DNA from: an uncultured Actinomycetes bacterium
Lineage (GTDB): Bacteria; Actinomycetota; Acidimicrobiia; Spongiisociales; DATADW01
Direction of reading: 5' to 3'
Length of the DNA: 64,000 bases
Assembly: GCA_963780745.1 (NCBI GenBank)
Contig: CAWACT010000010.1
Location: forward strand, 49,318 to 113,317
Shown here in pieces: positions 1-64,000 of this stretch. The notes beneath the pieces were generated by a model. That model saw only the letters and a list, made by a program, of their open reading frames with translations. It did not search any database and was not told where the DNA came from. Each line of letters opens with the position of its first letter. Positions within the stretch are counted from its first letter, which is position 1. A program made the translations under genes and the position numbers.

Positions 1-354
1 TATCAGATCAGGGGCACCCCCGAGACACTCGCCAACGTGCTGTCCGGCGGCAATCAACAGCGGCTGATGATGGCGATGGCACCGGACAACGCGCGCCTGC
101 TCCTGCTCGAGCAACCGACTCGCGGTCTCGACCTCGAGTCGGCCAGATGGGTTTGGTCCGAGCTCGACCGGCGACGATCGGCGGGAGCGACGGTGGTGTT
201 CACCTCGAGCGACCTCGACGAGCTTGTTGCGCAGAGCGACCGAATCGCCGTGTTCTTTGCCGGCGAGGTGGTGGGGGTGGTGGAAGCCTCGACCGCCACC
301 ACATCCGAGCTGGGCCACCTTATCGGTGGGCTGGCGCCCGGCGTGAGCTCGTGA
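1..354 (+). CDS. ABC transporter ATP-binding protein, C-terminal part (5' end outside window)
   Basis: Frame open from window edge; LSGGNQQR signature, LLLLEQPTRGLD Walker B; TGA 352-354 overlaps GTG 351 of next gene. Confidence 0.85.
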   Translation, partial: YQIRGTPETLANVLSGGNQQRLMMAMAPDNARLLLLEQPTRGLDLESARWVWSELDRRRSAGATVVFTSSDLDELVAQSDRIAVFFAGEVVGVVEASTATTSELGHLIGGLAPGVSS

Positions 355-1376
355 GCAGAGTTGTCCGGTTCGCCCTCCCGGTGGTGGCCGCGCTCGCCGT
401 CGGGGCTGTCCTACTCGCTCTCTCTGGCGTGCCACCCAGCGAGGCTGTCGGGCTGGTGTGGGAGGGCGCTTTTGGCTCCGCCGCCAAGGTCTCCGACACG
501 CTCATGTCCTGGGTACCCCTGGTGCTCGCCGCCTCCGGCCTGGTGGTCACCTTCACCGCGGGTCTGTGGAACATCGGAGTCGAGGGTCAGATCGTGGCGG
601 GGGCGATTGCAGCGACCTGGGTGGCGAGGTCGCTCCCTGGGCCGGGATGGGTGGTTGTCCCGGCGGCGTTATTGGCCGCGTTCGCGGGCGGTGTGGCGTG
701 GGCTCTGCTGGCCGGCTTGCTCCGCACCAGGGGCGGTGTAAACGAGATCTTCGGGGGTCTCGGGCTCGACTTCGTGGCCGCCGGGCTGGCGGTCTATCTG
801 ATCCTCGGCCCATGGCAACGGCAGGGGGTCGCTTCCACCAGCGGAACCGATGTTTTCCGTGTGCAGGCGTGGCTCCCCACCCTCCCCAACTTGCGGCTGT
901 CTCCTCTCGCCATCGGGATCGCCCTGGCCGGGCTGATCGGGGTCGGGCTGCTGCTGCGGGGTACCCGACCCGGGCTGCGGTTGCGGGCGGTGGGAGGGAA
1001 CCCGGCGAGCGCCCTCGTGCTGGGGATACCCACCGAGCGTTACCTCCTGGGCGCCTTCGCCTTGTGCGGGGCTCTCGCTGGGCTGGCCGGGGCAGTGCAG
1101 GCAACCGGATTTCACCACAAGCTGGTCCCCGCCGTTTCCGGGGGGTACGGCTTCCTCGGGATCCTGGTGGTACTACTCGCCGGGTTCCGCACTGTTTGGA
1201 TCGGCCCGCTCGCACTGGTCTTCGTGGCGGTGGCGGCGGGCGGCACCCAACTCCAACTTCGGCTGGACGTCGACTCCTCGCTCTCCGGTGTCGTCCTCGG
1301 TGTCGGGGTGCTGGTGGCGCTGCTCCTCGGGGCGCGGGGCGCCAAGGAAGCGCCGCCGTTGGTCGAGGAACCCTGA
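351..1376 (+). CDS. ABC transporter permease
   Basis: GTG 351 overlaps upstream stop (GTGA); multi-TM hydrophobic protein; first 68 codons of track ORF 147..1376 overlap the ATPase gene and are discounted. Confidence 0.8.
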   Translation: MSRVVRFALPVVAALAVGAVLLALSGVPPSEAVGLVWEGAFGSAAKVSDTLMSWVPLVLAASGLVVTFTAGLWNIGVEGQIVAGAIAATWVARSLPGPGWVVVPAALLAAFAGGVAWALLAGLLRTRGGVNEIFGGLGLDFVAAGLAVYLILGPWQRQGVASTSGTDVFRVQAWLPTLPNLRLSPLAIGIALAGLIGVGLLLRGTRPGLRLRAVGGNPASALVLGIPTERYLLGAFALCGALAGLAGAVQATGFHHKLVPAVSGGYGFLGILVVLLAGFRTVWIGPLALVFVAVAAGGTQLQLRLDVDSSLSGVVLGVGVLVALLLGARGAKEAPPLVEEP

Positions 1377-1377
1377 C

Positions 1378-2319
1378 ATGGAAGCGGCCTTCGCCTCGAT
1401 AATCGCCGCCGCCACACCGCTCGTGTTCGCCGCGGTGGGCGAGACCATTACCGAGCGGTCGGGGGTGGTCAACCTGGGGGTTGAGGGGAGCCTGATGCTC
1501 TCGGCGATGACCGGGTTCGCCATGGCGGTGACCACTGGGAGCACCCTGCTCGGGTTCGTGGCCGCTGCGTTGGTCTCGATGGCAGTTGCCGGTGTGGTGG
1601 CTTTCGCTGGGGTGCGCCTCGGTGTCAGCCAGATCGCAGTCGGTTTCGTCCTCACAATTCTCGCCATCGACCTCAGCGACTACCTGGGCACCCCCTTCGT
1701 TGGTGTGGCGGGGCCCGGCGTGCCCTCGCTCAGCATCCCGGTGCTGTCCGAGATCCCAGTGCTCGGCCCGGTGCTCTTCTCGCAGAACATCGTGGTCTAC
1801 GCCAGCTATCTATTGATCGTCGGGGCAGCGCTCTTCCTGTACAGCACGCGGAGCGGACTGGCGCTGCGCGGCGTGGGCGAACGGCCCGAAGCGGCGTTCG
1901 CCCGCGGGATCCACGTGACCCGGTCCCGCGTCCTGGCCACGATCGCCGGCGGAGCCCTTGTCGGCGTGGCCGGTGCCGCCTTCTCCCTCGACGTCAAGTT
2001 GGGGTGGCGCGAGGGCCTCACCGCCAACTTCGGCTGGATCGCACTGGCAATCGTCATTTTTGGAGGATGGAACCCGATGCGAGCTGCCTTCGGCGCCTAC
2101 CTCTTTGGTGTGCTTCAGGTGGTTGCGCTGCGTCTCCAGCCTGTCCTGCCCGGTCTCTCTCAAGTGCTCCCCCTGCTCCCGTTCCCGCTGATGATCCTCA
2201 CCCTGGTGTTGATCAACCGGCCCTGGTTGCGTCGTCTCACCGAACGCAACCCGGCGCTCCGATTTCTGGTGGCCGGCCCGGCACCGTCGGCGCTGGGCAG
2301 ACCTTTCCACCCCGACTGA
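1378..2319 (+). CDS. ABC transporter permease (second subunit)
   Basis: ATG 1378 (MEAAFASIIAAATPLVFAAVGETITERSG) 2 nt after upstream stop; multi-TM; track ORF 1288..2319. Confidence 0.8.
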   Translation: MEAAFASIIAAATPLVFAAVGETITERSGVVNLGVEGSLMLSAMTGFAMAVTTGSTLLGFVAAALVSMAVAGVVAFAGVRLGVSQIAVGFVLTILAIDLSDYLGTPFVGVAGPGVPSLSIPVLSEIPVLGPVLFSQNIVVYASYLLIVGAALFLYSTRSGLALRGVGERPEAAFARGIHVTRSRVLATIAGGALVGVAGAAFSLDVKLGWREGLTANFGWIALAIVIFGGWNPMRAAFGAYLFGVLQVVALRLQPVLPGLSQVLPLLPFPLMILTLVLINRPWLRRLTERNPALRFLVAGPAPSALGRPFHPD

Positions 2320-2322
2320 CAG

Positions 2323-2351
2323 TTGCTAAACGAACGATCGTTCGTTAGTGT
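2323..2351 (+). promoter_or_regulatory. Putative promoter TTGCTA-17nt-TAGTGT; spacer is the perfect 18-bp palindrome AACGAACGATCGTTCGTT (2329-2346), candidate TetR/PaaR operator
   Basis: Read directly; -10 ends 6 nt before ATG 2358, which would give a leaderless paaC mRNA. Confidence 0.5.
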
Positions 2352-2357
2352 TAGCGG

Positions 2358-3148
2358 ATGGCCTTGATCGGTGCACCGCAGGGCACCCCCGCACCCGAGG
2401 GCGATCCCCACCTGAGATACGTGCTACGTCACGCCGACGACAACCTGGTCGTGGCGCAGCGGCTCGGTGAGTGGATCAGCCGCGCCCCGAGCTCGAGGAG
2501 GACATCGCACTGGCAAACATCGCCCTCGATCACCTTGGTGTGGCTCGGGCGCTGCTCACCCATGCCGCGGAGCTCGAGGGTCAGGGACACGACGAGGACG
2601 ATTTCGCCATGGCTCGGTCCGAACGGGAGTTCACCAACCTCCTCCTCGTGGAGCAGCCCAATGGGGACTTCGCTCAGACGATGGCCCGCCAGCTCTTCCT
2701 CGACGCCTATCAGCTCGAGCTGTGGGAAGGACTCAGCGGATCGGCGGACCAGACGTTGGCCGGGATCGCCGCCAAGGCCCTCAAGGAGGCCAGGTACCAC
2801 TTCCGCCACTCCTCGACCTGGGTGATCCGGCTCGGCGACGGAACCGAGGAGAGTCACCGTCGAGTGGATGAAGCCGTCGCCGCCCTCTGGCGATTCACCG
2901 GAGAACTCTTCGTGGGCGACGACACCGACGCCGCCATGGCGGTGGCTGGAATCGGGGTGGACCCGGCGACGCTCCGGCCGGGCTGGGAAGGCAGGGTCGG
3001 GGCGGTGCTCGCCGAGGCCCTCCTGGAAGCGCCGACCGGCACATCGCAGCGGGTCGGCGGCCGGCAGGGTTACCACACCGAGCACCTCGGCAAAATTGTG
3101 GCCGAGATGCAGTGGCTGGCCAGGAGCATGCCGGAGGTGGTGTGGTGA
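2358..3148 (+). pseudogene. paaC: Phenylacetate-CoA oxygenase subunit PaaC, frame-disrupted (-1 at C-run 2485-2488; possibly assembly indel)
   Basis: N-terminus LRYVLRHADDNLVVAQRLGEWISRAP in frame of ORF 2358..2825; continues ELEEDIALANIALDHLG in ORF 2471..3148; one extra C restores RAPELEEDIA. Confidence 0.75.
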
Positions 3149-3606
3149 GCACCACAATTCGCATCGACGACCTGACAGAGATCCGCTCCGTGATCGCCTC
3201 AGTGACCGACCCCGAGATCCCGGTGTTGACGATCGACGACCTCGGGATACTGCGCGACGTGTCGATCGATGAGGGGCGGGTGGTGGTCACCATCACGCCC
3301 ACCTATTCGGGATGCCCGGCGATGGATGCCATCAGGGAGGCAATTGTCGGGTCGCTCCCCGAGTGTGAGGTGGTGGTGCGCACCGTTCACGCCCCGGCGT
3401 GGACGACCGATTGGATGAGCGCCGAGGGCAGGCGCAAGCTCGAGGAGTATGGGATAGCACCTCCATCGCCTGCCCACGAGGCGCGCTGCCCCCGTTGTCG
3501 GGCGGCGGGCGCCCGTACTGTTTCCTTCTTCGGCTCCACTGCCTGCAAGGCGATGTTGGTGTGCTCCAGCTGCGGCGAGCCGTTCGATCTCTTCAAGGAG
3601 CTGTGA
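3112..3606 (+). CDS. paaD: Phenylacetate-CoA oxygenase subunit PaaD (start may be GTG 3145 overlapping paaC stop)
   Basis: DPEIPVLTIDDLGILRDV and C-terminal CPRC...CSSC cysteine pairs typical of PaaD. Confidence 0.8.
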   Translation: MAGQEHAGGGVVSTTIRIDDLTEIRSVIASVTDPEIPVLTIDDLGILRDVSIDEGRVVVTITPTYSGCPAMDAIREAIVGSLPECEVVVRTVHAPAWTTDWMSAEGRRKLEEYGIAPPSPAHEARCPRCRAAGARTVSFFGSTACKAMLVCSSCGEPFDLFKEL

Positions 3607-3688
3607 GCTGGGGACGCCCCGCTTCCACTCGCTGCGTGTAGCCGAGATCGCCCCGCTGACCGACGACTCGGTTGCGGTCACCCTCGAC

Positions 3689-4678
3689 GTGCCCGAGCCG
3701 CTGGCCGACACCTTCCGCTACCTCCCCGGCCAGCACGTGACATTGCGGGCCATGATCGGGGGCCACGACGTACGCCGCTCCTACTCGATCTGCGCCAACG
3801 CCAACACAGCTCGGCTTCGTGTGGGGATAAAGCGACTCGGGGGAGGCGCCTTCTCCACCTGGGCGGTGAAAGAGCTGCGGACAGGCGACATGCTCGACGT
3901 GATGCCACCGGTGGGCGAGTTCACCATCTCCCCCGATCCCTTGGCGGGACGCCACTACGCCGCCATCGCCGCCGGCTCGGGGATCACACCGGTCCTCTCA
4001 TTGGTATCGACCACGCTCGAATCCGAGCCGGCGAGTCGTTGGACGGTGATCTTCGGGAATCGCTCCTCCCGGACGGTCATGTTTCTCGACGAACTGCAGG
4101 GGCTCAAGGACCGTTACCCCGACCGTCTGCACTTGGTGCACGTGCTCAGCCAGGAGATGCCTGAGGTACCGCTGTTCGCCGGGCGCATCGACCGGGACAA
4201 GCTGGAGAGGCTCTTCGCCACCGTCGCCGATGCCGCAACCGTCGACGAGTGGTTCCTGTGTGGTCCCTTCGAGATGGTGGAGGTTGCCCGTGACATGCTC
4301 GAGGAGCGAGGTGTCGAGCCGAAGTGCATCCACGATGAGCTCTTCTTCGCCGGCCCGCTCGACGTGGAAGCGCTCCCCACCGAGCCGCCGCCGGGTGAAG
4401 GCGCCGTGGCCGTGGAGTTCACCCTGGCCGGACGGAGGTCCGAGGTCCGGATGCGGCCAGAGGACAAGATCCTGGATGCCGCGCTCCGGGTGCGCCGGGA
4501 GCTTCCGTTCTCCTGCAAAGGGGGGATGTGCGCCTCGTGCAAGGCCCGGCTAGTCGAGGGAGAAGTCGAGATGGAGAAGAACTACGCCCTGGTCGACACC
4601 GACCTCGACCAGGGTCTGGTCCTCACCTGCCAGAGCCACCCGCTGACCGATCGCATCGTTCTGGATTACGACGTATGA
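3689..4678 (+). CDS. paaE: Phenylacetate-CoA oxygenase reductase PaaE (FNR-like + plant-type 2Fe-2S); true N-terminus probably upstream, GTG 3603 via frame repair
   Basis: RSYSI flavin motif, GSGITP NAD motif, C-terminal CKGGMCASCKA 2Fe-2S motif; in-frame FHSLRVAEIAPLTDDSVAVTLDV precedes the listed start without a start codon. Confidence 0.8.
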   Translation: MPEPLADTFRYLPGQHVTLRAMIGGHDVRRSYSICANANTARLRVGIKRLGGGAFSTWAVKELRTGDMLDVMPPVGEFTISPDPLAGRHYAAIAAGSGITPVLSLVSTTLESEPASRWTVIFGNRSSRTVMFLDELQGLKDRYPDRLHLVHVLSQEMPEVPLFAGRIDRDKLERLFATVADAATVDEWFLCGPFEMVEVARDMLEERGVEPKCIHDELFFAGPLDVEALPTEPPPGEGAVAVEFTLAGRRSEVRMRPEDKILDAALRVRRELPFSCKGGMCASCKARLVEGEVEMEKNYALVDTDLDQGLVLTCQSHPLTDRIVLDYDV

Positions 4679-5114
4679 GGAACGAGACGGAAGACGGAAG
4701 ACGGAAGACGGAAGTTCCTCTCCGTCCCCCCGCAGGGGGGAAGGGCCCCGCTGCGACAGCAGCGGGTAGGGGGGCTGGCGAACTCCCAACGGTGCTCACA
4801 CCACCCCCTCCGCTCGCTCCGCTGGCGGGATCGGCTCCCCCTCCCGGTGAGGGAGGGGGTTGGGGGGAGGGTGATTGTCCCCGCTCGCCACAGTCACCCC
4901 CTCCGCTCGCTCCGCTCGCGCCTCCCCCTCACCGGGCGAGGCTGAAACCGTTCCGTCCCCCGCAAGGGGGAAGGGCCCCGCTGCGACAGCAGCGGGTAGG
5001 GGGGCTGGCGAACTCCCAACGGTGCTCGCACCACCCCCTCGGCTCGCTCCGCTGGCGGGATCGGCTCCCCCTCCCGGTGAGGGAGGGGGTTGGGGGATGA
5101 TTGTCCCCGCTCGC
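4679..5114 (+). repeat. Mosaic GC-rich intergenic repeat, locus R1: ACGGAAG x4 heptads (4687-4714) plus two ~165-bp direct copies (4721-4889, 4952-5114; period 231)
   Basis: Direct self-comparison; modules recur at 19716-19864, 30631-30985, 47819-47846, 54204-54358. Confidence 0.9.
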
Positions 5115-5127
5115 CAAAGGCACGACC

Positions 5128-5709
5128 ATGGTGAGTTCTGCGCCCGCGGGGCGCAACAGCCGAGAAGACGTGATTCGCGCCGCCGGACGGCTTTTCGCCA
5201 AGGGCTACCACGGGACGTCGATGCGCGACCTCGGTGGCGAACTCGGGTTGTTCGGTTCCTCGATCTACTCCCACGTCGGGTCGAAGCAGGAGCTTCTGGT
5301 AGAGGTGGTCGCCACCGGCGCACAGCTCTTCCAGGAGTCGGCGACCCGCGCCGAGCGGGTCGATGGAGCAGAGCAGCGACTAGCGGCGCTGATCTCGGGC
5401 CACCTCGACGTGGTGCTGGACAGCCTCGACGAGGTGCGGACTTTTCTCAACGAGGCGTCGGCTCTCGAGCCCGAGTACAGGGAGCGCATCATCGCCGCCA
5501 GGGATCGCTACGAGGAGTCGTTCCGACGTGTCCTGCAGCAAGGGATCGAGGAAGGCGCATTCCGCCCCGGTGTCGATCCGAAGCTGGGAGCGATCTTCAT
5601 CCTCTCGATCCTCAACGCCGTCGAGCGCTGGTTCCGACCCGGCGGAAACCTCGACCGGGCTGCGCTGGCCGACGAGATCATGACTTTCGTCCGCAACGGG
5701 ACGGGTTGA
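5128..5709 (+). CDS. TetR family transcriptional regulator (candidate PaaR)
   Basis: N-terminal HTH REDVIRAAGRLFAKGYHGTSMRDLGGELGLFGSSIYSHVGSKQELL; ATG 5128; the listed TTG 5101 start lies inside the repeat. Confidence 0.85.
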   Translation: MVSSAPAGRNSREDVIRAAGRLFAKGYHGTSMRDLGGELGLFGSSIYSHVGSKQELLVEVVATGAQLFQESATRAERVDGAEQRLAALISGHLDVVLDSLDEVRTFLNEASALEPEYRERIIAARDRYEESFRRVLQQGIEEGAFRPGVDPKLGAIFILSILNAVERWFRPGGNLDRAALADEIMTFVRNGTG

Positions 5710-7322
5710 GGCTCAACCCACCCGTCGAGACCGGAAAGACGTCGGCCGACGACCTCCTCGAAGGTGGCGAGCGTCCCCGGGCACTGCGCCAAGGTCTCGA
5801 GGAACGTGGCCCGGTCAATGGCGAGCAACCGCCCGTCTTCCGCTGCCGATACAGTCGCCGTCCGGGGCACGTCCGCGATCAGCGCGATCTCGCCGAAGAT
5901 GTCGCCTCTCTCGAGCGTGTTGACAAGGTGTCCATCGACGATGACGTCGTATCGACCGGCGTCGATCACATAGACGCGGTCGCCGGCATCTCCCTGGCGG
6001 ATCACCACGCGGCCTCTTTCCACCCCTTCGACATGCGAGCCCAGCGCCAGCGCCTCGAGGGCGGGTGGGTTGAGGAGCCGCAACATGGGAATCCGCTCCA
6101 GGATGCCAACCTCCACCTCTGGCACATGGGCCGAGGTGTCGGCGGCGCGGATCATCGGCCATCCGGCGACCGCAGCGACAGGGAGCAACAGGCCGACCAC
6201 CACAAAGGCCCCTTGGGCGCCGACCAGGTTGATGAGAATCGGGGCGAGTACTGCGCCGACGGCAAGCCCGGCCATTGCCATCCCCTCGAGCACGCCGAAG
6301 ACACGAGCCATGACCTCGCGTGGCGCCAACCGTTGCAGAAGGGTCCGACCGGCGACATCGCCCAAGCCGATGCCCGCACCCGAAACAGCCAACAACGGCG
6401 CCGCCGCCGGGAAAATCCCAACCACGGTGATGGGCAAACCTCGGGCGAGCACACCGCCCAACAACGATGGCGCCAGACGAGGTCGACCGACAAGGCCAGC
6501 CGCTCCCATGGCGCCGAGAAAAGCCCCCACCCCGACGATTGCCCCGAGATAGCCGACTCCTGGCTCCCCGATACCCAGCAGCTCGATGGCCAGAACCACG
6601 AGAAGCACGTCGAGAGCTCCGTCCACGATCGCCTGCACTCCACCGAGACCGACGATGACCCGGGTGCGGCGTTCGGAGAGCACCATCGCGACACCTCCGA
6701 GAAGGGTCCGGATTGGCGAGATCCGAACAACCAACGCCGGTTCCTGGCGGGCCGAGGCGCCGGCGACGGTCGCAGCCGACGCCGCCAACAGAACCGCCAT
6801 CGCCAAGAAGACAAGGGCAGGGTCGCCGACCTCGAGTAGGAGACCGGCGATGAGCGGACCCGCAAGTGCAGCGGATCCTTCCGCCATGGCCGACACCACG
6901 TTGGCCGCAATCGTCTGATCCGGCCCGGCGCTGAGCTCTGGAATGAGAGCAATGTGGGCTGGCCGGGTTGCGGTGATCAGGATTGCGGTCAGCGCGGCGA
7001 ACCCGACCACCAGCGGCGGAGCCTGCCCGCTCGCCATTGCCCACCACGTCAGAGCGGCGGCGGCGGCCTGCGATGCGTAACCCAACACCAGAGCTCGGTG
7101 CCGGGGTAGCCGATCGGCGCCTGCTGCCAGTAGAGGTGCCGCTACCGCGGCGGGGAGCAACTGGAGGGCAGCCACCAACCCGACCGTCGCCGAACCGCCC
7201 ACCTGGTACGCATAGACCAGGATCGCCACCCATGTCGCCCACTCCGCCAAACCGAACCCGAGGAAGGCCAACTCGAGACGCCGCAGCGGTGGCACGCCGA
7301 ACACAGCGGCGACCGCCGCCAT
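5508..7322 (-). CDS. MFS transporter fused to C-terminal cyclic-nucleotide-binding domain; 3' end uncertain
   Basis: About 12 TM segments, then cNMP-like RGDIFGEIALIADVPRTATV; the last ~70 codons overlap the TetR gene antisense. Confidence 0.75.
   Translation of the reverse strand: MAAVAAVFGVPPLRRLELAFLGFGLAEWATWVAILVYAYQVGGSATVGLVAALQLLPAAVAAPLLAAGADRLPRHRALVLGYASQAAAAALTWWAMASGQAPPLVVGFAALTAILITATRPAHIALIPELSAGPDQTIAANVVSAMAEGSAALAGPLIAGLLLEVGDPALVFLAMAVLLAASAATVAGASARQEPALVVRISPIRTLLGGVAMVLSERRTRVIVGLGGVQAIVDGALDVLLVVLAIELLGIGEPGVGYLGAIVGVGAFLGAMGAAGLVGRPRLAPSLLGGVLARGLPITVVGIFPAAAPLLAVSGAGIGLGDVAGRTLLQRLAPREVMARVFGVLEGMAMAGLAVGAVLAPILINLVGAQGAFVVVGLLLPVAAVAGWPMIRAADTSAHVPEVEVGILERIPMLRLLNPPALEALALGSHVEGVERGRVVIRQGDAGDRVYVIDAGRYDVIVDGHLVNTLERGDIFGEIALIADVPRTATVSAAEDGRLLAIDRATFLETLAQCPGTLATFEEVVGRRLSGLDGWVEPQPVPLRTKVMISSASAARSRFPPGRNQRSTALRIERMKIAPSFGSTPGRNAPSSIPCCRTRRNDSS
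5703..5719. other. 17-bp palindrome GGGTTGAG-G-CTCAACCC that reads TGA on both strands
   Basis: Read directly; contains the TetR stop (5707-5709) and an out-of-frame minus-strand TGA (5715-5713). Confidence 0.5.
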
Positions 7323-7384
7323 CTTCGCCCTCTGCCGCCACAGCAGCGATCGTCACCTCTTCACCCCGTCGGCGTTCTCTGAGT

Positions 7385-8083
7385 GTGACAGAGGGCGAAC
7401 TGGTTCAGTTCAGTACTCGTTCAGGCGATGTGTTGTCTCGGTGGGCCTATCGGGTTCGACACCGGCGGCGATACCCTGTTCGGGTGATTGCGCCCAACGA
7501 TTCAGCGCCACCCGCCGGCGAGCCGCCGCAGGATCCACCGCTCCCAACCCGCTTTGGCCTGCTCACACTCGTATCGCTCGCCGTGGTGGGGATCGGCGTG
7601 GCAGTGGCGGCGGTGATGTCTGGAGGGGACGATGCCGCGCCAATGTCGACCGGTGCCGTCGGTTTGACGGGTTCACCCGCGCCCGACTTCACCGTGCCCC
7701 TCTTGGCCGGCGGAGACTTCAGTCTCCCCGAGCACATCGCCTCCGACGGAAGACCCCTGATCCTCAACCTTTGGGCCTCGTGGTGCATCCCATGCCGGGA
7801 CGAATTGCCCGAATTCGACCGGGTAGCGGTGGAGCACCCCGAGGTCGCGTTCCTCGGTGTGGCCGTGGAGGACCAAGAGGCAGCGGCCCGCGAATTCGCT
7901 GAGGAAGTCGGCGTCAGATTCCCTCTCGGGTTCGACGAGACCGGAACCGTGTCCACCTCCTATCAGACGTTCGGCCTGCCGGTGACGGTGGCCATCGCCT
8001 CCGACGGGACCGTGGTACGGCAGATCACCAGCCGGGTACCGGAGGAGCAGCTGCTCGAGCTCTTGGAGGAATTGAACGGCTGA
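7385..8083 (+). CDS. TlpA/ResA-like thiol-disulfide oxidoreductase, membrane-anchored (start uncertain: GTG 7385, 7430 or 7484)
   Basis: TM LLTLVSLAVVGIGVAVAAV followed by thioredoxin fold with WCIPC active site. Confidence 0.75.
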   Translation: MTEGELVQFSTRSGDVLSRWAYRVRHRRRYPVRVIAPNDSAPPAGEPPQDPPLPTRFGLLTLVSLAVVGIGVAVAAVMSGGDDAAPMSTGAVGLTGSPAPDFTVPLLAGGDFSLPEHIASDGRPLILNLWASWCIPCRDELPEFDRVAVEHPEVAFLGVAVEDQEAAAREFAEEVGVRFPLGFDETGTVSTSYQTFGLPVTVAIASDGTVVRQITSRVPEEQLLELLEELNG

Positions 8084-8097
8084 GGCCGGTTTCAGCC
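8078..8097. terminator. Hairpin GGCTGA-N8-TCAGCC between convergent genes; both stop codons lie in the arms
   Basis: Read directly; 6-bp stem only, no U-tract. Confidence 0.3.
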
Positions 8098-8814
8098 CTG
8101 CTGTGCCGCCGCTAGTTGGTGGTCGGGGTTGGCCTTGATGTACCGCATGTTTGGCCCCTTGACCATCTCGGCGTGGACGATGTAACGCTCCTGGGCGGAG
8201 AACTCTGGATGGCAGGTGGTGAGGGTGAGCCACCCACCGGAGCGGGGATCGGTCACCCAGATGTCGGTCGGCTCCACTACCAGGGTTTCGCGCACCTCAT
8301 ACACGTGACGTCCCACCGCGCTCACCACGACGATCTTGTCGCCTTCTCCCAACTCGTCGATCCGGTTGAAGGGGGCGCCATACGTGGTGCGGTGCCCGCT
8401 CATCACGGCGTTACCGGGTTGGCCGGGGAGCGGGGTCCACGGCATGTGACCGGGCCCGAGTTGGAGCGTAGGGACATCCACACCCTCGAAAACGACCTCT
8501 TCCACCTCGATCGACGGTATCCGGACCTCCGCGAAGGCCGTGCCCGGCTCGGGTGCGTCCTCGGTGAACAACTCCGCAGGAGGGATGACCACCTTGTTGG
8601 GACGCGGGTTGGCATCGGGCTGGCCGGAGGGGGTGACTTCGGCCTCACCCTCGGCCTCGACCTCGGCAAGCCTGATTGCAAGCTGGCGCGCGCCCTCCTG
8701 CTGGCCTCGCGCTGCGGCGAGGTCGGTATACCAGTACTGGTAGGCGAGGAAGCCGAGCACAACCAGCCCGGCAGCCATCAACCCCCAGCCGATGACGCGG
8801 ATCCTTTTCTTCAT
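8092..8814 (-). CDS. Class E sortase
   Basis: N-terminal TM, catalytic TLTTCHP motif, HRTTYGAPF. Confidence 0.85.
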   Translation of the reverse strand: MKKRIRVIGWGLMAAGLVVLGFLAYQYWYTDLAAARGQQEGARQLAIRLAEVEAEGEAEVTPSGQPDANPRPNKVVIPPAELFTEDAPEPGTAFAEVRIPSIEVEEVVFEGVDVPTLQLGPGHMPWTPLPGQPGNAVMSGHRTTYGAPFNRIDELGEGDKIVVVSAVGRHVYEVRETLVVEPTDIWVTDPRSGGWLTLTTCHPEFSAQERYIVHAEMVKGPNMRYIKANPDHQLAAAQQG

Positions 8815-8857
8815 CGGTCAATGAAAGTTATCAGCTTATGGGCGCAAGTCCATGGGC

Positions 8858-9625
8858 TCACCGGCCCATCCACTGCGGCGACCGCTTCTCCAAGAAGGCC
8901 CGGACCCCCTCGGCGGCGTCATCGGTCGAGGCCACCGACGTCAGCCCGGCTTGGAGATGATCGAGCGCCTCGTCGAAACCCAGGTCGTCGACGGCGTAGA
9001 AGGCGTCGCGTCCCAGCCGGAGGATGATGGGGCTCTTGGCGGCGAGTTGGGCCACCAGGGCATCGACTTCGTCATCAAGCCGATCGGCAGGCACCACCCT
9101 CGAGACCGCCCCCAACGCCTTCGCCTCGGCGGCGTCGATCAGACGTCCGGTCAGCATCAGCTCCAGCACTGCTCGACGAGGCATGCAGCGGACGAGGACG
9201 GCGCCGATCATCATCGGCCACAACCCGACGTCGATCTCAGGGGTCCCAAAGCGGGCCTGCTCTACCGCCACGACGATGTCGCAGGCCGCCGCCAGCCCGA
9301 ATCCACCGGCGAGGGCGTGCCCGTTGACCCGGGCGATCGTTGGCTTTCCCAGTCGGCGCATCAGGCGGAGCACGTCGGCAAAGGCACCGCGCTGGTGATG
9401 GAGCTCGAGAGGCTTGTCGAAGAACCCACCTGCGAGATCCCCACCAGCCGAGAAGGCGCGGTCGCCTGCGCCAGTGACGACCACCACCCGGACCATCCGG
9501 TCAGCGGCGGCGGTGCCGAGGGCATCGCGCAGCTCCTCCATCACGGGGAGCGACAGCGGATTGCGCCTCTCGGGATCGTCGATGATCAGCCAGGCGGCCG
9601 GTCCACGCACCTCATAGCGAATCAT
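8858..9625 (-). CDS. Enoyl-CoA hydratase/isomerase family protein
   Basis: Crotonase signature VVVVTGAGDRAFSAGGDL ... ARVNGHALAGGFGLAAACD; ATG 9625 (MIRYEV). Confidence 0.85.
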   Translation of the reverse strand: MIRYEVRGPAAWLIIDDPERRNPLSLPVMEELRDALGTAAADRMVRVVVVTGAGDRAFSAGGDLAGGFFDKPLELHHQRGAFADVLRLMRRLGKPTIARVNGHALAGGFGLAAACDIVVAVEQARFGTPEIDVGLWPMMIGAVLVRCMPRRAVLELMLTGRLIDAAEAKALGAVSRVVPADRLDDEVDALVAQLAAKSPIILRLGRDAFYAVDDLGFDEALDHLQAGLTSVASTDDAAEGVRAFLEKRSPQWMGR

Positions 9626-9695
9626 TGCGCGCTCTCGCTCGGCGGCTGACAACGCTACTTGCCACAACACCCCCAGCCGGGGCTACCGTGCGCGC

Positions 9696-10286
9696 ATGGT
9701 TCTCGTGCTGGCAGTCTCGCTGGTGGGGATGGCAGTGGCGCTGGCGCGCGGCGGCAGGTTCCGCAACCTGAGCGATGTCCGGATCAAACAGTGGTGGCTG
9801 CTCCCGCTGGCATTCGCCCTCCAACTCGCCGCCGAGGTGGTGCCAGATCTCGCCGGTTGGTCGCGGGGCGTGACGCTGTCGCTGCTGCTCGGGTCGTACG
9901 TCCCGCTGCTCATTCTGGTGGCACTCAACCGAAGCAGACCGGGGATGTGGCTGGTCGGCGTCGGCATCCTGATGAACTTCACGGTGATCGTTGCCAATGG
10001 TGGTATGCCGGTGCTCAGCGAGGCGGCATACGTCGCCGGGGGCACCAACGTAGACGCCGATATCATCGCCAGCACCAAGCACGTCTTGCTCGATACGTCG
10101 ACGGTGCTGCCGTTCCTCGGCGACGTGATCCCACTCAGGCTGTTCGGGTATGGCCAGGTCATATCGCTCGGCGACGTGTTCCTCGCCGTCGGTCTCGCAC
10201 GGGTACTCGAACACGAGCTTCGTCAGCCGGTGCGGTGGTTCAAGCATGGGGCGCGCACCGAGGCCGGATCGGCTGCAAGGCGGTGA
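9696..10286 (+). CDS. Integral membrane protein, DUF5317-like (family recalled from memory)
   Basis: 4-5 TM segments, MNFTVIVANGGMPV motif. Confidence 0.5.
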   Translation: MVLVLAVSLVGMAVALARGGRFRNLSDVRIKQWWLLPLAFALQLAAEVVPDLAGWSRGVTLSLLLGSYVPLLILVALNRSRPGMWLVGVGILMNFTVIVANGGMPVLSEAAYVAGGTNVDADIIASTKHVLLDTSTVLPFLGDVIPLRLFGYGQVISLGDVFLAVGLARVLEHELRQPVRWFKHGARTEAGSAARR

Positions 10287-11881
10287 ACGGCGCCGCTCCC
10301 GGAGCGCCGCTCCAGGCTTCTGGGAAGGGCGATGCAGCGGTTACACCCCACCACTTGGCGACGGCTGCTGCTGTAGCTGCTCTTGCTGCCGGGGGCAATG
10401 CGATCGACGCCGCCATCGCCGCAGATGCCGTCCTAGGGGTGGTCGCCCCAGAGACCTGCGGGATCGGGGGGGACCTTTTCGCTCTGGTGCACCGTCCCGG
10501 GGACCGAGCCCCGGCGGCGCTCAACGCATCGGGACGCGCCGGATCGGGAGTTGATGCCCGGGCAATGCGAGATGAGGGCCACGCCGAGATCCCATGGGAC
10601 CACCCGGCCACGGCCACGGTCCCTGGATGCGTCGACGGTTGGGTGGCGCTCAACGAGCGTTTCGGCGACCTGCCACTCGAGAGCATCCTCGCCGGCGCCA
10701 TTGTGCTCGCCGAGGACGGGTTCGAGGCATCGGAGGAGTTGGTGGCGTCGTTACGCCGTCTCGAGCCGATGCTGCGGATGCAAGCCGCCGCCGCCGGGCT
10801 CTACCCGGGCGGGACCGCTCCTGCACCGGGTGATCGACTCCGACGCCCGGGGCTCGGGAAGACATTGAGCACGATCGCTGAGGTCGGCCGTGATGGCTTC
10901 TACCACGGCAGGACCGCTGAAGCGGTGTGCGCCGCCACTGACGGGCTCGTCACCGCCGAAGACATGGCGGCAAGCCGGCCCGAATGGGTGGATCCGATAT
11001 CGCTCCAGGTCCTCGGGCTGATTGGGTGGACTTTCCCGCCCAACTCCCAGGGATACCTCGTCCTGGCCGGTCTCTGGTTGCTAGAGAGGCTGGGGACCCC
11101 AGCGAACCTCGACGATCCGGCCTTCTGGCACGCCCAGGTCGAGGCGTACCGAGCGGCAGCCTGGGACAGGGACGACCTCGTTGCCGACCCGGCGAGGGCC
11201 CCGGTCGACCCGGAGCAGTTGCTGGACCCGGTTCGTCTGGCCGACCGCTTGGAGGCGATCTCCCCCGACCGGGTGGCGAACTGGCCCTCCCCCAGGAAAG
11301 TGCCGTCAGGCACGGCGTACCTGTGCGTCGTGGACCGCCACGGCACAGGGGTCTCCTTCATCCAGTCCAACTTCATGGGGATCGGGTCGGGCATCGGTGC
11401 AGGGGAAGCAGGGTTCTTCCTCCACAACCGCGGCGCCGGGTTCGATCTGCGTCCCGGGTCGCCCAACGAGCTGGCACCAGGAATGCGGCCGCTCCACACT
11501 CTTTCGCCCACGCTCTGGACCGATGCCGAGGGAGACCTCGCCATGGTGTTGGGGACCAGGGGCGGCCACCATCAACCGCAGTTGCTGATCCAGATGGCAG
11601 CGCATCTCTTGCTGGGCGGCATGTCGCCCGCCGAGGCGCAGCACGCCCCCCGCTGGGAGATCGCACCCGCCGGCTTTGGGGATGCCACCTCGCTCGGGGT
11701 CGAGCCCTCGACTCCAGCCGATGTGGTGGAGGGCCTACGGCAACGCGGCCACGATGTCGAGGTGGCCGACGAGAGTCAACCGGGGTGGGGGCCGGTGTCG
11801 GTGATCACCGTCGACAGTGATGGTGTCCGCACTGCAGCCGCTGACCCCAGGGTGGCGACCGCAAACGCGGTGATCGGCTGA
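10283..11881 (+). CDS. ggt: Gamma-glutamyltransferase
   Basis: GTG 10283 overlaps upstream stop (GTGA); GIGGDLF, autoprocessing GTAYLCVVD, SNFMGIGSG; the upstream 208 codons of track ORF 9659..11881 are discounted. Confidence 0.85.
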   Translation: MNGAAPGAPLQASGKGDAAVTPHHLATAAAVAALAAGGNAIDAAIAADAVLGVVAPETCGIGGDLFALVHRPGDRAPAALNASGRAGSGVDARAMRDEGHAEIPWDHPATATVPGCVDGWVALNERFGDLPLESILAGAIVLAEDGFEASEELVASLRRLEPMLRMQAAAAGLYPGGTAPAPGDRLRRPGLGKTLSTIAEVGRDGFYHGRTAEAVCAATDGLVTAEDMAASRPEWVDPISLQVLGLIGWTFPPNSQGYLVLAGLWLLERLGTPANLDDPAFWHAQVEAYRAAAWDRDDLVADPARAPVDPEQLLDPVRLADRLEAISPDRVANWPSPRKVPSGTAYLCVVDRHGTGVSFIQSNFMGIGSGIGAGEAGFFLHNRGAGFDLRPGSPNELAPGMRPLHTLSPTLWTDAEGDLAMVLGTRGGHHQPQLLIQMAAHLLLGGMSPAEAQHAPRWEIAPAGFGDATSLGVEPSTPADVVEGLRQRGHDVEVADESQPGWGPVSVITVDSDGVRTAAADPRVATANAVIG

Positions 11882-13960
11882 TCAGTCCCAATCGACTGCG
11901 ACAACCTGGACCGGTGCGTCGATGCCCTTCAACCCCGCTTCCCTCGGGGCTGAGGTCGTAATCCGCTGACGCCGTCGAGCGTGTCGACCGTCGCCAGGAT
12001 CTCTCCACCCTGTGCCAGACGCAGCCACACGGGCGGCGGCATGGACTCCGACACCCGAGTAGTCCGACCCGTGACGATTGGCTTCGGCGGCATGGAGGCC
12101 GATGCGCACCATCGGGGCGAAGCCGGTGGAGCGACGGTGCTCGGCGAGCCGCCTCTGGACGGCAACGGCGGCATCGACGGCAGAGGCCGATGTCTCGAAG
12201 GCGACGAAAAACCCATCACCCGTCGAGTTCACCACCTCACCACCGTGGGCGACGAACAACTCGCGCAGCGTTTCGTCGTGCCAGCGGAGCAACTGGTCCC
12301 ACGACTGGTCGCCCAACAGCTCGGCGAGGTTGGTCGAGCCGACGATGTCGGTGAAGACAAACGTGCGCCGGGTCTGGGTGGGTCCGCTCCGACGCGCCGA
12401 CACCGCTGCGATCTCGGCGGCAACAGCATCGGCGTCCCGCTTGGCGCCGAGTGTGTCCAGATCCTTGAACGCAGCGTCGAGCTCCAGGTCGGCCTGGTCA
12501 TCGTCGTGGACCGCCCGAAGGGCTTTGGCCAGCAGCTGGCGTGAAATGGCCGTCTCGTATGGCGCCATGACACTTCCCCAAAGCACGATGGCGGCGCGCA
12601 ACCGGGCGGCGGCTCCGACCGGATCACCCTCGGCAAGGAGAACCCTCCCCCATGCAAGCTCCCGCTCCGCCTGCCTGGCCACCGTGTCGAACGTCTCTAC
12701 GAGCCCGTCCAATTCCTCGGCGGCCTCGCGGGCGATCGCATGCTCACCGGCGGCGATAGCGATCTCGACCTGGATGGGGAGCATGCGCGTCCTGGTCCAT
12801 TGGTCCCAGGACTTCTCCTGGAGCGCTGACCTGATCCCTGCAGCCGCGGTACGGGTATTCCCCTGGGCCAGCCTTATCAACGAGAGGAGCGGCTGCGTTG
12901 AGTGGCCGAGAGCATGCGATTGGCGCAGTGCCTCCTCTGCCGCCTCAAGATTTCCCCTGCGGAAGCGCAAGACGGCCAGGGCGTAAAAGCCGTCGGCCCG
13001 TGGTGGGGTGGCGTTGTACGCCTCGAGCTCGCGGGTGGCGCGTTCCAACTCGGCCTCGGCCTGGTCCCAGGCTCCCGACATCGCAACCACCTCGGCACGG
13101 TGGACACGGCAGATCCCGGGGAAGCCGGAGATCGACTGCTTCTCACACCACTTCTCGGTGGCTTGAGTCCACTCCCCGGCGCGCACGTAGTCGGTCAGGT
13201 CGCGGCAGGCGGAGATCATGTTGCAGTAGGTGATCCCGGTCACCAGTGGCGACAGCTCACCGTTGACTGCGGCGACCGAAGCCTCCTCGAGTAACTGGAA
13301 GCCGTCCACAACGGCGCCGCCGGCGATCCTCAACGTTCCGAGCGTGACGAGGGCCATCGCCTCCAAGTCGGCGTCGCCGGTTTCGGTGCCGATCCTCACC
13401 GCCTCCTCGGCCAGCCCGATCGCCTCTTCAACGTTTCCCTCGATGCGAGCCATACCGGACTTGCTCAGCGACAGGTAGCCATGGGCGGGACCCTCCGGCT
13501 CTCCGGTAATCAAGCGTTCACCGCGCCGCAACCAGGCGCCTGCGATCGAGCCTTGGCCCTTGTAGGCGTACTGCCTGGCAAGATCGACCGACGTCTTCGC
13601 GGCTTGGGCGCGTTCTCCATCGGAAACGAAGACTTTGAAAGCCCGCTCAAATGACTCGATCATGAGATCGACCTGGCCGGTGAACCAGGCAGCCTCAGCC
13701 ATCCTCTTCAGATCGAGGCCCGAGAGCTCGGTTTGCTCGTCCGCAGTGGTGAAGAGGTCGAGGGCCTCCTGCCAGGCATGCCTATTGAGTGAGTCCCGGG
13801 CGGCAGTCAGCGCGTCGGGCGCAGCGGTGTCGACAACAGACAGATCGGTCCCTTTCCTCGCCTGGATTCTCCCACGGCGGGGACGATGGAGGGGACAGAA
13901 GCCATGCGTACCATCCGACGAGTGGTGGATCACGATGTCACGCTGCTCCTCGTCCGGCAC
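11882..13960 (-). CDS. TPR-like sensor domain fused to class III adenylate/guanylate cyclase; catalytic domain carries a compensated double frameshift
   Basis: RTFVFTDIVGSTNLAE...NSTGDGFFVAF...VRIGLHAAEA cyclase motifs; conserved LAQGGEILATVDTL appears only in the alternative frame (ORF 11929..12219). Confidence 0.75.
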   Translation of the reverse strand: MPDEEQRDIVIHHSSDGTHGFCPLHRPRRGRIQARKGTDLSVVDTAAPDALTAARDSLNRHAWQEALDLFTTADEQTELSGLDLKRMAEAAWFTGQVDLMIESFERAFKVFVSDGERAQAAKTSVDLARQYAYKGQGSIAGAWLRRGERLITGEPEGPAHGYLSLSKSGMARIEGNVEEAIGLAEEAVRIGTETGDADLEAMALVTLGTLRIAGGAVVDGFQLLEEASVAAVNGELSPLVTGITYCNMISACRDLTDYVRAGEWTQATEKWCEKQSISGFPGICRVHRAEVVAMSGAWDQAEAELERATRELEAYNATPPRADGFYALAVLRFRRGNLEAAEEALRQSHALGHSTQPLLSLIRLAQGNTRTAAAGIRSALQEKSWDQWTRTRMLPIQVEIAIAAGEHAIAREAAEELDGLVETFDTVARQAERELAWGRVLLAEGDPVGAAARLRAAIVLWGSVMAPYETAISRQLLAKALRAVHDDDQADLELDAAFKDLDTLGAKRDADAVAAEIAAVSARRSGPTQTRRTFVFTDIVGSTNLAELLGDQSWDQLLRWHDETLRELFVAHGGEVVNSTGDGFFVAFETSASAVDAAVAVQRRLAEHRRSTGFAPMVRIGLHAAEANRHGSDYSGVGVHAAARVAASGTGWRDPGDGRHARRRQRITTSAPREAGLKGIDAPVQVVAVDWD

Positions 13961-14611
13961 GGGGAAGCCGAGGGGAACAAGGAGCGACGCTTCATAGGAC
14001 AGTCCGATGTCCCCCTTTCCGAGTTAGGGCGCAGGCAGGCACTGGCCATCGCCGATCGGCTCACCGAGGTGCCCATCGGCCGAATCGTCTCGAGCGACCT
14101 GCAGCGGGCGCGTGACACCGTCAGCCCTCTCGCCGAGATGCTCCAGTTGGCGGTCGAGACCCACAAGGGGCTGCGCGAGATCGAGAACGGAGAGTGGTCG
14201 GGACTGCTCTCCTCCGAGATCGAACAGCTCTGGCCGGAGATGTGGGAGAAGTACCGGCTGGGCGAGGACGTCCCCCGTCCCGGCGGGGAGCGGTGGGCAG
14301 ATGTCCGAGGCAGGGTGGTGGAGACGGTGGCCGGGATCGCCGAGAAGGCGCAGCCCGGCGAGGTGATCGTGGTATCGACCCACGGGGGCCCGGCCCTCCA
14401 ATTGGTGATGTGGGCCGCCGGTGTGACGTGGGACGGCAACATCTTCCGAGGTTCCTTCGGGGCGATCCTCAACGCCTCGATCAGCACCATTCGGCTCCCC
14501 GGGCCGCGTCTGTTGGGTTACAACGACGTCGGGCACCTCGCCGGTGGGCTACTGGCCGAGGTGACGCTCCCGTTTCGGCCCGGTCCGATCACTCCCGGAT
14601 CGCCGAGATGA
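13904..14611 (+). CDS. Histidine phosphatase family protein (start ATG 13904 or GTG 13922/13925)
   Basis: LLLVRHGEAEGN catalytic RHG motif, VVSTHGG second His motif. Confidence 0.8.
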   Translation: MRTIRRVVDHDVTLLLVRHGEAEGNKERRFIGQSDVPLSELGRRQALAIADRLTEVPIGRIVSSDLQRARDTVSPLAEMLQLAVETHKGLREIENGEWSGLLSSEIEQLWPEMWEKYRLGEDVPRPGGERWADVRGRVVETVAGIAEKAQPGEVIVVSTHGGPALQLVMWAAGVTWDGNIFRGSFGAILNASISTIRLPGPRLLGYNDVGHLAGGLLAEVTLPFRPGPITPGSPR

Positions 14612-15605
14612 GTTGCGACCACGAGTCGTCGTTCGGCAGGAAGCCGTCCCCCAGCTCGTAGAAGGTGAGACGGGCCAGCCGATCCTCGTACCGTCGGCGG
14701 ATCGTCTCGCCGACTTCCTCGAGCGGAGCGACAACCGCCACCTGGGCGAGCATCTCGTCGTCGATCAGGTCTCCCATCTCGCCCCAGCGGCCCTGCCTGG
14801 CGAGACCAGAGAGGGAAGATCCGACATCCCAGCCGGCATGCTCCACGACCCGCCGGTAGGAGGGAGTAGAGGCATAGAAAGCGATCTGCCGACGCGCCTG
14901 GGCGGCTGCCGCCGCCATCTCGGAGCCGTCGCGCCCGGTCACCACCATCACCGCAGCGTGCAAACTGATCGCATCGGCCAACCGCCCGGTGCGCTCAGCA
15001 CCGGCGGCCACTGCCGGCTTCACCACTTGGTCGAGGTAGTCGACGGTGTGGAAGGGATGCACCACGAGGCCCTGGCAGAGCTCACCGGCCAGCCGGCACA
15101 TGGCCGGATTGACCGCGGCGATGACCACCGGGATGTCCGGGTGGTCGATCGGCCCAGGGTTGAAGAACGGCGTCATCAGCGAGAGCCGGTAGTGAGTCAC
15201 CCTCGAAGCGCAGAGGAGAGCCCTGCTGCCAAGCGGCCCACACCGCCCTCACGGCCTGGATGTACTCCCTCATCCGCGGCACAGGGGACTCCCATGACCC
15301 GCCAAAACGACGGGTGATGTGCGCCCGAACCTGGCTCCCCAGCCCCAAAGTGAACCGTCCCCCACTGGCTTCGGCGAGGTCCCATGCAATATGCGCGGTG
15401 ATAGTCGGCGAACGTGGGAAGGCGACTGCGATCGCCGTCTCCAGGTCGAGGCTCGGGGCCGCCATGCTGGACACGGCCAGTGCCAGGAAGGGATCGTGCG
15501 ACGTCTCGGCCGCAGCCACGCCGTCGAAACCAACCCGCTCCGCCCACCGCGCCTTCTCGAAGACACGGCTCAGCGAGCCGGGGGAAGGGTGCAGTCGATC
15601 CTCAT
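14589..15605 (-). pseudogene. LLM-class (luciferase-like) F420-dependent oxidoreductase, two frame breaks (~15580 in a C5 run, ~15192)
   Basis: MRIDCTL (ATG 15605, ATGA overlap with upstream stop) -> SPGSLSRVFEKARWAERVGFDG (ORF 15082..15669) -> HYRLSLMTPFFNPGP (ORF 14589..15200). Confidence 0.75.
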
Positions 15606-16252
15606 GCCGGTGGGGCTTGCTGTTTGGCCGCCATGTAGGCCTCGCCCCTGGGCGACAGTCGGTACCCACGCTCCAGGCTCAAGGTCAGCCCAAGCTCCTT
15701 GAGCTTGCGCACGTTGCGCTTGAACACATCCCGCTCGACCTGCAGCGACCCAGCGAGGTCGGCGGCGCGAACCGCCGGGCCCTCCGCTACGGCGGCGAGC
15801 GCCGAGGTGGTCCACGGTCCTTGGTGCGAGGCCTTGTCGAGCCGGGCCAATCGTCGGTCGATCTGCTCGATGTCGCTCGGATCGAGGTCTGCCGACTCCG
15901 ACAGGACCTGGCGAGGATCGGGGCCGTCCACCTTGTGGAAACGCACCCGGTATACGGGAAACGCTGGATCCCCCCTCAGGTCGGCCACAAGCTCCGCAGC
16001 CGACACGTACCCAGCCGGTTGGGCATCACGTTCATCGATGTCAGCGACCTGCTCCACCGAGTCGACCTCGATGATCCCGCCCGCCGTCCGGTACCTTCGG
16101 CCGGCCAGAACCCGCGCCCGCTCCCAGCGCCGAAATGCGGCGGTTACCGACCCCGCTGCGATCCCGTCCCAGAACCTCTTTGGGAACAGCACCATGGCGA
16201 CCATAGGCTGCCGAACGGCCGCTACAGCCGGACTGTCTACCATTCCTACCAA
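15602..16252 (-). CDS. Hypothetical protein, ASCH-like N-terminal domain plus wHTH-like C-terminus (start uncertain)
   Basis: FPKRFWDGIAAGSVTAAFRRWERARV resembles ASCH; stop overlaps the LLM start (ATGA). Confidence 0.5.
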   Translation of the reverse strand: MVGMVDSPAVAAVRQPMVAMVLFPKRFWDGIAAGSVTAAFRRWERARVLAGRRYRTAGGIIEVDSVEQVADIDERDAQPAGYVSAAELVADLRGDPAFPVYRVRFHKVDGPDPRQVLSESADLDPSDIEQIDRRLARLDKASHQGPWTTSALAAVAEGPAVRAADLAGSLQVERDVFKRNVRKLKELGLTLSLERGYRLSPRGEAYMAAKQQAPPA

Positions 16253-16377
16253 CCCATGGAAGACGCGATCACCGAGGAATCCCAGGTCGCCGACGAACCT
16301 GGCGAGGGATCGGGGGAGCGTGGCGGGCGGCGCGGCTCATAGGTCTTCTCGCCGGTATTGCCGCTCTGGTATGGGCG

Positions 16378-16674
16378 ATGCGCGACCGCTTCATCTCCCT
16401 GGTTGTGCCGCGCGAGCCCGAACCGCCTACCTTCCGGGTGGCGCCGCCCCCACCGCCAGCACCAACGGGTCTCGAGCCAGGAAACGAAGACTTGACAGTC
16501 ATCGCAGGGATCGGACCCGTCTATCAGAGCCGGCTCCACTCGGCCGGGTTCGACACGGTGGCGGCTGTTGCCGAGGCTTCACCCGATAAGTTGGCGAGCG
16601 CCGCCCAGGTCCCCGTGGGGCGTGCCACCGAGTGGGTGAGAAAGGCGGCGGCTGTGACCGCCAAGAACGGCTGA
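16378..16674 (+). CDS. Helix-hairpin-helix small protein (possibly longer, see findings)
   Basis: LTVIAGIGPVYQSRLHSAGFDTVAAVAEASPDKLA HhH-like motif after a Pro-rich linker. Confidence 0.5.
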   Translation: MRDRFISLVVPREPEPPTFRVAPPPPPAPTGLEPGNEDLTVIAGIGPVYQSRLHSAGFDTVAAVAEASPDKLASAAQVPVGRATEWVRKAAAVTAKNG

Positions 16675-16688
16675 GACCCAGCGTCGTC

Positions 16689-18131
16689 TCAGAGCCGGAC
16701 CCGAGAGACCACGACCTCCTCGCGGACCAACATGGCACCCAGGATCCAGTAGACGAGACCGGCCAGGATCATGGCGGTCGCCAAGCCGGGGAGCGCCAGA
16801 TCAGCCAGCGGTGCCCTGATAGCAAGACCCTCGATCCATTCCACCATCGCCTCCGGCCCGACGGGTTGCACGAGCAGTGATACGGCCACACCGACACCCA
16901 CCGCCAGCAATCCCCATGGGTTGAGGACCCCATACACGCTGCCCCTGCCGTAGAACTGGTCGGTGCGGTAGATCCTCCGCCTGACGACGTAGTAGTCCAT
17001 CAGATACACGGAGGCGACCGCCCCCACCAGCACAAGCGTTGGCTCCAGAGCGGCCACCGAATCCGACCCGAGCACGATGGCGAGGACCACGATCGCCGCC
17101 ACGGTGCCCAATGCCACCGGCCGCCCGACGCGGCGGCCGGTGATGGACGCGGCGCACATCCCGGAGACGTACCCGACGGCAAACGGCAGCAGAGTCTGGA
17201 CCGTCAGCATCCAAACGAGGACGACGATCAACCCGGCGAAGCCGGGCAACGACGAGGTGATGCCGGCGGCGATGTTGGCCGGTCCCGCGCCGAGGAGTGC
17301 CGCGGTGCCACCGACCAGAGAGCCGATCACGGCGGTCGACCCGAACCCGAGCGCCGTACCCGAGGCTGCTACCGACTCGTCTGTGGCGAAGCGGCTCACA
17401 TCACCCACCAGCGGGAACCAGAGGATGCCGAGGGCGAGGACGGCATCGATCGCGAGCCAAAGAGCGCTGGTCTGCTCGGGTACTCGCAAACCGGATTGGT
17501 CGGGCTGGGTCGACAGCAACCAGATGGCTAGGCCGACAGCGACCACAGCCAGCCAGAACACCACCCGGCTGACCCAATGTGTGGCGACCTTCGCCGGTCC
17601 GATCACGACCAGCAGGGCGGAAACCAGACCGATGACGGACATGGTCACCACATTCTCCGGGAGTGGTAGTCCGGCCTGCTCGAAGGCGACGGCCACCACC
17701 TCGGTTGCGACCTGCAGTTGAACCGCCGCCCAGCAAACAAGAGTGACCGTCAGGGCAACCCCGAGCAGCGCGGCCCCGCCGCTCCCAAATGCCGGGCGGA
17801 AGGCCAGGACGGTTGGTACCCCGTTGTAGGCACCCGCCCATGCCGCCAGGGAGAGGACGGTACCCCCGATGACCGCTCCAAGTGGCACCGCGATGATCAT
17901 CTGCTGGAGCGAGAGTCCAAGTCCCTCGGACGACAGACCGAACCCGAGCAACGCCGTCGGGCCGCTGATGACCAGGGCCGCCCAGAGGGTGGCTAGGCGA
18001 GATCCTCCAAGCCCCCGCTGGTCCAATGAAGCCGGTTCGGCGGACCAGGAGCCGTCGGATCCCTGGCGACCGCTCACTGGCAGGAGACTAGGAGTGTCGC
18101 CTGATTTTCGCCCTGTAAGTGGGGCATTCAT
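16689..18131 (-). CDS. NCS1/purine-cytosine-permease-like transporter
   Basis: About 12 TM segments; ATG 18131 (MNAPLTG), alternative 18206. Confidence 0.6.
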   Translation of the reverse strand: MNAPLTGRKSGDTPSLLPVSGRQGSDGSWSAEPASLDQRGLGGSRLATLWAALVISGPTALLGFGLSSEGLGLSLQQMIIAVPLGAVIGGTVLSLAAWAGAYNGVPTVLAFRPAFGSGGAALLGVALTVTLVCWAAVQLQVATEVVAVAFEQAGLPLPENVVTMSVIGLVSALLVVIGPAKVATHWVSRVVFWLAVVAVGLAIWLLSTQPDQSGLRVPEQTSALWLAIDAVLALGILWFPLVGDVSRFATDESVAASGTALGFGSTAVIGSLVGGTAALLGAGPANIAAGITSSLPGFAGLIVVLVWMLTVQTLLPFAVGYVSGMCAASITGRRVGRPVALGTVAAIVVLAIVLGSDSVAALEPTLVLVGAVASVYLMDYYVVRRRIYRTDQFYGRGSVYGVLNPWGLLAVGVGVAVSLLVQPVGPEAMVEWIEGLAIRAPLADLALPGLATAMILAGLVYWILGAMLVREEVVVSRVRL

Positions 18132-18365
18132 TTTGGGCTCCGGGACCGCATTTTTCGTATCGGTATTTTGAGGAGCGCCAACCACCACACGCCTGATCTG
18201 ACCCAATGCTAATGATCATTATCAGTCTATTACCACCGCAACGCAATGAACCTTCAAGCTCGAGTAGAGGTACATAGCGGCTGACTCAATCTCCTATTGC
18301 ACCTTCCAACAAGGGCGGGTTAGGTTGACGTGACCGAAGCGGGCGGAGACGCGGAGGTTGCTCGA

Positions 18366-19715
18366 ATGCTCGCGCTCATCAGGCGTCCCACCAACCGCAA
18401 TCGGCGTGCCGTCGTAGCACTGGCCGCCCTCCTCACCATCGGCTCGATCCCCCCATTGGCCCCGTCGGCGGACGCCACTCCCCTGATCGCTACGGCGCGG
18501 AATGGACCCCGATACCACGTGGTCCAGTTCGGGGAGACGCTCTGGCAGATCGCAGTACGGTATGGCACCACGGTCAGCGCGTTGGTCCGCGCCAACGGTA
18601 TCGCCGACCCGAGCCTGATCTACCCGGGGACCCGTCTGGTGGTGCCGGGGAGCGGCGGTGGCTCGAGCGGTGGCTCGGGACGGGATAGTGGGGGGAATCC
18701 GGCCAGCGGTGGTTGGAAGACCCACGTGGTCGCTGCCGGTGACCTGCTGTGGGAGATTGCCATCCGCTACGACACCACGACCGCCGTCCTGGTGCGAGCG
18801 AACGACATCCCCAACCCCGATGCATTGAGGATCGGGGTGCGCCTCCGGGTACCGGACAACGGGTCAGGTGGCGGTGGTGGCGGTGGTGGTGGCGGCGGTG
18901 GCGGCGGTGGCGGTGGTGGAGGGGGCTCTGCCGGGTGGGAAATCCATGTGGTCAGACGCGGCGAATTGCTCTGGGAGATAGCGCTCCGATTTGGGACGAC
19001 GGCCGGGGCGCTCATCCGAGCCAATGACATTCCCAACCCCGACGCCCTCAGGATCGGAATGAGGCTGCGCGTCCCTGGTGGCGGCAGCGGGAACAATGGC
19101 GGTGGTGGAGGTGGCGGCGATGGCGGCAGCGGTGGCGGCGGCAGCGGCAATGCTCGCCAGGGATGGGGTGTCCACGTCGTCCGGGCAGGCGAGATGCTGT
19201 GGCAGATCGCTCTCCGATACGGGACTACGGCCGGGGAGCTGATAAGAGCCAACGAAATCCCCAACCCCGATGCCCTCCGGATCGGGATGAGGCTCCGGGT
19301 ACCCAAGGCAGGTGCCCGCCCGCAGGTCCCGTCGATCAAGTGCCCGGTGCGTGGTGCGGAGTTCATCAATGACTTCGGGGCACCGCGCCCCGGAGGTCGC
19401 ACCCATGCCGGGATCGACCTCTTCGCCCCGAGGGGAACGCCGGTCAGGGCTCCGGTCTCGGGGTGGGTCGCTGCCTGGGTGGGCGACATCGGCGGCAGAC
19501 AGGTTCGTCTCATCGGCGATGACGGGCACTACTACTCATCCAGCCATCTCAGCGCCTTTGGCACCGGTGGCTGGGTGGAGGGCGGCACCGTGATCGGGTA
19601 CGTCGGGAACTCTGGCAACGCGAAGGGCAGCCCTCCCCATGCCCACTTCGAGTTCCACCGCAATGGCGGCGCCGCAGTCAACCCCTACGACATGCTGCTA
19701 CGAGCCTGTGGGTGA
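18366..19715 (+). CDS. Secreted peptidoglycan hydrolase: four LysM domains plus M23 peptidase
   Basis: GGAGG 9 nt before ATG 18366; signal peptide; four H(V)V..G..LW.IA.RYGTT...L..AN repeats; HAGIDL...GNSGNAKGSPPHAHFE M23 motifs. Confidence 0.85.
   Translation: MLALIRRPTNRNRRAVVALAALLTIGSIPPLAPSADATPLIATARNGPRYHVVQFGETLWQIAVRYGTTVSALVRANGIADPSLIYPGTRLVVPGSGGGSSGGSGRDSGGNPASGGWKTHVVAAGDLLWEIAIRYDTTTAVLVRANDIPNPDALRIGVRLRVPDNGSGGGGGGGGGGGGGGGGGGGGSAGWEIHVVRRGELLWEIALRFGTTAGALIRANDIPNPDALRIGMRLRVPGGGSGNNGGGGGGGDGGSGGGGSGNARQGWGVHVVRAGEMLWQIALRYGTTAGELIRANEIPNPDALRIGMRLRVPKAGARPQVPSIKCPVRGAEFINDFGAPRPGGRTHAGIDLFAPRGTPVRAPVSGWVAAWVGDIGGRQVRLIGDDGHYYSSSHLSAFGTGGWVEGGTVIGYVGNSGNAKGSPPHAHFEFHRNGGAAVNPYDMLLRACG
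18867..18926 (+). repeat. GGY microsatellite encoding a 20-residue poly-Gly linker
   Basis: 20 consecutive GGT/GGC/GGA/GGG codons read directly. Confidence 0.9.
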
Positions 19716-19864
19716 GGCGGCGACGAGCGGTGGGGGGTGACCACGCACCGTAGGGAGTTCCCCAGCCCCCCTACCCGCTGCTCCGCAGCGGGGCCCTTCC
19801 CCCCCTGCGGGGGAAAGGACTCTTTCGGCCTTCCGTCTTCCGTCTTCCGTCTCTGCCCTCTCGG
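19716..19864 (-). repeat. Mosaic repeat locus R2 (reverse orientation; heptads 19830-19864 plus hairpin module B)
   Basis: Reverse complement matches R1/R3 module B and ACGGAAG heptads. Confidence 0.85.
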
Positions 19865-21514
19865 TCACTCGCTGGTCGATACCTCTCGGGTGAGAAGGTC
19901 GAGGCCGACCGGGCCGATTTCGAGGACCCTGTCGTGGAAATCCCTCGTGCTGAACCGTTCGCCCAGTCGCTGCTTCTCGCTCTCTCGCAGTCTGAGGATG
20001 ACCCTCTCCCCTAGTTTGTAGGAGATGGCCTGGCCCGGCCATCCGAGATACCGGGTGACTTCGCTGACGGCGTATTCATGTGGCTGGAAGGCAAGGCGCT
20101 CGAGAACCTGCACTCCGAGGTCGAAACTCCATTGTTCTCCGCCGGCGATCGGCGCCGAATCGGGTACCGGGTACCCCACATGGCACCCGATGTCTATGAC
20201 AACCCGGCAGGCACGCAGGAGGTGCGAGACGACCATTCCCAGCACGTACTCGGGTCGCTCGAAGTAACCCAACTCGTCCATCAGCCGCTCGGCGTACAAC
20301 GCCCAGCCCTCGCCCGAGCCCGAGTACCACACCGCGGTGCGATGCAGCCGACTGAGGCGGTCTCCCATCAGCATCTGCGTCCCGGTCTGGAGGTGATGCC
20401 CGGGGAAGCCCTCGTGGTAGGCAACCGACACCTCCTCATAGAGGGGTACGTGCGGGTCATCGGGAAGTGAGTACCAAACCCCGCCGGGTCGTGAGAAGTC
20501 CTCCGAGGGGGATTGGTAGAAGGCGCCGAGCGGCGTGCCCGGAGGGGCAAGGTTGATGGTGATCTTCCGGATCTCGCTGGGAACATCGAAGTGGACCCCC
20601 TCGAGCGCAGACACCGCCGCCTCTTGCCGGTCCTGCATCACCTTGACGAATTCGTCGTGGTTGGCTGCGGCGTGCTCCGGATCAGACCGCAGCATCTCAA
20701 CCACCTCGGCCGGCTGGGAACCCGGGAGAATCTGGTCCGTCAGCGAACGGGCTCGCTCGGTAAGGGACGACACCTCTCCCCACCCCCAGAGATAGGCCTC
20801 GTAAGGATCGATCTCGCAGCCGAGGAAGCCTCGCGCCGCGGTGATGTACCGTGCCTCGCCCACCCCATCCGCTTCCTGGGACGCCCCGAGGTAAGTGGTA
20901 CGCAAGTAATCCCCGAAATCGCTTGCGGCCGCCTTCGCCGCGGCGACCGCCGCGGCGAATCGGTCCTGCTCGGCACAATCTTCTGGGAGACGCCGGGCTA
21001 GCGACTTGAAGCCTTTTTCATTCGACAGTTTCTCGGTCTGGTCGATGACCGACTCCACCTGGCGGCGCGCCACGGTCAAACCCCGGCGCCGACCCTCCTC
21101 GAGACTGGCGCTCAAACCCTGGTAGAACCGGTCGAGCGACCCGATGCGGCGGATGACGAGGTCCTGGTCTTCGGCAGTGTCCAGCGGCATGATGTCCAAG
21201 GTCTCCCGCAACAGCTGGAATGGCGAGGCGGTGCTGTTGAGATCGCGCAGGTCTTCTCCCCTGGCGTGCTCGTCGCGCTCCTCCTCGATCATCTCGATGG
21301 CCACCTCGCGGGCAAGGCGATCCCATCTGTCAATCGGGGGCGGCAGCCGGTCGATGGCCTGGCGATGCCTGGCACGCATCTCGTCGATGGCGTCCAAGCC
21401 CTCGGGGCTTAGGTCATCCCACTCCGACCGATCGTTCCGGATACCGAGGTTGACGGCCATCATCGGGCTCATCTCGACCAAGTCATCCACGATCTGATCG
21501 GATAACGGGAACAT
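19865..21514 (-). CDS. DUF885 family protein
   Basis: YHEGFPGHHLQ motif; ATG 21514 (MFPLSDQIVDDL), alternative 21580. Confidence 0.8.
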   Translation of the reverse strand: MFPLSDQIVDDLVEMSPMMAVNLGIRNDRSEWDDLSPEGLDAIDEMRARHRQAIDRLPPPIDRWDRLAREVAIEMIEEERDEHARGEDLRDLNSTASPFQLLRETLDIMPLDTAEDQDLVIRRIGSLDRFYQGLSASLEEGRRRGLTVARRQVESVIDQTEKLSNEKGFKSLARRLPEDCAEQDRFAAAVAAAKAAASDFGDYLRTTYLGASQEADGVGEARYITAARGFLGCEIDPYEAYLWGWGEVSSLTERARSLTDQILPGSQPAEVVEMLRSDPEHAAANHDEFVKVMQDRQEAAVSALEGVHFDVPSEIRKITINLAPPGTPLGAFYQSPSEDFSRPGGVWYSLPDDPHVPLYEEVSVAYHEGFPGHHLQTGTQMLMGDRLSRLHRTAVWYSGSGEGWALYAERLMDELGYFERPEYVLGMVVSHLLRACRVVIDIGCHVGYPVPDSAPIAGGEQWSFDLGVQVLERLAFQPHEYAVSEVTRYLGWPGQAISYKLGERVILRLRESEKQRLGERFSTRDFHDRVLEIGPVGLDLLTREVSTSE

Positions 21515-21578
21515 CGCTCGTTCGGTCAGGTCGGCGCCTCCTCGTCTCACTGGGACGGTAACCGGTAGTCTTGATGTC

Positions 21579-22649
21579 ATGGAGGCGGTTGGGGTCGAGA
21601 ACGGCCCCGAGGTGATCCCCGTAAGACCCGACGAGGATCTGGACCGGGAGCATCTCGCCTCCTATCTGGTCTCCCGCCTGGCCGGTGCGGGAGGTCCCAT
21701 GGAGGTGAGCCAGTTCGCCGGGGGCCATGCCAACCTCACCTATCTGCTCCGGTTTGGCAGCACCGAGTACGTCCTTCGACGGCCACCGCTCGGGCCAGTG
21801 GCACCGACATCGCACGACATGGGCCGCGAGTACCGGGTGCTATCCACCCTTTGGTCTGACTTTCCTCTGGCGCCGCGCGCCTATCTCCACTGCGATGACC
21901 TCTCGGTGATCGGTACGGAGTTCTTCATCATGGAGCGGCGGCATGGGGTGGTTGTCCGTGACCAGGTGCCGGCTGTTTTCGGTGGCGGTGCAGACACCGT
22001 CGCCAATCGCCAGTTGTCGGAGGTAGTGATCGACACGCTCGCCGACTTCCATGCCGTCGACCCGGCCGGCTCCGGTCTGGGCGACCTCGGTCATCCGGAG
22101 GGGTTCCTCGAGCGCCAAGTGGGAGGTTGGATCGAGCGCTTTCGGAGGGCTAGCACAACACCCATCCCGGTCGCCGACGAGCTGGCCTCATGGCTTCCCG
22201 AACGCATCCCCGACTCCCCAGCGCCCACACTGGTCCACAACGACTGGCGACTGGACAACATGGCGGTGCACCCCGACGACCCGGCACGGTGTGTCGCCGT
22301 CTACGACTGGGATATGACAACTAGGGGCGATCCCATGGCCGACTTGGGAACGCTGCTGGCCGTCTGGTACCGAGCCGACGAGATCCCCTCGGCGCTCAAC
22401 CCCATGCCGACCACGGTCCCGGGGTTCATGGACCGTGACGCCGCCGCTCAGCGCTACGCCAAGACAAGCGGAAGAGACCTGGCGGATCTCCCGTGGTACG
22501 TCGTGTTCGGCAGCTTCAAGATGGCGGTGATCCTCCAGCAGATCCATCTCCGCTGGCTGCATGGGCAGACTCGCGACGCTCGGTTCGCCACCATGGGAGA
22601 CGCCGCCGACCAACTCTTCCGACTCGCCGCCGACCGCCGTCCGACCTGA
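21579..22649 (+). CDS. Phosphotransferase (APH/ACAD10-like kinase) family protein
   Basis: GGHANLTY, LVHNDWRLDNM catalytic loop, YDWDMTTRGDPMADL. Confidence 0.8.
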   Translation: MEAVGVENGPEVIPVRPDEDLDREHLASYLVSRLAGAGGPMEVSQFAGGHANLTYLLRFGSTEYVLRRPPLGPVAPTSHDMGREYRVLSTLWSDFPLAPRAYLHCDDLSVIGTEFFIMERRHGVVVRDQVPAVFGGGADTVANRQLSEVVIDTLADFHAVDPAGSGLGDLGHPEGFLERQVGGWIERFRRASTTPIPVADELASWLPERIPDSPAPTLVHNDWRLDNMAVHPDDPARCVAVYDWDMTTRGDPMADLGTLLAVWYRADEIPSALNPMPTTVPGFMDRDAAAQRYAKTSGRDLADLPWYVVFGSFKMAVILQQIHLRWLHGQTRDARFATMGDAADQLFRLAADRRPT

Positions 22650-22703
22650 CCGCCTCTTTTGGCCGCATGGCTGGACACCCGGCCGTGTAGCCTCGCCCCA
22701 GTC

Positions 22704-23453
22704 GTGGACCTATACGCTCGGGTCAATATCCTCGGTGGCCGGGCGGTGAGGTTGCCGCGGGGCGACATCGACCAGGCCATCGCCCTCGACACCGACCCGC
22801 TCGCCTGGGCGCGACGCTGGGTTGGCCGTGGCGCACCGCGTCTTCTCATCGTCGACCTCGATGCCGCCGCTCGCCGCGATGGCGACAACCGCTCCCTGAT
22901 CAGCCGGATGCTCTCCGAGCTCGACGTCCCCGTCCAAGTCGCCGGAGGTATCCGGTCGCCTAGCGACGTCGATCGGATGCTCACCGCCGGCGCATGGCGT
23001 GTGGCGATGGGGACAGCCGCCATCGAGAATCAGAACATGGTCTGGGACCTTTGCCGGCTCTATCCCGATCGGATATCTGTCAGCCTCGATGTCCTCGAAG
23101 ACGAAGAGCTCGCCACCCGCGGCTGGACCTCGAACAGCGGCCGGTTTCTCGAGGAGGTCCTCATCGAGTTGTCATCGGCGGGCGTGGCTTCGTTCATGGT
23201 GGCTGAGGCCGGGCGCGACTCCTTGGCCGAACCACCCAACTTCGACGTCATCCGCACAGCCTTGGCAACCGTGGAGCAGCCGGTGATCGCTGCAGGCGGG
23301 GTTCGCAACCTGGCCGACCTCACCGCTCTCACCGAACTCGAGTCGGCTGGCCGCCGACTGGCCGGCGTCGTGGTGGGGCGCGAGGTCACCGTGGGCCGGT
23401 TCAGTATGGAAGACGCCGCTGAGGTGCTGACCCGCGCCGGTGCTGATACCTGA
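22704..23453 (+). CDS. HisA/HisF-fold (beta/alpha)8 isomerase-like protein, stand-alone
   Basis: DLYARVNILGGRAVRL, VQVAGGIRS, VIAAGGVRNLADL phosphate-binding motifs; no other his genes nearby. Confidence 0.65.
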   Translation: MDLYARVNILGGRAVRLPRGDIDQAIALDTDPLAWARRWVGRGAPRLLIVDLDAAARRDGDNRSLISRMLSELDVPVQVAGGIRSPSDVDRMLTAGAWRVAMGTAAIENQNMVWDLCRLYPDRISVSLDVLEDEELATRGWTSNSGRFLEEVLIELSSAGVASFMVAEAGRDSLAEPPNFDVIRTALATVEQPVIAAGGVRNLADLTALTELESAGRRLAGVVVGREVTVGRFSMEDAAEVLTRAGADT

Positions 23454-23630
23454 CGACCACACTCCGCATGTTGCCCACCACAAATAGTGGGATTCTCTCG
23501 TTGCGTGGCGGCTTGGCGTCGTGTAGCGTTAAACCAGTTCCAAAGAGGGGCATGGCGGGCTTGAAATCGGTCAAGTCCTACAGCGGGGCGCCGATAACTG
23601 GACCTGGTTGTCATGGGGAGTAGTAAGGCA

Positions 23631-23819
23631 ATGGTCGTCAAGATTCGGACCAAGCAGCGGGACGGGGAGCACGAGTACGTCGGGCACGTTCTGACTCGCG
23701 GCCCGAGCCGGATCGTCATGATTCTCACCGAGCCGTACCACACGGCCGGGGACTCGGTCACTTTTCAGATCGCAGACGTCCTTTCCGAGGAGCTGCTCGA
23801 GGGGCGCGTCGCCAGCTGA
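23631..23819 (+). CDS. Small hypothetical protein (62 aa)
   Basis: GGGAG/AAGG upstream of ATG 23631; hand-counted GC3 54/62; no family recognised. Confidence 0.55.
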   Translation: MVVKIRTKQRDGEHEYVGHVLTRGPSRIVMILTEPYHTAGDSVTFQIADVLSEELLEGRVAS

Positions 23820-23871
23820 CAGCGGTTCAACGGGACCACACGCCGAGGCGGTGAGCCAATAGCCTGCCGCG

Positions 23872-25065
23872 GTGCCCGAGTCGACGTTCGACACGCTTTT
23901 TGTCGTATTCATTGCTGCAGCCATCACCCCGGTTCTGGCGAGGTGGCTGAAAGGCGTCCCGGTGCCTGCGGTTGTGCTGGAGATCGCCGCCGGAGTGCTC
24001 ATCGGCCCTGAGGTTCTCGGGCTGGCCAGTGAGGACGCCGTCACCAAGGATCTCGCCAACTTCGGGCTCTCGCTGCTCATTTTCCTTGCCGGCTACGAGG
24101 TGAACCCGACTCGTATCCGTGGCCGGCCTCTCCGTTTCGCCGTTGGTGGCTGGCTCATTTCGCTCGCGGCCGGATTGGGGATTGGCGCCCTCTTGGCACG
24201 GTCGGGGAACGTGTCTGCCCTGGTGGTGGGACTGGCGCTGACGACCACGGCGCTGGGGACACTGGTCCCCATCCTGCGGGACGCCGGCGTGCTCGGAGAC
24301 AGATTCGGCACCCACGCCCTCGCAATCGGGACCATCGGCGAGTTCGCCCCAATCGTCGCAGTAGCTCTGCTGCTCAGCGGAGACAACCCGGGAAGAACCG
24401 GACTACTACTCCTCGCCTTCGTGGCAGTGACGCTGATCGTCGCCTTCCTCGCATCTCGCCCGCGGTCGCCTGCGGCGATGCGCTTCCTGGGTGAGAGTCT
24501 CCACACCACCGGGCAACTACCCGTGCGGCTGGCGATGCTCATCCTGGTGTCTCTGATCTGGCTGACGCTCGAGTTCGGGCTCGATGTGCTGCTTGGCGCC
24601 TTCGCCGCCGGGATGGTCATCCGACTTACTTCGAGTGGTGAGCAGGCATCGGAGCTGGGGAGCAAGCTGGAGGCGATCGGGTTCGGCTTCTTCATACCCA
24701 TCTTCTTCGTCATGACCGGGGTCACCTTCGACATCGTTGGGTTGCTGGCCGACACCCAGGATCTGCTGCTGCTCCCCTTGTTCCTCCTCCTCTTCTTCCT
24801 GGTCAGGGGCCTGCCCGTCCTTCTCTACCGGTCTGAACTGGAGCGGCCCGACCTGATCCCGCTCGCCTTGGTCTCGGCCACGGCGTTGCCATTGGTGGTG
24901 GTGATCACCGAGATCGGCGTATCGACCGGCCGGATGGCCTCGAGTCTGGCCACGGCGCTAGTGGGTGCCGGGATGCTGTCCGTTGTCCTCTTCCCGGCGC
25001 TGGCTTTGCGACTCAAAGCCCGATCAACCCATCGGCCTCCTGCTGATACCGTGACGCCGCCGTGA
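23872..25065 (+). CDS. Cation:proton antiporter (CPA2-like)
   Basis: About 11 TM segments; N-terminus LEIAAGVLIGPEVLGL typical of Kef/NapA-type exchangers. Confidence 0.8.
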   Translation: MPESTFDTLFVVFIAAAITPVLARWLKGVPVPAVVLEIAAGVLIGPEVLGLASEDAVTKDLANFGLSLLIFLAGYEVNPTRIRGRPLRFAVGGWLISLAAGLGIGALLARSGNVSALVVGLALTTTALGTLVPILRDAGVLGDRFGTHALAIGTIGEFAPIVAVALLLSGDNPGRTGLLLLAFVAVTLIVAFLASRPRSPAAMRFLGESLHTTGQLPVRLAMLILVSLIWLTLEFGLDVLLGAFAAGMVIRLTSSGEQASELGSKLEAIGFGFFIPIFFVMTGVTFDIVGLLADTQDLLLLPLFLLLFFLVRGLPVLLYRSELERPDLIPLALVSATALPLVVVITEIGVSTGRMASSLATALVGAGMLSVVLFPALALRLKARSTHRPPADTVTPP

Positions 25066-26627
25066 GCCTGCTAGATCGCCTGCGCGCCCCCGCCAATGTC
25101 GGGGACATCACCGGAGAACGATGGGACGCCATCGTGATTGGTGGCGGCCACAACGGCCTTGCTGCCGCCGCCTATCTCGCCCGAACCGGCATGCAGGTCC
25201 TGGTGCTGGAGCGTCGCGACCGACTCGGCGGGGCGGCCACCGTCGAGGAGATGTGGCCCGGCTACCACATATCCCCGTGCGCCTATCTCGCCGGGCTGCT
25301 CCACCCGAGGGTGATCGACGATCTCGACCTGCGCCGCCACGGCTTTGCGGTTACCACCATCGACCCGGACCTCTTTGTCCCATTTGGCGATGGCAGCTCG
25401 CTCACCTGTTGGTCAGACCCCGAGCGGACCGTCACCGAGATCGCACGGCTCTCCCCCCCGGACGTAGACGGATACCTGGCCCGTCAGCAACTGTGGGACC
25501 GGATTCGCGATGCGCTCCGTCCTGAAGGCGACCGCGATGTCTGGCTCGGCGAGCCGCCCTCCCGCTCCGAGATCGAAGAACGGCTCGGGGGCGACACCGA
25601 GCTCATCAACGTCCTTTTCGAACAGTCGCAGATCGACCACCTGTCGGGCTTCTTCAAAGACGAGAGGCTCATCACCGCATACGCCGGCCAAGGGGTCATC
25701 GGGACCAACGCATCGCCATTCGACCCCGGGACCGCCTCGATCGAGTTCCACCACTCATCTGGGCGGCTGGAGGGTCGAGCAGGCACATGGGGGTTCGTCT
25801 CCGGTGGGATGGGGACGGTGTCGGCGGCGCTGGCCGACGCCGCCCGTGGGGCTGGTGCGACGCTGGCTACCGGTGTCGAGGTGGGCAGCATCCTGCCGGG
25901 GGAGGGTGTGGAACTGGCCGACGGCGGCGTCCTCCATGCGCCCGTGGTGCTGTGCAATGCCGACCCCGAACGGGCGGCGGCGCTGCTCGGAGCGGCGGCG
26001 CCCGCGTCGTTCCTGCAGCGGGTCGAGGAGGTACCCCGCACCTCCCCCGTGGTCAAGGTCACCTACGCCCTGTCAGATCTGCCCGACTTCGGCGCCAAGC
26101 ACGCCACCTCGGCACAGGTCGAGATCACCACCGGACCCGCCGCCATGCACGAGTCGTACCTCGCCGCCGCTCGGGGCGGACTGGCCGAGGAGCTCTGGTG
26201 CGAGCTCTACTTCCAGACCGTCTACGACCCATCGATTGCCCCTCCGGGAAAGCACGTTCTCTCCGCCTTCTGCCAATACGTACCCCACACCTTCGCCAAC
26301 GGGAGCTGGGAGGAGCGGCGAGACGAGGTGGGAGCTCTCGTGACCCGCTCGATCGAGCGGTTTGCACCCGGCTTCTCCGACCTGGTCGAGCAGCGCCACA
26401 TCGACGGGCCACCCGATGTGGAGGACCGGATCGGGCTCAGCGGGGGCCACATCTTTCAGGGGGAATGCCTGCCCGCCTTCATGTGGGATCGTCGACTCCC
26501 CTATCGGACCGGCGCCGATGGCGTCTATCTGTGCGGCGCCGCCACCCATCCCGGCGGCAGCGTGATCGCCGTCAACGGCCGCAACGCAGCGATGGCGGTA
26601 ATCAAAGACACGGCGGTCACTTCGTGA
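25062..26627 (+). CDS. FAD-dependent oxidoreductase, phytoene desaturase (CrtI)/PYROXD2-like
   Basis: GTGA overlap with upstream stop; DAIVIGGGHNGLAAAAYLARTG..VLVLERRDRLGG dinucleotide fold. Confidence 0.8.
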   Translation: MSLLDRLRAPANVGDITGERWDAIVIGGGHNGLAAAAYLARTGMQVLVLERRDRLGGAATVEEMWPGYHISPCAYLAGLLHPRVIDDLDLRRHGFAVTTIDPDLFVPFGDGSSLTCWSDPERTVTEIARLSPPDVDGYLARQQLWDRIRDALRPEGDRDVWLGEPPSRSEIEERLGGDTELINVLFEQSQIDHLSGFFKDERLITAYAGQGVIGTNASPFDPGTASIEFHHSSGRLEGRAGTWGFVSGGMGTVSAALADAARGAGATLATGVEVGSILPGEGVELADGGVLHAPVVLCNADPERAAALLGAAAPASFLQRVEEVPRTSPVVKVTYALSDLPDFGAKHATSAQVEITTGPAAMHESYLAAARGGLAEELWCELYFQTVYDPSIAPPGKHVLSAFCQYVPHTFANGSWEERRDEVGALVTRSIERFAPGFSDLVEQRHIDGPPDVEDRIGLSGGHIFQGECLPAFMWDRRLPYRTGADGVYLCGAATHPGGSVIAVNGRNAAMAVIKDTAVTS

Positions 26628-26639
26628 CCGCCGGTTATG

Positions 26640-26671
26640 AGTACTAAGTACCAAGTACTGAGTACTGAGAC
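26640..26671 (+). repeat. AT-rich heptamer array AGTACTN x4 (plus a degenerate fifth)
   Basis: AGTACT 26640, AGTACC 26647, AGTACT 26654, AGTACT 26661, all read directly. Confidence 0.9.
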
Positions 26672-26674
26672 TTC

Positions 26675-26693
26675 TTCACACCTCGTTCACACC
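26675..26693 (+). promoter_or_regulatory. Direct repeat TTCACACC-N3-TTCACACC (11-bp period) upstream of TTGACC 26706-26711; candidate response-regulator site
   Basis: Read directly; the function is inferred. Confidence 0.35.
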
Positions 26694-26745
26694 CTCTCCA
26701 CGATCTTGACCCACGATGCGGTGGTCACAGATGAAAGGAGTGACC

Positions 26746-27117
26746 ATGAACCGTCGAGTCTGGTTGAGCGTGTTGCTCACCGTGCTCGTAATCGGTGTCG
26801 TCGCCGCCATCGGCTACGGCGTGTATCAGATCGGCTTCGATCAGGGGGTGGCCGCAACAGCCGGAGAAACGACCACGGTGATCCAAGCCGGTCACCGCGG
26901 CTATGGATGGGGATTCTTCCCCTGGTTCATCTTCCCGCTGTTCTTCTTCTTCCTGTTCTTCATCGGGAAGGCGTTCTGGTGGGGGCCCTGGCGAGGTGGA
27001 TGGGGCGGGCCGTACGGCGCCGGGCAGTACCGCGGCGGCCAAGGCGACGTCCCGCCGAATATCGACCAGCGTCTCACGACGTGGCACGAACAAGCCCACG
27101 CCGAGAAGCAGGAGTGA
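26746..27117 (+). CDS. Small membrane protein (123 aa) heading the two-component operon
   Basis: AAAGGAG 6 nt before ATG 26746; two TM segments, Gly/Trp-rich tail; GFFPWFIFP motif shared with the kinase. Confidence 0.65.
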   Translation: MNRRVWLSVLLTVLVIGVVAAIGYGVYQIGFDQGVAATAGETTTVIQAGHRGYGWGFFPWFIFPLFFFFLFFIGKAFWWGPWRGGWGGPYGAGQYRGGQGDVPPNIDQRLTTWHEQAHAEKQE

Positions 27118-27180
27118 TCCCAGGGCGCGGCCGGTTCAAGCCGGCCGCGCCTTTGGTGGCGAGATCGTGAGAATGGGGCG

Positions 27181-27861
27181 ATGCCCACAGTCCTGGTCGT
27201 AGACGACGAGCTCAAGATCACCCGGCTGGTGCGCGACTACCTGGAGCGGGCGGGCATGGCCGTGCTCACTGCTTCGGACGGCCCAGGGGCGCTTGCCGCG
27301 GTCCGGGCGGCAAGACCCGACCTGGTCGTCCTCGATCTTGGGCTCCCCGGGATGAGCGGGCTCGACGTGACCACCCAGCTTCGCCGCTCCAGCACCATCC
27401 CCATCATCGTGCTCACCGCCCGCAGCGAGGAAACCGACCGGGTTGTCGGGCTCGAGCTCGGTGCTGACGACTACGTGGTCAAGCCGTTCAGTCCCAAGGA
27501 ACTGGTGGCAAGGGTGCGCGCCGTGCTCCGCCGAGTTGAGGCGGCCCACGCCGGGGCCGACGTGATCGACGCCGCCGACATCACCATCGACGTCCCCCGC
27601 AGAAGGGTCACGGTGGGCGATGAAACCGTTGAGCTGACGGCCACCGAGTTCGACTTGGTGCTGACAATGGCGCGCCGACCAGGGCAGGTCTTCACCCGCT
27701 CGCAGCTGCTCGACGCGGTCCATGGCGTCGCATTTGAGTCGTACGAGCGGGCCATCGACGCCCATGTGAAGAACATCAGGCGGAAGCTCGAGCCCGACCC
27801 GCGCCACCCCCGTTACATCCAGACGGTCTACGGCGTCGGCTATCGGTTCGCCGATGCCTGA
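27181..27861 (+). CDS. OmpR-family response regulator
   Basis: VLVVDDE, DLVVLDLGLPGMSG receiver; wHTH C-terminus YIQTVYGVGYRF. Confidence 0.9.
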   Translation: MPTVLVVDDELKITRLVRDYLERAGMAVLTASDGPGALAAVRAARPDLVVLDLGLPGMSGLDVTTQLRRSSTIPIIVLTARSEETDRVVGLELGADDYVVKPFSPKELVARVRAVLRRVEAAHAGADVIDAADITIDVPRRRVTVGDETVELTATEFDLVLTMARRPGQVFTRSQLLDAVHGVAFESYERAIDAHVKNIRRKLEPDPRHPRYIQTVYGVGYRFADA

Positions 27862-28939
27862 CCGCCGGTCCCGCCACGGGCCTCCCCCGTGGTGGCCGGA
27901 GGAAGAGGGCTGGCCGCCGTCGTCGGCCGTGGGCCCGTGGAGGTCGTGGAGGCGGAGGGCGATCTGGCTCACGGTCGCCGGCGTGGGGGCGCTCATCCTC
28001 GTCTGGAGCGTGGCCGGGTTCTTCTTCTATGGTGGAGGCGGCCGTCCTGGGCGCGGCTTCTTCCCCTGGTTCATCATCCCCATCACCCTGTTGATCCTGT
28101 TCGCTGTGGGTCGGGGAGTCCGCCGCACCTGGGCCCCCATGGGGAGCCTCATCGACGCCACAAGCCGGCTGGCCGATGGCGACTACCGGGCTCGGGTGGA
28201 GCCCGCAGGACCACCGCAGCTGCGCCAGGTGATGAGTGCCTTCAACCGGATGGCCGGCCGGATCGAGGCGGCCGACGAGCAGCGGCGGAGACTGCTCGCC
28301 GACCTCAGCCACGAGCTGCGGACCCCGCTCACCGTGATCCAGGGAAGCGTCGAGGCGATGCTCGACGGGGTGCACCCTGCGGACGACGACCACCTGACTC
28401 GGTTGCTCGAGGAGACCCGGGTGCTCAGCCGGCTGCTCGACGACCTACGAACCGTGACGCTTGCCGAGGCAGGTCGGTTGTCGCTCCACCTCGAGCAGAC
28501 AGACATCGGGGCTCTAGTCGAGGACGCCGTCGCTTCGCTGTTGTCCCAGGCCGAGGATGCGCGGGTTTCGATGACGGTGGATGCGGGATCGGATCTGCCC
28601 GAGGTCGAGCTCGACCCCGTTCGGATCCGAGAGGTCGTGGTCAACCTGGTGATCAATGCGCTGCGGCACACCCCGCCGGAGGGGAGCGTCATCATCGATG
28701 TGGCCACAGACCCGGCCGGCGTTCTGGTATCCGTGCGAGACGACGGCACCGGGATCCAACCTGATGCCCTTCCCCATGTCTTCGACCGGTTCGTCAAGTC
28801 GGCCGACTCCACCGGGACAGGTCTTGGTCTGACCATTGCCCGAGACCTCGTCGAGGCCCACGGGGGCTCCATCACCGCGATCAGTTCGCCGGAGAGAGGG
28901 ACGACGGTGAACTTCACCATTCCGGTCCGTGCCCGCTGA
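27854..28939 (+). CDS. Sensor histidine kinase (2 TM, HAMP, HisKA, HATPase_c)
   Basis: H-box LADLSHELRTPLT, N-box VINALRHT, G-boxes DDGTGI / GTGLGLTIARD; 8-nt overlap with the RR gene. Confidence 0.9.
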   Translation: MPDRRSRHGPPPWWPEEEGWPPSSAVGPWRSWRRRAIWLTVAGVGALILVWSVAGFFFYGGGGRPGRGFFPWFIIPITLLILFAVGRGVRRTWAPMGSLIDATSRLADGDYRARVEPAGPPQLRQVMSAFNRMAGRIEAADEQRRRLLADLSHELRTPLTVIQGSVEAMLDGVHPADDDHLTRLLEETRVLSRLLDDLRTVTLAEAGRLSLHLEQTDIGALVEDAVASLLSQAEDARVSMTVDAGSDLPEVELDPVRIREVVVNLVINALRHTPPEGSVIIDVATDPAGVLVSVRDDGTGIQPDALPHVFDRFVKSADSTGTGLGLTIARDLVEAHGGSITAISSPERGTTVNFTIPVRAR

Positions 28940-29040
28940 GTCAAGCGACCGGCCCCTCCGGCCGATACCAGATCGGGACCCCAGGCTGAGCACAGGTTGC
29001 TGGCTATCGTGGCCCAGGCGGTCGAATTGTCGAAAGGGCG

Positions 29041-30630
29041 TTGGTGGAGTCCAGAACAGCGGTCGTGCTCGACGGTTCGAGCCTCACCGTCGGTGAAATC
29101 GTCTCGATTGGGCGCGGCGAGAGGGCGGTGACGCTCGATCCCGGCGCCATCGAACGGTGCATCGCCAGCCGCAGCTTTCTCGAGGAAGAAGTCGCCGCCG
29201 GCAAGGTGATCTACGGCGTCAACACCTCGTTTGGCCCGATGTGCAACAAGATCATCAGCGACGAGGAGATCGAGGCGCTCCAGGTCAACCTCATCCGGAG
29301 CCACGCCGCCGGATTGGGCGACCCACTCGATCCCGCTGTGGCCACCGCGGTCACCGCCGTCCGGCTCAACACATTGGTGAAGGGGTACAGCGGGGTCCGG
29401 ATTGAGTTGCTCGAGGCGTTGGCCGAGATGATCAACCGGGGCATCGCCCCTTACATCCCCGAGAACGGGAGCGTCGGTGCCAGCGGCGACCTCACCCACC
29501 TCGCCCATTTGGCGCTGGGTGTGATCGGTGAAGGTCAGCTCTTCTACAAGGGACGCCTGAGGCGAGCCCAGGAGGTGCTGGCCGAAGAGGGCCTCACCCC
29601 GGTCCGCCTCGCCTTCAAGGAGGGCTTGGCGATGATGAACGGGACGGCGGCCGCCACCGCCATCGCCGCTTTCGCCGTCCACGACGCCCGTCGGCTCCTC
29701 AACCTGGCCTGCGTCACCGGAGCGTTTGGGATCGAAGTGTTCGCTGGACTCGACGATGCCTTCGACGAGGACCTGCATCGCGTGAAGCCGCACCGCGGAC
29801 AGCAGCACATCGCCGACACCATCCGACTCCTGTGTCGTGATTCGAGCAACGTCACCAGCAGAGAGGGGATCCACTCGCTGATCCGGCAGGAGGAGACCAC
29901 CGGGCCCGTCTACGAGACAAGCCTCACCGTTCAGGACGTCTATTCGATCAGGTGCACCCCCCAGATTCTGGCGCCGGTGGTGGAGGCGATCGACGAGGCG
30001 ACCCGGGTGCTCGAGGTTGAGGCAAATTCGACCAACGACAACCCGCTGGTTTTTCCCGAGCAGCGCAAGGTGGTCCATGGGGGTAACTTCCACGGCCAGA
30101 GCGTCGGGTTCGTCTCCGATGTGCTGGCGATCGCCGTTTCGACGCTGTGCAACCTCTCGGAACGCCGCATCGCCAAGTACCTCGACGTGAAGCTCAACCA
30201 GGGCCTCCCCGAGTTCCTCATCGCCGGGACGGTCGGGCTCACTATGGGCTTTATGGGATCGCAGTACCTGGCCACATCGACCACCGCAGAGAACCGCCAG
30301 CTGGCCAACCCGGTGAGCACGCTCACAATCTCCACCAACGCCGCCAATCAAGATGTCGTCCCCATGTCCCCAGTGGCGGCGCGCAAGGCGCTTCGGGCTG
30401 TGGAGAACGCCAAGCACATCCTCACCCTCGAAGTTCTGGTCGCCATGCAGGCGCTCAGCTTCAGGGGTATCGACGGCCTCGGCACCGGAACGGGCCGGGT
30501 CCACGCCGTGCTCGACGAGCACTTCGAGCAGTACGACAACAACCGGGTCCTCCACGACGACCTCGTCCGCTTCCGCAGCCTGCTCTTCTCGTCGAATCTC
30601 CTCGACGACCTCAGTGGTTATCTGAACTAG
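29041..30630 (+). CDS. Aromatic amino acid ammonia-lyase family protein, HAL-type
   Basis: MIO triad in GSVGASGDLTHLAHL; selectivity pair S-H in NLIRSHAAG as in histidine ammonia-lyases. Confidence 0.8.
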   Translation: MVESRTAVVLDGSSLTVGEIVSIGRGERAVTLDPGAIERCIASRSFLEEEVAAGKVIYGVNTSFGPMCNKIISDEEIEALQVNLIRSHAAGLGDPLDPAVATAVTAVRLNTLVKGYSGVRIELLEALAEMINRGIAPYIPENGSVGASGDLTHLAHLALGVIGEGQLFYKGRLRRAQEVLAEEGLTPVRLAFKEGLAMMNGTAAATAIAAFAVHDARRLLNLACVTGAFGIEVFAGLDDAFDEDLHRVKPHRGQQHIADTIRLLCRDSSNVTSREGIHSLIRQEETTGPVYETSLTVQDVYSIRCTPQILAPVVEAIDEATRVLEVEANSTNDNPLVFPEQRKVVHGGNFHGQSVGFVSDVLAIAVSTLCNLSERRIAKYLDVKLNQGLPEFLIAGTVGLTMGFMGSQYLATSTTAENRQLANPVSTLTISTNAANQDVVPMSPVAARKALRAVENAKHILTLEVLVAMQALSFRGIDGLGTGTGRVHAVLDEHFEQYDNNRVLHDDLVRFRSLLFSSNLLDDLSGYLN

Positions 30631-30985
30631 ACGGAAGACGGAAGACGGAAGACGGAAGGCGGAAGTTGGAATCCGTCCCCCCGCAGGGGGGAAGGGACCC
30701 GCTGCGCAGCAGCGGAGTAGGAGGGCTACCGAGCTCCAACGGTGATCGACCCGCGGCCGTCGCACCCTAGGGAGTGAACCAGCCCCCCTCCCCCAACGCC
30801 TCCGGCGTCGGGTACTCCCCCCGCCGGGGGAGGGAAACATTGCTCCGTCCGCCCGCAGGGGGGAAGGGGCCCGCTGCGAAGCAGCGGGGAGGCGGGGATC
30901 GGCTCCCCCTCCCGGTGAGGGAGGGGGTTGGGGGGAGGGTGATTCCCGCCGCTCGCCCCAATCACCCCTCTGCTCGCTCCGGGGA
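30631..30985 (+). repeat. Mosaic repeat locus R3 (heptads 30631-30672, two module-B hairpin units, module C with G4 motif 30919-30939)
   Basis: Direct comparison with R1/R2/R5. Confidence 0.9.
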
Positions 30986-31022
30986 TCGGAAAAAAGGGGC
31001 CCTCAGTTCCGGGTATCGTCCT

Positions 31023-31050
31023 GACCCAGAACCCATGACCCAGAACCCAT
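31023..31050 (+). repeat. Perfect tandem 14-mer GACCCAGAACCCAT x2, ending 7 nt before the DoxX ATG
   Basis: Read directly. Confidence 0.9.
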
Positions 31051-31057
31051 AACCCTC

Positions 31058-31435
31058 ATGGACACTGCTCTTTGGATCGTGCAGTGGGTGCTTGCGGTGG
31101 CGTTCTTGATCTCGGGTCTGGGAAAGCTGCTCACCCCCGAGGACCGTCTTCGCAACAACAAGAACCTGAAGTGGATCGAGGACACCGGGGTCGAGCGGGC
31201 CCGGATCGCCGGAGGAGCCGAGGTCCTGGCATCGCTTGGCCTGATCCTCCCCGGCCTGACCGGCATCGCTCCGATCCTGACCCCTCTCGCAGCCATCGGC
31301 CTAGCGATCGTCATGCTGCTCGCCGCCCGACTCCATACCCGACGCAACGAGCCGCAGATCCGTGCAGTCAATTTGGTGGTTGTCGTGCTGGCGCTCTTCG
31401 TCGCCATCGGGCGCTTCATCATCACGGTCTCGTAG
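31058..31435 (+). CDS. DoxX-like membrane protein
   Basis: 4 TM segments; WIVQWVLAVAFLISGLGKL DoxX-like N-terminus. Confidence 0.7.
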   Translation: MDTALWIVQWVLAVAFLISGLGKLLTPEDRLRNNKNLKWIEDTGVERARIAGGAEVLASLGLILPGLTGIAPILTPLAAIGLAIVMLLAARLHTRRNEPQIRAVNLVVVVLALFVAIGRFIITVS

Positions 31436-31468
31436 GGTCGTTCGAGGGCGCGCCGGTAGGGTGTACCG

Positions 31469-31984
31469 ATGGATACCTGGGATGCGATTGCATCGCGCCG
31501 CAATGTCCGCCAATTCTCTCCGCAGCCGATCTCGCGAGACGACCTCGACCGGATCCTCGAAGCGGGACGGCGCACACCGTCGGCGGGCAACATCCAGCCT
31601 TGGGACTTCATCGTGGTCACCGACCCCCAAGTGCTCGCCGAGCTACCGCAAGTCTGGCGAGGCGCCGCCCACTTGGCCCGCGGCCAGGCAGCGGTCGTGC
31701 TGGTGGCTCCGGACGCTGCCGACCCTCGCACCCGAGAGCTGACCCAATACGATCTCGGCCAGGCGACGATGTCGATCATGCTGGCGGCTGCCGACCTGGG
31801 CATCGGCACCGGGCACTCCTCGGTGGACGATCAGGATCTCGCCAGGAGGTTGCTCGGTGTCCCCGACGACCGGGTCGTGGCGTGGATGATGGCTCTGGGC
31901 TACCCGGCCGACCGCCCGCTGGCCCCGATAGCCAAGCCAATGAGGCGACCATTCGACGAAGTGGTCCACCGCGAACGTTGGTGA
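31469..31984 (+). CDS. Nitroreductase family protein
   Basis: IASRRNVRQF, RTPSAGNIQPW motifs. Confidence 0.85.
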   Translation: MDTWDAIASRRNVRQFSPQPISRDDLDRILEAGRRTPSAGNIQPWDFIVVTDPQVLAELPQVWRGAAHLARGQAAVVLVAPDAADPRTRELTQYDLGQATMSIMLAAADLGIGTGHSSVDDQDLARRLLGVPDDRVVAWMMALGYPADRPLAPIAKPMRRPFDEVVHRERW

Positions 31985-32034
31985 CCAGCTAGTTACTCCT
32001 GGAACCAGGCCTCGGCTGGCGTAGCATCATCACC

Positions 32035-35000
32035 ATGGACGAGCTGCGGATCCATCTCTTGGGTGGGTTCCTCCTCGAATGGGGGCAGCATCCCATCCCG
32101 CTGATCCCGTCACGGCTCGGCCGGTCGCTGCTCGCCTACCTGGTGATCAATCGAAACCGGCCCCAGATGCGGGACTACCTAGGTGGGATGTTCTGGCCCG
32201 ACCTGTCCGAGGGACGGGCTCGGCGGCGGCTCAGCCACACGCTCTGGCAGGTGCAGGACGCACTGTCTGAAGTCTGCGACCCACAGCGGTTCTTGGCAAT
32301 CACACCCGATGAGCTCGCATTTGCACCCACCGCTCCTTACTGGCTCGATGTCGAAGAGTTCGAACGGACACTCGAGCAGGTTGGCCGGCCCGACCCGGCG
32401 AGGGCGCCGGCCGCCGACCTGGAGCGCTTGCGCCACTCAGTCGAGCTCTACCGAGGCGACCTCCTACCTGGTTTCTACGAGGAGTGGGTGGTTCTCGAGC
32501 AGGAGCGCTACCAACAGCTGTTTCTCAGCGCGCTCGAGCAACTGGTCTCGCTGGAGAAGGCCCACGGCAACCACGAGGAGGCACTCACCTACGCACGCCG
32601 GCTCACCCACCACGACCCGCTGCGAGAGGCATCACACCAAGAGGTGATGAGGCTTTGCTTCCTGCTGGGCCGGGTGAACGAGGCAATGGCCCAGTACCGG
32701 CGTTGCGCCTCGGTGCTCGCTGAGGAGCTTGGGACCCAGCCATCCCCCGACACCACCGCGCTATACGACAAGATTGCCCGCTACCGGCAAATCGGGCTGC
32801 GTCCGCTCGAAACGGAGCCGCCACCTCCTCTCTTCCAGCCGGGCGGCAAGGCGCCGTTCGTGGGAAGGGCCGAGGAGCGTGCCACCCTCGTCGACGCCTT
32901 GGAGAGCACGCTCGGCTCGCGAGGCGGGGTGGTGGTGGTCGAGGGCGAGGCAGGCATCGGCAAGACACGTCTTGTCCGTGAGATCACCGAAGACGCCCGC
33001 TGGCGGGGCTTCGACGTCCTCTGGGGCGCCTGCAACCAATTGGGCGCCCTGCGCCCCTACGAGGCTCTCACTTCGGCGCTTGCCGGAGGGCTCACCGTTC
33101 TCCGCACCGAACAGCTCTCCCAGCAGGTCGACGGGATCTGGCTGCGCGAGGTGGCTCAGCTCATCCCATCGCTCGAGATGTGGTCCTCGAAGCTCCCCGC
33201 GGCCGACTCGCTGCGGGGCAAGGAGGCCCAGGAGCGCAAGCAGGAGGCGCTGGTCCAACTGGTTCTGGCGATCGGCCGCCTGGCTCCGCACCTCATCGTG
33301 ATCGACGACCTGCAGTGGGCTGACAAGGACACCCTGCGGGCCCTGACCCGTTTGGTGGACAGGGTCTCGGCGAGCCAGGTACTGCTGTGTGTGACCTACC
33401 GGCATGACGAGGCGCGCCAACGGGCCGACGTCTGGGACGCCATCCGCGAGCTCGACCGGAAAGCCGGGCGGGGTCGAGTGCTTCTCGGGCCACTGTCGGT
33501 GTTCGACACCGCCGAGCTCGTCGGGCGGGGATTCGGCGCTACTCGTGTTCCCAACCGATTCGTCACCCGGCTCCACAGGGAAACCAGCGGAACCCCGCTC
33601 TTCGTCCTCGAGACCCTGCGCGTCCTCCACGAGGAAGGCCACTCACTGGCCGATTTGGAAACGTCGCAGCTCCCGCTCCCCGCCAGCATCTACCACCTTG
33701 TTGCCGGCCGGGTGGCCGCAGTCGAGCCAGAGGTCCGGTCGGTGCTGGAAGCAGTCGCCGTCCACTCCACCGATGTGGACCTGCCGGCGCTGTTGGCAAC
33801 GGCCGAGGGCTCGCGCCCGGCCGTCTTGGCGGCGGTGGACGAGGCGGAGCGCACCGGTCTGCTGGTCGGCAGTGGCGATGAATACGGCTTCTATCACGAC
33901 GCAGTCCGCCGGGTGGTTTATGGCGAGATACCGACGAAGCGACGCCGCTTGCTCCACATCAGGGTGGCCGAAGTACTCGGGGCGCAGCACCCCGAACGCT
34001 GCGAGGAACTGGCCCACCACTACACCGAAGGAGGGGTCAGCGACAAGGCGGCCGCGGCGACCTGGGAGGCGGCGCGGCGCGCCGAGAGGCTGTTCGGGTA
34101 TGAGACCGCTGCCCGCCACTATGCGGCCGCCGTCGAACTGGCGGGGCCCGCCGCCTTCTCGGCCGGACAGCGGTTCGAGCTGCTCGGCGAGTACGAGGCA
34201 ACCCTCGGCGTGCTGGGGCGGCGTCACGAGCAAGACGAGGTGCTGGGCGACATGGCGCAGCTCGCCGTTGACCGGCCCGACCGCCTTGGCGAAGTGGAAC
34301 GGCGGCGCGCCTGGCTGCTCGCCAACACCGACCGGTTCGCCGAAGCCGAGCAGGCGGCGCAGCGCGCCCTCGAGCTTGCGGGCACGCACGGAAGCCGAAG
34401 GCGGTGCACTTACCGCTCTGGGCGCAGCGCTGAGCTGGTCGGGCAAGGTGCGACAGGCCATCCCCCACCTCCGAGCCGCCCTCGAGGTCTACAGGGGTAA
34501 CGCGAGCAAGGAGCCCGAAGCCCGCTTGGCGCTGGGGACCGCACTCAGCTACGAGGAATACGACGAGGCTGAAGGTCAGCTCGAGGCAGCCCTCGACCTG
34601 TGTGTCCAGACCAACGATCAGCGCGGACAGGCGGAAGCGCTCGGGGGCCTCGCCTCCATCCAGATGGAACGCGGCGATGCATCGGCGGCGGAGCGGTCGT
34701 ACCGCCAGGCGCTCTCGCTCTGCCAGGACATGGGTTACCGCTACGGCGAGGCGGTCATGCTGGTGAACCTCGCCAACCACCACTACGTCTCGGGGCGTAC
34801 CGGGCAGGCGGTCGGCAGCTACGAGCAGGCGCTCGAGGTCTTCCGCGCCATCGGCAACGCACGCGGCGAGGCCATGGTGCGGGCCAACGCCGCTTCGGTG
34901 TACCACCAATTGCTCGGGGACGATGATCGAGCCGCCGAGTGGGCCGGCGCTGCCCTCGAGTTCTTCGAGGAGATAGGTGACGAGCGCGGCCAGGCCCAAT

Positions 35001-35848
35001 GCCTCGAAGTCCTGGGCGGGATCGCTCGCCGCCGCGGCAAACTCGCCCGGGCGCGGAGACTCCTCGAGTCGGGGATACACAAGGCGGAGGCGAGCGGACG
35101 GCGCTGGGTTGAAGTCCAGCTCCTGCGCGCCTTGGCTCTGCTCGATCTCGACGCCGGCGATAGCAGGTCCGCTCTGGCGAGGATCGACGAGGCCGAGGAG
35201 ACCTGCCGCCAGTTGGGCCTGAGGGACGTCGAGGTGAGTCTGCTCGCAGCGCGCGGCCGCGCCCTAGCCGCCAACGGGAACATGGAGTCGGCTCTGGAGG
35301 CGACGTCGGCGGCGATGCGCAGCCTCGGTCCCAGCGTCGAGCAGGGCTACCTCGTCCCACACGCCCATGCCACAGTCTTGGGGTTGGCACGACCCGAAGA
35401 ACCACGCAGTGAGTTCATCGACCAGGCGTACCGCGGCTTGATGGCGGTGCTCGAGGGTTTGCACCCCGATCAGCTGGAGAAGGCGCTCGCCGGGGTGCCG
35501 GAGCACCGCGCCATCGTCGACAACTGGGAGGAGACCGCCCCGCGCCGGGTGGCTCTGGCCATGCCGCGGCGCGATGTGCCTGTCGGCCGGACTCTGACCG
35601 ATGCTGATCTGATCGAAGTCACCTTGACGTTGGAGGTTCCGCCTGACGAGGCTGTCGAGGGCGAAGGCTCGCACCGTCGTAGCCGTCTTCTTCGGCTGCT
35701 TGGCCAAGCCGAGGAGCAGGGCGGGCTGCCCACCATCGACCACCTCGCTGCGGCGCTCTCGGTAAGCCCTGCCACGGTGAAGCGCGACCTCCAGATGTTG
35801 CGCGCCGAGGGGTTCCCGGTCCGCACCAGGGGCTCGCGTACCGGCTGA
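32035..35848 (+). pseudogene. AfsR-like regulator: SARP (OmpR-wHTH + BTAD), NB-ARC/AAA ATPase, TPR array, C-terminal DeoR-like HTH; one frame break near GGG 34380-34382
   Basis: ORF 32035..34500 (LLGGF...LWQVQDAL, BTAD, Walker A GEAGIGKT, hhhhDDLQWAD) joins ORF 33404..35848 at LELA|ARTEAEGGALTALG; C-terminus LAAALSVSPATVKRDLQMLRAEG. Confidence 0.8.
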
Positions 35849-35880
35849 GCCGGAGGTCGGTCGAAATATGTCTCGGGGGG

Positions 35881-35899
35881 GAGACACCTGCGAGACACC
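35881..35899 (+). promoter_or_regulatory. Direct repeat GAGACACC-N3-GAGACACC (11-bp period); candidate SARP binding boxes
   Basis: Read directly; the first box is also the right arm of TGTCTC-G6-GAGACA (35869-35886). Confidence 0.4.
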
Positions 35900-35932
35900 C
35901 TTGGGGGACCATAGGGCATTAAGGAGGTGTGG

Positions 35933-36031
35933 ATGACCCGCCGTCGTATATCCATATTCGTCACGACGCTGTTCGCCATGCTGGCGTCGGCCGCCCCGGC
36001 CTTGGCCGGGATCGACAACATGCGCCTTTGA
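35933..36031 (+). CDS. Mini-ORF, 32 aa: signal peptide MTRRRISIFVTTLFAMLASAAPALA plus GIDNMRL; may extend to 36259 if TGA 36029 is an artefact
   Basis: AAGGAGG 35921-35927, 5-nt spacer, ATG; n/h/c signal-peptide layout; hand-counted GC3 27/32; below the ORF-track size cut-off. Confidence 0.45.
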   Translation: MTRRRISIFVTTLFAMLASAAPALAGIDNMRL

Positions 36032-36147
36032 GGGAAGGAGACCGACTGCAACTACCGGGGCACGGCTGAGCGCTCACTCGAGAGCCTCGGCGGGAGCTTG
36101 CTCGAGGGGGTGCCGTGCGCCGGCCGGCTCGGAAAGACAAGCAACTT

Positions 36148-36191
36148 CCCATCGGGAAGGGAAGTCCCCATCGGGAAGGAAACCCGATGGG
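36148..36191 (+). repeat. CCCATCGGGAAGG x2 (36148, 36167) followed by inverted copy CCCGATGGG (36183-36191); 9-bp stem hairpin
   Basis: Read directly. Confidence 0.85.
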
Positions 36192-36345
36192 CGGCGGTAG
36201 TGCCAAGGGGGTCAAGCACCACCGCCGCCGCCTCGGGACCGGAGCCCGGGGGTAGCTGAAGGCATATCGCCGGGCCGTTCAACAACTTTAATCATTGCTC
36301 ACTGCACATGTTGGTCCCCGCGACCGATATGTTTTTCGCGCTCTC

Positions 36346-36855
36346 TCAACCGACCAGAGGCCGGCTGACGCCTACACCTCCCAGCCTGTCCACCCCGAAC
36401 CGCTCGATCTCCGCATCGAGGTCGAGCCTGCGGGAAACGGGGGTAGCGTCGGGCCCGAGGAGATCGGCAGGCACCAGCCAGCTGACCTCGAATTCGATGC
36501 CGTCGAGGTCCCGGCCGTAGAGGGCTTTGGTGCTGCCATGGTCGGTCGCACCCACCAGCGCCCCGGCGTTGCTCAGCCTATCGGCCAGGTTGGCGAGGTC
36601 GCCGAGAGTGTCCACCTCCCAGGCAAGGTGGTACAGCCCCACAGCAGTCCTGCCCGCGGGAGAATCGGATGCGGCTTCGCCGATGGTGAACAGCCCCAGA
36701 TCGTGGTCGTTGGTCGATCCTTCGGCCTGGAGGAACACGCCACCTGGGAAGTTGAAGGGCAAACGCCGGAACCCGAGAACTTCGGTATAGAAGTCGGCGC
36801 TTCGATCGGCATCGCGGACAAATAGGACGGCGTGGTTGAGTCGGTTGATGGGCAT
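36346..36855 (-). CDS. VOC (glyoxalase/extradiol dioxygenase-fold) family protein
   Basis: ATG 36855; RLNHAVLFVRDADRSADFYTEVLGF ... LYHLAWEV. Confidence 0.8.
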   Translation of the reverse strand: MPINRLNHAVLFVRDADRSADFYTEVLGFRRLPFNFPGGVFLQAEGSTNDHDLGLFTIGEAASDSPAGRTAVGLYHLAWEVDTLGDLANLADRLSNAGALVGATDHGSTKALYGRDLDGIEFEVSWLVPADLLGPDATPVSRRLDLDAEIERFGVDRLGGVGVSRPLVG

Positions 36856-36969
36856 TCGGCTCCAATCTCGATTGACCAGCACAACGTCAGGAGCACCGCC
36901 GGGCTTCCCGCTGGAGTCGGGTAACACCCCCGACCGGGCACGGCCGACTCATGGGGAGGAGTTCAAATC

Positions 36970-37284
36970 TCAATCGAGGTGGAACACTTCGGCCAGCGCC
37001 TCCATCACAGTGTCGGCGGGGACATAGTCGAAATACTCGGCCATCGACTCCTGCCAGCGGGCGTTGACCTCCTCCGAGGCCATCCCGGCGAGAGCTTGCT
37101 CCAAGGAGACTGGTGTCTCGAAGTACCCGAAAAGGGTGCCGTCGCCGCGGAGGAACAAGCTGTAGTTGTGCCATCCGTGCCGTCTCAAGGCATCGAGCAT
37201 CTCCGGCCAGACCTCTTGGTGCGCCGCGCGGTATTCCTCCAGTCGATCCTTCCGGACCCGGAGCACAAAGCCGACGCGCTGCAT
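36970..37284 (-). CDS. rhaM: L-rhamnose mutarotase
   Basis: GAAGGAGG before ATG 37284; EYRAAHQEVWPEMLDALRRHGWHNYSLF motif. Confidence 0.85.
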   Translation of the reverse strand: MQRVGFVLRVRKDRLEEYRAAHQEVWPEMLDALRRHGWHNYSLFLRGDGTLFGYFETPVSLEQALAGMASEEVNARWQESMAEYFDYVPADTVMEALAEVFHLD

Positions 37285-37295
37285 TTGGGCCTCCT

Positions 37296-38057
37296 TCACA
37301 AGAGCTCCACCGACGACCGGAAAGGATCGAGCCGCCCGTCGCCAGGGTCGAGCTCGGTGACGAGGAGATCCACCTCTTCGAGCTCGAACATGCGCGCCGG
37401 CGCCCTGGTGCCGAGCTTGCTTCGGTCGACGGCGAGGATCAGCCTCGAACTCGTCTCGCTGAAGGCACGTTTCACCTCCGACTCGGCCAGGCTGGCCTCC
37501 GACGAACCGACATCGTGCGCCAAGGCGGCGCCGGAGCAGATGAACGCGTCGTAGAGGAACGACCGCGCTACCCGGACTGCCATCGCACCGACCAGGCTCC
37601 CGGTGCGGGGCTCCTCCGTCCCGCCGGTGAGCGTCGCCGCGATCCCGGGTTTCCCTGTCATCGCCTGGAAGGTGTCGACGCCGTTGGTCACCAATGTCAG
37701 GTCCCGACCCCCCTCGATGCTCCTGGCGAGACGATGGACGGTGCTCGATGCGTCGAGCGCCACCGTTCCCGTGGGGGGTATCAGCGGAAGCAGCTTCTCG
37801 GCGATTCGACTCTTCGCCTTGGCGTTGTGCCGGTGCCGCTGGACGAAGGGCTCAGGTCCCACCGCCACCGCGCCGCCTCGTACGCGGCGCACCGCCCCCA
37901 GCGCCTCCAATTCCGCCAGGTCGCGCCGGATGGTCATCTCGCTCACGCCGAACTCAATCGCCAGATCGTCGATGCGGACGCCTCCTCGTTCGACGATGAG
38001 ACGCCGCACGTCGATGAGCCGCTCTTCGGGGCTCATCGACTGGTGGTCGTCTGACAT
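37296..38057 (-). CDS. DeoR family transcriptional regulator (rhamnose operon)
   Basis: HTH IDDLAIEFGVSEMTIRRDLAELE plus DeoR C-terminal sugar-binding domain. Confidence 0.85.
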   Translation of the reverse strand: MSDDHQSMSPEERLIDVRRLIVERGGVRIDDLAIEFGVSEMTIRRDLAELEALGAVRRVRGGAVAVGPEPFVQRHRHNAKAKSRIAEKLLPLIPPTGTVALDASSTVHRLARSIEGGRDLTLVTNGVDTFQAMTGKPGIAATLTGGTEEPRTGSLVGAMAVRVARSFLYDAFICSGAALAHDVGSSEASLAESEVKRAFSETSSRLILAVDRSKLGTRAPARMFELEEVDLLVTELDPGDGRLDPFRSSVELL

Positions 38058-38058
38058 C

Positions 38059-39396
38059 TCAACTCTCCGCGGCGAGCCAGTGGTCGGCTCCATCCCGGCC
38101 GTCAAAATGCCCGAGGGCGATTCCCTGGACCACCGCATTGCCCAATGCCGTCGCCTCGGGATCGCCTACGAGGACCGGCAGCCCGGTGGATTCGGCAAGT
38201 AGATCCGCAAGGAGACCGGTCCGAGCCCCACCACCGACGAGGGCGAGCCGGGTCATCTCGGTCGCGGTGAGGACCTCCAGTTCACCTACGACCCGCGCCA
38301 CGCCGTGGGCGATCGACTCGAGGATCGACCGGACGACCACGCCTCGGGGTACCCCTGCCGGAAGCCCGGCTGCTGCGCGGATCTCGGCTTCCATGTCATC
38401 CGGTGCCACCAGCCGCTTGTCGGCGGCGTCGAACCGCGGCACCGGGGCGGTGACCGCGGTGGCTTCGTCGATGAGGACATCGACCGGCGGGTCACCCCAG
38501 ATCGGCCGGCAAGCTTCGACCATCCAGAAGCCGACCACGTTCTTGAGGAAGCGAAAGCCGCCGAGAGCGCCCGACTCGTTGGAGAAGTTTGCCGCCATGG
38601 CGGCGGGCGATGTGTCGGCGTCGGTGCGCTCGATCCCGACGATCACCCAACTTCCGGTAGACACGAACACCGTCCCCGGCTCCCTGCCGACCGGGACCCC
38701 CAGAAACGCCGATGCAGTGTCGTGCGAACCGACCAGGTGCACCGGGATCCCGCGCCATTTGCCTACCGCCTGCCCGGCAGCGGCCACGCCCGGCAGCATC
38801 TGAGGTGACATCCCGATCGCCTCGATCAATTCAGCGGACCATTGACCGCTCCTGGCATCGAGCAGGCCTGTGGTCGAAGCGTTCGACCGCTCGGCACCCT
38901 CGAAACCGGTCAACATCGAGACGAGAAGGTCGGGAAGCAGTAGCACGCGTGCCGCCCGCTCCATCTCGGTCCGATCGTGGGCGGCGAGTTGGAAGATGGT
39001 GTTGATCCCCATCAACTGGATACCCGTGATCTGGTAGAGGTGTTCGAGCCCGATCGACTCGGCCGTGGCCATCCACCCGTCGGTTCGAGAGTCGCGATAG
39101 GAGTAGGGGTCGGCGATCACCCGACCGGCGTCGTCGATCAACCCGTAGTCCACGCCCCAGCCGTCGATTCCGATCGACTCGACCGAACCCGACTCGATCC
39201 CGATCTCGAGCCCCATCTCCACTTCGGCCACCATCCTCTCCCAGTCCCAGCGGAGGGCTCCACCCGGGTCGGCGACCGGGCCGTGCGGCCAGCGGTGGAG
39301 GACCTCGACCGCCGGGGCGGCGGCGAGGTCGACGGCCGCCACTCGCACCGAGCCGGCACCGAGGTCGACCGCCAGCACCCGGGCGGAGTCGTTCAT
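38059..39396 (-). CDS. rhaB: Rhamnulokinase (FGGY family)
   Basis: LAVDLGAGSVRV, GIDGWGVDYGL, YQITGIQLMGINTIFQL. Confidence 0.85.
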   Translation of the reverse strand: MNDSARVLAVDLGAGSVRVAAVDLAAAPAVEVLHRWPHGPVADPGGALRWDWERMVAEVEMGLEIGIESGSVESIGIDGWGVDYGLIDDAGRVIADPYSYRDSRTDGWMATAESIGLEHLYQITGIQLMGINTIFQLAAHDRTEMERAARVLLLPDLLVSMLTGFEGAERSNASTTGLLDARSGQWSAELIEAIGMSPQMLPGVAAAGQAVGKWRGIPVHLVGSHDTASAFLGVPVGREPGTVFVSTGSWVIVGIERTDADTSPAAMAANFSNESGALGGFRFLKNVVGFWMVEACRPIWGDPPVDVLIDEATAVTAPVPRFDAADKRLVAPDDMEAEIRAAAGLPAGVPRGVVVRSILESIAHGVARVVGELEVLTATEMTRLALVGGGARTGLLADLLAESTGLPVLVGDPEATALGNAVVQGIALGHFDGRDGADHWLAAES

Positions 39397-40679
39397 AACC
39401 CGGTGGACACCGAGGCCAGGCCCCGCCTCTCGATCATCTCCTGGCGGTACCCGAGGGAGCGGTAGGCAGAAAGCGGCGCGATGGCGGCCCCTTGCCTCCG
39501 GCGCGCTTCGGCGACGAGAGGGCGAACATCGGTCCGGAAGGCGGACTGGAGGATTTCCTGGGCGGCGGTGGCGTCGTTGTCGTCCTGGGCGGCGATCAAT
39601 GCAGCGCCGTCCACCAGCATCGCCTGGGCATATGCGATTGAGACTGCCTCCGTCGACTGGATGAGGTCCTCGAGCGGGTCCTTGATGTTGTGGCTCTGGT
39701 CGATCATGTAGGCCAGGTCGGGAAGGCGGCCCTCGCCGGCGCGGATCAGCTCACAAAAGATGAGGAAGAGTTGGTAGGGGCTGATCGACCCGGTGGTGAG
39801 ATCGTCGTCGCCGTACTTGGAGTCGTTGAAGTGGAACCCCCCCAACCGACCGACCATCGCCAACCTGCTCACGATCTGCTCGATGTTGGCGTTGGGGAGG
39901 TGATGACCGAGGTCGACAAGGCAAGATGCCTTGTCACCGGCCGCCTGCGCCAGCAGGAGCGACGAACCCCAGTCGTGGTTGACCGTCGCATAGAAGGCGG
40001 GCTCGTACGGCTTGTGCTCGGTGTACATCCGCCAGTCATCGGGGAGATGGGCGTGGACCTGCTGCAGTCCTTCGGCGACGCGCTCGAACTGGGTCCGATG
40101 ATCCGCCTGCCCGGGGTGGTTGATCCCGTCCGCCAGCCAGACGGTCAGCGCCCGCGACCCGAGACGCACCCCGAGGTCGATCACTTGGACTTTGTGCTCC
40201 ACCGCCGCTTCCCGCACCGCCGGGTCTGCGTTGGCCAGGCTGCCGAACTTGTAGGTGATGGCGCCGTCCCTTGTGGTCGCCGGGTTGTCCTGGAAGGTGT
40301 TCGAGTTCATCGCATCGAACTCGATCGAGCGCTCCGCGGCGTACTCGCGAAGCCCGTCGGGGTCCTCGGGGTGGTCCCAGGGGACGTGGAGCGAGATCGA
40401 CCGGTTGCTGGCGGTGAGCGCGTTGAGCGTCGCCACGTCGTCGACCTTCTCCTCGGTGGTGCTCGGCTCACCGCCCAGGGGGAAACGCCCGAACCTGGTG
40501 CCCCCGGTCCCCACCGCCCACGACGGAGCCGCCACCGAGAAATCGACAAGGGCATCTAGCAGCGCGCTCGCCGTCACGGTGGAGGTCCGCTCCAGGCTGG
40601 TCTCCAGGGACCCGAGATCGGCGCGCAGCGCCTCCTCGTACGGTGCGTTCAGTTCGGCGATGCGTGCCGGGTCGATCAT
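39393..40679 (-). CDS. rhaI: L-rhamnose isomerase, actinobacterial type
   Basis: TIM-barrel sugar isomerase ~428 aa; operon context; ATGA overlap with rhaB. Confidence 0.8.
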   Translation of the reverse strand: MIDPARIAELNAPYEEALRADLGSLETSLERTSTVTASALLDALVDFSVAAPSWAVGTGGTRFGRFPLGGEPSTTEEKVDDVATLNALTASNRSISLHVPWDHPEDPDGLREYAAERSIEFDAMNSNTFQDNPATTRDGAITYKFGSLANADPAVREAAVEHKVQVIDLGVRLGSRALTVWLADGINHPGQADHRTQFERVAEGLQQVHAHLPDDWRMYTEHKPYEPAFYATVNHDWGSSLLLAQAAGDKASCLVDLGHHLPNANIEQIVSRLAMVGRLGGFHFNDSKYGDDDLTTGSISPYQLFLIFCELIRAGEGRLPDLAYMIDQSHNIKDPLEDLIQSTEAVSIAYAQAMLVDGAALIAAQDDNDATAAQEILQSAFRTDVRPLVAEARRRQGAAIAPLSAYRSLGYRQEMIERRGLASVSTGL

Positions 40680-40689
40680 GGAACGCCTC

Positions 40690-42738
40690 CTACCGTAGGA
40701 ATGCCGCAGCGACGCCGCTGTCTACCGGGATGATCAGACCTGTGGTCTGGCTGAGCGACCCGCCGACCAGGGCGAGCGCCGCCTGCGCCACGTGCTCGGG
40801 GAGCACTTCCTGTTTGAGCAGCGTCCTGTTGGCATAGAAGCGGCCGAGTTCTTCCTCGGGAACGCCGTAGACCCTGGCCCGTTCCGCCCCCCACCCGCCG
40901 GCGAATATCCCCGAGCCTTTCACCACCCCGTCGGGGTTGATCCCATTCACACGGATCCCCCACTCGCCGAGCTCGGCGGCGAGCAGCCGGACTTGATGCG
41001 CCTGGCTCGCCTTGGCTGACCCATAGGCGAGGTTGTTCGGCCCGGCGACCACGGCGTTTTTGCTCACCACGTAAACGATGTCGCCGCCCCTTCCTTGGGC
41101 GATCATCGCGGCGGCTGCCTGCTGCGACACCAGGAACGAGCCTTTTGCCATCACATCGTGCTGCAGGTCCCAGTCCTTTTCGGTTGTCTCGAGCAGTGCC
41201 TTCGAGATGGACAATCCGGCGTTGTTGACGACGATGTCGACCCCTCCGTATCGGAGCAACACCTCGTCTATCGCCGCCCGTACCGCTTCCGGGTCGGAGA
41301 CATCGGCCTGAACCCACATCGTCGTGTCGGTTGTTCCGATCTCGTTGGCGGTCTGGACCGCCACATCAGGGTCGATATCGGCTACAGCTACCGCCGCCCC
41401 GTTTTCGCTGAAGATGGCGGCGATGGCCCTGCCGATCCCCGAGCCGCCCCCTGTCACCAACGCCACCTTGCCGGTCAGCGGCTTCGCAGGAGGTCGCCGC
41501 CTCAGCTTCATCTCCTCCAGCATCCAGTACTCGATCCGGAACTTCTCCCGCTCGGGCACCGGCGCGTAGGTGGACACCGATTCCGCCCCCTTGACCACGT
41601 TGATGGCGTTGATGTAGAACTCGCCGGCAATCCGGGCGCTCGAAGCATCCGGCCCGAAGCTGAACATCCCCAAGCCGGGAACCAAGACGATGGCGGGGTC
41701 GGCCCCCCGCATTGGTGGTGTCTCCTCGTCGGCGTACCGCTCGTAGTACCGGCGGTACTCCTCGCGGTACTCGACGTGCAGTTCGTTGAACCGCTCGATC
41801 TGCGCCTCGATCGGCTCGGTGTGCGGCAGGTCGAGCAGCAACGGTCTGACTTTGGTACGGATGAAGTGGTCGGGACACGAGGTCCCCAGCGGGACGACCC
41901 GGGGGGCCGCTTCACGACCGATGAAATCGAGCACCAGATCGTCATCGAACCAATGGCCGACCACATGGTTGTCGGTGGAGCAGGCACCGCGGATCACCGG
42001 CGCCAAGGCGGCGGCGCGCCTCCGTTGCGCCTCCGGGGCTAGCGGCTCGAATCCGGGGCGGAGCGGTCCCAACGGATCGGGGCGCCCGTGCGTCTCCAGG
42101 AACTCCGCTGCTGTGCGGATTGTCGCCAGCGTCGTCGCCTCGCATTGCTCGGAGGTCTCGCCCCACGTCGTCAGCCCGTGCCCACCCAGGACCACGCCGC
42201 GCAGGCTGGGCTGATCCCGCGCCATCTCGGCGATATTCAGACCCAACTCGAACCCGGGTCGCCGCCATGGGACCCAGCCGATCTCGTCGCCGAAGCACTG
42301 CTTGGTCAGGGCCTCACCGTCGGCGGCCGCCGCCAGAGCGATGACCGCATCGGGGTGGAGGTGATCGACATGCGATGCTCCCAACAGACCATGCATGGCG
42401 GTGTCGATGCTCGGCGCCGCACCTGGCGGTCCAAAGCCGCAGTAGTCGAGGAGAGACTGCATCTCGTCCTCGTGCTGCTCCCCCCGGTAGACCGAGCGGA
42501 GCGCCCGCAGCCGATCCACCCGGAGAGCGGCCAGTTGGGGGACGCCGAGCGTCCCGAGATCCCCACCCGAGCCCTTGACCCACATGACCTCGACCTCGTC
42601 GCCCGATGCCGGGTCAATCGCCGTCGCCTTGGCCGAGGTGTTGCCACCTGCGTAGTTGGTGTTACGACGGTCGGCGCCCAGCCGGTTGGAGCGCCCAATC
42701 AACTGCGCGACAGCGGATGGCATGTCTGGACCTGTCAT
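40690..42738 (-). CDS. Bifunctional rhamnulose-1-phosphate aldolase / short-chain dehydrogenase
   Basis: N-terminus RSNRLGADRRNTNYAGGNTSAK aldolase; C-terminus VTGGGSGIGRA SDR with YVVSKNA; upstream 141 codons of track ORF discounted. Confidence 0.85.
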   Translation of the reverse strand: MTGPDMPSAVAQLIGRSNRLGADRRNTNYAGGNTSAKATAIDPASGDEVEVMWVKGSGGDLGTLGVPQLAALRVDRLRALRSVYRGEQHEDEMQSLLDYCGFGPPGAAPSIDTAMHGLLGASHVDHLHPDAVIALAAAADGEALTKQCFGDEIGWVPWRRPGFELGLNIAEMARDQPSLRGVVLGGHGLTTWGETSEQCEATTLATIRTAAEFLETHGRPDPLGPLRPGFEPLAPEAQRRRAAALAPVIRGACSTDNHVVGHWFDDDLVLDFIGREAAPRVVPLGTSCPDHFIRTKVRPLLLDLPHTEPIEAQIERFNELHVEYREEYRRYYERYADEETPPMRGADPAIVLVPGLGMFSFGPDASSARIAGEFYINAINVVKGAESVSTYAPVPEREKFRIEYWMLEEMKLRRRPPAKPLTGKVALVTGGGSGIGRAIAAIFSENGAAVAVADIDPDVAVQTANEIGTTDTTMWVQADVSDPEAVRAAIDEVLLRYGGVDIVVNNAGLSISKALLETTEKDWDLQHDVMAKGSFLVSQQAAAAMIAQGRGGDIVYVVSKNAVVAGPNNLAYGSAKASQAHQVRLLAAELGEWGIRVNGINPDGVVKGSGIFAGGWGAERARVYGVPEEELGRFYANRTLLKQEVLPEHVAQAALALVGGSLSQTTGLIIPVDSGVAAAFLR

Positions 42739-42865
42739 TGCAGCCGTCTTGATCGGCCGGTCGTTAGAACTCTCATTATCTCCAAAAGCGATCCCAGTAC
42801 AGGATCCTCCAGTCGTGGCGGCAGTCTGGACCCGGACCGGAGCCCGGGCCCAGGTTGCCCTCGGG

Positions 42866-44037
42866 TCAGCTGTCAATGTTGTCGGCGTTGAACTTCTTGA
42901 TCGGCCCCAACAGGACACGAAGGCCGGCATCGCGACCAGGATCTTCGTCGATCGTGTACTCACCCAGGCGACCTGCCTCGAACTGTTGACCTGCCTCCGC
43001 CTCGATCTGGCCGGTGGCGAGGCCGTAACCGACGTAGTAGGACAGGTAGCCGAGGTCGGGGAAGCTCCACAAGGCGAATTCAGGGGCGCATCCGCTGAGC
43101 GTGTAGTCGCGCATCTCGGTCGAGACTCCCAAGCCGGAGACCTTGACCCGATCACATTCATCGGCTTGCGTCACGACCTGGGCGGCCGCCACGATGCCGA
43201 CGGTGGTCGGGGCCATGATCAGGTCCAGGTCGGGATTCTCGAGCAACTCCTCCGCCCGATCCTGGCTGTCCTGGGGCACGTCGTTCCCGTAGACGGTGTC
43301 GACCAGTTCGATGTTCTCGTACTCCGGGGTCGCCAGCAGTTCCTCGAGTGAAGCGATCCAGATGTTCTGGTTCGCTGCTTCGGGCGTCGCGGAGAGAATG
43401 GCCATCTGGCCCCCCTCCTCGCCGAGGATGCTGCGAGCCATCTCCGCCATCACCTGGCCGGCACCGCTCAGATCGGCAGGCGCGATGTACACCGACTCGC
43501 CCTCAGCGGACGGGATCGGGGAGTCCCATGTCACGACCGGGATGCCAGCCTCTTGCGCAGCCGCCGCGGCCGGGCCGAGCTGATCACCGGCGTTGTTCGA
43601 GACCATGATGACGTCGACCTGTTGAGTGACCGCGTTGGTGACGATGTCTATGCCGGCGGTGGTGTCGGCGCAGTCGGCCGGGCCCACCAGCTCGGTCGGT
43701 TCGGATTCGAGCTCCCCGGCCGCCTCCACCGCACCATCGTTCGCCTGCGGGAACACTGGGTTGGTGGTGCACTTCCCAAGGAATGTCCCGACGATCGAGC
43801 CCGCCGGGCCGATCGTCACCGGCCCTCCGCTGCGACTGTGGTATCGGCCGCGACCGTGGTCTCGGCCCCTGCTGTCGTGTCCGCTGCGACGGTGGTGTCC
43901 GCCGCCGCCGTGGTGTCCGCACCAGCGGTGGTGTCCGCTCCGGCGGTCGTGTCGGCTGCACCACCGCCACATGCCGCTACGACCATGGCCAGCGCCACCA
44001 GGGCGACCGCGGGGATGCGTCGTCTAATCGCTGTCAC
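42866..44037 (-). pseudogene. Sugar (rhamnose-type) ABC substrate-binding lipoprotein, one frame break (CC run ~43820-43824)
   Basis: GAAGGAGA before GTG 44037; lipobox [10 protein letters not shown], (A/G)ADTT linker repeats (ORF 43816..44070), then [12 protein letters not shown]... in ORF 42866..43972. Confidence 0.75.
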
Positions 44038-44112
44038 GATGTCTCCTTCTATTGGTTGGTCTGTTCGCATACGCTCATAGGTGACTCGATGGACCTCCGT
44101 TTCGCTCGTACG

Positions 44113-45095
44113 TCAGGGTGGGGCATGGGCGACCACTGGTGCGGTACGCCTTTGACGTGCCTTCTGGACGAGATTCGGAATCAGGACCGACCCGATGAGC
44201 AGGAGCCCAATCACGCCCGTCTGGATGAGCCCGTCCACGTTGGTCAGGCCCATCCCGTTGCGGATGTTGAGGACCGTGAAGATGGCCAAGGCCACCCCCA
44301 GCATCGACCCTGAACCTCCGAAGATGCTCACCCCGCCGAGAAGGACGATCGTGATGATGTCCAGCTCGAAGAATTGGGCCAGATCGCCGCGCACCGATCC
44401 CACACGGGCGGCGAACAACACACCCGCCAGGCCGGCCACCAAGCCCGAAGTCACAAAGATCTTCAGCTTCGCACCGGCTACTCCGATCCCCGCAAACCGG
44501 GCGACCTCGGCGCTGTTGCCGATCGCATACACCTTGCGGCCAAATGCGCCGCGCTCGAGAATGATCCAGGCGATTGTTAGCTCGACGATGAAGATGACTA
44601 CCGCAAGTGGGAGCGGACCGAGCAACGGTTGCTGACCGAGTCGGTCGAACCATTCCGGGAAGTCACCCACCGACGTGTCCTCCATCAAAACCCGCGCCGC
44701 TCCGCGGAAGCCGATCAATCCGGCCAATGTGACCACGAGCGAGGGCAGGCCGAAGCGGATGACGACGAGCCCTTGAAGCAGCCCCGCTGTGGCTCCTGCC
44801 GCTATCGCAATTGCGACACAGACCCGAACGGCACGTCGCCCCCCATGTACAGGGCAGCCATCACGGCAGCGGAGAAACCCATCACCGAGGCTACGGACAA
44901 GTCGATCTCCCCGTTGATGATGACGAAGGCCATCACAACGGCGACGATGATCTTCTCGACGGAGAGCCCGAACAGATTGATGAAGTTGCCGACGCCGAGA
45001 TAGACCGGCGTAATGGCGATGTTGATCACGGTCGTGGCAATCAACAGCCCGAGAAGGAGGACCTCCCATCGATGGCTCCGGGCCCACTCACGCAT
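44113..45095 (-). pseudogene. Sugar ABC transporter permease, one frame break (G-run ~44823-44825)
   Basis: ORF 44802..45146 (MREWARSH...GGDVPFG) joins ORF 44113..45087 ([18 protein letters not shown]...). Confidence 0.75.
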
Positions 45096-46178
45096 CGGCC
45101 GACCCACCCTCGGGGATGCCCTGAGCAGCAGGTGCGGGCTCGCCAATCGATCTCCGCACTTCAGCCGCCCAGCGAGAATTGAGCCGCTTCCTCAGAGTCG
45201 CATCGAGCACGACCGCCACCAGGATCAAGGCTCCGAGAGCAGCCTCGATCAGAACTCGCTGATCGCCGGCAGCCTGATCAGGCTCAGCCGCAATTCATCG
45301 AGGAGCAGTGCGCCCAGGAAAGCGCCCAGCACGGTCCCCGAGCCCCCCGAGGATGCTGACCCCCCCACAACGGCGGCGGCGACCGATCGCAGTTCCAGTC
45401 CAGCCCCGGCAGCAGCGCTGATGGTGCCGACCCGGGTCAGGTACATGAAGCCGGCCAGCCCGGCGAGGGCCCCCGAGGTGAGAAAGGCGAGGAAGATCAG
45501 TCGGGCGGCCGGCAGCCCCGCTTGGCTGGCGGCATCGGGGTTGGATCCAATGGCGTAGAGCCTTCGACCACCTCTCACTCGAGCAAGGAACCATTGGAAG
45601 AACGCAACCACGGCGATCGTGATCACGAATATCAAGGTGAGGTCGAACCCACCAAGGGTGAGCACGGAACGCTGGTTGAATTCGAGAACCCAATCGGGCA
45701 ATCGATCGACCGTGATGTCGATGCCCCCCGCATACAGGCCCATTGCCGTGCGAAATACCGCCAGCGTCCCCAGCGTGGCGATTATCGCCGGTACGCCACC
45801 GAAGGCAACGAGCGCGCCGTTGATCGAGCCGAGCACGGCTCCTGCCAAAGATCGCAATGCCAATCGCCGCGATCGGCCCAGCTGCGCTAAAGGTCGCAAG
45901 AAAGTCGCCGGTCAGATAGGCGGTGAATCCGACGATGGATCCGACCGACAGATCGACGTTGCGGGTGATGATCACTATGGACTGGCCCACTGCCAGGATC
46001 GCCACGATGACCACGCTCGTAGTAAGCCGATCGAAGAAGCGCGCCCCGGGTAATCATCTATAAAGAAACTGAAGACGATCATCGAGAATGCGATCATCCC
46101 CAGGAGTGATATCTCCTTGATCCGATCTGGCTGCGGCAAGCGCCTCGAACGCGCTATCGCACCGGCATCCGTGGTCAT
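45090..46178 (-). pseudogene. Sugar ABC transporter permease, three frame breaks (~46044-46047, ~45847-45849, ~45250)
   Basis: Pieces from ORFs 45975..46178, 45295..46014 and 45249..45899, plus unlisted tail WIEAALGALILVAVVLD ending at TGA 45092-45090. Confidence 0.7.
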
Positions 46179-47666
46179 TCGGCGCCCACCGCCAGCGCCA
46201 TCACCTGTTCCTGGGTCGCTCTTTCACCGGGGAAGATGTCTCTCAGCACCCCTTCCCGCATGACCGCTACGCGATCACTCATCGCCAGGACTTCCGGCAG
46301 ATCCGATGAGATCAAGATGATGCCCAGTCCGGAACGCGCCAACTCGTCGATGAAGCGGTGTACGTCCGCCTTAGCACCTACGTCGATTCCTCTGGTGGGC
46401 TCATCGAGAACCAGAACACGCGGCTTTGCGTTCAGCCACTTGGCGAGCATCGTCTTCTGCTGATTGCCACCGGACAACTGCCCCACCGGTGTCTTCAGGC
46501 TCGGTGTCTTGATCCCGAGCCGTTGCCGGAAGGATTCGGCATCGGAACGTTCTCGCGCCGCGTCGAGGAGGCCGAATCGCGGTATAGCGCTTTAGCGTGG
46601 CCAGGGTGATGTTGGCGGTTACCGACTGGGGTAGGGAGAGGCCCGAGCGCCTCCGATCCTCCGACAGGTAGGCGATCCCGTGTCTCAGGGCATCGCCCGG
46701 GGAGGAGATGGCCAGTTGCCGGCCATCGAGCTCAATCGAGCCGGTGTCGGCGGGTGCGATACCAAAGAGGGCGAGGCCGACGTCGGTCCGGCCGGCGCCT
46801 ACCAGACCGGCGAACCCGAGCACCTCACCTCGCCGCAACTCGAAACTGATGTCTGCGAAGACGCCCGTGCGGCCCAGGCCGCTCACCTTGAGTACCGGAT
46901 CTCCCTCGTGATGCTCCGTCCGCGCGAAGAAGTCGGCAGGGTCTCGGCCGACCATCTCCCGGACCAGCGAGTCCTCGGTCACATCAGCGGCAACGCGGGT
47001 CGAGATGTGCCGCCCATCGCGGAACACCGAGATGCGATCCGAGATCGCAAAGATCTCCTCGAGGCGATGGGTTATGAAGAGGATGGCGGCCCCGGAGGCC
47101 CTGAGTTGCCTCGCCTGGCGGAACAGCCGATCCACCTCGTGAGCGGACAAGGCCGCCGTCGGCTCGTCCATGATCAGGACTCGGGTGTCGAGCGAAATTG
47201 CCTTGGCGATCTCGACGGCCTGCTGCCCGGCGACGGTCAGGCCGGCCGCGGGCAGACGCGGATCGATGTGGACGTCGAGAGCGGCCAGGATCTGGGATGC
47301 ATCGCGAGCCATTGCCTGCCGGTTGACCAGACGTCCCCTGTCCTGGTGACCGATGAAGATGTTCTCCGCAACGCTCAGGTCGGGAAAGATCGACGGTTCC
47401 TGATAGATGGCGGCGACACCGAGATGTTGCGCCTCGGCTGCATTCCGAGGAGCAAACGGTTGACCGTCCAGGATCATGGTGCCTTCGTCGGCCGCGTAGA
47501 TTCCGGTCATCAACTTGATCAGGGTGGACTTGCCCGCCCCGTTCTCGCCGACCAGGGCATGGATCTCGCCGGAATGGAGCGTGAGGTCCACATCGGATAG
47601 CGCTTGGGTCGCACCGAAGCGCTTGGACACACCCTCGATGACGAGGAGAGCCGCTTCCTCGGTCAT
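46175..47666 (-). pseudogene. Sugar ABC transporter ATP-binding protein (duplicated NBD), one frame break (~46578-46582)
   Basis: Walker A GENGAGKST and GLVGAGRT; second LSGGNQQK only in ORF 46175..46486; joins via [10 protein letters not shown]...[14 protein letters not shown]. Confidence 0.75.
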
Positions 47667-47732
47667 GGGTTCCACGAAAGCGTGGCCAGCCCGACGCCCG
47701 TTCCCACCCGACCGCCTCCATCACGTTCAAAG

Positions 47733-47758
47733 GTGTGAATTCTCACACTACCTCACAC
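47733..47758. promoter_or_regulatory. Inverted repeat GTGTGA-ATTC-TCACAC plus a third half-site TCACAC (47753-47758) in the divergent rha/pobA region
   Basis: Read directly; candidate operator. Confidence 0.4.
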
Positions 47759-47818
47759 GGTTGGACGCGGGAAGCCCCCTTTTCGCGGTGGGTCCCACGT
47801 GCCGACACGATCAGCCGC

Positions 47819-47846
47819 CGTCCGCCGTCTGCCGTCTGCCGTCTTC
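47819..47846 (-). repeat. Degenerate heptad array (CCGTCCG, CCGTCTG x2, CCGTCTT), locus R4
   Basis: Reverse complement relates to the ACGGAAG/GACGGAA heptads of R1/R3/R5. Confidence 0.7.
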
Positions 47847-47860
47847 CCCGTTCCGGCAGA

Positions 47861-49041
47861 ATGTCGGGATCGACACACAAGTGGTGATCGTCGGCGGCGG
47901 ACCGGCGGGTCTGCTGCTCTCTCATCTGCTCCACCTCGGGGGCGTCGAGAGCGTCGTCCTCGAGCGTCAGACCAGGCAGCACGTCATGGAACGGATACGT
48001 GCCGGCGTCCTCGAGTTCGGCACCACCCGGGTGCTGCGCGACGCCGGGCTCGGCGAGCGGATGCTGCGCGAGGGCTTCATCCACCGAGGCGTCGCCATAG
48101 CCTTCGGAGAGCGGGTGCTCGGATCGACTTCAAGGAGGCGACCGACAAGTACGTCACCATCTACGGGCAGACCGAGGTGCAGAAGGACCTCTTCGCCGCG
48201 GCGGATGCCCGGGGCGCTCTCGTCATCGACCGAGTTGAAGAGGTCGAGATCCACGACGCCGACACCGAATCGCCATCAGTCACCTTCGTGCGTGATGGCA
48301 CGACGGGAGCGGGTGGGCACCGTGTTCGTCGCCGGGTGCGATGGGTCGCACGGGGTGAGCCGAGAGACGATCCCGGTCCAGGTGATCCGCACCTTCGAGC
48401 GCGACTACCCGTTCGGTTGGATTGGGGTCCTCTCGGAGACACCGCCGGTGAGCAGCGAGCTCATCTACGCCAACAGCGCGCGAGGCTTTGCCCTCTGCTC
48501 GATGCGGAACCCTCATCTGAGCCGCTATTACGTGCAATGCCCGCTCGACACGACCACAGAGGACTGGCCCGACGACCGGTTCTGGACCGAGCTGAAGAGC
48601 CGGCTCCCCCGTCTTGTCAGCAACCGGATGGTGAGCGGGCCTTCGATCGAGAAGTCGATCACCCCGCTGCGCAGCTTCGTGGCCGAGCCGCTCCGCTTCG
48701 GGCACCTGTTCCTGGCCGGTGACGCCGGTCACGTCGTCCCTCCTACCGGCGCCAAGGGGCTCAACCTCGCCGTGTCCGACGTGGTCTACCTGTCCCGCTC
48801 CTTCATCGAGTACTTCAAGGACAAGAGCGAAGACGGGATCAATCGCTACTCCGAGCAGGCGCTCCGACGGGTTTGGAAGGCGGTCCGCTTCTCATGGTGG
48901 ATGACCACCATGCTCCACCGTTTTCCCGACGACGGAGAGTTCGGGCTGAAGATCCAGCACGCCGAACTCGACTACCTGGCCTCTTCCAAGGCGGCGCAGA
49001 CCGCCCTCGCCGAGAACTACATCGGTCTCCCATTCAGTTGA
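47861..49041 (+). pseudogene. pobA: 4-hydroxybenzoate 3-monooxygenase, three frame breaks (~47866-47868, ~48120, ~48300)
   Basis: VVIVGGGPAGLLLSHLL, RIDFKEATDKYVTIYGQTEV (ORF 47799..48722), AGCDGSHGVSR, FLAGDAGHVVPPTGAKGLNLA; matches remembered PobA order. Confidence 0.75.
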
Positions 49042-49834
49042 TCATGGCCCAGGGTTCTCCAGAAACCCGGCAAGCTCCTCGGTGAAGACCTCCGGTCGAT
49101 CGAGGTTGGCAGATGTGCGCCGCCCCCTCGAGGATCCTGAGCCGACTCCCGCGTATGGCGGTATGAAGGCGCTCCATGTCGGAGGCGGGGGTCGAGGCAT
49201 CGAGATCGCCGCCGATGAGAAGAGTCGGCACGCCTATCGATCCCAATACACCGCCTAGGTCAGAGATGGCGAGGGCGGCGCAGCAGCCGGCGTACCCCTC
49301 CGGGTCGGTGGACAGCAGAACATTCATAGCGCTTGCGTACCAGTCGGGATGCACCGACGGGAAGCCCGGCGCGAATCGAGCCGGGACTGTCTCTCGCAGC
49401 GCGGCCATACCACCGCTGCGCACCGCCTCGATCCGGGAGTTCCAATAGGCTGCGTCCCCGATTCGGGCGGCGGTGTTGGCCGCGGTCATCGACAGCAACA
49501 GATCGGGGCGGTGGGCGGCGATCCAGAGTGCGATCTGACCTCCCATCGACAACCCAACGATGTGGAACCGACTCAGTCCCGCTGCTTCAGCGGCGGCCAG
49601 AACGTCGGCCGCCAGCATCTCGAGCGAATACGGCCCTGGAGATGAGGCAGAGCGTCCGTGGCCCCGGGTGTCAACCGCGACGATGCGGAAGTCCGCCCCT
49701 AACGCTTCGATTTGCGGAGCCCACATCGAATGGTCCCAACCGATCGAGTGGGCCAGGACCAAGCCGGGGCCATACGCCGGCCCCGAGACCAGGTATGCGA
49801 TCCGGCAACCGCCGACATCGACGGAATCGGTCAC
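49042..49834 (-). pseudogene. pcaD: 3-oxoadipate enol-lactonase, C-terminal frame break (~49110)
   Basis: alpha/beta hydrolase GLSMGG; GTG 49834 overlaps TGA (GTGA); true tail ANLDRPEVFTEELAGFLENPGP lies in an alternative frame ending 49042. Confidence 0.65.
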
Positions 49835-50958
49835 CCGTGCGTCCTCCTCGAGCGTGTCGAGAAGCGTGTCCACCAGTGCGCCCGCCTCGCCGACGTCGCG
49901 ATCCATTTCTCCGAGGTTGGCCTCCATCGCCTCTGGGTCCACCTCCAGCTCGGCCACAGCTCTGGCGGTGGCCTCGACGGCGGCGCCGCCCGCTTGAAAT
50001 GCGGCGGGCACGGCCCACCACTCGGCGTGCCACCCTCCAACGCCCCGCTCCAACTCGGGCGGGCGGGCCGTGAGGACGAGGGCTGCCGCCCCGCGGCAGA
50101 CCTCGGCGGCGGCCATGGCTCGCATCGGATCGATCGGGTTCTGCTTCCCGGCAATGCTCGACGAGCTTCCCGGTCTGGTGCGTACCTCTCCGAGGTGCGA
50201 GAGCAACACGAGGTCGCCTGCGATCTTGGCCATGTCACCCGCTAGGGCAGCCACCGCCGCCACCGCGTCCGCAATCGGGGAGCGGTCGCCGTGCCATGGC
50301 GACGGCGGATCGGCCAGCCCAAGCGACTCGGCCAGCAGGGCGGCGACCTCGGCGCCGCGGCCACCCAACATGTGGCGGGTGCCGACGGCACCGCCGAGTT
50401 GGATGGGCAGGCTCTCGCGGTGGCGCCGCAACAGGATGCGATGCCTTCCAGCCGGCGCCAACCAGTAGGCGACCCGCAAACCGAAGGTGGTGACACCGGC
50501 AGGTTGGAGGAAGGTGCGGGCCAGTGCCGGCGTGTCCCGGTGGGTCGTGTGCCAGCCCAGCCAGATCGGAGACCAGGGGATCGAGATCGGCGAGCAAGCA
50601 CGTCGATCGCCTCCCCGACTAGGAGCATGGTGGCGGTGTCGACCACGTCCTGTGTGGTCGCTCCCCGATGGAGGGCCTCCCCCGCCTCAACGGAGAGTTG
50701 CTCCCTCATCTGGTCGAGCAGCGGCATCACCGGCGTCCCCTCTTCCCAGCCGGCGCGGAAGACCTCGGTGGCGTCCACGATGATTGCCTCGGCGGCAAGT
50801 GCGATCTCCGTCGCTGCATCAGCGTCGATGAGCCCACACTCCGCCTCGGCCGCGGCGAGCGCCGCCTCGAACCGCAACATCGCCGCCGCCCGGGCCTCTG
50901 GACTGAAGACGGCGGACAATGCGTCAGTGGTGAACCCGGGGTCGAACCAGCCGCTCAT
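49831..50958 (-). pseudogene. pcaB: 3-carboxy-cis,cis-muconate cycloisomerase, multiple frame breaks (~50592, ~50540, +T/-G pair at 50144-50158)
   Basis: Pieces in ORFs 50242..50958, 50235..50597 and 49034..50479; fumarate-lyase-family layout. Confidence 0.65.
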
Positions 50959-51707
50959 CCGCGGTTGCCCCGGTGCGCCTCTTCGGTCCTCTCATACAGC
51001 TTGCGGAGCACCATCAACTCTTCGTTCGTAGGTGGCTCGGTCTCGCCCAGGTCGGCGGAGAACCGCACATCCCATCCCGTCGCCTCGACCACATCGCTCC
51101 TCTCTACACCGGGGTGGAACGAGTCGACAATGAGTTCGTTGCTCACCGGATCCGGGGTGAGGGTGCAGAGATCGGTGATGACGAGCGTCGGGCCGCGCGT
51201 TGTCACGCCGAGCGACGACCGCTCCGACCCCGTCGGCCCGAAGCCGAGCGAAGTCACGAAGTCCACTCGCTCCACCAGCGCCTTGTTGGTGTGGCGCATG
51301 GTGACGAACACCTGGCCACAGGAGGTGGCGATCTCCGGAGCACCACCACCCCCGGGGAGCCGCACCTTGGGCCGGTGGTAGTCGCCGATCACGGTCGTGT
51401 TGATGTTGCCGAACCGGTCGAGTTGCGCCGCGCCGAGAAACCCGACCGAGATCCGGCCCCCCTGCAGCCAATAGCGGAACATCTCGGATACGGAGACGGT
51501 GGTCAGCGATGTCTCCGCCAGCTCTCCGTCGCCGATGGAAAGCGGCAGTACCTCCGGTTTGGTGCCGATCGTGCCCGACTCGTATATCAGCGTGATCCCG
51601 GGTGCGTGCGTCAGCCGGGCCAGATTGCACGCCGCCGACGGTGCCCCGATCCCGACGAAGCAAACGTCGTCGTCGCGCAGCGCCCTCGCCGCGGAGATGA
51701 TCATCAT
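50955..51707 (-). CDS. pcaJ: 3-oxoadipate CoA-transferase subunit B
   Basis: MMIISAARAL..., ESG motif (LIYESGTIG); stop overlaps the pcaB start (ATGA). Confidence 0.85.
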   Translation of the reverse strand: MMIISAARALRDDDVCFVGIGAPSAACNLARLTHAPGITLIYESGTIGTKPEVLPLSIGDGELAETSLTTVSVSEMFRYWLQGGRISVGFLGAAQLDRFGNINTTVIGDYHRPKVRLPGGGGAPEIATSCGQVFVTMRHTNKALVERVDFVTSLGFGPTGSERSSLGVTTRGPTLVITDLCTLTPDPVSNELIVDSFHPGVERSDVVEATGWDVRFSADLGETEPPTNEELMVLRKLYERTEEAHRGNRG

Positions 51708-51728
51708 CTCATCCGGGGTGACTGTCGC

Positions 51729-52544
51729 TCACGTCGTCGCTCCGAGCACGTTGTCCTCCATCCAGGCAAGGAACCTGTCGCGTTCCCGGGAGATGGCGTC
51801 CCAAGCCAGGTAGAAGGCATTGTCACGCCGGTAGTAGCCGTGGGCGTACGAGGGAGCAGCACCGCCCGGGACCACAGCCACCATGTCGATCGTCCAGGCG
51901 GGGAGGACCACGCTGTTGAGGCTGGGTGGGTCGAGATCGTCCACCAGTTCTTCGACTGTGACCACCGATCGAGCGGAAGCAAGCACCACCTCCTTCTGCA
52001 CCCCCACGATCCCCTCGACGAGCACATTGCCGTCGCGGTCGGCCCGCTGGGCGTGGATGATCCCGACATCCGGCCGCAGCGCGGGGACCGCGGCCAGTTG
52101 CTCGCCGGTGAAAGGGCAGGTGACGGTTCGGATCGATGGGTTAACCTCGGGAAGGCTGGTGCCCAAGTAGCCGCGGAACGCGGCAAAGGGAAGACCAGAA
52201 GCACCTGCCGCCCAAGCGTTGGCCATGGCGGCGTGGCTGTGCTCCTCGTAATCCAACGGCCGTGGCCAGCCGGCCTCCACGGCATCCCGGAAGCGGTGCA
52301 GCGAGCCGACACCGGGGTTGCCGCCCCATGAAAAGACGAGCTTGGCCGCGGTGCCCATCCCGATCATCTGGTCGTAGATGAGGTCGGGGGTCATCCTGAT
52401 CAGTGTGAGGTCAAGCCGCCGTTGACGGATGATCTCGTGTCCGGCCGCGAAGGGGATGAGGTGGGTGAACCCCTCGAGGGCGACGGTGTCCCCGTCGCGC
52501 ACCGTTGCCGCAATCGCCTCACGCAGCGAGGTCAGTTCTGCCAT
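51729..52544 (-). CDS. pcaI: 3-oxoadipate CoA-transferase subunit A
   Basis: CoA-transferase family I alpha subunit features; intact. Confidence 0.85.
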   Translation of the reverse strand: MAELTSLREAIAATVRDGDTVALEGFTHLIPFAAGHEIIRQRRLDLTLIRMTPDLIYDQMIGMGTAAKLVFSWGGNPGVGSLHRFRDAVEAGWPRPLDYEEHSHAAMANAWAAGASGLPFAAFRGYLGTSLPEVNPSIRTVTCPFTGEQLAAVPALRPDVGIIHAQRADRDGNVLVEGIVGVQKEVVLASARSVVTVEELVDDLDPPSLNSVVLPAWTIDMVAVVPGGAAPSYAHGYYRRDNAFYLAWDAISRERDRFLAWMEDNVLGATT

Positions 52545-53128
52545 CAGAACTCGAAGAAGACGGTCTCGTCGTCACCCTGGAAGCGAACGTCGAAGCGATA
52601 CACCTGAGGGTCACCCGGCGTACCGCGCTCGGCGATGAGGGTGTGACGGCGCTCGGAAGGGACCATCCCCAGCACCAGGTCGGCCCGGTTGGCCACTTCC
52701 TCATCGGAGAAGTAGACGCGGGTGAACGATGGGTTGAGCATCCCCCTCGCCTGGATGATGAAGTTGAGGTGAGGCGCCTGCAACTCGCCCTCCGGATCGG
52801 GCACTGGGCCTGGCTTGACCGACTCGATCAGGTACTCGCCGGTCTGGAAGTCGGTGAGCGCCCGCCCGAACCCGGTGAAACCGTCGTCGAGGTCGATCTC
52901 GGTGCGATTGTCGTCGGGATGCCGGTACCGCCCGGCGGTGTTGGCCTGCCACACCTCGATTAGGGCGTCCTCGATCGGCTGGCCATCGCCGTCGAGGACC
53001 CGGCCGGCGACCCGGATCCGACTTCCGGGAACGCCCGGACCGGCCAGCATGTTCTCGCCCTCGGCGCCTAGCCGGAGCGAGAAATAGGGGCCGAGCGTCT
53101 GCGACGGCGTCTGTCCGAGCTGGGCCAT
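52544..53128 (-). CDS. pcaG: Protocatechuate 3,4-dioxygenase alpha subunit
   Basis: ATG 53128 overlaps the pcaH stop (TGATG); TPSQTLGPYF, ANTAGRYRHP, PHLNFIIQARG. Confidence 0.85.
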   Translation of the reverse strand: MAQLGQTPSQTLGPYFSLRLGAEGENMLAGPGVPGSRIRVAGRVLDGDGQPIEDALIEVWQANTAGRYRHPDDNRTEIDLDDGFTGFGRALTDFQTGEYLIESVKPGPVPDPEGELQAPHLNFIIQARGMLNPSFTRVYFSDEEVANRADLVLGMVPSERRHTLIAERGTPGDPQVYRFDVRFQGDDETVFFEF

Positions 53129-53844
53129 CACTGATCGAGCGGAGTCGCCATCGGGCCGCGCAGCACGATGTCCCAGCGGTATCCGATAGCCCAGTTCTCC
53201 TCGGTCACATCGTGGGCGTACGCGGCCACCAGGCGGTTCCTGGAATGGGCCGGAACGGAGTTGAAGATCGGGTCGAGTGGGAGCAGCGGGTCGCCCTCGA
53301 AGTACATCTGGGTCACCAGCCTGCTGCCCCACGATGTGCCCAACAGCGAGAAGTGGATGTGCGACGGCCGCCAGGCGTTGGGATGGTTGGCCCAGGGGTA
53401 TGGGCCTGGCTTGATGGTGGTGAGCCTGTACCCGCCATCGTCACCGGTCAGCGTCTGTCCGGCGCCGAGGAAGTTGGGGTCAAGCGGCGCCGGGAAGGCC
53501 GTCTCCCTCCAATGGGTATAACGGCCGCTGGCGTTGGGCTGCCACACCTCTATCAGCGCACCAGGAACTGGGTTGCCACCGTCGTCGAGCACGCGTCCGG
53601 TGACGATTATCCGCTCACCGATCGCCGGCGATCCGGTGCCGGCGTTGGTGGTGAGGTCGGCGTCATCCGGCGAGAGCTCGGCACGCACCGTCCCCGGCCC
53701 CGTGGTCTCCGAGAGGGTTTGCACGATCCGAACCATGTCCTTGGTGGGTGATCGCTTCACCGTCGAGCGGTATTCGGCGTAAAGAAATGGCGGGTGGTCG
53801 GCATAGGCACGCGAGCCGTAGAAGGTGACCAGCGGCTCGGTCAC
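53128..53844 (-). CDS. pcaH: Protocatechuate 3,4-dioxygenase beta subunit
   Basis: PNASGRYTH, RPSHIHFSL iron-ligand motifs. Confidence 0.9.
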   Translation of the reverse strand: MTEPLVTFYGSRAYADHPPFLYAEYRSTVKRSPTKDMVRIVQTLSETTGPGTVRAELSPDDADLTTNAGTGSPAIGERIIVTGRVLDDGGNPVPGALIEVWQPNASGRYTHWRETAFPAPLDPNFLGAGQTLTGDDGGYRLTTIKPGPYPWANHPNAWRPSHIHFSLLGTSWGSRLVTQMYFEGDPLLPLDPIFNSVPAHSRNRLVAAYAHDVTEENWAIGYRWDIVLRGPMATPLDQ

Positions 53845-54203
53845 GTTTCGAGGACCCGCCTGGCGGCGGCGAAAGCGGTGTTGGCCGCGGGCACACCGGC
53901 GTATGCGGCAACGTGGAGCAGTGTCTCTGTCACCTCCTCTGGTGTCGCACCCGTCGCTGCCGCCGATCGAAGGTGGAGCTCCACCTCCTCCCGTCCCAGC
54001 GCAGCGAGGATGGCGATGGTGACCAGGCTCCGCGTCCTCCGGTCAAGCCCCGGGCGCGCCCATATCCCGCCCCACACCGACTCGGTGATCCACCTCTGGA
54101 AGTCGGCGTCGAGTCCGCTCGCCTCACCGGTCGCCGCATCTACATGTGCGTCGCCGAGCACCTCGCGCCGCACCTTCATCCCGTCCTCGTAGCGATCGGT
54201 CAC
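53841..54203 (-). CDS. pcaC: 4-carboxymuconolactone decarboxylase
   Basis: AhpD/CMD-fold motif WARPGLDRRTRSLVTIA...HL; GTGA overlap with pcaH. Confidence 0.85.
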   Translation of the reverse strand: MTDRYEDGMKVRREVLGDAHVDAATGEASGLDADFQRWITESVWGGIWARPGLDRRTRSLVTIAILAALGREEVELHLRSAAATGATPEEVTETLLHVAAYAGVPAANTAFAAARRVLET

Positions 54204-54358
54204 AGGAAACGGACGCTAACGGAGTCGGAAGACGGAAGACGGAAGTCCGCTCCCCCTCCCGGTGAGGGAGGGGGTTGGGGGAGGGTGATTTCCGCCGGGA
54301 CCAATCACCCCCTCCGCTCGCTTCGCTCGCGCCTCCCCCTCACCGGGGGAGGCAGCTG
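54204..54358 (+). repeat. Mosaic repeat locus R5 (heptads 54224-54244, module C with G4 motif 54266-54285, hairpin CCTCCCCC-TCACC-GGGGGAGG)
   Basis: Direct comparison with R1/R3; fills the whole gap between two same-strand genes. Confidence 0.9.
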
Positions 54359-55171
54359 TCAGATGGCCACGCCGACCAGGAGGGTGGCGGTGTAACCGGA
54401 ATCTGTGTCGCCGGCGAGCGACGCAATCTGGTACTGGGTGCCGTCGGCGAAGACCATGTCCTGGGAGAAGCTGGTCACCGATGTGTTGGGGCCTCTGGCG
54501 GCGTATGGCTCTACGGCGTAGACGGCTGCGGTGACCTCCTCTGGGAAGGCGATCTGAGAGGTGGCGGCGAGCCCCGACTCGAGGAATACCTGGAAGTGGA
54601 CATGGGTGATCCGCCCCTGGTACCAACCGGGATAGACCGTCTGGAAGGTCACTTCGCCGTTGTCGTCGGTGAGTTGGATGCCGCGGCAGAAGGTCTCCCC
54701 CGTTGTGTCGTTCCCCGGCTGGCTGAACCCCGAGTAGGAGCCGGCGGCGTCGCAATGCCATAGGTCCACTCGGGCACCCGAGACCGGGGCGCAGTCTGCG
54801 TTGGCGTCCACCAACGTCATCGTCAGGCTTAGCGGCACACCGGGGTGTGATTCGGTGATCTCGGACCGGAACATGGGTTCCTCACCGGAGAGATCGAGCG
54901 CGTACGGCCCTTCGGTCTCCTCCGGGATGAGGACGCAGCTCCCAGCCGCTCCGAACGTCGAGGCAGTTGCGCCCGCCGTCGTTCCCGAAGCAGCCGTGGT
55001 GCCCGAAGCCCCTGAGGTGGCGGTGGCCACCGTTTCGGTGGCACAGGCCGCGACGATGAACAACCCGGCACCGCCGAGGAGCCTGAGCGCCGAGCGCCGG
55101 CTTATGGCCCTCAGCTCCTCGTTGCTCGGCTCGTCCACTAGGTCTGGGGGCACGTCCTTGTCGGGTTGCAT
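54359..55171 (-). CDS. Intradiol ring-cleavage dioxygenase-like protein with Tat-type signal
   Basis: SRRSALRLLGGAG twin-arginine signal, Thr/Ala-rich linker, WHCDAAGSYSG and ITHVHFQV dioxygenase-like motifs. Confidence 0.75.
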   Translation of the reverse strand: MQPDKDVPPDLVDEPSNEELRAISRRSALRLLGGAGLFIVAACATETVATATSGASGTTAASGTTAGATASTFGAAGSCVLIPEETEGPYALDLSGEEPMFRSEITESHPGVPLSLTMTLVDANADCAPVSGARVDLWHCDAAGSYSGFSQPGNDTTGETFCRGIQLTDDNGEVTFQTVYPGWYQGRITHVHFQVFLESGLAATSQIAFPEEVTAAVYAVEPYAARGPNTSVTSFSQDMVFADGTQYQIASLAGDTDSGYTATLLVGVAI

Positions 55172-55961
55172 CAGCGGGCCAGCCAAACCTGGAACTCGAG
55201 GATCCCGTGGTCCTCGACCGAGACCACGATCGGTGCCTGGGGTGTGGTGATCCCGTAGTCGGCGAACGAGATATCGGTGGACCCGGTGACCAGGATCGCC
55301 CCGTCCACCAGTTGAGCCTCCAGTGGGATCTCGACCGGATTGGTGGTGCCATTGACGGTGAGCTCGCCAACGGCGGTGACGCTCACCGGCTCTCCCGACG
55401 CTGCGCCCTCACCCAACTCCACGGGCTCGGTGAGGACGAAGGTGGCGTCGGGATTGGAACTCGTGGCGAGGGTCCGCTGGATGGCGCCCTCCCTCCGCTG
55501 CTGATCGCTGACGATCTCGGTGAGGTCGGCCACGATCTCGGCCGAGTCGAGTGTTGTTCCGCTGATGTCGATGCTCCCGGTCACCGCGGGAGTGCGGCCG
55601 ACGCGGTCGTCGAGCCGAGAGTGGTGAGAACCTCCTCGACCCGGAACCCGGCAAAGGTGGCTGTGGTCTCCTCGGTGACGCGGAAGTCCCCCAAACCGGT
55701 GTCCACCGTCCAGGTTCCCTCGATCCCGTCGACGCTTCCTGCAGCCTCCTCGGCCGACGTGTCGTCGACAGCCGAAGCCGTTTCCTCGAGATCAACCGCG
55801 TCCGGGGCGTCTCCGCTGAAGAACCAGATGACACCTCCAACCACTGGGGCCACCAGGAGGCCGAGCCCGATGGCGATAAGCAACCAAGTGGGCCGATTCG
55901 TCGGGTGGGGAGATGTGTCGGTCTCGACCACTTTGGGTTTCCTCTCTCTTGTTGGTGCCAT
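55171..55961 (-). pseudogene. YceI-like protein with N-terminal TM anchor, one frame break (~55600-55605)
   Basis: GTWTVDTGLGDFRVTEETTATFAGFRVEE (tail of ORF 55581..56840) joins VTGSIDISGTT... (ORF 55171..55584) if GG replaces G. Confidence 0.7.
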
Positions 55962-56087
55962 ATTGGCGGCGTCGTACTGGGCAGCGGCTGAGCCGAACCT
56001 GGGAATGCGCTGTGAGGGCACCCGCCCGTCGTCAGGAATAGTGTTCTCCCCCCGTGGATTCACGGCCTGACCCTGCGAAGGAGGAGG

Positions 56088-57410
56088 ATGGCTGCCGAGT
56101 TCTTTCCCGAGGTGAGTGAGCGGATCGGCCACGGTGGTGACGACGACCTCTCCTTCGCCGTGTATGACCCCGACCGACAGGTGATGGGGAAGCGGATGGA
56201 GGATCACCTCCGCCCCGCGGTGTGCTGGTGGCATTCGTTCAACTGGCCGGGGAGCGATGTGTTCGGTGTCGGCACCTTCGACCGGCCATGGCTCACACCC
56301 GGAGTCGACCCGATGGAGGCGGCGCGCCACAAGATGGACGCCGGATTCGAGTTCCTCGAGAAGCTGGGCGTGCCTTTCTTCTGCTTCCACGATGCGGACA
56401 TCGCGCCCGAGGGAGCGAGCTTCGCCGAATCGGCTCGCAACCTGGAGACGATGGTCGAGCTCGCCGAGAAGAAGATGTCGGAGACCGGGCTCCGCCTCCT
56501 CTGGGGCACCGCCAACCTCTTCTCGCACCCCAGGTACGCCGCCGGGGCGTCGACCAACCCCGATCCGGAAGTGTTCGCTTACGCGGCCGCCCAGGTGAAG
56601 CACGCCCTCGAGGTCACTCTCCGGCTCGGTGGGGCCAACTACGTCCTCTGGGGTGGACGCGAGGGCTACGACACCCTGCTCAACACCGACCTGCGAGCCG
56701 AGGGCGACCAACTGGCCCGATTCCTCACTCTGGTCGCCGAGCACAAGCACCGCATCGGGTTCGAGGGAACACTCCTCATCGAACCGAAGCCGGCCGAACC
56801 GACAAAGCACCAATACGACTACGACACCCAGACGGTGCACGGGTTCCTACAGCGCTTCGATCTCGCCGACGAGTACAGGGTCAACATCGAGGCCAACCAC
56901 GCCACCCTGGCCGGTCACAGCTTCCACCACGAGGTGGCTTACGCCGTGGGCCACGGAATCTTCGGCTCGATCGACGCCAACCGCGGAGACGCCCAGAACG
57001 GGTGGGACACCGACCAGTTCCCCAACTCGGTCGAGGAGTGGGCCCTCGTTCTCTACGAGATCCTCCAAGGCGGCGGGTTCACTACCGGCGGTCTAAATTT
57101 CGACACCAAGCTCCGTCGCCAATCGATCGACCGAAATGACCTCTTCCACGGCCACATCGGCGCCATCGACACCGTCGCCGCCGCCCTGATCGTCGCCGCC
57201 GACCTTGTCGAGTCCAAGTCGCTTTCCGATCCGCTGGCAGAGAGGTACGCCGGCTGGTCTGGTCCGCTGGGGCAAGCCATCCACCAAGGCACCGAGAGCC
57301 TCGAATCGCTGGAGGCCCGGGTGATGTCGGGTGAGATCGACCCGACCCCTGTCTCGGGGCAACAAGAGCTCCTGGAGAATCGGGTCAACCGGGCGATACG
57401 GTCCAGTTGA
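56088..57410 (+). CDS. xylA: Xylose isomerase (class II)
   Basis: AAGGAGGAGG before ATG; [29 protein letters not shown] motifs; intact. Confidence 0.95.
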
Positions 57411-57426
57411 ACGGAAGTCTCGAGGC

Positions 57427-58915
57427 GTGAGCGTCGTCATCGGCGTCGACTGCTCGACCACGGCAACCAAGGCGGTGGCCGTGGACGGTGCGGGCACGGT
57501 TCTCGGTGTGGCCTCCGCCGAATACGGATACGAGACGCCCGCGCTCCCTATGGACCGAGCAAGACCCTGCGCTCTGGTGGGAGGGCACGGTGACCGCGAT
57601 CCGCCAGGTGCTCGAGGAGCACGATGTTGCTCCCAGTGACGTGGATGCAGTCGGGCTGACCGGTCAGATGCACGGCTCGGTCCTACTCGACGACGAGAGC
57701 CGGGTGGTGCGGCCGGCCATCTTGTGGAACGACCAGCGGACCGAGGCCGAGTGCGATGAGATCAGGCGACGTGTCGGCCTCGAGCGTCTCATCGAGGTCA
57801 CCGGTAACGACGCCCTCACCGGGTTCACGGCTCCCAAGTTGTTGTGGGTGCGAAACCACGAACCCGACCGGTGGCGGCGGGTGCGGCACGTCCTCCTCCC
57901 CAAGGACTACGTCAGGCTCAAGCTCACCGGCGACCACGCCATCGACGTCGCCGACGGGTCGGGGACGATCCTCTTCGACCTCGCCGCGCGGACCTGGTCG
58001 CCCGAGATCCTCGAAGCGCTTGATCTCGACCCGGGGTTGTTCCCCACGACCCACGAAGGCCCCGAGGTGACCGGGGTGCTGTCGGCGGCCGCAGCCGAGG
58101 CCACCGGGTTGTCAGCAGGGACGCCGGTGGTCGCCGGGGGCGGTGACCAGGCAGCCAACGCCGTCGGAGTCGGCGCCGTCGCCCCCGGCGTGGTCGCCCT
58201 CTCTCTGGGGACCTCCGGTGTTGTCTTCGCCACCACCGACGGGCCGGTGGTCGAGCCGCGGGGTCGAGTCCACGCCTTCTGTCACGCCGTCCCCGGGCGC
58301 TGGCACATGATGGGGGTGATGCTCTCGGCGGCGGGGAGCCTGCGCTGGCTGCGCGACGCCGTGGCCCCGGGTCGATCCTTTGACGACCTTGTGGATGGCG
58401 CCGCCGAGGTCCCCGCAGGCTCCGAGGGACTGATATTCCTCCCCTATCTCACCGGGGAGCGGACGCCCCACCCCGATCCGTCGGCGCGCGGCGCCTTCGT
58501 CGGTCTCACCGTGCGTCACGATCTGCGCCACCTCACTCGGGCGGTGCTCGAGGGGGTGGCCTATGGGTTGGCGGACGGTCTGGACGCCATGGTGGCGGCG
58601 GGCACGGAGCCACCCGACCAGATCAGAGCCTCTGGGGGTGGCATCCGCAGCGAGTTGTGGCGACAGATCCTCGCCGACGTCCTCGGCGCCGAGATCGCCA
58701 CGGTGCAGACCGACGAGGGCGCAGCGTACGGGGCAGCACTGCTCGCCGCGGTGGGTTCGGGGCATTTTGGGACCGTCGAGGAAGCGTGCGGCGCCACGAT
58801 CGGGGTCGATCCGGCGGCGGCGCCATCCGAACTCGTCGACCTCTATCGCGATGGCCACGCCCGTTACCGCGAGCTATATCCGGCGCTGGCACCCACTTTT
58901 CACCTGCTGGCGTAA
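57427..58915 (+). pseudogene. xylB: Xylulokinase, one frame break (~57536-57548)
   Basis: GTG 57427 VSVVIGVDCSTTATKAV (ORF 57331..57639) joins LWTEQDPALWW... (ORF 57488..58915). Confidence 0.8.
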
Positions 58916-58918
58916 CAG

Positions 58919-59770
58919 TCAGCCGTGTAGGTCGGCCAGCTCCGACTGGGTGACGTCTTGGGGGAGCTTGCCGATGATGATCATGCCGAGCACCTCGTCC
59001 ATGGTCACCTCGTCCTTGTTCACCGTGCCAACCAGCCTCCCGGTGAGCATGACGCTGATCCGGTCCGCCAGGTCGAAGACGTCGTGGATGTCGTGGCTGA
59101 TGAGGATGACCCCGATCCCCTCACGCTTCAGCTGGCGGATCAGGTCCATGACCTGCTCGGTCTCTGCGGGCCCCAATGCCGCCGTCGGCTCGTCCATGAT
59201 GAGGACGCGGGCGTTGAAGTGGACGGCACGGGCGATGGCGACCGACTGCCGCTGCCCACCGGAGAGCCATCCCACCGCCGACTTGAAGTTCTGAAACTTC
59301 GGGTTCAGCCGGGTGATGACCCTGCGGGTGGCGTCCTCCATCGCCGAGTCGTCGAGCGTTCCCCACCTGGTGGTCAGCTCACGGCCGAGGAAGACGTTGC
59401 CCGGGGCATCGATGTTGTCGGCCAGAGCAAGCGTCTGGTAGATGGTCTCCACCCCGTAGGCCTTGGCATCCCTCGGGCTGTGGATGGTGACCGGCTCGCC
59501 GTCGATCAGGATCTGGCCGGAGTCGGGCCGCTGCGCGCCGGACAAGGTCTTGATCAAGGTCGACTTACCGGCGCCGTTTCCTCCGACCAGAGCGTGGACC
59601 TCGCCGGGATAGAGCTCGATGCTGACGTCTTGGACGGCGTGGACGCCGCCGAAGCTCACGAACATATCCCTCATCTCGACCAGCGGCGTCAGGTCGCCAG
59701 CGGGACCGGGGGTCTGGTCCCCCATCGGAGAGTCCGGCAGAGGAGCAACGGGCTGGGGGGTATCGGTCAT
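58919..59770 (-). CDS. Sugar ABC transporter ATP-binding protein (single NBD)
   Basis: [26 protein letters not shown]; ATGA overlap with the permease stop. Confidence 0.85.
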
Positions 59771-61086
59771 CGGGCCGCCCTCCTCCGATAGATCACGTCC
59801 ACCGCCACCGCCGCCACCAGGACGATCCCCACCACGATGTCCTGGAGCGGCGCATCGACACCGATCAACACCATGCCCGACTGGAGCGACTGCATGACCA
59901 GGGCTCCCAGTACAGCTCCCGGGATGGTCCCGATCCCACCCGCGAGCGAGGTCCCGCCGATGACTGCGGCGGCGATGACATACAGTTCGGTAAGGGTGCC
60001 GAGCGCGCTGGTTGCGGCGTTCTGTCGAGCGGTGGACACCACGGCAGCCACCCCGACCAGGATCCCCATCACCATGAAGGTCCTGACGATCGTCCGCTTG
60101 GTGTTGATACCGGCGAGCACTGACGCCTCCGGGTTACCGCCGATGGAGAACACGTAGCGCCCGAAGCGGAGCCGGTTGGCAACGAAGGTCATGATCAGCG
60201 TGACCCCGATAGCGATCAGGACCGGGTAGGCGATACCGAGTGGGATATTGAGCCCGCCTTCCGTGATGGGGATGCCCTGCTCCTCGGCCACCTGACGCGC
60301 CACGTTCTCGGGGAGGTAGTAGCTGTTGGTCACCCATACCGCACCCAGCACGAATGCTGAACCCAGTACACCCAAGGTCACGTCGGCCCACAACGGCCGC
60401 AGCCGGAAGCCATACCTCCTTCTTTGCCTCCTGCCGTGGGCGAGCATCAAGGCGATCCCTACGCAGGCGGCGATACCGATCACCCAGCTACCCAATTCAC
60501 CGATAGCTCCACGCGACCCGCCCCCGAGGACCTGGAATATCCGATCCATAGGAGCAATCGTTCGGCCGCTGGCCAGCGCCCAAGCCACGCCCCTCCAGAC
60601 AAGGAGCCCACCCAGGGTGACGATGAAGGAAGGCACCCCGACGTAGGCGACGATGACGCCCTGGAACGTTCCGATGAGACCCCCCATAACGAGGGCGGCC
60701 ACGACGGCGATGATCCAGGTGACCGGGTTGTCGAACCCGATCATCTCGGGAAGGATCTCGGCCTGGAGAAGAGCAATGGCGACCCCGACCGCTCCCAACA
60801 TCGATCCCACCGAGAGGTCGATGTTGCGGGACACGATGATCAGAGTCATCCCCGTTGCCAGGATGGCAACCGAGGCTGTTTGGACCGAGAGATTCCACAG
60901 ATTCCGCGGAGTCAGGAACGTCCCGCCCGACATGAAGTGGAATATCGTCCAGATGACAGCCAGCGCCACCAGCATCGCCAGCATCCGGGTGTCGACCTCG
61001 GTGGCGCGTATCAATCCACCCAGCGTTCGCCGGGGCGTCTCCTCCTGTTGCTCCTGTTCGGAGGGGGGAGCTTCGGTAACGCTCAT
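59767..61086 (-). CDS. Sugar (xylose-type) ABC transporter permease
   Basis: About 12 TM segments; XylH-like length with a central cytoplasmic insert. Confidence 0.8.
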
Positions 61087-61108
61087 ATGGTCACCGCTAT
61101 CAGAGTAG

Positions 61109-61149
61109 GCACCGCGTCCGTCCCGGGTCTGCCGGGATGGACGCGGTGC
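61109..61149 (-). other. Intercistronic hairpin, 18-bp stem (one G-T pair), 5-nt loop
   Basis: GCACCGCGTCCGTCCCGG gtctg CCGGGATGGACGCGGTGC read directly. Confidence 0.8.
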
Positions 61150-61172
61150 GCCTGATCAGTGTTGTTCGGCTG

Positions 61173-62372
61173 TTACGGGCAAGCCGCCACGCTGCCTGCC
61201 TCGACTCCCTGACAGACCTCTTCTGCAGTGATCCAGCCTTCGTCGATTGGCACGTTCAGGTTCTCCTGCGTGATGGGGAGCGGCGTCAGAATGATCGACG
61301 CCACATCCACGCCACCCGGGGTGGTAAAGGACTGGGTTTCCACTCCCGCGGCCGGCGCCGAGTCTCCGAGGTCGTCTGGTGCGACGACTTCGGTCATCTC
61401 GGCTCCCTCAGTCGCATTGAGCTCAATCAACTGGAGAGCCACCTCGGCGGCCGTCTGACCCAAAGCGAAGGCGTTCTTCCATACCGAGACCGACTGGGTG
61501 CCCAGTGCCACCCGGTTGAGGGCGGCGGGGTCGCCGTCCTGACCGGATACCGGGACCTCGCCGGCAAGGCCCTGCGCCTCGAGTGCGGCAACCACGCCAC
61601 CGGCCATGCCGTCGTTGGACGCCACCACCGCCTGGACGTTGTTGTCGTTCTGGGTGAGGAAGTTCTCCATGTTCTCCTGGGCGATCTCCGGATCCCAGTT
61701 GTCCGTGTAGGACTCACCGACATTGACGATGGCGCAAGGGTCGGCGAGCTCTTCGCAGCCGGTCGCTTCGGTGAGGACCTCCATCTGCCCACCGAACAGG
61801 AAGTCGGCGTTGGCGTCAGCCTGGTTGCCCTTGATGAAGATGTAGTTCCCCTCGGGGACCAGCTCGTAGATGGCCCGTGCCTGCATCCTGCCCACCTCGA
61901 CGTTGTCAAAGGTGATGTAGAAGACACCCGGATCCTCGATCAGCCGGTCATAGGCGATCACGGGAATTCCTTGCTCCAGCGCGCTCTGCACCGCGGGCAG
62001 GATGGCGGTTCCATCCTGTGCCAGGAGGATCAGGGCATCGACTCCCTGGCTGATCAGGTTCTCCACGTCGGCAAGCTGCTGCTCGGCCGAAGAGCCGGCA
62101 TCGGTCTCGAGGTATGCCGCTCCGGCCTCCTCGAGCACGGCTTGGATGGCGGGCTTGTCGGCGTTGGCCCAGCGCGGCTCGTTGAAGTTGTTCCAGGCGA
62201 CTCCGACGGTGATATCGCCTTCGGCACCTGCCGCTGCGGTGGTATCGGATCCTCCTGCCGCCGTGGTGTCGGTCCCTCCAGCAGCGGTGGTGTCGGCGGT
62301 GCTACCACCGCACGCCGCGACCAGTAACGCGATGACCGCCAGACATGCCAACAGGCGTGTATTCCTGTTCAA
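61173..62372 (-). CDS. Sugar (xylose-type) ABC substrate-binding lipoprotein
   Basis: AGGAGG before TTG 62372; lipobox LLVAACGG, DTTAAGG linker, periplasmic-binding-protein type I fold motifs. Confidence 0.85.
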   Translation of the reverse strand: MNRNTRLLACLAVIALLVAACGGSTADTTAAGGTDTTAAGGSDTTAAAGAEGDITVGVAWNNFNEPRWANADKPAIQAVLEEAGAAYLETDAGSSAEQQLADVENLISQGVDALILLAQDGTAILPAVQSALEQGIPVIAYDRLIEDPGVFYITFDNVEVGRMQARAIYELVPEGNYIFIKGNQADANADFLFGGQMEVLTEATGCEELADPCAIVNVGESYTDNWDPEIAQENMENFLTQNDNNVQAVVASNDGMAGGVVAALEAQGLAGEVPVSGQDGDPAALNRVALGTQSVSVWKNAFALGQTAAEVALQLIELNATEGAEMTEVVAPDDLGDSAPAAGVETQSFTTPGGVDVASIILTPLPITQENLNVPIDEGWITAEEVCQGVEAGSVAACP

Positions 62373-62579
62373 GTCGACCTCCTAAACAAGCGCCCCGTTA
62401 TGGGGACGGTTTCACTCGGTTGCCGGCGAAACCGGCGGAGAGACACTAGGCGCGTCAACATCCATGATGCCGGTTCGAACTGGCCCCCGGACGAGGATAC
62501 GTGGATATGTTCGGCGTCGCAACAAACATCGACTCCTGTCCGCTCTGTTAGCGCAGCGAGATTGCCTCGTTCGCTGTGG

Positions 62580-62607
62580 TTGCCAGTTGTGGGCTTGCCT
62601 ATATAGT
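62580..62607 (+). promoter_or_regulatory. Near-consensus promoter TTGCCA-16nt-TATAGT upstream of the ROK gene
   Basis: Read directly. Confidence 0.5.
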
Positions 62608-62630
62608 GATTTCCCCAACAAATAGGGACC

Positions 62631-63884
62631 TTGGACAGCCGTAACACACCCGCCCCGCGCCTCGGGATGGCCGCCGACGAGTTGCGCAGGCACAACCTGG
62701 CTGCCGTGTTGGAGCGGGTGCACCTCTCCGGCCCGCTGTCGCGCTCCGACCTGACCGTCACCACCGGGCTCAACCGCTCGACCATCGCCGATCTCGTCGG
62801 CGAGTTGTCCTCGCTCGGCTTGGTAGAGGAGCATCCCGCGGCCAGGGCGGCAGGGCCGGGGCGGCCCTCACCTCTGGTCGGCGCCCGGCCCGAATCGGCC
62901 GCGGTGCTCGCCCTCGAACTCTCGGTCGACTCCATCGCCGTAGCCACCGCCGGACTGGGAGGGCATCTCTACAACAAGCTGCGCGTGGCCCGACCCCGCG
63001 AGCGGTTCTCGCCGCGGGAGACCGTCCAAGACCTGGCCAAGCTCGCCGAGCCACTGCTGGCCTCGCTCCCTTCCGGTCACAACCTCGCCGGGGTCGGGGC
63101 GGCCGTAGCGGGGGTGGTGCGGCGCTCCGATGGCTTCGTCCATCTGGCGCCCAACCTGGGCTGGCACAACGTGCCGCTCGGCTCGATGCTGGGCTCAGAG
63201 CTCGGCGTGTCGGAGCGCGTGTCGGTGGCCAACGAAGCTGATCTGGGCGCCCTCGCCGAGCATCGCAGGGGTGTCGGGGTCGGGGTTGGTCACCTCATCT
63301 ACCTGTCGGGAGAGGTGGGAATCGGCGCCGGGATCATCTACGACGGCAAGCCGATGCTTGGGTCCGCCGGCTACGCCGGCGAGGTCGGGCACACGCTGAT
63401 AAACCCCGCCGGGCGACGGTGCCGGTGCGGAGCAACCGGGTGCTGGGAGACCGAGGCGGGGGAAATGGCGCTGGCCCGCGCCGCCCGGCTTCCGGCCAGC
63501 ATCACCGGGCTCGATGTCGTAAGGACAGTCCGCGACAGGGCGGAGGCAGGAGACCAGCGGACGCTCTCCGGGATAGCTGAGATCGGGCGCTGGCTGGGGT
63601 TGGGAATCGGCAGCCTGATCAACACCTTCAACCCCGAGTTGATCGTGCTCGGTGGCATCTACCACGCCCTCTTCCCCTACGTCCGTCCGTCGGTCCTCGA
63701 AGGGGCCGCCCTCGTGAGGCTCGATGCGCCGGCGGAGATGGTCGAGGTGACCCGCAGCGGGCTCGGGCCCGACGCACCATTGATAGGCGCAGCCGAGCTG
63801 GCTTTGTCGGCGGTGGTGACCGACCCGGCGAGCACTGCCGGGCACAGCGTCCTTTCCGCCCCCACCGTGGGGGGCGGGGGCTGA
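62631..63884 (+). CDS. ROK family transcriptional regulator (XylR-like)
   Basis: N-terminal wHTH LSRSDLTVTTGLNRSTIADLVGEL; ROK Zn motif GHTLINPAGRRCRCGATGCWE; start TTG 62631 or ATG 62667. Confidence 0.85.
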   Translation: MDSRNTPAPRLGMAADELRRHNLAAVLERVHLSGPLSRSDLTVTTGLNRSTIADLVGELSSLGLVEEHPAARAAGPGRPSPLVGARPESAAVLALELSVDSIAVATAGLGGHLYNKLRVARPRERFSPRETVQDLAKLAEPLLASLPSGHNLAGVGAAVAGVVRRSDGFVHLAPNLGWHNVPLGSMLGSELGVSERVSVANEADLGALAEHRRGVGVGVGHLIYLSGEVGIGAGIIYDGKPMLGSAGYAGEVGHTLINPAGRRCRCGATGCWETEAGEMALARAARLPASITGLDVVRTVRDRAEAGDQRTLSGIAEIGRWLGLGIGSLINTFNPELIVLGGIYHALFPYVRPSVLEGAALVRLDAPAEMVEVTRSGLGPDAPLIGAAELALSAVVTDPASTAGHSVLSAPTVGGGG

Positions 63885-63895
63885 GCGTGCCGTCA

Positions 63896-64000
63896 GCCGG
63901 ACCCCTCGGCGTCGGCCAGGATCCGCTCCATCACCTCGAGGTTGGCGATGGAGTCGGTAGGAGGAGTCGGCACCGGGGTTCCCTCCCTGATAGCGCGGGA
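63896..64000 (-). CDS. 3' end of an unidentified CDS (rest outside window)
   Basis: Open frame to window edge, ends ...IANLEVMERILADAEGSG-TGA; no family recognisable. Confidence 0.3.

Follow-up and report, generated by a model that had tools for sequence, protein, structure and literature searches.

A mosaic, hairpin-forming repeat family of high copy number occupies the paaE-tetR gap in a genus of uncultured Acidimicrobiia

The paaE-tetR gap and its modules

The locus studied here lies in a window of 64 kb, the whole stretch of DNA that was analyzed; positions refer to this window unless a contig is named. Upstream is a gene for a PaaE-type ferredoxin-NAD(P) reductase (3689..4678, + strand; Pfam FAD_binding_6, NAD_binding_1 and Fer2), whose TGA stop is at 4676-4678 and whose orthologues in relatives are 52-97% identical. 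Downstream is a TetR-family regulator gene (5128..5709, +; Pfam TetR_N and TetR_C_24), with its ATG at 5128 inside an ORF of 5101-5709. Direct inspection of the sequence confirmed that a gap of 436 bp separates the two and is occupied by repeat modules, in the order H-A-26mer-C1-D-A-26mer-C1(truncated).

Module H is a heptad microsatellite, (AGACGGA)x4.3, at 4685..4714 (+; TRF score 60, 100% matches). A sequence-only reading of the window had described it as four ACGGAAG heptads at 4687-4714, which is the same array in another register. Its core, GACGGA, is complementary to the TCCGTC at 4721-4726. Module A copy 1 (4721..4797, +) contains hairpin hp1 (TCCCCCC-GCA-GGGGGGA, 4725-4741), hairpin hp2 (CCCGCTGC-GACA-GCAGCGGG, 4747-4766), GTAG-G6 at 4766-4774 and the tail CTGGCGAACTCCCAACGGTGCTC, and it matches our covariance model R1 with E=3.4e-22. 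It is followed by a 26-mer, CACCCCCTCCGCTCGCTCCGCTGGCG (4802..4827, +), which equals the 5' part of module D without the D hairpin and is found three times in the gap, with starts at 4802, 4895 and 5032. Module C1 copy 1 (4828..4893, +) carries the hairpin CCCCCTCCC-GGTGA-GGGAGGGGG at 4837-4859, with GGTGA as its loop, and a G-quadruplex motif, GGGAGGGGGTTGGGGGGAGGG, at 4851-4871. It also holds the 5' arm of a longer inverted repeat (4866-4874) and a spacer with a variable centre (4875-4893). In this inverted repeat, which had likewise been claimed earlier and is present, GGAGGGTGA (4866-4874) pairs with TCACCCCCTCC (4894-4904) across the 19-nt spacer. Module D (4894..4942, +) consists of TCACCCCCTCC, the 26-mer and the hairpin CCTCCCCC-TCACC-GGGCGAGG at 4921-4941, which has one mismatch. 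Then come module A copy 2 (4952..5028, +), a tandem duplicate with 98% identity to copy 1; the third 26-mer (5032..5057, +); and a truncated C1 copy 2 (5058..5114, +), in which the C1 hairpin recurs at 5067-5089 and a 5-nt deletion has removed the fourth G-tract.

Every one of the tight, chained G/C hairpins that the earlier reading had described was found in place. Its two direct copies of about 165 bp (4721-4889 and 4952-5114) were recovered as well: 4727-4866 and 4957-5096 align without gaps at 98% identity with a spacing of 230, and 1-nt indels extend the match. Whether the gap was folded as RNA (z=-3.3) or as DNA (z=-2.3), its fold energy was lower than that of all shuffles. A search of the gap for a sigma-70-like promoter found none, and no terminator-like site, sought as a G/C hairpin with a U-tract, was present within 4679-5127.

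Copy number and grammar of the modules in the genome

The genome to which the window belongs (G000) comprises 3.45 Mb in 12 contigs, with 67% G+C and 78% completeness. BLAST of the gap against it returned 508 matches, which merge into 195 loci and cover about 21 kb. Chance cannot account for the focal repeat given so many matches and loci genome-wide, and the earlier impression of a REP/MITE-like density agrees with these figures. Modules were delimited by the boundaries of whole-genome BLAST matches together with iterated nhmmer profiles. This genome self-comparison, which had been proposed for counting copies and defining modules, gave about 190 clusters with sharp boundaries.

Module A is 77 bp long and reads TCCGTC, the hairpin TCCCCCC-GNA-GGGGGGA, AAGGG, the hairpin CCCGCTGC-GNAG-GCAGCGGG, GTAG-GGGGGG and the tail CTGNCGAACTCCCAACGGTGCTC. 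The nhmmer search found 94 copies of it in G000 and 26 further copies of a paralogous subtype, A2, giving an A-type total of about 120. Module D (109 copies) is made of TCACCCCCTCC, GCTCGCTCCGCTCGCG and the hairpin CCTCCCCC-TCACC-GGGGGAGG; it is a C-rich 26-mer plus a hairpin, rich in C and poor in G. Module C1 (63 copies) consists of the hairpin CCCCCTCCC-GGTGA-GGGAGGGGG, TT and GGGGGGAGGGTGA; the last of these forms a G-rich inverted repeat, bridging a variable loop, with the beginning of the following D. Some of these counts are slightly inflated, because two small contigs, C5 and C6, are 85-98% identical to stretches of C12 (619-644 kb) and C9 (15-33 kb) and are probably co-assembled strain variants.

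All modules were co-oriented in 186 of 189 clusters, and the orientation was mixed in the other 3. Apart from these, modules follow the order H>A>D>C1>D, with one to three C1-D units per cluster. A and A2 also form tail-to-tail doublets of about 170 bp, of which there are 25 among the 120 A-type copies and none at the focal locus. The claim that the same modules occur elsewhere in the 64 kb held. An A module headed by H3, both on the minus strand, lies in a convergent gap at 19746..19850 (-; C10:69063-69167). A longer series at 30631..30968 (C10:79948-80285) comprises H4+ and A+ (30631-30744), A2- (30760-30833), and A+ with C1+ (30844-30968). Finally, H2+, C1+ and D+ are found at 54232..54354 (+; C10:103549-103671).

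History of the locus

Synteny of paaE and tetR is kept across the order. In five other genera (L007, L009-L012) there is no intergenic gap, and the paaE stop overlaps the tetR start. The junction in L009 and L012 is GACGTATGAC, in which the TGA of paaE overlaps the ATG of tetR, and L007, L010 and L011 have the same ATGA/TGATG overlap. Only one genus, represented by six genomes (G000-G005), has a repeat-filled gap, of 207-452 bp. In G000 a relic ATGA is found at 4675..4678 (+), where it serves only as the paaE stop. Relative to other genera, the tetR gene of G000 begins at a new start and encodes 6-9 additional N-terminal residues; most tblastn alignments begin at query residue 7-10. Judged by these sequences, the comparison shows that paaE and tetR ancestrally met in an ATGA overlap with 0 bp between them, and that this junction was opened in the ancestor of the genus. 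A strongly folding spacer of 450 nt would most likely uncouple translation of tetR from that of paaE.

In all six genomes of the genus a heptad array follows directly after the paaE stop, the unit being ACGGAAG, ACGGCAG or ACGGCGG, and the module string at paaE-tetR is different in each species. In G001, whose flanks are 96% identical to those of G000, the gap reads H-H'-spacer-A-D, with no C1 and no duplication. Five other orthologous sites, located on contig C8 of G000, were compared. Most genomes retain the heptad array at these sites, with A, D or A/A2 doublets interchanging beside it, and one A/A2 doublet is inverted between species. These results show that module content has been rebuilt between congeners at paaE-tetR and at the five other sites.

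The two copies of about 165 bp share variants that are private to them, namely the hp2 loop GACA, CGCTGGCG and the spacer core GTCCCCGCTCGCCA; the GACA loop was found in no other copy among the 73 aligned from G000. Since the private variants are common to both copies, a local tandem duplication is indicated rather than two insertions. Shared variants of this kind show that the pair is, as read from the sequence, a tandem duplication of an A/26-mer/C1(+D) unit that is private to G000. Several of the differences between the copies are run-length differences, as might be expected if the assembler had mis-expanded a repeat. However, the copies also differ by substitutions and a 5-nt deletion, the second copy has a different end junction, and the same multi-unit grammar is seen at other G000 loci. 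In addition, the other five genomes of the genus, which stem from independent samples and assemblers, all have a repeat-filled gap at the locus. An assembly artefact is therefore extremely unlikely.

An ORF that couples the two genes through the gap, in the manner of mycobacterial MIRUs, was considered and ruled out. The relic ATG of G000 opens a frame of 141 codons that ends 27 nt before the tetR ATG and in the same frame, but neither frame nor phase is kept in the five relatives. The distance from relic ATG to tetR start, modulo 3, is 0, 2, 0, 1, 1 and 2 in the six genomes; in-frame stops occur in several, and no ORF is conserved across the gap.

A separate observation concerns G004, where a site on contig C13 is orthologous to the A2/A doublet site at C8:164660-164880 of G000. 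This site carries an 824-bp insert that resembles a fragment of a DDE transposase and adjoins a D-like module and a heptad array.

Distribution and conservation of the family

Strong full-length matches to covariance model R1 (E below 1e-15) were obtained only from the six genomes of the genus, and weaker matches from 64 of the 151 genomes of the order. Exact matches to a 20-mer of A came almost exclusively from Acidimicrobiia MAGs of the Microflora Danica and SMAG collections; the only others were three isolated chance matches. This shows that strong presence of the family is confined to a single genus of uncultured soil Acidimicrobiia known from those MAGs. The sequence-only reading had not recognized the family, and neither did the collections that we searched. 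Rfam gave no match in the window at the gathering threshold and only chance-level matches (E>0.2) in 4600-5200, and plasmid and phage collections searched with the family gave none. Within what was searched, the element thus matches no known family.

A related unit, TCGGTCCCCCC-GCA-GGGGGGAAGG...GGTAGGGGGG, is present in another genus. It has a different middle hairpin and forms tandem arrays with a period of 55 or 92; the heptad that flanks these arrays, GTCGCGA, also differs. Across genera, the C6/G6/G6 runs of A are kept and hp2 varies freely. Within the focal genus, the A consensus is identical at 77 of 77 positions in G000, G002, G003 and G005, although their flanks differ by about 15%; it was derived from the top-scoring matches to a model trained on G000 and is to that extent biased towards similarity. 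Conservation extends to unpaired positions, which suggests sequence-specific recognition by a protein. On sequence grounds, a 77-nt consensus shared by four species suggests that this protein would be a conserved trans-acting factor other than a RAYT.

Predicted structure and genomic context

The two-hairpin structure of A is well supported, since 96.3% of its pairs were formed across 41 copies as opposed to 53-65% for slid-partner controls. Three pairs of hp2 show compensatory changes, in 15 cells (U-A to C-G, C-G to A-U and G-C to A-U), and the covariation score of A was reached by none of 500 shuffles. RNAalifold offers an alternative in which the C6 run forms a closing helix with the G6 after GTAG. 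The GTAG itself is nearly invariant and is located after the 3' arm of hp2 (GCAGCGG-GTAG-GGGGGG), so that the opposite strand reads CTAC-stem. Mismatches in the stems are about as often G:T as A:C (19:16 in D and 8:6 in C1), which indicates that neither strand is favoured.

Clusters were assigned to gap classes with a self-trained codon-usage gene map that covers about 82% of the genome, and the resulting counts are approximate. Convergent gaps held 51 clusters (28 expected), divergent gaps 18 (38 expected) and tandem gaps 98 (chi-square p=2e-7). Enrichment in convergent gaps and depletion in divergent ones is the pattern reported for REP, BOX and similar repeats (PMC3049150, PMC3733652). There was no strand bias in the tandem gaps, where 48 clusters were sense and 50 antisense.

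Modules of this kind could be cis-acting RNA elements selected by the host, for example bidirectional terminators without U-tracts, 3'-end stabilizers or attenuators, that set read-through from paa to tetR. Such a role would fit their enrichment at convergent 3' ends and scarcity in divergent promoter gaps, the very stable predicted folds, the compensatory changes that keep the stems and the position of the focal site within a formerly coupled gene pair. However, the 48:50 orientation in tandem gaps and the equal numbers of G:T and A:C mismatches (D 19:16, C1 8:6) speak against it, as do the lack of T-tract terminators, the difference in module content at single sites even between close relatives and the conservation of unpaired positions, which is as strong as that of the stems. 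We consider a selected RNA element of this type quite unlikely. A strand-specific RNA function was ruled out by the absence of both an orientation bias and an excess of G:T over A:C. A role for D as a Rho-utilization site was also rejected, as clusters with only C1 and D in tandem gaps were 10 sense and 14 antisense.

The G-rich runs raise another explanation, namely that the elements are non-B DNA devices (G-quadruplex or triplex versus hairpin) selected for effects on replication, supercoiling or nucleoid proteins. The canonical G4 motif of C1, GGGAGGGGGTTGGGGGGAGGG, has a G4Hunter score of 2.52, is kept in 49 of 63 copies and makes up about a third of the intergenic canonical G4 motifs. The retention of the C6/G6/G6 runs of A across genera while hp2 is free to vary points the same way, as does the rarity of heptad arrays longer than about four units, a feature shared with the G4-forming heptamers of Xanthomonas and Nostoc (PMC4692102). 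Nevertheless, the G-runs double as hairpin arms, and so their conservation is already accounted for. ACGGAAG has only GG tracts, and the second C1 copy at the focal locus lacks the fourth G-tract. It is very unlikely that the elements are such devices.

Search for a mobilizing element

Based on the searches, the earlier statement that there is no transposase and no target-site duplication stands: none was linked to the modules, and no duplication was seen at the six sites compared. The RAYT/Y1 domain (PF01797) was found in none of the six genomes of the genus, with controls positive in 6 of 14 reference genomes. Neither TnpB nor a reverse transcriptase (RVT_1) was found in G000. These absences, which led us to set aside RAYT (six genomes) and TnpB and reverse transcriptase (G000) as mobilizers, are not proof, because the MAGs are 72-93% complete. 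No terminal inverted repeats bound the modules, and no clean pair of empty and filled sites was found.

Self-BLAST of the genome detected no classical multi-copy IS and no IS with module-like ends. Long multi-copy DNA in G000 is limited to DUF222-HNH genes, tuf and the duplicates on strain-variant contigs. DUF222-HNH units of 1.1-1.45 kb are present in at least seven copies, 89-95% identical, on contigs C3, C7 and C12 (e.g. C3:247079-248513 and C3:629268-630613). They were rejected as partners, since their flanks have no consistent link to modules. The encoded proteins look REP13E12-like (motif CRHHHRLKHEAGWKL).

An A module is interrupted, precisely between GGGTAG and GGGGGGCTG, by one IS110-family element of 1478 bp (C12:255367-256844; PF01548, E=2.8e-36). 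REPs are established targets of IS110 elements (PMC1525189, PMC11208160). This element is present in a single copy and has no counterpart in the five congeners, and other IS110 matches lie in low-GC DNA without modules; it was rejected as a mobilizer on this basis. For this element the repeat is a target site; the spread of the repeat is not accounted for by it. Apart from this, a low-GC region at C10:31000-33100, about 16 kb before the start of the window, contains a 37-nt poly-T run and a transposase gene of the IS110 type. Compared with the remainder of the genome this region is foreign in composition, and it may represent either an acquired island or a chimeric join.

It is conceivable that the modules are true non-autonomous transposons, similar to REPINs or MITEs, and that the enzyme, which would act in trans and either copy the modules or cut and paste them, is missing from incomplete MAGs or belongs to a family not recognized. 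High copy number with sharp module boundaries would be expected of these, and the content differs between genomes whose flanks are 96% identical. The A/A2 inverted doublets are REPIN-like, and a primary-sequence consensus that is identical across species with flanks about 15% apart points to recognition by a protein. On the other hand, PF01797 is absent from all six genomes with control genomes positive, and neither TnpB nor reverse transcriptase was found in G000. The multi-copy long repeats are DUF222-HNH genes and tuf, which have no module-like ends, the sole native-looking IS110 is single-copy and absent from relatives, and there are neither TIRs nor TSDs. Transposition of this type is a possible explanation, though an unlikely one.

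Relation to known repeats and preferred interpretation

In being a mosaic of polar, hairpin-forming modules, the family resembles REP/BIME or BOX elements. It does not resemble a MITE, as it has no terminal inverted repeats matching an IS of the host, no TSDs and no IS with matching ends. Several modules in constrained order, with variable internal units and at many extragenic sites, are what is seen in BIME- and BOX-type elements. Like the BIMEs of E. coli and Salmonella, the family forms extragenic, high-copy mosaics of short G/C-rich palindromic units and linker motifs, has two unit subtypes (here A and A2) in inverted pairs, lies mostly after gene ends and has an IS110-family insertion in a unit. 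In contrast to BIMEs, it has a heptad microsatellite as its head, its focal modules are all in direct orientation, the genus has no RAYT, GTAG is 3' rather than 5' of the stem, and there is no sequence similarity.

The BOX element of Streptococcus pneumoniae, boxA-boxB(n)-boxC (PMC3049150), is also composite, with a fixed module order and an internal module in variable tandem number. Its length differs between strains, it is enriched downstream of CDSs, its predicted folds are strong, and no dedicated transposase gene is known for it. However, it is of unrelated sequence and from another phylum, it is AT-rich as opposed to about 67% G+C here, and it has TIR-like ends similar to those of an IS, which the modules lack. 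Mobilization of BOX in trans by the ISSpn2 transposase has only been hypothesized, from TIR similarity (PMC3049150).

REPINs and GTAG-tagged REPs, which are moved by RAYTs (PMC3116915, PMC3733652), share with our family short high-copy palindromes, inverted doublets of about 170 bp (here the 25 A/A2 pairs) and sub-families with compensatory stem changes. The RAYT that defines them was found in none of our six genomes, and the GTAG or CGTC tag that they carry at the 5' end of the stem is on the opposite, 3' side here (GTAG). In a prokaryote-wide survey, GTAG repeats were reported only from Proteobacteria, Cyanobacteria, Chloroflexi and the PVC group, and CGTC repeats only from Proteobacteria, Chlorobi, Bacteroidetes, Spirochaetes and Thermotogae; Actinobacteria are in neither list and are never mentioned (PMC3733652).

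Our full-text literature search found no paper that combines Acidimicrobiia with REP elements. The MIRUs of Mycobacterium tuberculosis are reportedly direct tandem units between operon genes at overlapping stop and start codons, and, in the account of Supply and colleagues from 1997, they are said to carry small ORFs that maintain translational coupling. Our modules also have an actinobacterial host, include direct tandem units of tens of bp and are placed at overlapping stop/start codons. In contrast to MIRUs, the gap is not consistently divisible by 3 in length from one species to the next, the frames contain stops, and no repeat-encoded ORF overlaps the flanking genes. Taken together, the family is a previously undescribed high-copy mosaic of hairpin repeats that is closest in behaviour to BIMEs and BOX, the kind itself being known.

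We favour, with a probability of roughly 0.6, the interpretation that the gap is a local pile-up of lineage-specific, non-coding, hairpin-forming mosaic repeats of the REP/BIME/BOX kind, built from few modules in a fixed 5'-to-3' order. Genome-wide, this is based on copy number and module boundaries, the colinear grammar, the bias among gap classes and the 48:50 orientation in tandem gaps. For the locus, it is based on the ancestral ATGA overlap in five genera versus differing gaps of 207-452 bp in G000-G005 and on the private variants of the two copies. Module swaps, the flipped A/A2 dimer, the 25 tail-to-tail doublets, the compensatory hairpins, the identical A consensus, the IS110 element inside A and a fold energy below that of shuffles also argue for it.

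Since no mobilizing enzyme, TSD or clean empty/filled pair was found, we infer the mode of spread. Modules would spread and turn over at the DNA level by recombination, gene conversion or template switching among copies, and the direct repeats of the 26-mer and the heptads would offer an additional route through unequal or slipped recombination. Copies would be tolerated chiefly downstream of genes. By analogy with REP/BIME and BOX, the focal spacer probably blocks read-through or 3' exonucleases whichever way it is oriented; the hairpins have no U-tracts, and a terminator role is only putative.

This study documents a high-copy mosaic repeat family in Acidimicrobiia, and the locus is a clean natural case in which repeats separated a translationally coupled gene pair (ATGA) and were then rebuilt in every species. 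For annotation, the modules explain assembly breaks in short-read MAGs, spurious ORFs and one repeat-encoded N-terminal extension. That no RAYT was found, that the primary sequence is conserved and that heptads are linked to the modules in a polar way draws attention to what recognizes or moves the modules and to why their polarity to the heptads is fixed.

Heptad arrays

Period-7 arrays number 153 genome-wide, as compared with 17 of period 5, 56 of period 6, none of period 8 and 13 of period 9, and they are seldom longer than about 4.7 units. Among period-7 arrays within 45 bp of a module cluster, 26 were on its 5' side and 1 on its 3' side. Arrays of the ACGG type were co-oriented with the modules in 23 of 23 cases. 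The TCCGTC of module A is complementary to the heptad core GACGGA and is separated from H by a variable spacer of 6-20 nt.

Heptanucleotide arrays are also known from Xanthomonas and Nostoc, where the G-rich heptamer repeats form G4 (PMC4692102). Those arrays similarly prefer about four units, are non-coding and are under-represented between divergent genes. In contrast, the unit here (ACGGAAG) has GG and not GGG, and hairpin modules adjoin the array in a fixed polarity.

We can speculate that the heptad arrays are polar anchors, either landing pads or recombination sites, of a RAYT-independent system that would exchange, invert and amplify hairpin/G-quadruplex cassettes beside genes. This would be consistent with the array persisting beside a gene in most genomes while the cassette is swapped, even at 96% flank identity, and with the position of heptads 5' of the modules (26:1), always co-oriented. 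The complementarity of GACGGA to the TCCGTC that opens module A suggests the same, as does the joint occurrence of heptads and the C6-GCA-G6...GTAG-G6 module in another genus with a different heptad sequence. The proposal is nonetheless a highly tentative one, and we would regard it as doubtful.

Other heptad families were noted in the genome, with the units GGGTTAT/GGGTTCT, AGTACTA, ACGGCAG and GGTAGGT; within the window such arrays are at 26638-26669, 31022-31055 and 47817-47844. Outside the window, at C8:156801-156828 of G000, four ACGGAAG heptads lie inside the 5' end of an ORF resembling UDP-glucose dehydrogenase (MTKTEDGRRKTEEESAVKVAVIGTGYVGL...). At the orthologous site in G001, G002 and G005, the heptads are followed by a module A and a new ATG, and these precede the KVAVIGTG start. 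They create an upstream ORF that ends in an ATGA overlap in G002 and G005.

Follow-up and report, generated by a model that had tools for sequence, protein, structure and literature searches.

Organization of the locus

The locus lies within a window of 64,000 nucleotides, the whole stretch of DNA analysed here, from an uncultured Actinomycetes bacterium, and comprises a gene for a large regulator and, 84 nt past its stop codon (TGA, 35846-35848), a mini-ORF on the same strand. The features, in window coordinates, are as follows.

32035..34389, + strand: regulator, 5′ part (frame 1), from translation, Pfam and PDB sequence matches
34389..34391, + strand: frameshift site, GGCAC^CGGCAC, 2 nt missing relative to relatives
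34391..35848, + strand: regulator, 3′ part (frame 2), from Pfam, an AF2 model and Foldseek
35881..35902, + strand: candidate SARP operator, direct repeats of 2 x 11 bp, GAGACACCtgc and GAGACACCctt, with tandem boxes in relatives
from 35903, + strand: degenerate third unit GGGGGACC, in phase after the candidate operator, read from the sequence
35907..35912, + strand: −10-like hexamer GACCAT, 8 nt past the second heptamer GAGACAC
35921..35927, + strand: Shine-Dalgarno site AAGGAGG, 5 nt ahead of ATG 35933
35933..36031, + strand: mini-ORF, 32 codons plus stop, kept in 37 loci, with pN/pS support
35933-36007, + strand: predicted signal peptide MTRRRISIFVTTLFAMLASAAPALA, with basic N-terminus, hydrophobic core and ALA site
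36008-36028, + strand: tail GIDNMRL, its GIDNMR core invariant
36032..36262, + strand: structured, GC-rich stretch forming the 3′ part of the mini-ORF transcript unit, shared with L018, L009 and L002
36190-36231, + strand: terminal hairpin of the 3′ region, from predicted pairing

The first-pass annotation had described the regulator as a single ORF of ~1271 codons, overlooking a frameshift that splits the gene in the window: positions 32035-35848 span 3814 nt, a length not divisible by 3. Since 2 nt are missing at ~34389-34391, frame 1 extends from 32035 to a stop at 34500, and the homologous reading is picked up in frame 2 from ~34391 to 35848. The two nucleotides are absent inside GGCAC^CGGCAC by comparison with the related loci L009 and L018 and with an intact, 95%-identical protein (P0001, …ALELAGTGTEAEGG…). 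L018 and L009 are long-read MAGs, and their regulators contain several other frameshifts; the gap is therefore more likely an indel introduced during assembly, probably a long-read error. A genuine frameshift would leave the TPR and HTH parts untranslated and would count against the interpretation developed below. With the gap allowed for, the regulator is about 1271 aa long; members of its family measure 1250-1330 aa.

An AfsR-like regulator with an additional C-terminal domain

The regulator starts with a SARP domain, continues with a STAND (NOD) ATPase and a TPR superhelix, and ends in an extra HTH, in line with the SARP/NB-ARC/TPR/HTH build proposed in the first pass. Its SARP domain (aa 1 to about 250) consists of an OmpR-type winged helix and a BTAD, the latter recognized by Pfam over aa 104-247 (7e-30), while Trans_reg_C gives no score at E <=0.01 on the regulator. 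Matches to the PDB sequences of AfsR (8k60, 5e-11) and EmbR (2fez, 3e-9 over residues 8-253) indicate homology of the SARP domain to both proteins. The NOD P-loop ATPase corresponds to AAA_16 over aa 274-451 (9e-25), with Walker A (GEAGIGKT) and Walker B (LIVIDD) motifs intact in the translation. The first TPR-like helices already occur in the 5′ part; the superhelix occupies ~34391-35320 (TPR_12 in the 3′ part, 4e-22) and is followed by a helical linker with a beta-hairpin and by the C-terminal HTH at ~35663-35806 (HTH_11 and HTH_DeoR at 1e-5, plus DUF1670).

The AF2 model of the 3′ part (pLDDT 94) contains ~10 helical hairpins, and the best Foldseek matches of the TPR model are eukaryotic LGN/Pins TPR-peptide complexes, which identifies the modelled superhelix as one of the peptide-binding type. 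RRNPP receptors are absent from the PDB sequence matches and from the top 50 Foldseek matches, and Pfam and NCBIfam give weak matches to MalT-like TPR models. As the NCBIfam model NF053617, used as a test of AfsR orthology, scores 54 bits against a cutoff of 1430, and as the protein carries the additional C-terminal HTH_11/DeoR/DUF1670 domain, the regulator is, judged from its sequence, an AfsR-like large SARP but no AfsR ortholog. Membership in an Avs-like anti-phage STAND defence system was considered and rejected, PADLOC returning no more than a generic TPR model and some weak matches of no relevance.

A conserved mini-gene linked to the regulator

Translation of the mini-ORF gives MTRRRISIFVTTLFAMLASAAPALAGIDNMRL followed by a stop, with a predicted split MTRRRISIFVTTLFAMLASAAPALA|GIDNMRL and no Pfam or NCBIfam match. 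Its start at 35933, the Shine-Dalgarno site and the spacing between them agree with the first reading, and a recount of GC3 returns the same 27/32.

In 37 of ~49 loci, the orthologous regulator is closely followed on its 3′ side by an equivalent ORF of 29-34 aa, at a distance of 75-165 nt in 35 of them and of about 540 nt in the other 2. Mini-ORFs recur 3′ of orthologous regulators at 38-87% identity, with few exceptions among loci at or above 38%; a GGAGG-like site precedes the start codon at the matching position in nearly all orthologous loci, and start, Shine-Dalgarno site, length and stop are common to 37 independent loci, short-read assemblies included. When the mini-ORF family pattern was scanned over 2.46 Mb of six-frame sequence, 35 of its 39 matches were ORFs adjoining regulators, leaving 4 as background. 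The pN/pS values are far below 1 in every informative pair (0.05/0.37 against L018; 0.05/0.69 for L005 versus L093), indicating purifying selection, and mini-gene and regulator were never seen apart within the clade. These comparisons mark the mini-ORF as a real, conserved gene and, through its recurrence 3′ of orthologous regulators and the selection acting on it, strongly support the proposal of a cognate pair of regulator and signal-peptide mini-gene; the cassette recurs across uncultured Actinomycetota.

The first-pass annotation had also envisaged an extended product reaching 36259. This is unsupported, because all 50 distinct precursors keep a stop 5-8 codons past the AxA site, and the candidate was rejected: the stretch in question is a structured non-coding region conserved in the closest clade only.

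A SARP-type promoter layout upstream of the mini-gene

Of 34 distinct upstream regions from orthologous loci, 28 contain tandem GAGA(C/T)A boxes spaced by 11 bp, with a −10-like hexamer 8 bp away. Such tandem boxes turn up in 1% of random 140-nt pieces, and the enrichment is specific to the 11-bp period. The hexamer, which was left out of the alignment step and is hence independent, carries A at position 2 in 27/28 loci and T at position 6 in 25/28 at its fixed offset. In the 64-kb window, 35881-35902 is the sole zero-mismatch site, with no further GAGACACC-N3-GAGACACC sites beyond chance. The GAGACA boxes are absent from six loci, those of the QSAFA|AVVN[MI]R group; comparison of the winged-helix recognition helix between loci with and without boxes revealed no diagnostic difference.

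According to the published rule, SARP promoters contain direct repeats at 11-bp spacing, with 8 bp between the 3′ one and the −10 element (PMC10936776). The layout of the mini-gene promoter fits both this rule and the afsS promoter, and the neighbouring regulator therefore most likely activates the mini-gene directly; from knowledge of the family, we infer its SARP domain to be the activator. The analogy with afsR-afsS, drawn initially from gene position, holds and extends to promoter architecture, given the tandem 11-bp boxes 8 bp from the −10-like hexamer.

Precursor build and tail classes

All 50 distinct precursor sequences lack Cys and share one build: 2-4 basic residues, an uncharged core, [PS]A[LFM]A and, up to the stop, another 5-8 residues, the tail being 6 residues long in 35 of the 50. 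Across the set, the xPALA/SAFA/PAFA site hardly varies in its Pro or in its small −3 and −1 residues. By heuristic assessment, the features resemble those of Sec signal peptides (basic N-terminus, uncharged hydrophobic core, Pro at −4, Ala at −3/−1); a precursor of 30 aa lies at the short end for Sec export.

Within their own clusters, the tails GIDNMR, AVVNIR and SVRDMS do not vary, whereas the hydrophobic core does; the 7th residue, following GIDNMR, is free to vary, and tail identity is 0.81 at a core identity of 0.6-0.75. The tail is thus the constrained part of the precursor. Between clades, tails form discrete classes, several of which occur together in one metagenome. In a domain-wise comparison of regulator identity with tail similarity, all domains follow shared descent, with no clear TPR-specific signal.

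Relation to known regulator–small gene systems

The cassette resembles AfsR-AfsS of Streptomyces coelicolor in that both regulators combine SARP, NOD ATPase and TPR, both have a small gene directly downstream on the same strand, and both small genes are preceded by two 11-bp direct repeats over the −35 region and a weak −10 element (CACTGT for afsS; GACCAT or CATAGT here). It differs from AfsR-AfsS in the extra C-terminal HTH/DUF1670 of the regulator, in the box sequence (GAGACA) and in the small gene, which encodes a signal-peptide-like precursor of 30-32 aa. AfsS is a 63-aa cytoplasmic protein and is not known to have a signal-peptide build.

A second likeness is to the RRNPP(A) systems of Bacillota (PlcR-PapR, NprR-NprX, Rap-Phr, AimR-AimP, Rgg-SHP, PrgX-PrgQ), in which a cytoplasmic TPR regulator likewise adjoins a small gene for an apparently Sec-exported product with a short, clade-specific end; the circuit topology of the cassette similarly suggests positive feedback. 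The RRNPP(A) signature has five criteria, including a propeptide of 10-100 aa beside the receptor, Sec secretion (SignalP-positive) and a receptor of 250-500 aa with TPRs (PMC10075063). Three of the four assessable criteria are found here, namely a small propeptide (32 aa), a TPR receptor and their adjacency. By contrast, the cassette receptor is ~1271 aa rather than 250-500 aa, a SARP domain and a STAND ATPase take the place of the N-terminal XRE-type HTH, neither the sequence nor the fold of the receptor resembles that of RRNPP receptors, and the host phylum is Actinomycetota. Unlike in RRNPP(A), moreover, the tail directly follows the predicted signal-peptidase site, so that no pro-region or second protease would be needed. 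The cassette is accordingly classed, on sequence grounds, outside the RRNPP family.

Two further systems bear on its parts. With MalT/LAL-type STAND activators, the regulator shares a P-loop NOD coupled to a DNA-binding domain and, at the C-terminus, to a helical-repeat sensor, and ligand-gated oligomerisation is expected; MalT senses maltotriose and has a LuxR-type HTH, and we know of no adjacent peptide gene for it. The PrgQ/iCF10 and SHP precursors (22-23 aa) likewise consist of a hydrophobic export sequence and a C-terminal active peptide of 7-9 residues, with little else. They are exported by PptAB and cleaved by Eep and are not known to have a classical AxA site, whereas the cassette precursor keeps a canonical −3/−1 Ala site. 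A cassette of SARP-STAND regulator and mini-peptide was not found described in the literature searched, which bears out the initial impression that no peptide-sensing SARP/AfsR-type module had been reported in Actinomycetota.

A putative peptide-signalling cassette and its alternatives

On balance, we favour a self-contained two-gene signalling cassette in which a cytoplasmic SARP-STAND regulator and the signal precursor encoded by the mini-gene form an autoinduction loop. A SARP-domain dimer would occupy two GAGACACC boxes replacing the −35 region (putative SARP-domain target, GAGACACCtgcGAGACACC) in the promoter just 3′ of its own gene and turn on the monocistronic mini-gene. The product would be a minimal Sec-type signal part of 24-25 aa (basic N-terminus, hydrophobic core, A-P-A-L-A) directly followed by a tail of 6-7 residues. 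We infer from family knowledge that the precursor is exported and cleaved at ALA|G; signal peptidase I would thereby free GIDNMR(L) outside the cell with no more processing, and the free hexa- or heptapeptide would serve as an extracellular signal. Most probably, the peptide would be taken up again and read by the regulator TPR domain, gating the NOD ATPase and hence SARP activity, which would close the autoinduction loop; that the peptide is a ligand of the same regulator's TPR domain is speculative.

We offer more tentatively a fuller version of this proposal, in which the cassette represents an independently evolved peptide-pheromone quorum sensing of Actinomycetota (Acidimicrobiia, Nitriliruptoria and relatives): signal peptidase alone would free a linear hexapeptide, re-import and binding by the STAND TPR would drive ATP-dependent oligomerisation, and the SARP would activate the pheromone gene and a regulon, with the clade-specific tails acting as private pherotypes, several per community.

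It is rather unlikely, although a reading to be taken seriously, that the mini-gene is pure output in the strict AfsR-AfsS manner, activated by the regulator while its peptide is no ligand of it. The TPR-NOD part would then sense phosphorylation, a metabolite or another protein, and the peptide would be aimed, for example, at an unlinked membrane sensor kinase or at other cells, or would work as an antagonist or antimicrobial. Promoter and position as in afsS are consistent with this, AfsR-AfsS is a precedent for pure output from a small gene located 3′ of a large SARP, and neither TPR-specific co-evolution in the domain comparison nor an importer linked to the cassette was found. However, the clade-specific tail classes co-diverge with a regulator from which the mini-gene is never separated in the clade, a better fit to a private receptor–ligand pair than to a conserved external target, and the modelled TPR superhelix is of the peptide-binding type. 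We consider it improbable that the product remains an uncleaved membrane protein of 30-32 aa, its N-terminus inside and its 6-residue C-terminus outside, which modulates a membrane protein as MgrB does and is not diffusible. The single hydrophobic span after a basic N-terminus would suit such a protein, and very short precursors may be poor signal-peptidase substrates, but in 50 precursors a helix-breaking Pro and small −3/−1 residues are almost invariant and consistently lie 5-8 residues ahead of the stop, features that a simple anchor would not require.

The remaining readings are far less credible. That the mini-ORF encodes a RiPP precursor, with a leader peptide at the N-terminus and a tail modified by enzymes encoded elsewhere, would accord with a small peptide gene with a variable C-terminal core and with a weak, sub-threshold match of the TPR half to HaaT, a RiPP-associated TPR protein model (83 bits, cutoff 1125). 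It is nevertheless very improbable, as no conserved modifying enzyme or transporter lies beside the cassette, the 'leader' is built exactly like a Sec signal peptide, and the tails contain no Cys and few of the Ser/Thr patterns typical of RiPP cores. The chance that there is no gene at all, and that the ORF arose by accident in a GC-rich intergenic region or is the remnant of a larger, frameshifted secreted-protein gene toward 36259, is practically negligible. The window and its closest relatives do come from assemblies with indel errors, and a few gene calls extend the ORF (P0126, 54 aa; P0130, 45 aa), but the features shared by 37 independent loci, the low background of the family pattern, the pN/pS values and the lack of conservation past the mini-ORF outside the closest clade effectively refute it.

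The favoured signalling cassette may be the first peptide-pheromone-type signalling module of these Actinomycetota, a phylum described as using small-molecule signals such as gamma-butyrolactones (PMC10075063); a 2016 review contained no report of quorum sensing for Acidimicrobiia or Nitriliruptoria. If correct, this interpretation would extend genetically encoded linear-peptide signalling to abundant, mostly uncultured actinobacteria of soil, sediment and marine habitats, would imply that the logic of a TPR receptor with an adjacent propeptide arose independently on a STAND/SARP chassis, and would provide a concrete candidate ligand class for the long-unexplained TPR domain of large SARPs. 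Existing detectors miss the cassette because they restrict receptor size to 250-500 aa. It is easily testable, the ligand being a synthesisable hexapeptide and the operator a defined 22-bp site. Even as pure output, the mini-genes would add a widespread, unannotated family of micro-peptides, predicted to be secreted, under SARP control.

Genomic neighbourhood and the 3′ region

No other neighbour is conserved: the flanking genes of the window differ from those of L002, and the orientation of the next downstream gene varies among loci. A leader-peptide or operon reading was rejected, there being no conserved co-oriented downstream gene and terminator-like hairpins following the mini-ORF. In tblastn searches for an oligopeptide permease, Opp-like genes were found near L002 only and were absent at all other loci, and a megablast search of plasmids with the locus found no match. 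Exact-sequence contig look-ups with the mini-ORF and three neighbouring window proteins also returned none. The exact mini-ORF peptide is present in public protein collections, labelled 'hypothetical protein', such exact peptides having already been recorded by gene callers.

Rfam gave no match for the 3′ region, and a scan of 35500-36700 produced sub-threshold sRNA matches only. Conservation of this region is limited to the closest clade, within which the comparison with L018, L009 and L002 reveals double-sided changes at 12 of 58 predicted pairs, and A(A/G)GGGGG occurs in its hairpin loops.

A widespread regulator and mini-precursor gene cassette

Comparison across loci indicates that the window carries a real, widespread and unannotated pairing of a regulator gene with a mini-precursor gene, equipped with a SARP-type promoter. 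The first-pass annotation had regarded the two as a cognate pair, an interpretation supported to the limit of sequence comparison. Its observations hold, except that a frameshift in the regulator had been overlooked. The cassette and its surroundings are organized as follows.

29041-30630: aromatic amino-acid lyase, upstream neighbour
31058-31435: DoxX-like protein, upstream neighbour
31469-31984: nitroreductase-like protein, upstream neighbour
34389-34391, plus strand: frameshift site in the regulator, 2 nt fewer than relatives, inside GGCAC^CGGCAC (alignment)
35846-35848, plus strand: regulator stop codon TGA, read from the sequence
35881-35899, plus strand: candidate box pair GAGACACCtgcGAGACACC, upstream of the mini-ORF
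35933-36031, plus strand: mini-ORF, 32 codons, reading MTRRRISIFVTTLFAMLASAAPALAGIDNMRL
36032-36262: GC-rich structured region of ~230 nt, 3' of the mini-ORF, terminal hairpin at 36190-36231
36346-36927: glyoxalase/VOC gene, between the cassette and the rhamnose cluster
36970-43161, minus strand: rhamnose catabolism cluster, convergent to the cassette

The mini-ORF and its Shine–Dalgarno sequence lie where they had been placed (84-nt spacer after the regulator stop, AAGGAGG at 35921-35927, ATG at 35933), and a recount of GC3 (27/32) agrees with the earlier hand count. The regulator family (proteins of ~1280 aa) comprises 1679 matches at E < 1e-20, for the most part in MAGs of Acidimicrobiia, Nitriliruptorales and other Actinomycetota. 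Comparison loci (numbered L) were drawn from a 67%-identical ENA contig, one genome per species and JGI metagenomes, and synteny was counted over the ~49 in which the ortholog is full-length and downstream sequence is available. An equivalent same-strand ORF of 29-34 aa occurs in 37 of these, located 75-165 nt past the regulator stop in 35 and ~540 nt in two. It is present in nearly all loci with regulator identity of at least 38%; among the loci compared, it is absent where the regulator is only 28-36% identical, most of these homologs being Chloroflexota-like.

A family regular expression run over 2.46 Mb of six-frame sequence, including 60 loci encoding other SARP-NOD proteins, returned 39 matches, 35 of them mini-ORFs and 4 background. 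A GGAGG-type site precedes the start codon by 5-9 nt in almost every copy, and all informative pairs give a pN/pS (Nei-Gojobori) far under 1 (0.05/0.37 for the window versus L018, 0.05/0.69 for L005 versus L093 and 0.07/0.61 for L092 versus L093). Public protein collections already contain the window peptide, identical in sequence, along with many of its relatives, always labelled 'hypothetical protein'. These four lines of evidence show that the ORF did not arise by chance: it is a real conserved gene.

Integrity of the regulator gene

The domain build ascribed to the regulator is present (BTAD, AAA_16/NB-ARC-like, TPR and C-terminal HTH_11/HTH_DeoR/DUF1670), and the SARP domains of EmbR and AfsR are homologs of its N-terminal half. 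Its description as a single ORF of ~1271 codons is not borne out: 2 nt are missing and two frames are needed, frame 1 running from 32035 to 34500 and homologous reading resuming in frame 2 from ~34391 to 35848. A 95%-identical protein (P0001) is uninterrupted across this site, reading …ALELAGTGTEAEGG…. The closest genomic relatives, L018 (87% identity; regulator at 4001-7813) and then L009 (71%; 3998-7790), are long-read MAGs of uncultured Actinomycetes in which each regulator has several frameshifts of its own. A pseudogene is the less likely reading, since the downstream frame remains open and conserved over 486 codons, which makes an assembly indel the more likely explanation. Taken together, the frameshifts in the window, L018 and L009 point to assembly indel errors in data of this kind, not to pseudogenes.

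Signal peptide-like precursors with short, clade-specific tails

The 50 distinct precursors that were aligned share an N-terminal Met followed by two to four Arg/Lys, an uncharged hydrophobic stretch of ~15-18 residues and a nearly invariant [A/Q/S/T]-[P/S]-A-[L/F/M]-A motif, separated from the stop by a tail that is 5-8 residues long and measures exactly 6 in 35 precursors. Cys occurs in none of the 50, and none therefore has a lipobox. As judged from the alignment, this is the n-, h- and c-region layout of signal peptides for Sec export: Ala occupies positions -3 and -1, a helix breaker stands at -4, and only the tail remains as the predicted 'mature' part. The precursor is fairly probably exported and cleaved to a hexa- or heptapeptide; an extended product, as had been proposed, is not supported because the stop position is conserved.

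Within 90% clusters, the hexapeptide core is invariant while the hydrophobic core varies: the residue after GIDNMR can be L, H, G, P or I, and neither AVVNIR nor SVRDMS changes within its own cluster. Tail identity is still 0.81 where core identity is 0.6-0.75. Tails of different clades form discrete classes, the five below and a few more:

[GA][ILV][DV]N[MI]R
S[VI]x[DNQ]M[ST]
I[LW]RPGH
[DN]G[ID]WG
G[VI]xNLG

Two or three cassettes of different tail classes occur together in the metagenome samples Ga0326597 (L087/L093/L107), Ga0214471 (L084/L092) and Ga0224512 (L091/L101); private signalling channels among coexisting populations would be expected to look like this.

A SARP-type promoter and a separate transcription unit

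The candidate box pair is the only perfect site of its kind in the 64-kb window. Of the 34 distinct upstream regions of orthologous loci, 28 have GAGA(C/T)A pairs with an 11-bp period, versus 1% of random 140-nt pieces, and these regions show no enrichment at other periods. A hexamer lies exactly 8 nt past the second heptamer. The window has GACCAT there, and most other loci have CATAGT or CATCCT; position 2 is A in 27/28 loci and position 6 is T in 25/28. This hexamer was left out of the promoter alignment. At the afsS promoter, an AfsR SARP-domain dimer occupies two 11-bp repeats overlapping a poor -35 element (PMC10936776), and the layout upstream of the mini-ORF is the one published for SARP-dependent promoters. 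Direct activation of the mini-gene by the neighbouring regulator is quite likely: the SARP domain would bring it about, with a transcript start near 35919. Terminator-like hairpins lie 3' of the mini-ORF in all clades and no conserved co-oriented gene follows it across the loci compared, so that the mini-gene seems to form its own small transcription unit.

The GAGACA boxes are missing at L004, L006, L091, L095, L128 and L130, six loci that all belong to the QSAFA|AVVN[MI]R class. Short repeats of other kinds are found there instead, among them CGATTCT with a 9-bp period, together with a conserved GCCGAT(T)CTCC. Of these six, L095 and L130 have their mini-ORF ~540 nt away from the regulator. 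In the window, the two perfect GAGACACC boxes are followed in phase (11 bp) by a degenerate third unit, GGGGGACC (35903-35910), which overlaps the start of the -10-like hexamer.

Possible peptide sensing and relation to known systems

An AlphaFold2 model covering the last 485 residues of the regulator is confident (pLDDT 94, pTM 0.83) and contains about ten helical hairpins of TPR-like type together with a short beta-hairpin and, at the end, an HTH. The best PDB matches of this part, in sequence as well as in fold, are LGN/Pins TPR superhelices, in structures solved with an extended peptide in the groove; no RRNPP receptor is among the top matches. An attractive hypothesis, which we hold only tentatively, is that the TPR domain senses the tail peptide, closing a feedback loop. 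The main rival is an output-only, AfsS-like role of the peptide. Domain-wise regulator identity compared with tail similarity recovered shared descent only, and no peptide importer is linked to the cassette.

The cassette shares position and promoter logic with the Streptomyces afsR-afsS pair, but its regulator falls below the AfsR equivalog threshold (54 bits versus 1430; no NCBIfam model matches at cutoff) and has an extra HTH domain, and its small gene encodes a signal-peptide precursor. Like RRNPP systems, the Bacillota quorum-sensing families, it places the gene for a small peptide, apparently a secreted one, beside that of a cytoplasmic regulator with TPRs; unlike them, it belongs to another host phylum, and its regulator differs in size and relatedness from their receptors, which the RRNPP_detector study limited to 250-500 aa (PMC10075063). 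On these grounds the cassette belongs to neither family, and no defence-system model fits the regulator. According to the RRNPP_detector study, the signals of Actinomycetota are small molecules made by enzymes (PMC10075063), and a review of actinobacterial quorum sensing has zero reports for Acidimicrobiia or Nitriliruptoria. A full-text literature search, whose incomplete coverage leaves room for an earlier description elsewhere, found no SARP- or STAND-linked secreted peptide.

Genomic surroundings

None of the flanking genes of the window is conserved beside the cassette at other loci, be it the lyase, the DoxX-like, nitroreductase-like or glyoxalase/VOC genes, or the rhamnose cluster (mutarotase, DeoR regulator, rhamnulokinase, isomerase and an aldolase/short-chain dehydrogenase fusion). 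The structured region at 36032-36262, whose hairpin loops carry A(A/G)GGGGG, has no Rfam match; it is conserved, with compensatory changes, in L018, L009 and L002, and is confined to this closest clade. Read on the minus strand, its hairpins would have C-rich loops like those of 6C-like sRNAs.

Some distant homologs without the mini-ORF have other ORFs downstream. In L126 (5129-5362), L137 (3473-3685) and L117 (6435-6686), whose regulators are 28-36% identical and apparently Chloroflexota-like, a shared ORF of ~70-83 aa, marked by the motif LRLW…W.(V/I)EIQN.KTGE, may be an alternative partner. In L013, the ORF at 7827-8090 ends in four tandem copies of WEIPG.

Follow-up and report, generated by a model that had tools for sequence, protein, structure and literature searches.

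Pseudogene-rich reductive genomes, such as those of Mycobacterium leprae and recently host-restricted symbionts, keep their essential genes intact and carry stops, larger deletions and raised dN/dS. Genes are also reportedly fragmented by indel errors of long-read assemblies, as Watson and Warr are said to have described in 2019 (Nat Biotechnol), and Sereika et al. in 2022 (Nat Methods) reportedly dealt with the same class of long-read indel consensus error. For metagenome-assembled genomes (MAGs) of the long-read Microflora Danica catalogue, indel consensus errors, split genes and lowered completeness have been described (PMC12313526). The catalogue is Nanopore-only, assembled with Flye --nano-hq and one Medaka round; its authors checked it for potential Nanopore-associated errors, and some lower-coverage MAGs had reduced coding density (PMC12313526).

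The window analyzed here, a 64,000-nucleotide stretch of the genome (G000) of an uncultured Acidimicrobiia bacterium, carries 14 frame breaks in neighboring genes for rhamnose uptake and for 4-hydroxybenzoate and protocatechuate degradation. Judged by comparison with related sequences, these breaks very probably arose as errors in the assembly consensus and do not exist in the living bacterium, whose rha and pca genes are thus very probably unbroken.

Fourteen frame breaks in the rha and pca genes

Positions 43000 to 52500 of the window were aligned with same-genus assemblies (three or four of G001–G004) and with the ENA contig L160. No independent same-species assembly turned up in the protein collection, where P0004 was the best non-self match (96% protein identity); its locus, L160 (∼88% DNA identity), was used as a fourth outgroup. 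MAFFT and BLAST alignments yielded exactly 14 window-private indels of non-3n length, from 43829 to 50597 and all within coding sequence, in agreement with a sequence-only reading that had counted about 14 breaks between 43816 and 50958. That reading had also named frameshift-aware protein comparison as a check, and tblastn with intact G001 proteins as queries indeed produced frame switches matching the indels. The genes are unbroken at all 14 sites in G001, G003 and L160, and the 14 breaks are confirmed as genuinely present in the deposited sequence. The affected features are as follows.

42866 to 44037, minus strand: rhaS-like sugar ABC substrate-binding protein; one break, a private −1 at ∼43823–43829 (site 43829); tblastn frames −2 then −1
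44116 to 45095, minus strand: sugar ABC permease 2; one break, a private −1 at ∼44819–44826 (site 44824); tblastn frames −3 then −2
45088 to 46178, minus strand: sugar ABC permease 1; five private indels, at 45250 (−1, CC to C), 45343 (+1, C5 to C6), 45364 (−1, CCCCNCCC to C7; a C8-like run), 45847 (+1, A) and 46044 (−1, C5 to C4), all four relatives agreeing against the window
46175 to 47675, minus strand: sugar ABC ATP-binding protein; one break, a private −2 at 46579–46582 (site 46579); tblastn frames −3 then −1
47882 to 49041, plus strand: pobA, 4-hydroxybenzoate 3-monooxygenase; two breaks, a private pair at 48120 (−1) and 48299 (+1); tblastn frames +1, +3, +1
49054 to 49840, minus strand: pcaD, 3-oxoadipate enol-lactonase; one break, a private +1 at 49111
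49840: pcaB/pcaD junction; one break, a private +1 that joins the two reading frames into one
49841 to 50958, minus strand: pcaB-like 3-carboxy-cis,cis-muconate cycloisomerase; two breaks, private +1 at 50546 and 50596; tblastn frames −2 then −1
43823 to 50597, unstranded: hot block; 14 frame-breaking indels in 6.8 kb, or 2.2 per kb of coding sequence

The intact 497-aa ATPase homologue P0004 aligns with the window fragment only as far as the break. The indel pair in pobA is compensating, leaving ∼60 codons (180 nt) out of frame between its members. An upstream repair proposed earlier, GGG to GGGG at 47866, fell away, all four genomes being identical there; the start region is likewise the same in all genomes, and a GTG near 47882 is the more likely pobA start. 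Among NCBIfam models, pobA scored 606 bits against TIGR02360 (cut-off 539) and pcaD 262 bits against TIGR02427 (cut-off 256), both over the cut-off. The best match of pcaB, TIGR02426, reached 288 bits, under its cut-off of 356, and the binding protein reached 255 bits against TIGR02637 (RhaS), under a cut-off of 342; the ATPase and both permeases matched as generic sugar ABC components. Three further features were noted in these genes: a Thr/Ala-rich linker in the binding-protein gene that is shorter by 21 nt, in frame, at ∼43904–43930; an additional in-frame −3 at 46165, by the ATPase entry; and a pcaB loop reading SSxIAGKQNP in place of the usual SSxMPxKxNP, common to the whole genus.

Damage across the genome and in sister assemblies

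G000 comprises 12 contigs and 3.45 Mb, with a completeness estimate of 78%. Using a 7-state three-periodic Markov frame model, in which same-strand switches >30 nt from a stop were counted, at least 1,263 frameshift-like switches were detected over all 12 contigs (0.37 per kb overall, 0.27–0.48 per kb on the individual contigs), compared with 1 switch in 132 kb of the same-genus control G001. Because only ∼30% of the breaks verified by alignment were recovered by the model (4 of the 14 block breaks and 35 of 111 in a genome sample), 1,263 is a lower bound. When random G001 contigs were compared with G000, 1.09–1.12 non-3n indels were found per kb of coding sequence, which extrapolates to a genome total of ∼3,100. 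Essential genes are among those affected. The sole secY locus lies in three frame pieces, map and rplC in two each, and the str-operon fusA in four; this fusA is intact in G001–G003 and has differently placed breaks in G004 and G005. The genes rpoB and rpoC (7.5 kb together) are unbroken, which is compatible with patchy errors but means that not every essential gene is damaged. As a further essential-gene witness, tuf was rejected owing to a second, intact copy on contig 12.

Patchiness was evident in the gaps between events, for which a two-rate mixture was far better than a single rate (2ΔlogL = 318), with a mean spacing of ∼0.8 kb in hot stretches and ∼5 kb in clean ones; the window's 43.8–50.6 kb region is one moderately hot stretch. 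Event density was weakly and positively correlated with GC (r = 0.24), probably an effect of how well the frame model detects breaks.

Private breaks also occur in the sister assemblies. The rha and pca genes of G002 and G004 contain 8 and 7 other private breaks, respectively, likewise mostly insertions, and the alignment revealed none in these genes of G001, which is likely a short-read assembly. The noisy sisters have few contigs and low completeness, and a contig of G004 matches MFD09267.bin.2.26 of the Microflora Danica long-read catalogue. Contiguity set against completeness, together with the provenance of G004, suggests that G000 was most likely built from noisy long reads, probably by the same Nanopore-only Flye and Medaka route as that sister. 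The G000 consensus very probably contains roughly one false single-base indel in every kb of coding sequence, unevenly spread. Hot stretches may be places where few reads lie behind the consensus, and locally low coverage is a plausible cause.

Clustering of the breaks and possible co-assembly of strains

Of the 22 net frame breaks counted in 49 kb of comparable coding sequence, the hot block contains 14, although it contributes just 6.2 kb (binomial P = 3e-8); in a scan statistic 14 was reached in 0 of 20,000 simulations, a clustering beyond chance. Both edges of the block are intragenic, the block starting in the binding-protein gene and ending in pcaB, and three transcription units, from both strands, are covered. 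The earlier view that the neighboring rha and pca genes are unbroken held, alignments of the flanks from rhaM to rhaEW (36969–43800) and across the pca genes (50958–54238) revealing no coding frame break. Damage is accordingly not matched to functional units, the remainder of both pathways (rhaEW, rhaI, rhaB, rhaM and the other pca genes) being clean.

One source of patchy errors would be the collapse of related, co-assembled strains, with polishing over heterogeneous columns producing indels in the more variable stretches. Consistent with this explanation, 500-nt tiles genome-wide had 27 mismatches to G001 when free of indels, a figure that increased to 39 when they held four or more. However, block identity to relatives (91–95%) is not below that of the flanks (84–96%), the codon-position bias of mismatches is normal (117/84/455 in the block by first, second and third position), and a mosaic boundary was not seen. 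Collapsed strains are therefore an unlikely source, if one that keeps a small share of the probability, and they would still be an artefact, so that the biological conclusion is unchanged. A foreign or mosaic haplotype in the block, or an excess of substitution errors there, was considered as well and rejected on identity and codon-position pattern.

Indel spectrum and possible homopolymer miscalling

Classical homopolymer-length miscalling, as with 454, Ion Torrent or older Nanopore chemistry, could in principle be the single cause. Three block sites (45343, 45364 and 46044) are indeed run-length errors, and these 3 of 14 indels lie in C runs of ≥5, compared with ∼1.4% expected. Contact with runs of ≥2 is at chance level (7–8 of 14 indels, with 46% of bases in such runs), the other 6–7 not touching a run at all. 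Of 111 indels in a genome sample of 102 kb, 35 (32%) touch a run of ≥2 as opposed to a random expectation of 46%, 7 touch a run of ≥4, and insertions exceed deletions by 80 to 31; across the genome, event density is uncorrelated with homopolymer density (r = 0.02). Homopolymer miscalling as sole cause is largely refuted by these counts and distinctly improbable. Neighboring indels are of the same type in 71% of cases compared with 60% expected (P = 0.02), which is weak evidence.

The sequence-only reading had taken the breaks, where the repair was unambiguous, to be usually one missing G or C in a run. This description does not fit the block, in which 7 deletions are balanced by 7 insertions. 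The underlying mechanism survives in part: of the 14 sites it suits 3–7, chiefly on the rha side, whereas in the pobA/pca half most breaks are single-base insertions outside runs. The spectrum, insertion-rich and mostly outside runs, differs from the textbook Nanopore signature of homopolymer deletions.

Selection on the interrupted genes

Substitutions in the broken genes have a pattern of full purifying selection, as judged from codon alignments, without sign of relaxed selection. The block and the genome sample had the same dN/dS, 0.141, and the window flanks had 0.115; for permease 1, despite its five breaks, it was 0.038 versus G001. Among 2,329 aligned codons of the block there were 0 in-frame stops, and the block contains no larger deletions.

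One or two of the 14 indels could be genuine. That a minority are real (e.g., the run-length changes in permease 1 or the 180-nt stretch of pobA) and mark a very recent loss of rhamnose uptake or 4-hydroxybenzoate hydroxylation, masked by assembly errors, is very improbable. Very improbable, too, is genuine recent pseudogenisation, in which rhamnose uptake and steps of 4-hydroxybenzoate and protocatechuate breakdown were lost via real frameshifts: the affected catabolic genes are dispensable and the breaks private to the lineage, but the damage begins and ends within genes and spares other genes of the same pathways, dN/dS is unchanged without in-frame stops or larger deletions, similar breaks number ∼3,000 in the genome and extend to fusA and the single secY, and the 1-kb permease-1 gene, for all its five indels, differs from a 92%-identical relative at 7 first and 0 second codon positions, which is not neutral decay. 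The preference already voiced for assembly or sequencing indel error over coordinated pseudogenisation is thus strongly supported by the breaks in essential genes, their genome-wide spread, the unchanged dN/dS and the sisters' own private breaks.

Comparison with known systems and implications for annotation

The meaning of the 14 breaks is a data-quality warning only. Ordinary gene callers applied to G000 would yield thousands of split or truncated proteins, and the same annotation hazard exists for at least G002, G004 and G005. False outcomes would include pseudogene calls, an apparent pathway loss of rhamnose uptake or of the protocatechuate branch, and understated completeness. Metabolic inference from G000 first requires either annotation that allows for frameshifts or a consensus polished with accurate reads and, given the patchiness of the errors, local clusters of broken genes in this assembly should never be taken as biology without the reads.

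Like Mycobacterium leprae-type genomes, G000 has many frameshift-interrupted genes; unlike them, its essential genes are broken and its substitutions fully constrained. It more closely resembles long-read assemblies with indel errors, being contiguous yet low in marker completeness (12 contigs, 78%), with ∼1 indel per kb of coding sequence and breaks that hit essential genes and are private to each assembly. It departs from the usual long-read errors, which are homopolymer deletions, in being insertion-rich and mostly affected outside homopolymers, and from the standard description in its strong patchiness, with hot stretches of several kb. In gene content and order, the locus matches systems of Actinomycetota on both sides: the RhaSTPQ-type rhamnose ABC transporter with rhaEW-rhaI-rhaB-rhaM catabolism, and the protocatechuate branch of the β-ketoadipate pathway (pobA, pcaHG, pcaB, pcaD/C and pcaIJ). 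Once the frames are read through, both pathways are ordinary, and their interruption is very probably an artefact.

Private indels of the block

Window positions 43000–52500 were aligned with the orthologous stretches of four other assemblies of the same genus (G001, G002, G003, and G004; 87–92% identical) and with L160, an ENA contig carrying a homologous rha locus (88% identical). Fourteen coding indels with lengths that are not multiples of three were private to the window, i.e., absent from the aligned relatives, and frame changes matching them were found gene by gene in tblastn searches with the uninterrupted G001 proteins as queries. The alignment thus bears out the count of about 14 breaks made in the sequence-only reading.

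Private frame-breaking indels (window position; change in nucleotides: −, deletion; +, insertion)
43829, −1
44824, −1
45250, −1
45343, +1, run-length error in a C run of five or more
45364, −1, run-length error in a C run of five or more
45847, +1
46044, −1, run-length error in a C run of five or more
46579, −2
48120, −1
48299, +1
49111, +1
49840, +1
50546, +1
50596, +1

The earlier statement that usually one G or C is missing does not describe this set, which divides into seven deletions and seven insertions. Homopolymer error, the mechanism proposed at that stage, accounts for only part of the breaks: three of the 14 (45343, 45364, and 46044) are genuine length errors of C runs of at least five, but six or seven, mainly in the pobA/pca half, are gains or losses of a single base away from any run. 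Another four to five touch a run of 2–3, which is chance level because runs of two or more take in 46% of all bases. The repair GGG to GGGG suggested at 47866 finds no support: the four genomes compared, the clean assembly G001 among them, do not differ at this site.

Substitution pattern

Nei–Gojobori dN/dS, with window codons read in the frame set by the orthologous genes of G001, was 0.141 for the block (43816–50958), 0.141 for 36,000 codons drawn from randomly chosen parts of the genome, 0.115 for the window flanks, and 0.038 for permease-1, the sugar ABC permease gene at 45088..46178 (minus strand) with five breaks in 1 kb. Permease-1 exhibited no second-position differences from G001 in 304 codons, no in-frame stops were present in the 2,329 codons read against G001 orthologues, and block mismatches with G001 were distributed 117/84/455 over the three codon positions. 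Genes that had drifted for long enough to accumulate 14 indels would not be expected to show this pattern of dN/dS, stops, and codon positions. Identity to relatives was not lower inside the block than outside, so the block has neither raised substitution error nor a foreign haplotype.

Frame damage throughout the assembly

The assembly under study comprises 3.45 Mb in 12 contigs (66–67% G+C) and is estimated to be only 78% complete. All contigs were decoded with a seven-state HMM using a three-periodic second-order Markov frame model trained on long high-GC3 ORFs, and same-strand frame switches at a distance of over 30 nt from the upstream frame's stop were counted as events. This yielded 1,263 switches (0.37 per kb; 0.27–0.48 per kb on each contig), as compared to one in a 132-kb control from G001. 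Alignment of 21 arbitrary G001 contigs to the assembly detected 111–115 indels not divisible by three over 102 kb of interior coding sequence, i.e., ∼1.1 per kb of coding sequence and ∼3,100 by extrapolation to the genome; the HMM recovers only ∼30% of indels found by alignment. By the alignment measure, the block (2.2 per kb) lies at about twice the genome average, and the window outside it is unusually clean relative to that average.

Essential genes are among those broken. The str-operon fusA falls into four consecutive frame pieces (EF-G model positions 3–129, 126–423, 422–559, and 544–688), the sole SecY locus into three, and the genes for methionine aminopeptidase and ribosomal protein L3 into two each. 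Intact rpoB and rpoC are in keeping with a patchy error process. One tuf copy is split, but the second is intact, so tuf was not counted. A second EF-G-like gene (C3, 394945–396966; ∼640–650 bits, just below the TIGR00484 cut-off) is conserved at corresponding loci in G001–G005.

Unchanged dN/dS, genome-wide breaks, and broken essential genes support assembly error as the origin of the 14 frame breaks, the explanation favored over pseudogenisation in the sequence-only reading; the feature is not biological.

Comparison across the genus

G001, G002, and G003 each have fusA in one piece; it is split in two in both G004 and G005 and in four in the assembly under study, with break points differing from genome to genome. 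Across the rha/pobA/pca region orthologous to window 44400–51300, G002 (L003/L029) and G004 (L005/L030) carry eight and seven private frame-breaking indels of their own, mainly single-base (+1) insertions, and G001 carries none. G002, G004, and G005 call for the same caution as the present assembly. Completeness is 72–85% for the few-contig genomes and 93% for G001 with its 440 contigs. No independent assembly of the same species was found in a search of the protein collection. The Microflora Danica catalogue is a Nanopore-only assembly set, produced by Flye --meta --nano-hq followed by a single Medaka round; its authors, checking for errors linked to Nanopore sequencing, found lower coding density in some of the less deeply covered MAGs (PMC12313526). 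Contiguity, low completeness, and a shared error spectrum suggest that the present assembly came from the same or a similar Nanopore-only pipeline.

Clustering of the breaks

Within the 57 kb of window covered by G001 (49 kb of comparable coding sequence), 22 net frame breaks were counted, 14 of them within 43816–50958, which holds 6.2 kb of that coding sequence (binomial P = 3e-8; 0/20,000 scan-statistic simulations reached 14). The others affect genes named by eye as PaaC-like, cyclase domain, LLM oxidoreductase, AfsR-like regulator, YceI-like, HisA-like, and xylulokinase-like; the PaaC-like, LLM, AfsR-like, and YceI-like genes were already listed in the sequence-only reading. The cyclase catalytic domain carries a −1/+1 pair relative to G001 at 11959 and 12020, 61 nt apart, the same kind of event as the block indels. 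As proposed earlier, the flanks are intact: alignment to relatives revealed no coding frame break from rhaM to rhaEW (36969–43800) or in the pca genes at 50958–54238.

Genome-wide, gaps between HMM events fit a two-exponential mixture (means 0.83 and 5.1 kb; 2ΔlogL = 318 versus a single rate). Bins of 7 kb with eight or more events numbered 28 (2.3 expected) and bins without events 108 (38 expected). Event density was unrelated to the density of homopolymers of five or more (r = 0.02), and neighboring events showed a weak tendency to share their type (P = 0.02). The block begins inside the binding-protein gene, spans the rha transporter operon (minus), pobA (plus), and the pca operon (minus), and ends inside pcaB; it is thus a physical stretch rather than a functional unit. 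Most economically, the cluster would be a stretch of several kilobases, comparable in length to one long read, in which the consensus rested on few or one-strand reads.

Genes in and beside the block

NCBIfam matches agree with the gene names first given. The sugar ABC transporter is represented by a RhaS-like binding protein, an ATPase, and two permeases; pobA and pcaD exceed their curated cut-offs, and pcaB is the best match for its gene but falls below its cut-off (288 versus 356 bits). The L160 cluster is complete and intact (ATPase, two permeases, binding protein, rhaEW, rhaI, rhaB, DeoR regulator, and rhaM).

In the binding-protein gene, the Thr/Ala-rich (ADTTVAA) linker that follows the lipoprotein signal is shortened in frame by 21 nt (43904–43930) relative to all relatives; this low-complexity stretch cross-matches other loci in the genome, and the shortening adjoins the left edge of the block (first break 43823–43829). 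A dispersed G+C-rich intergenic repeat family (30629–30907, 47825–47860, and other intergenic sites), with tandem units of GGAAGACGG as well as palindromes (e.g., CCCCCCGCAGGGGGG), looks REP- or MITE-like, with ∼160 BLAST matches in the assembly and many copies in G002; a related motif, CCGTCT(G/T)CCGTCT, is found in the spacer separating pobA from the rha ATPase gene. The pcaB SS-loop (50144–50158, minus) reads S-S-x-I-A-G-K-Q-N-P, as compared to the fumarate-lyase signature SSxMPxKxNP; I-A-G-K-Q-N-P is found without indel in G001, G002, and G004 and is thus native to the genus rather than an assembly error.

In the pobA start region (47861–47890), the ATG at 47861 does not share the frame of the GxGxxG N terminus (QVVIVGGGPAG) in 4/4 genomes, and a GTG near 47882 is probably the true start. 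With this start, the protein would begin ∼3–4 residues later than Pseudomonas PobA.
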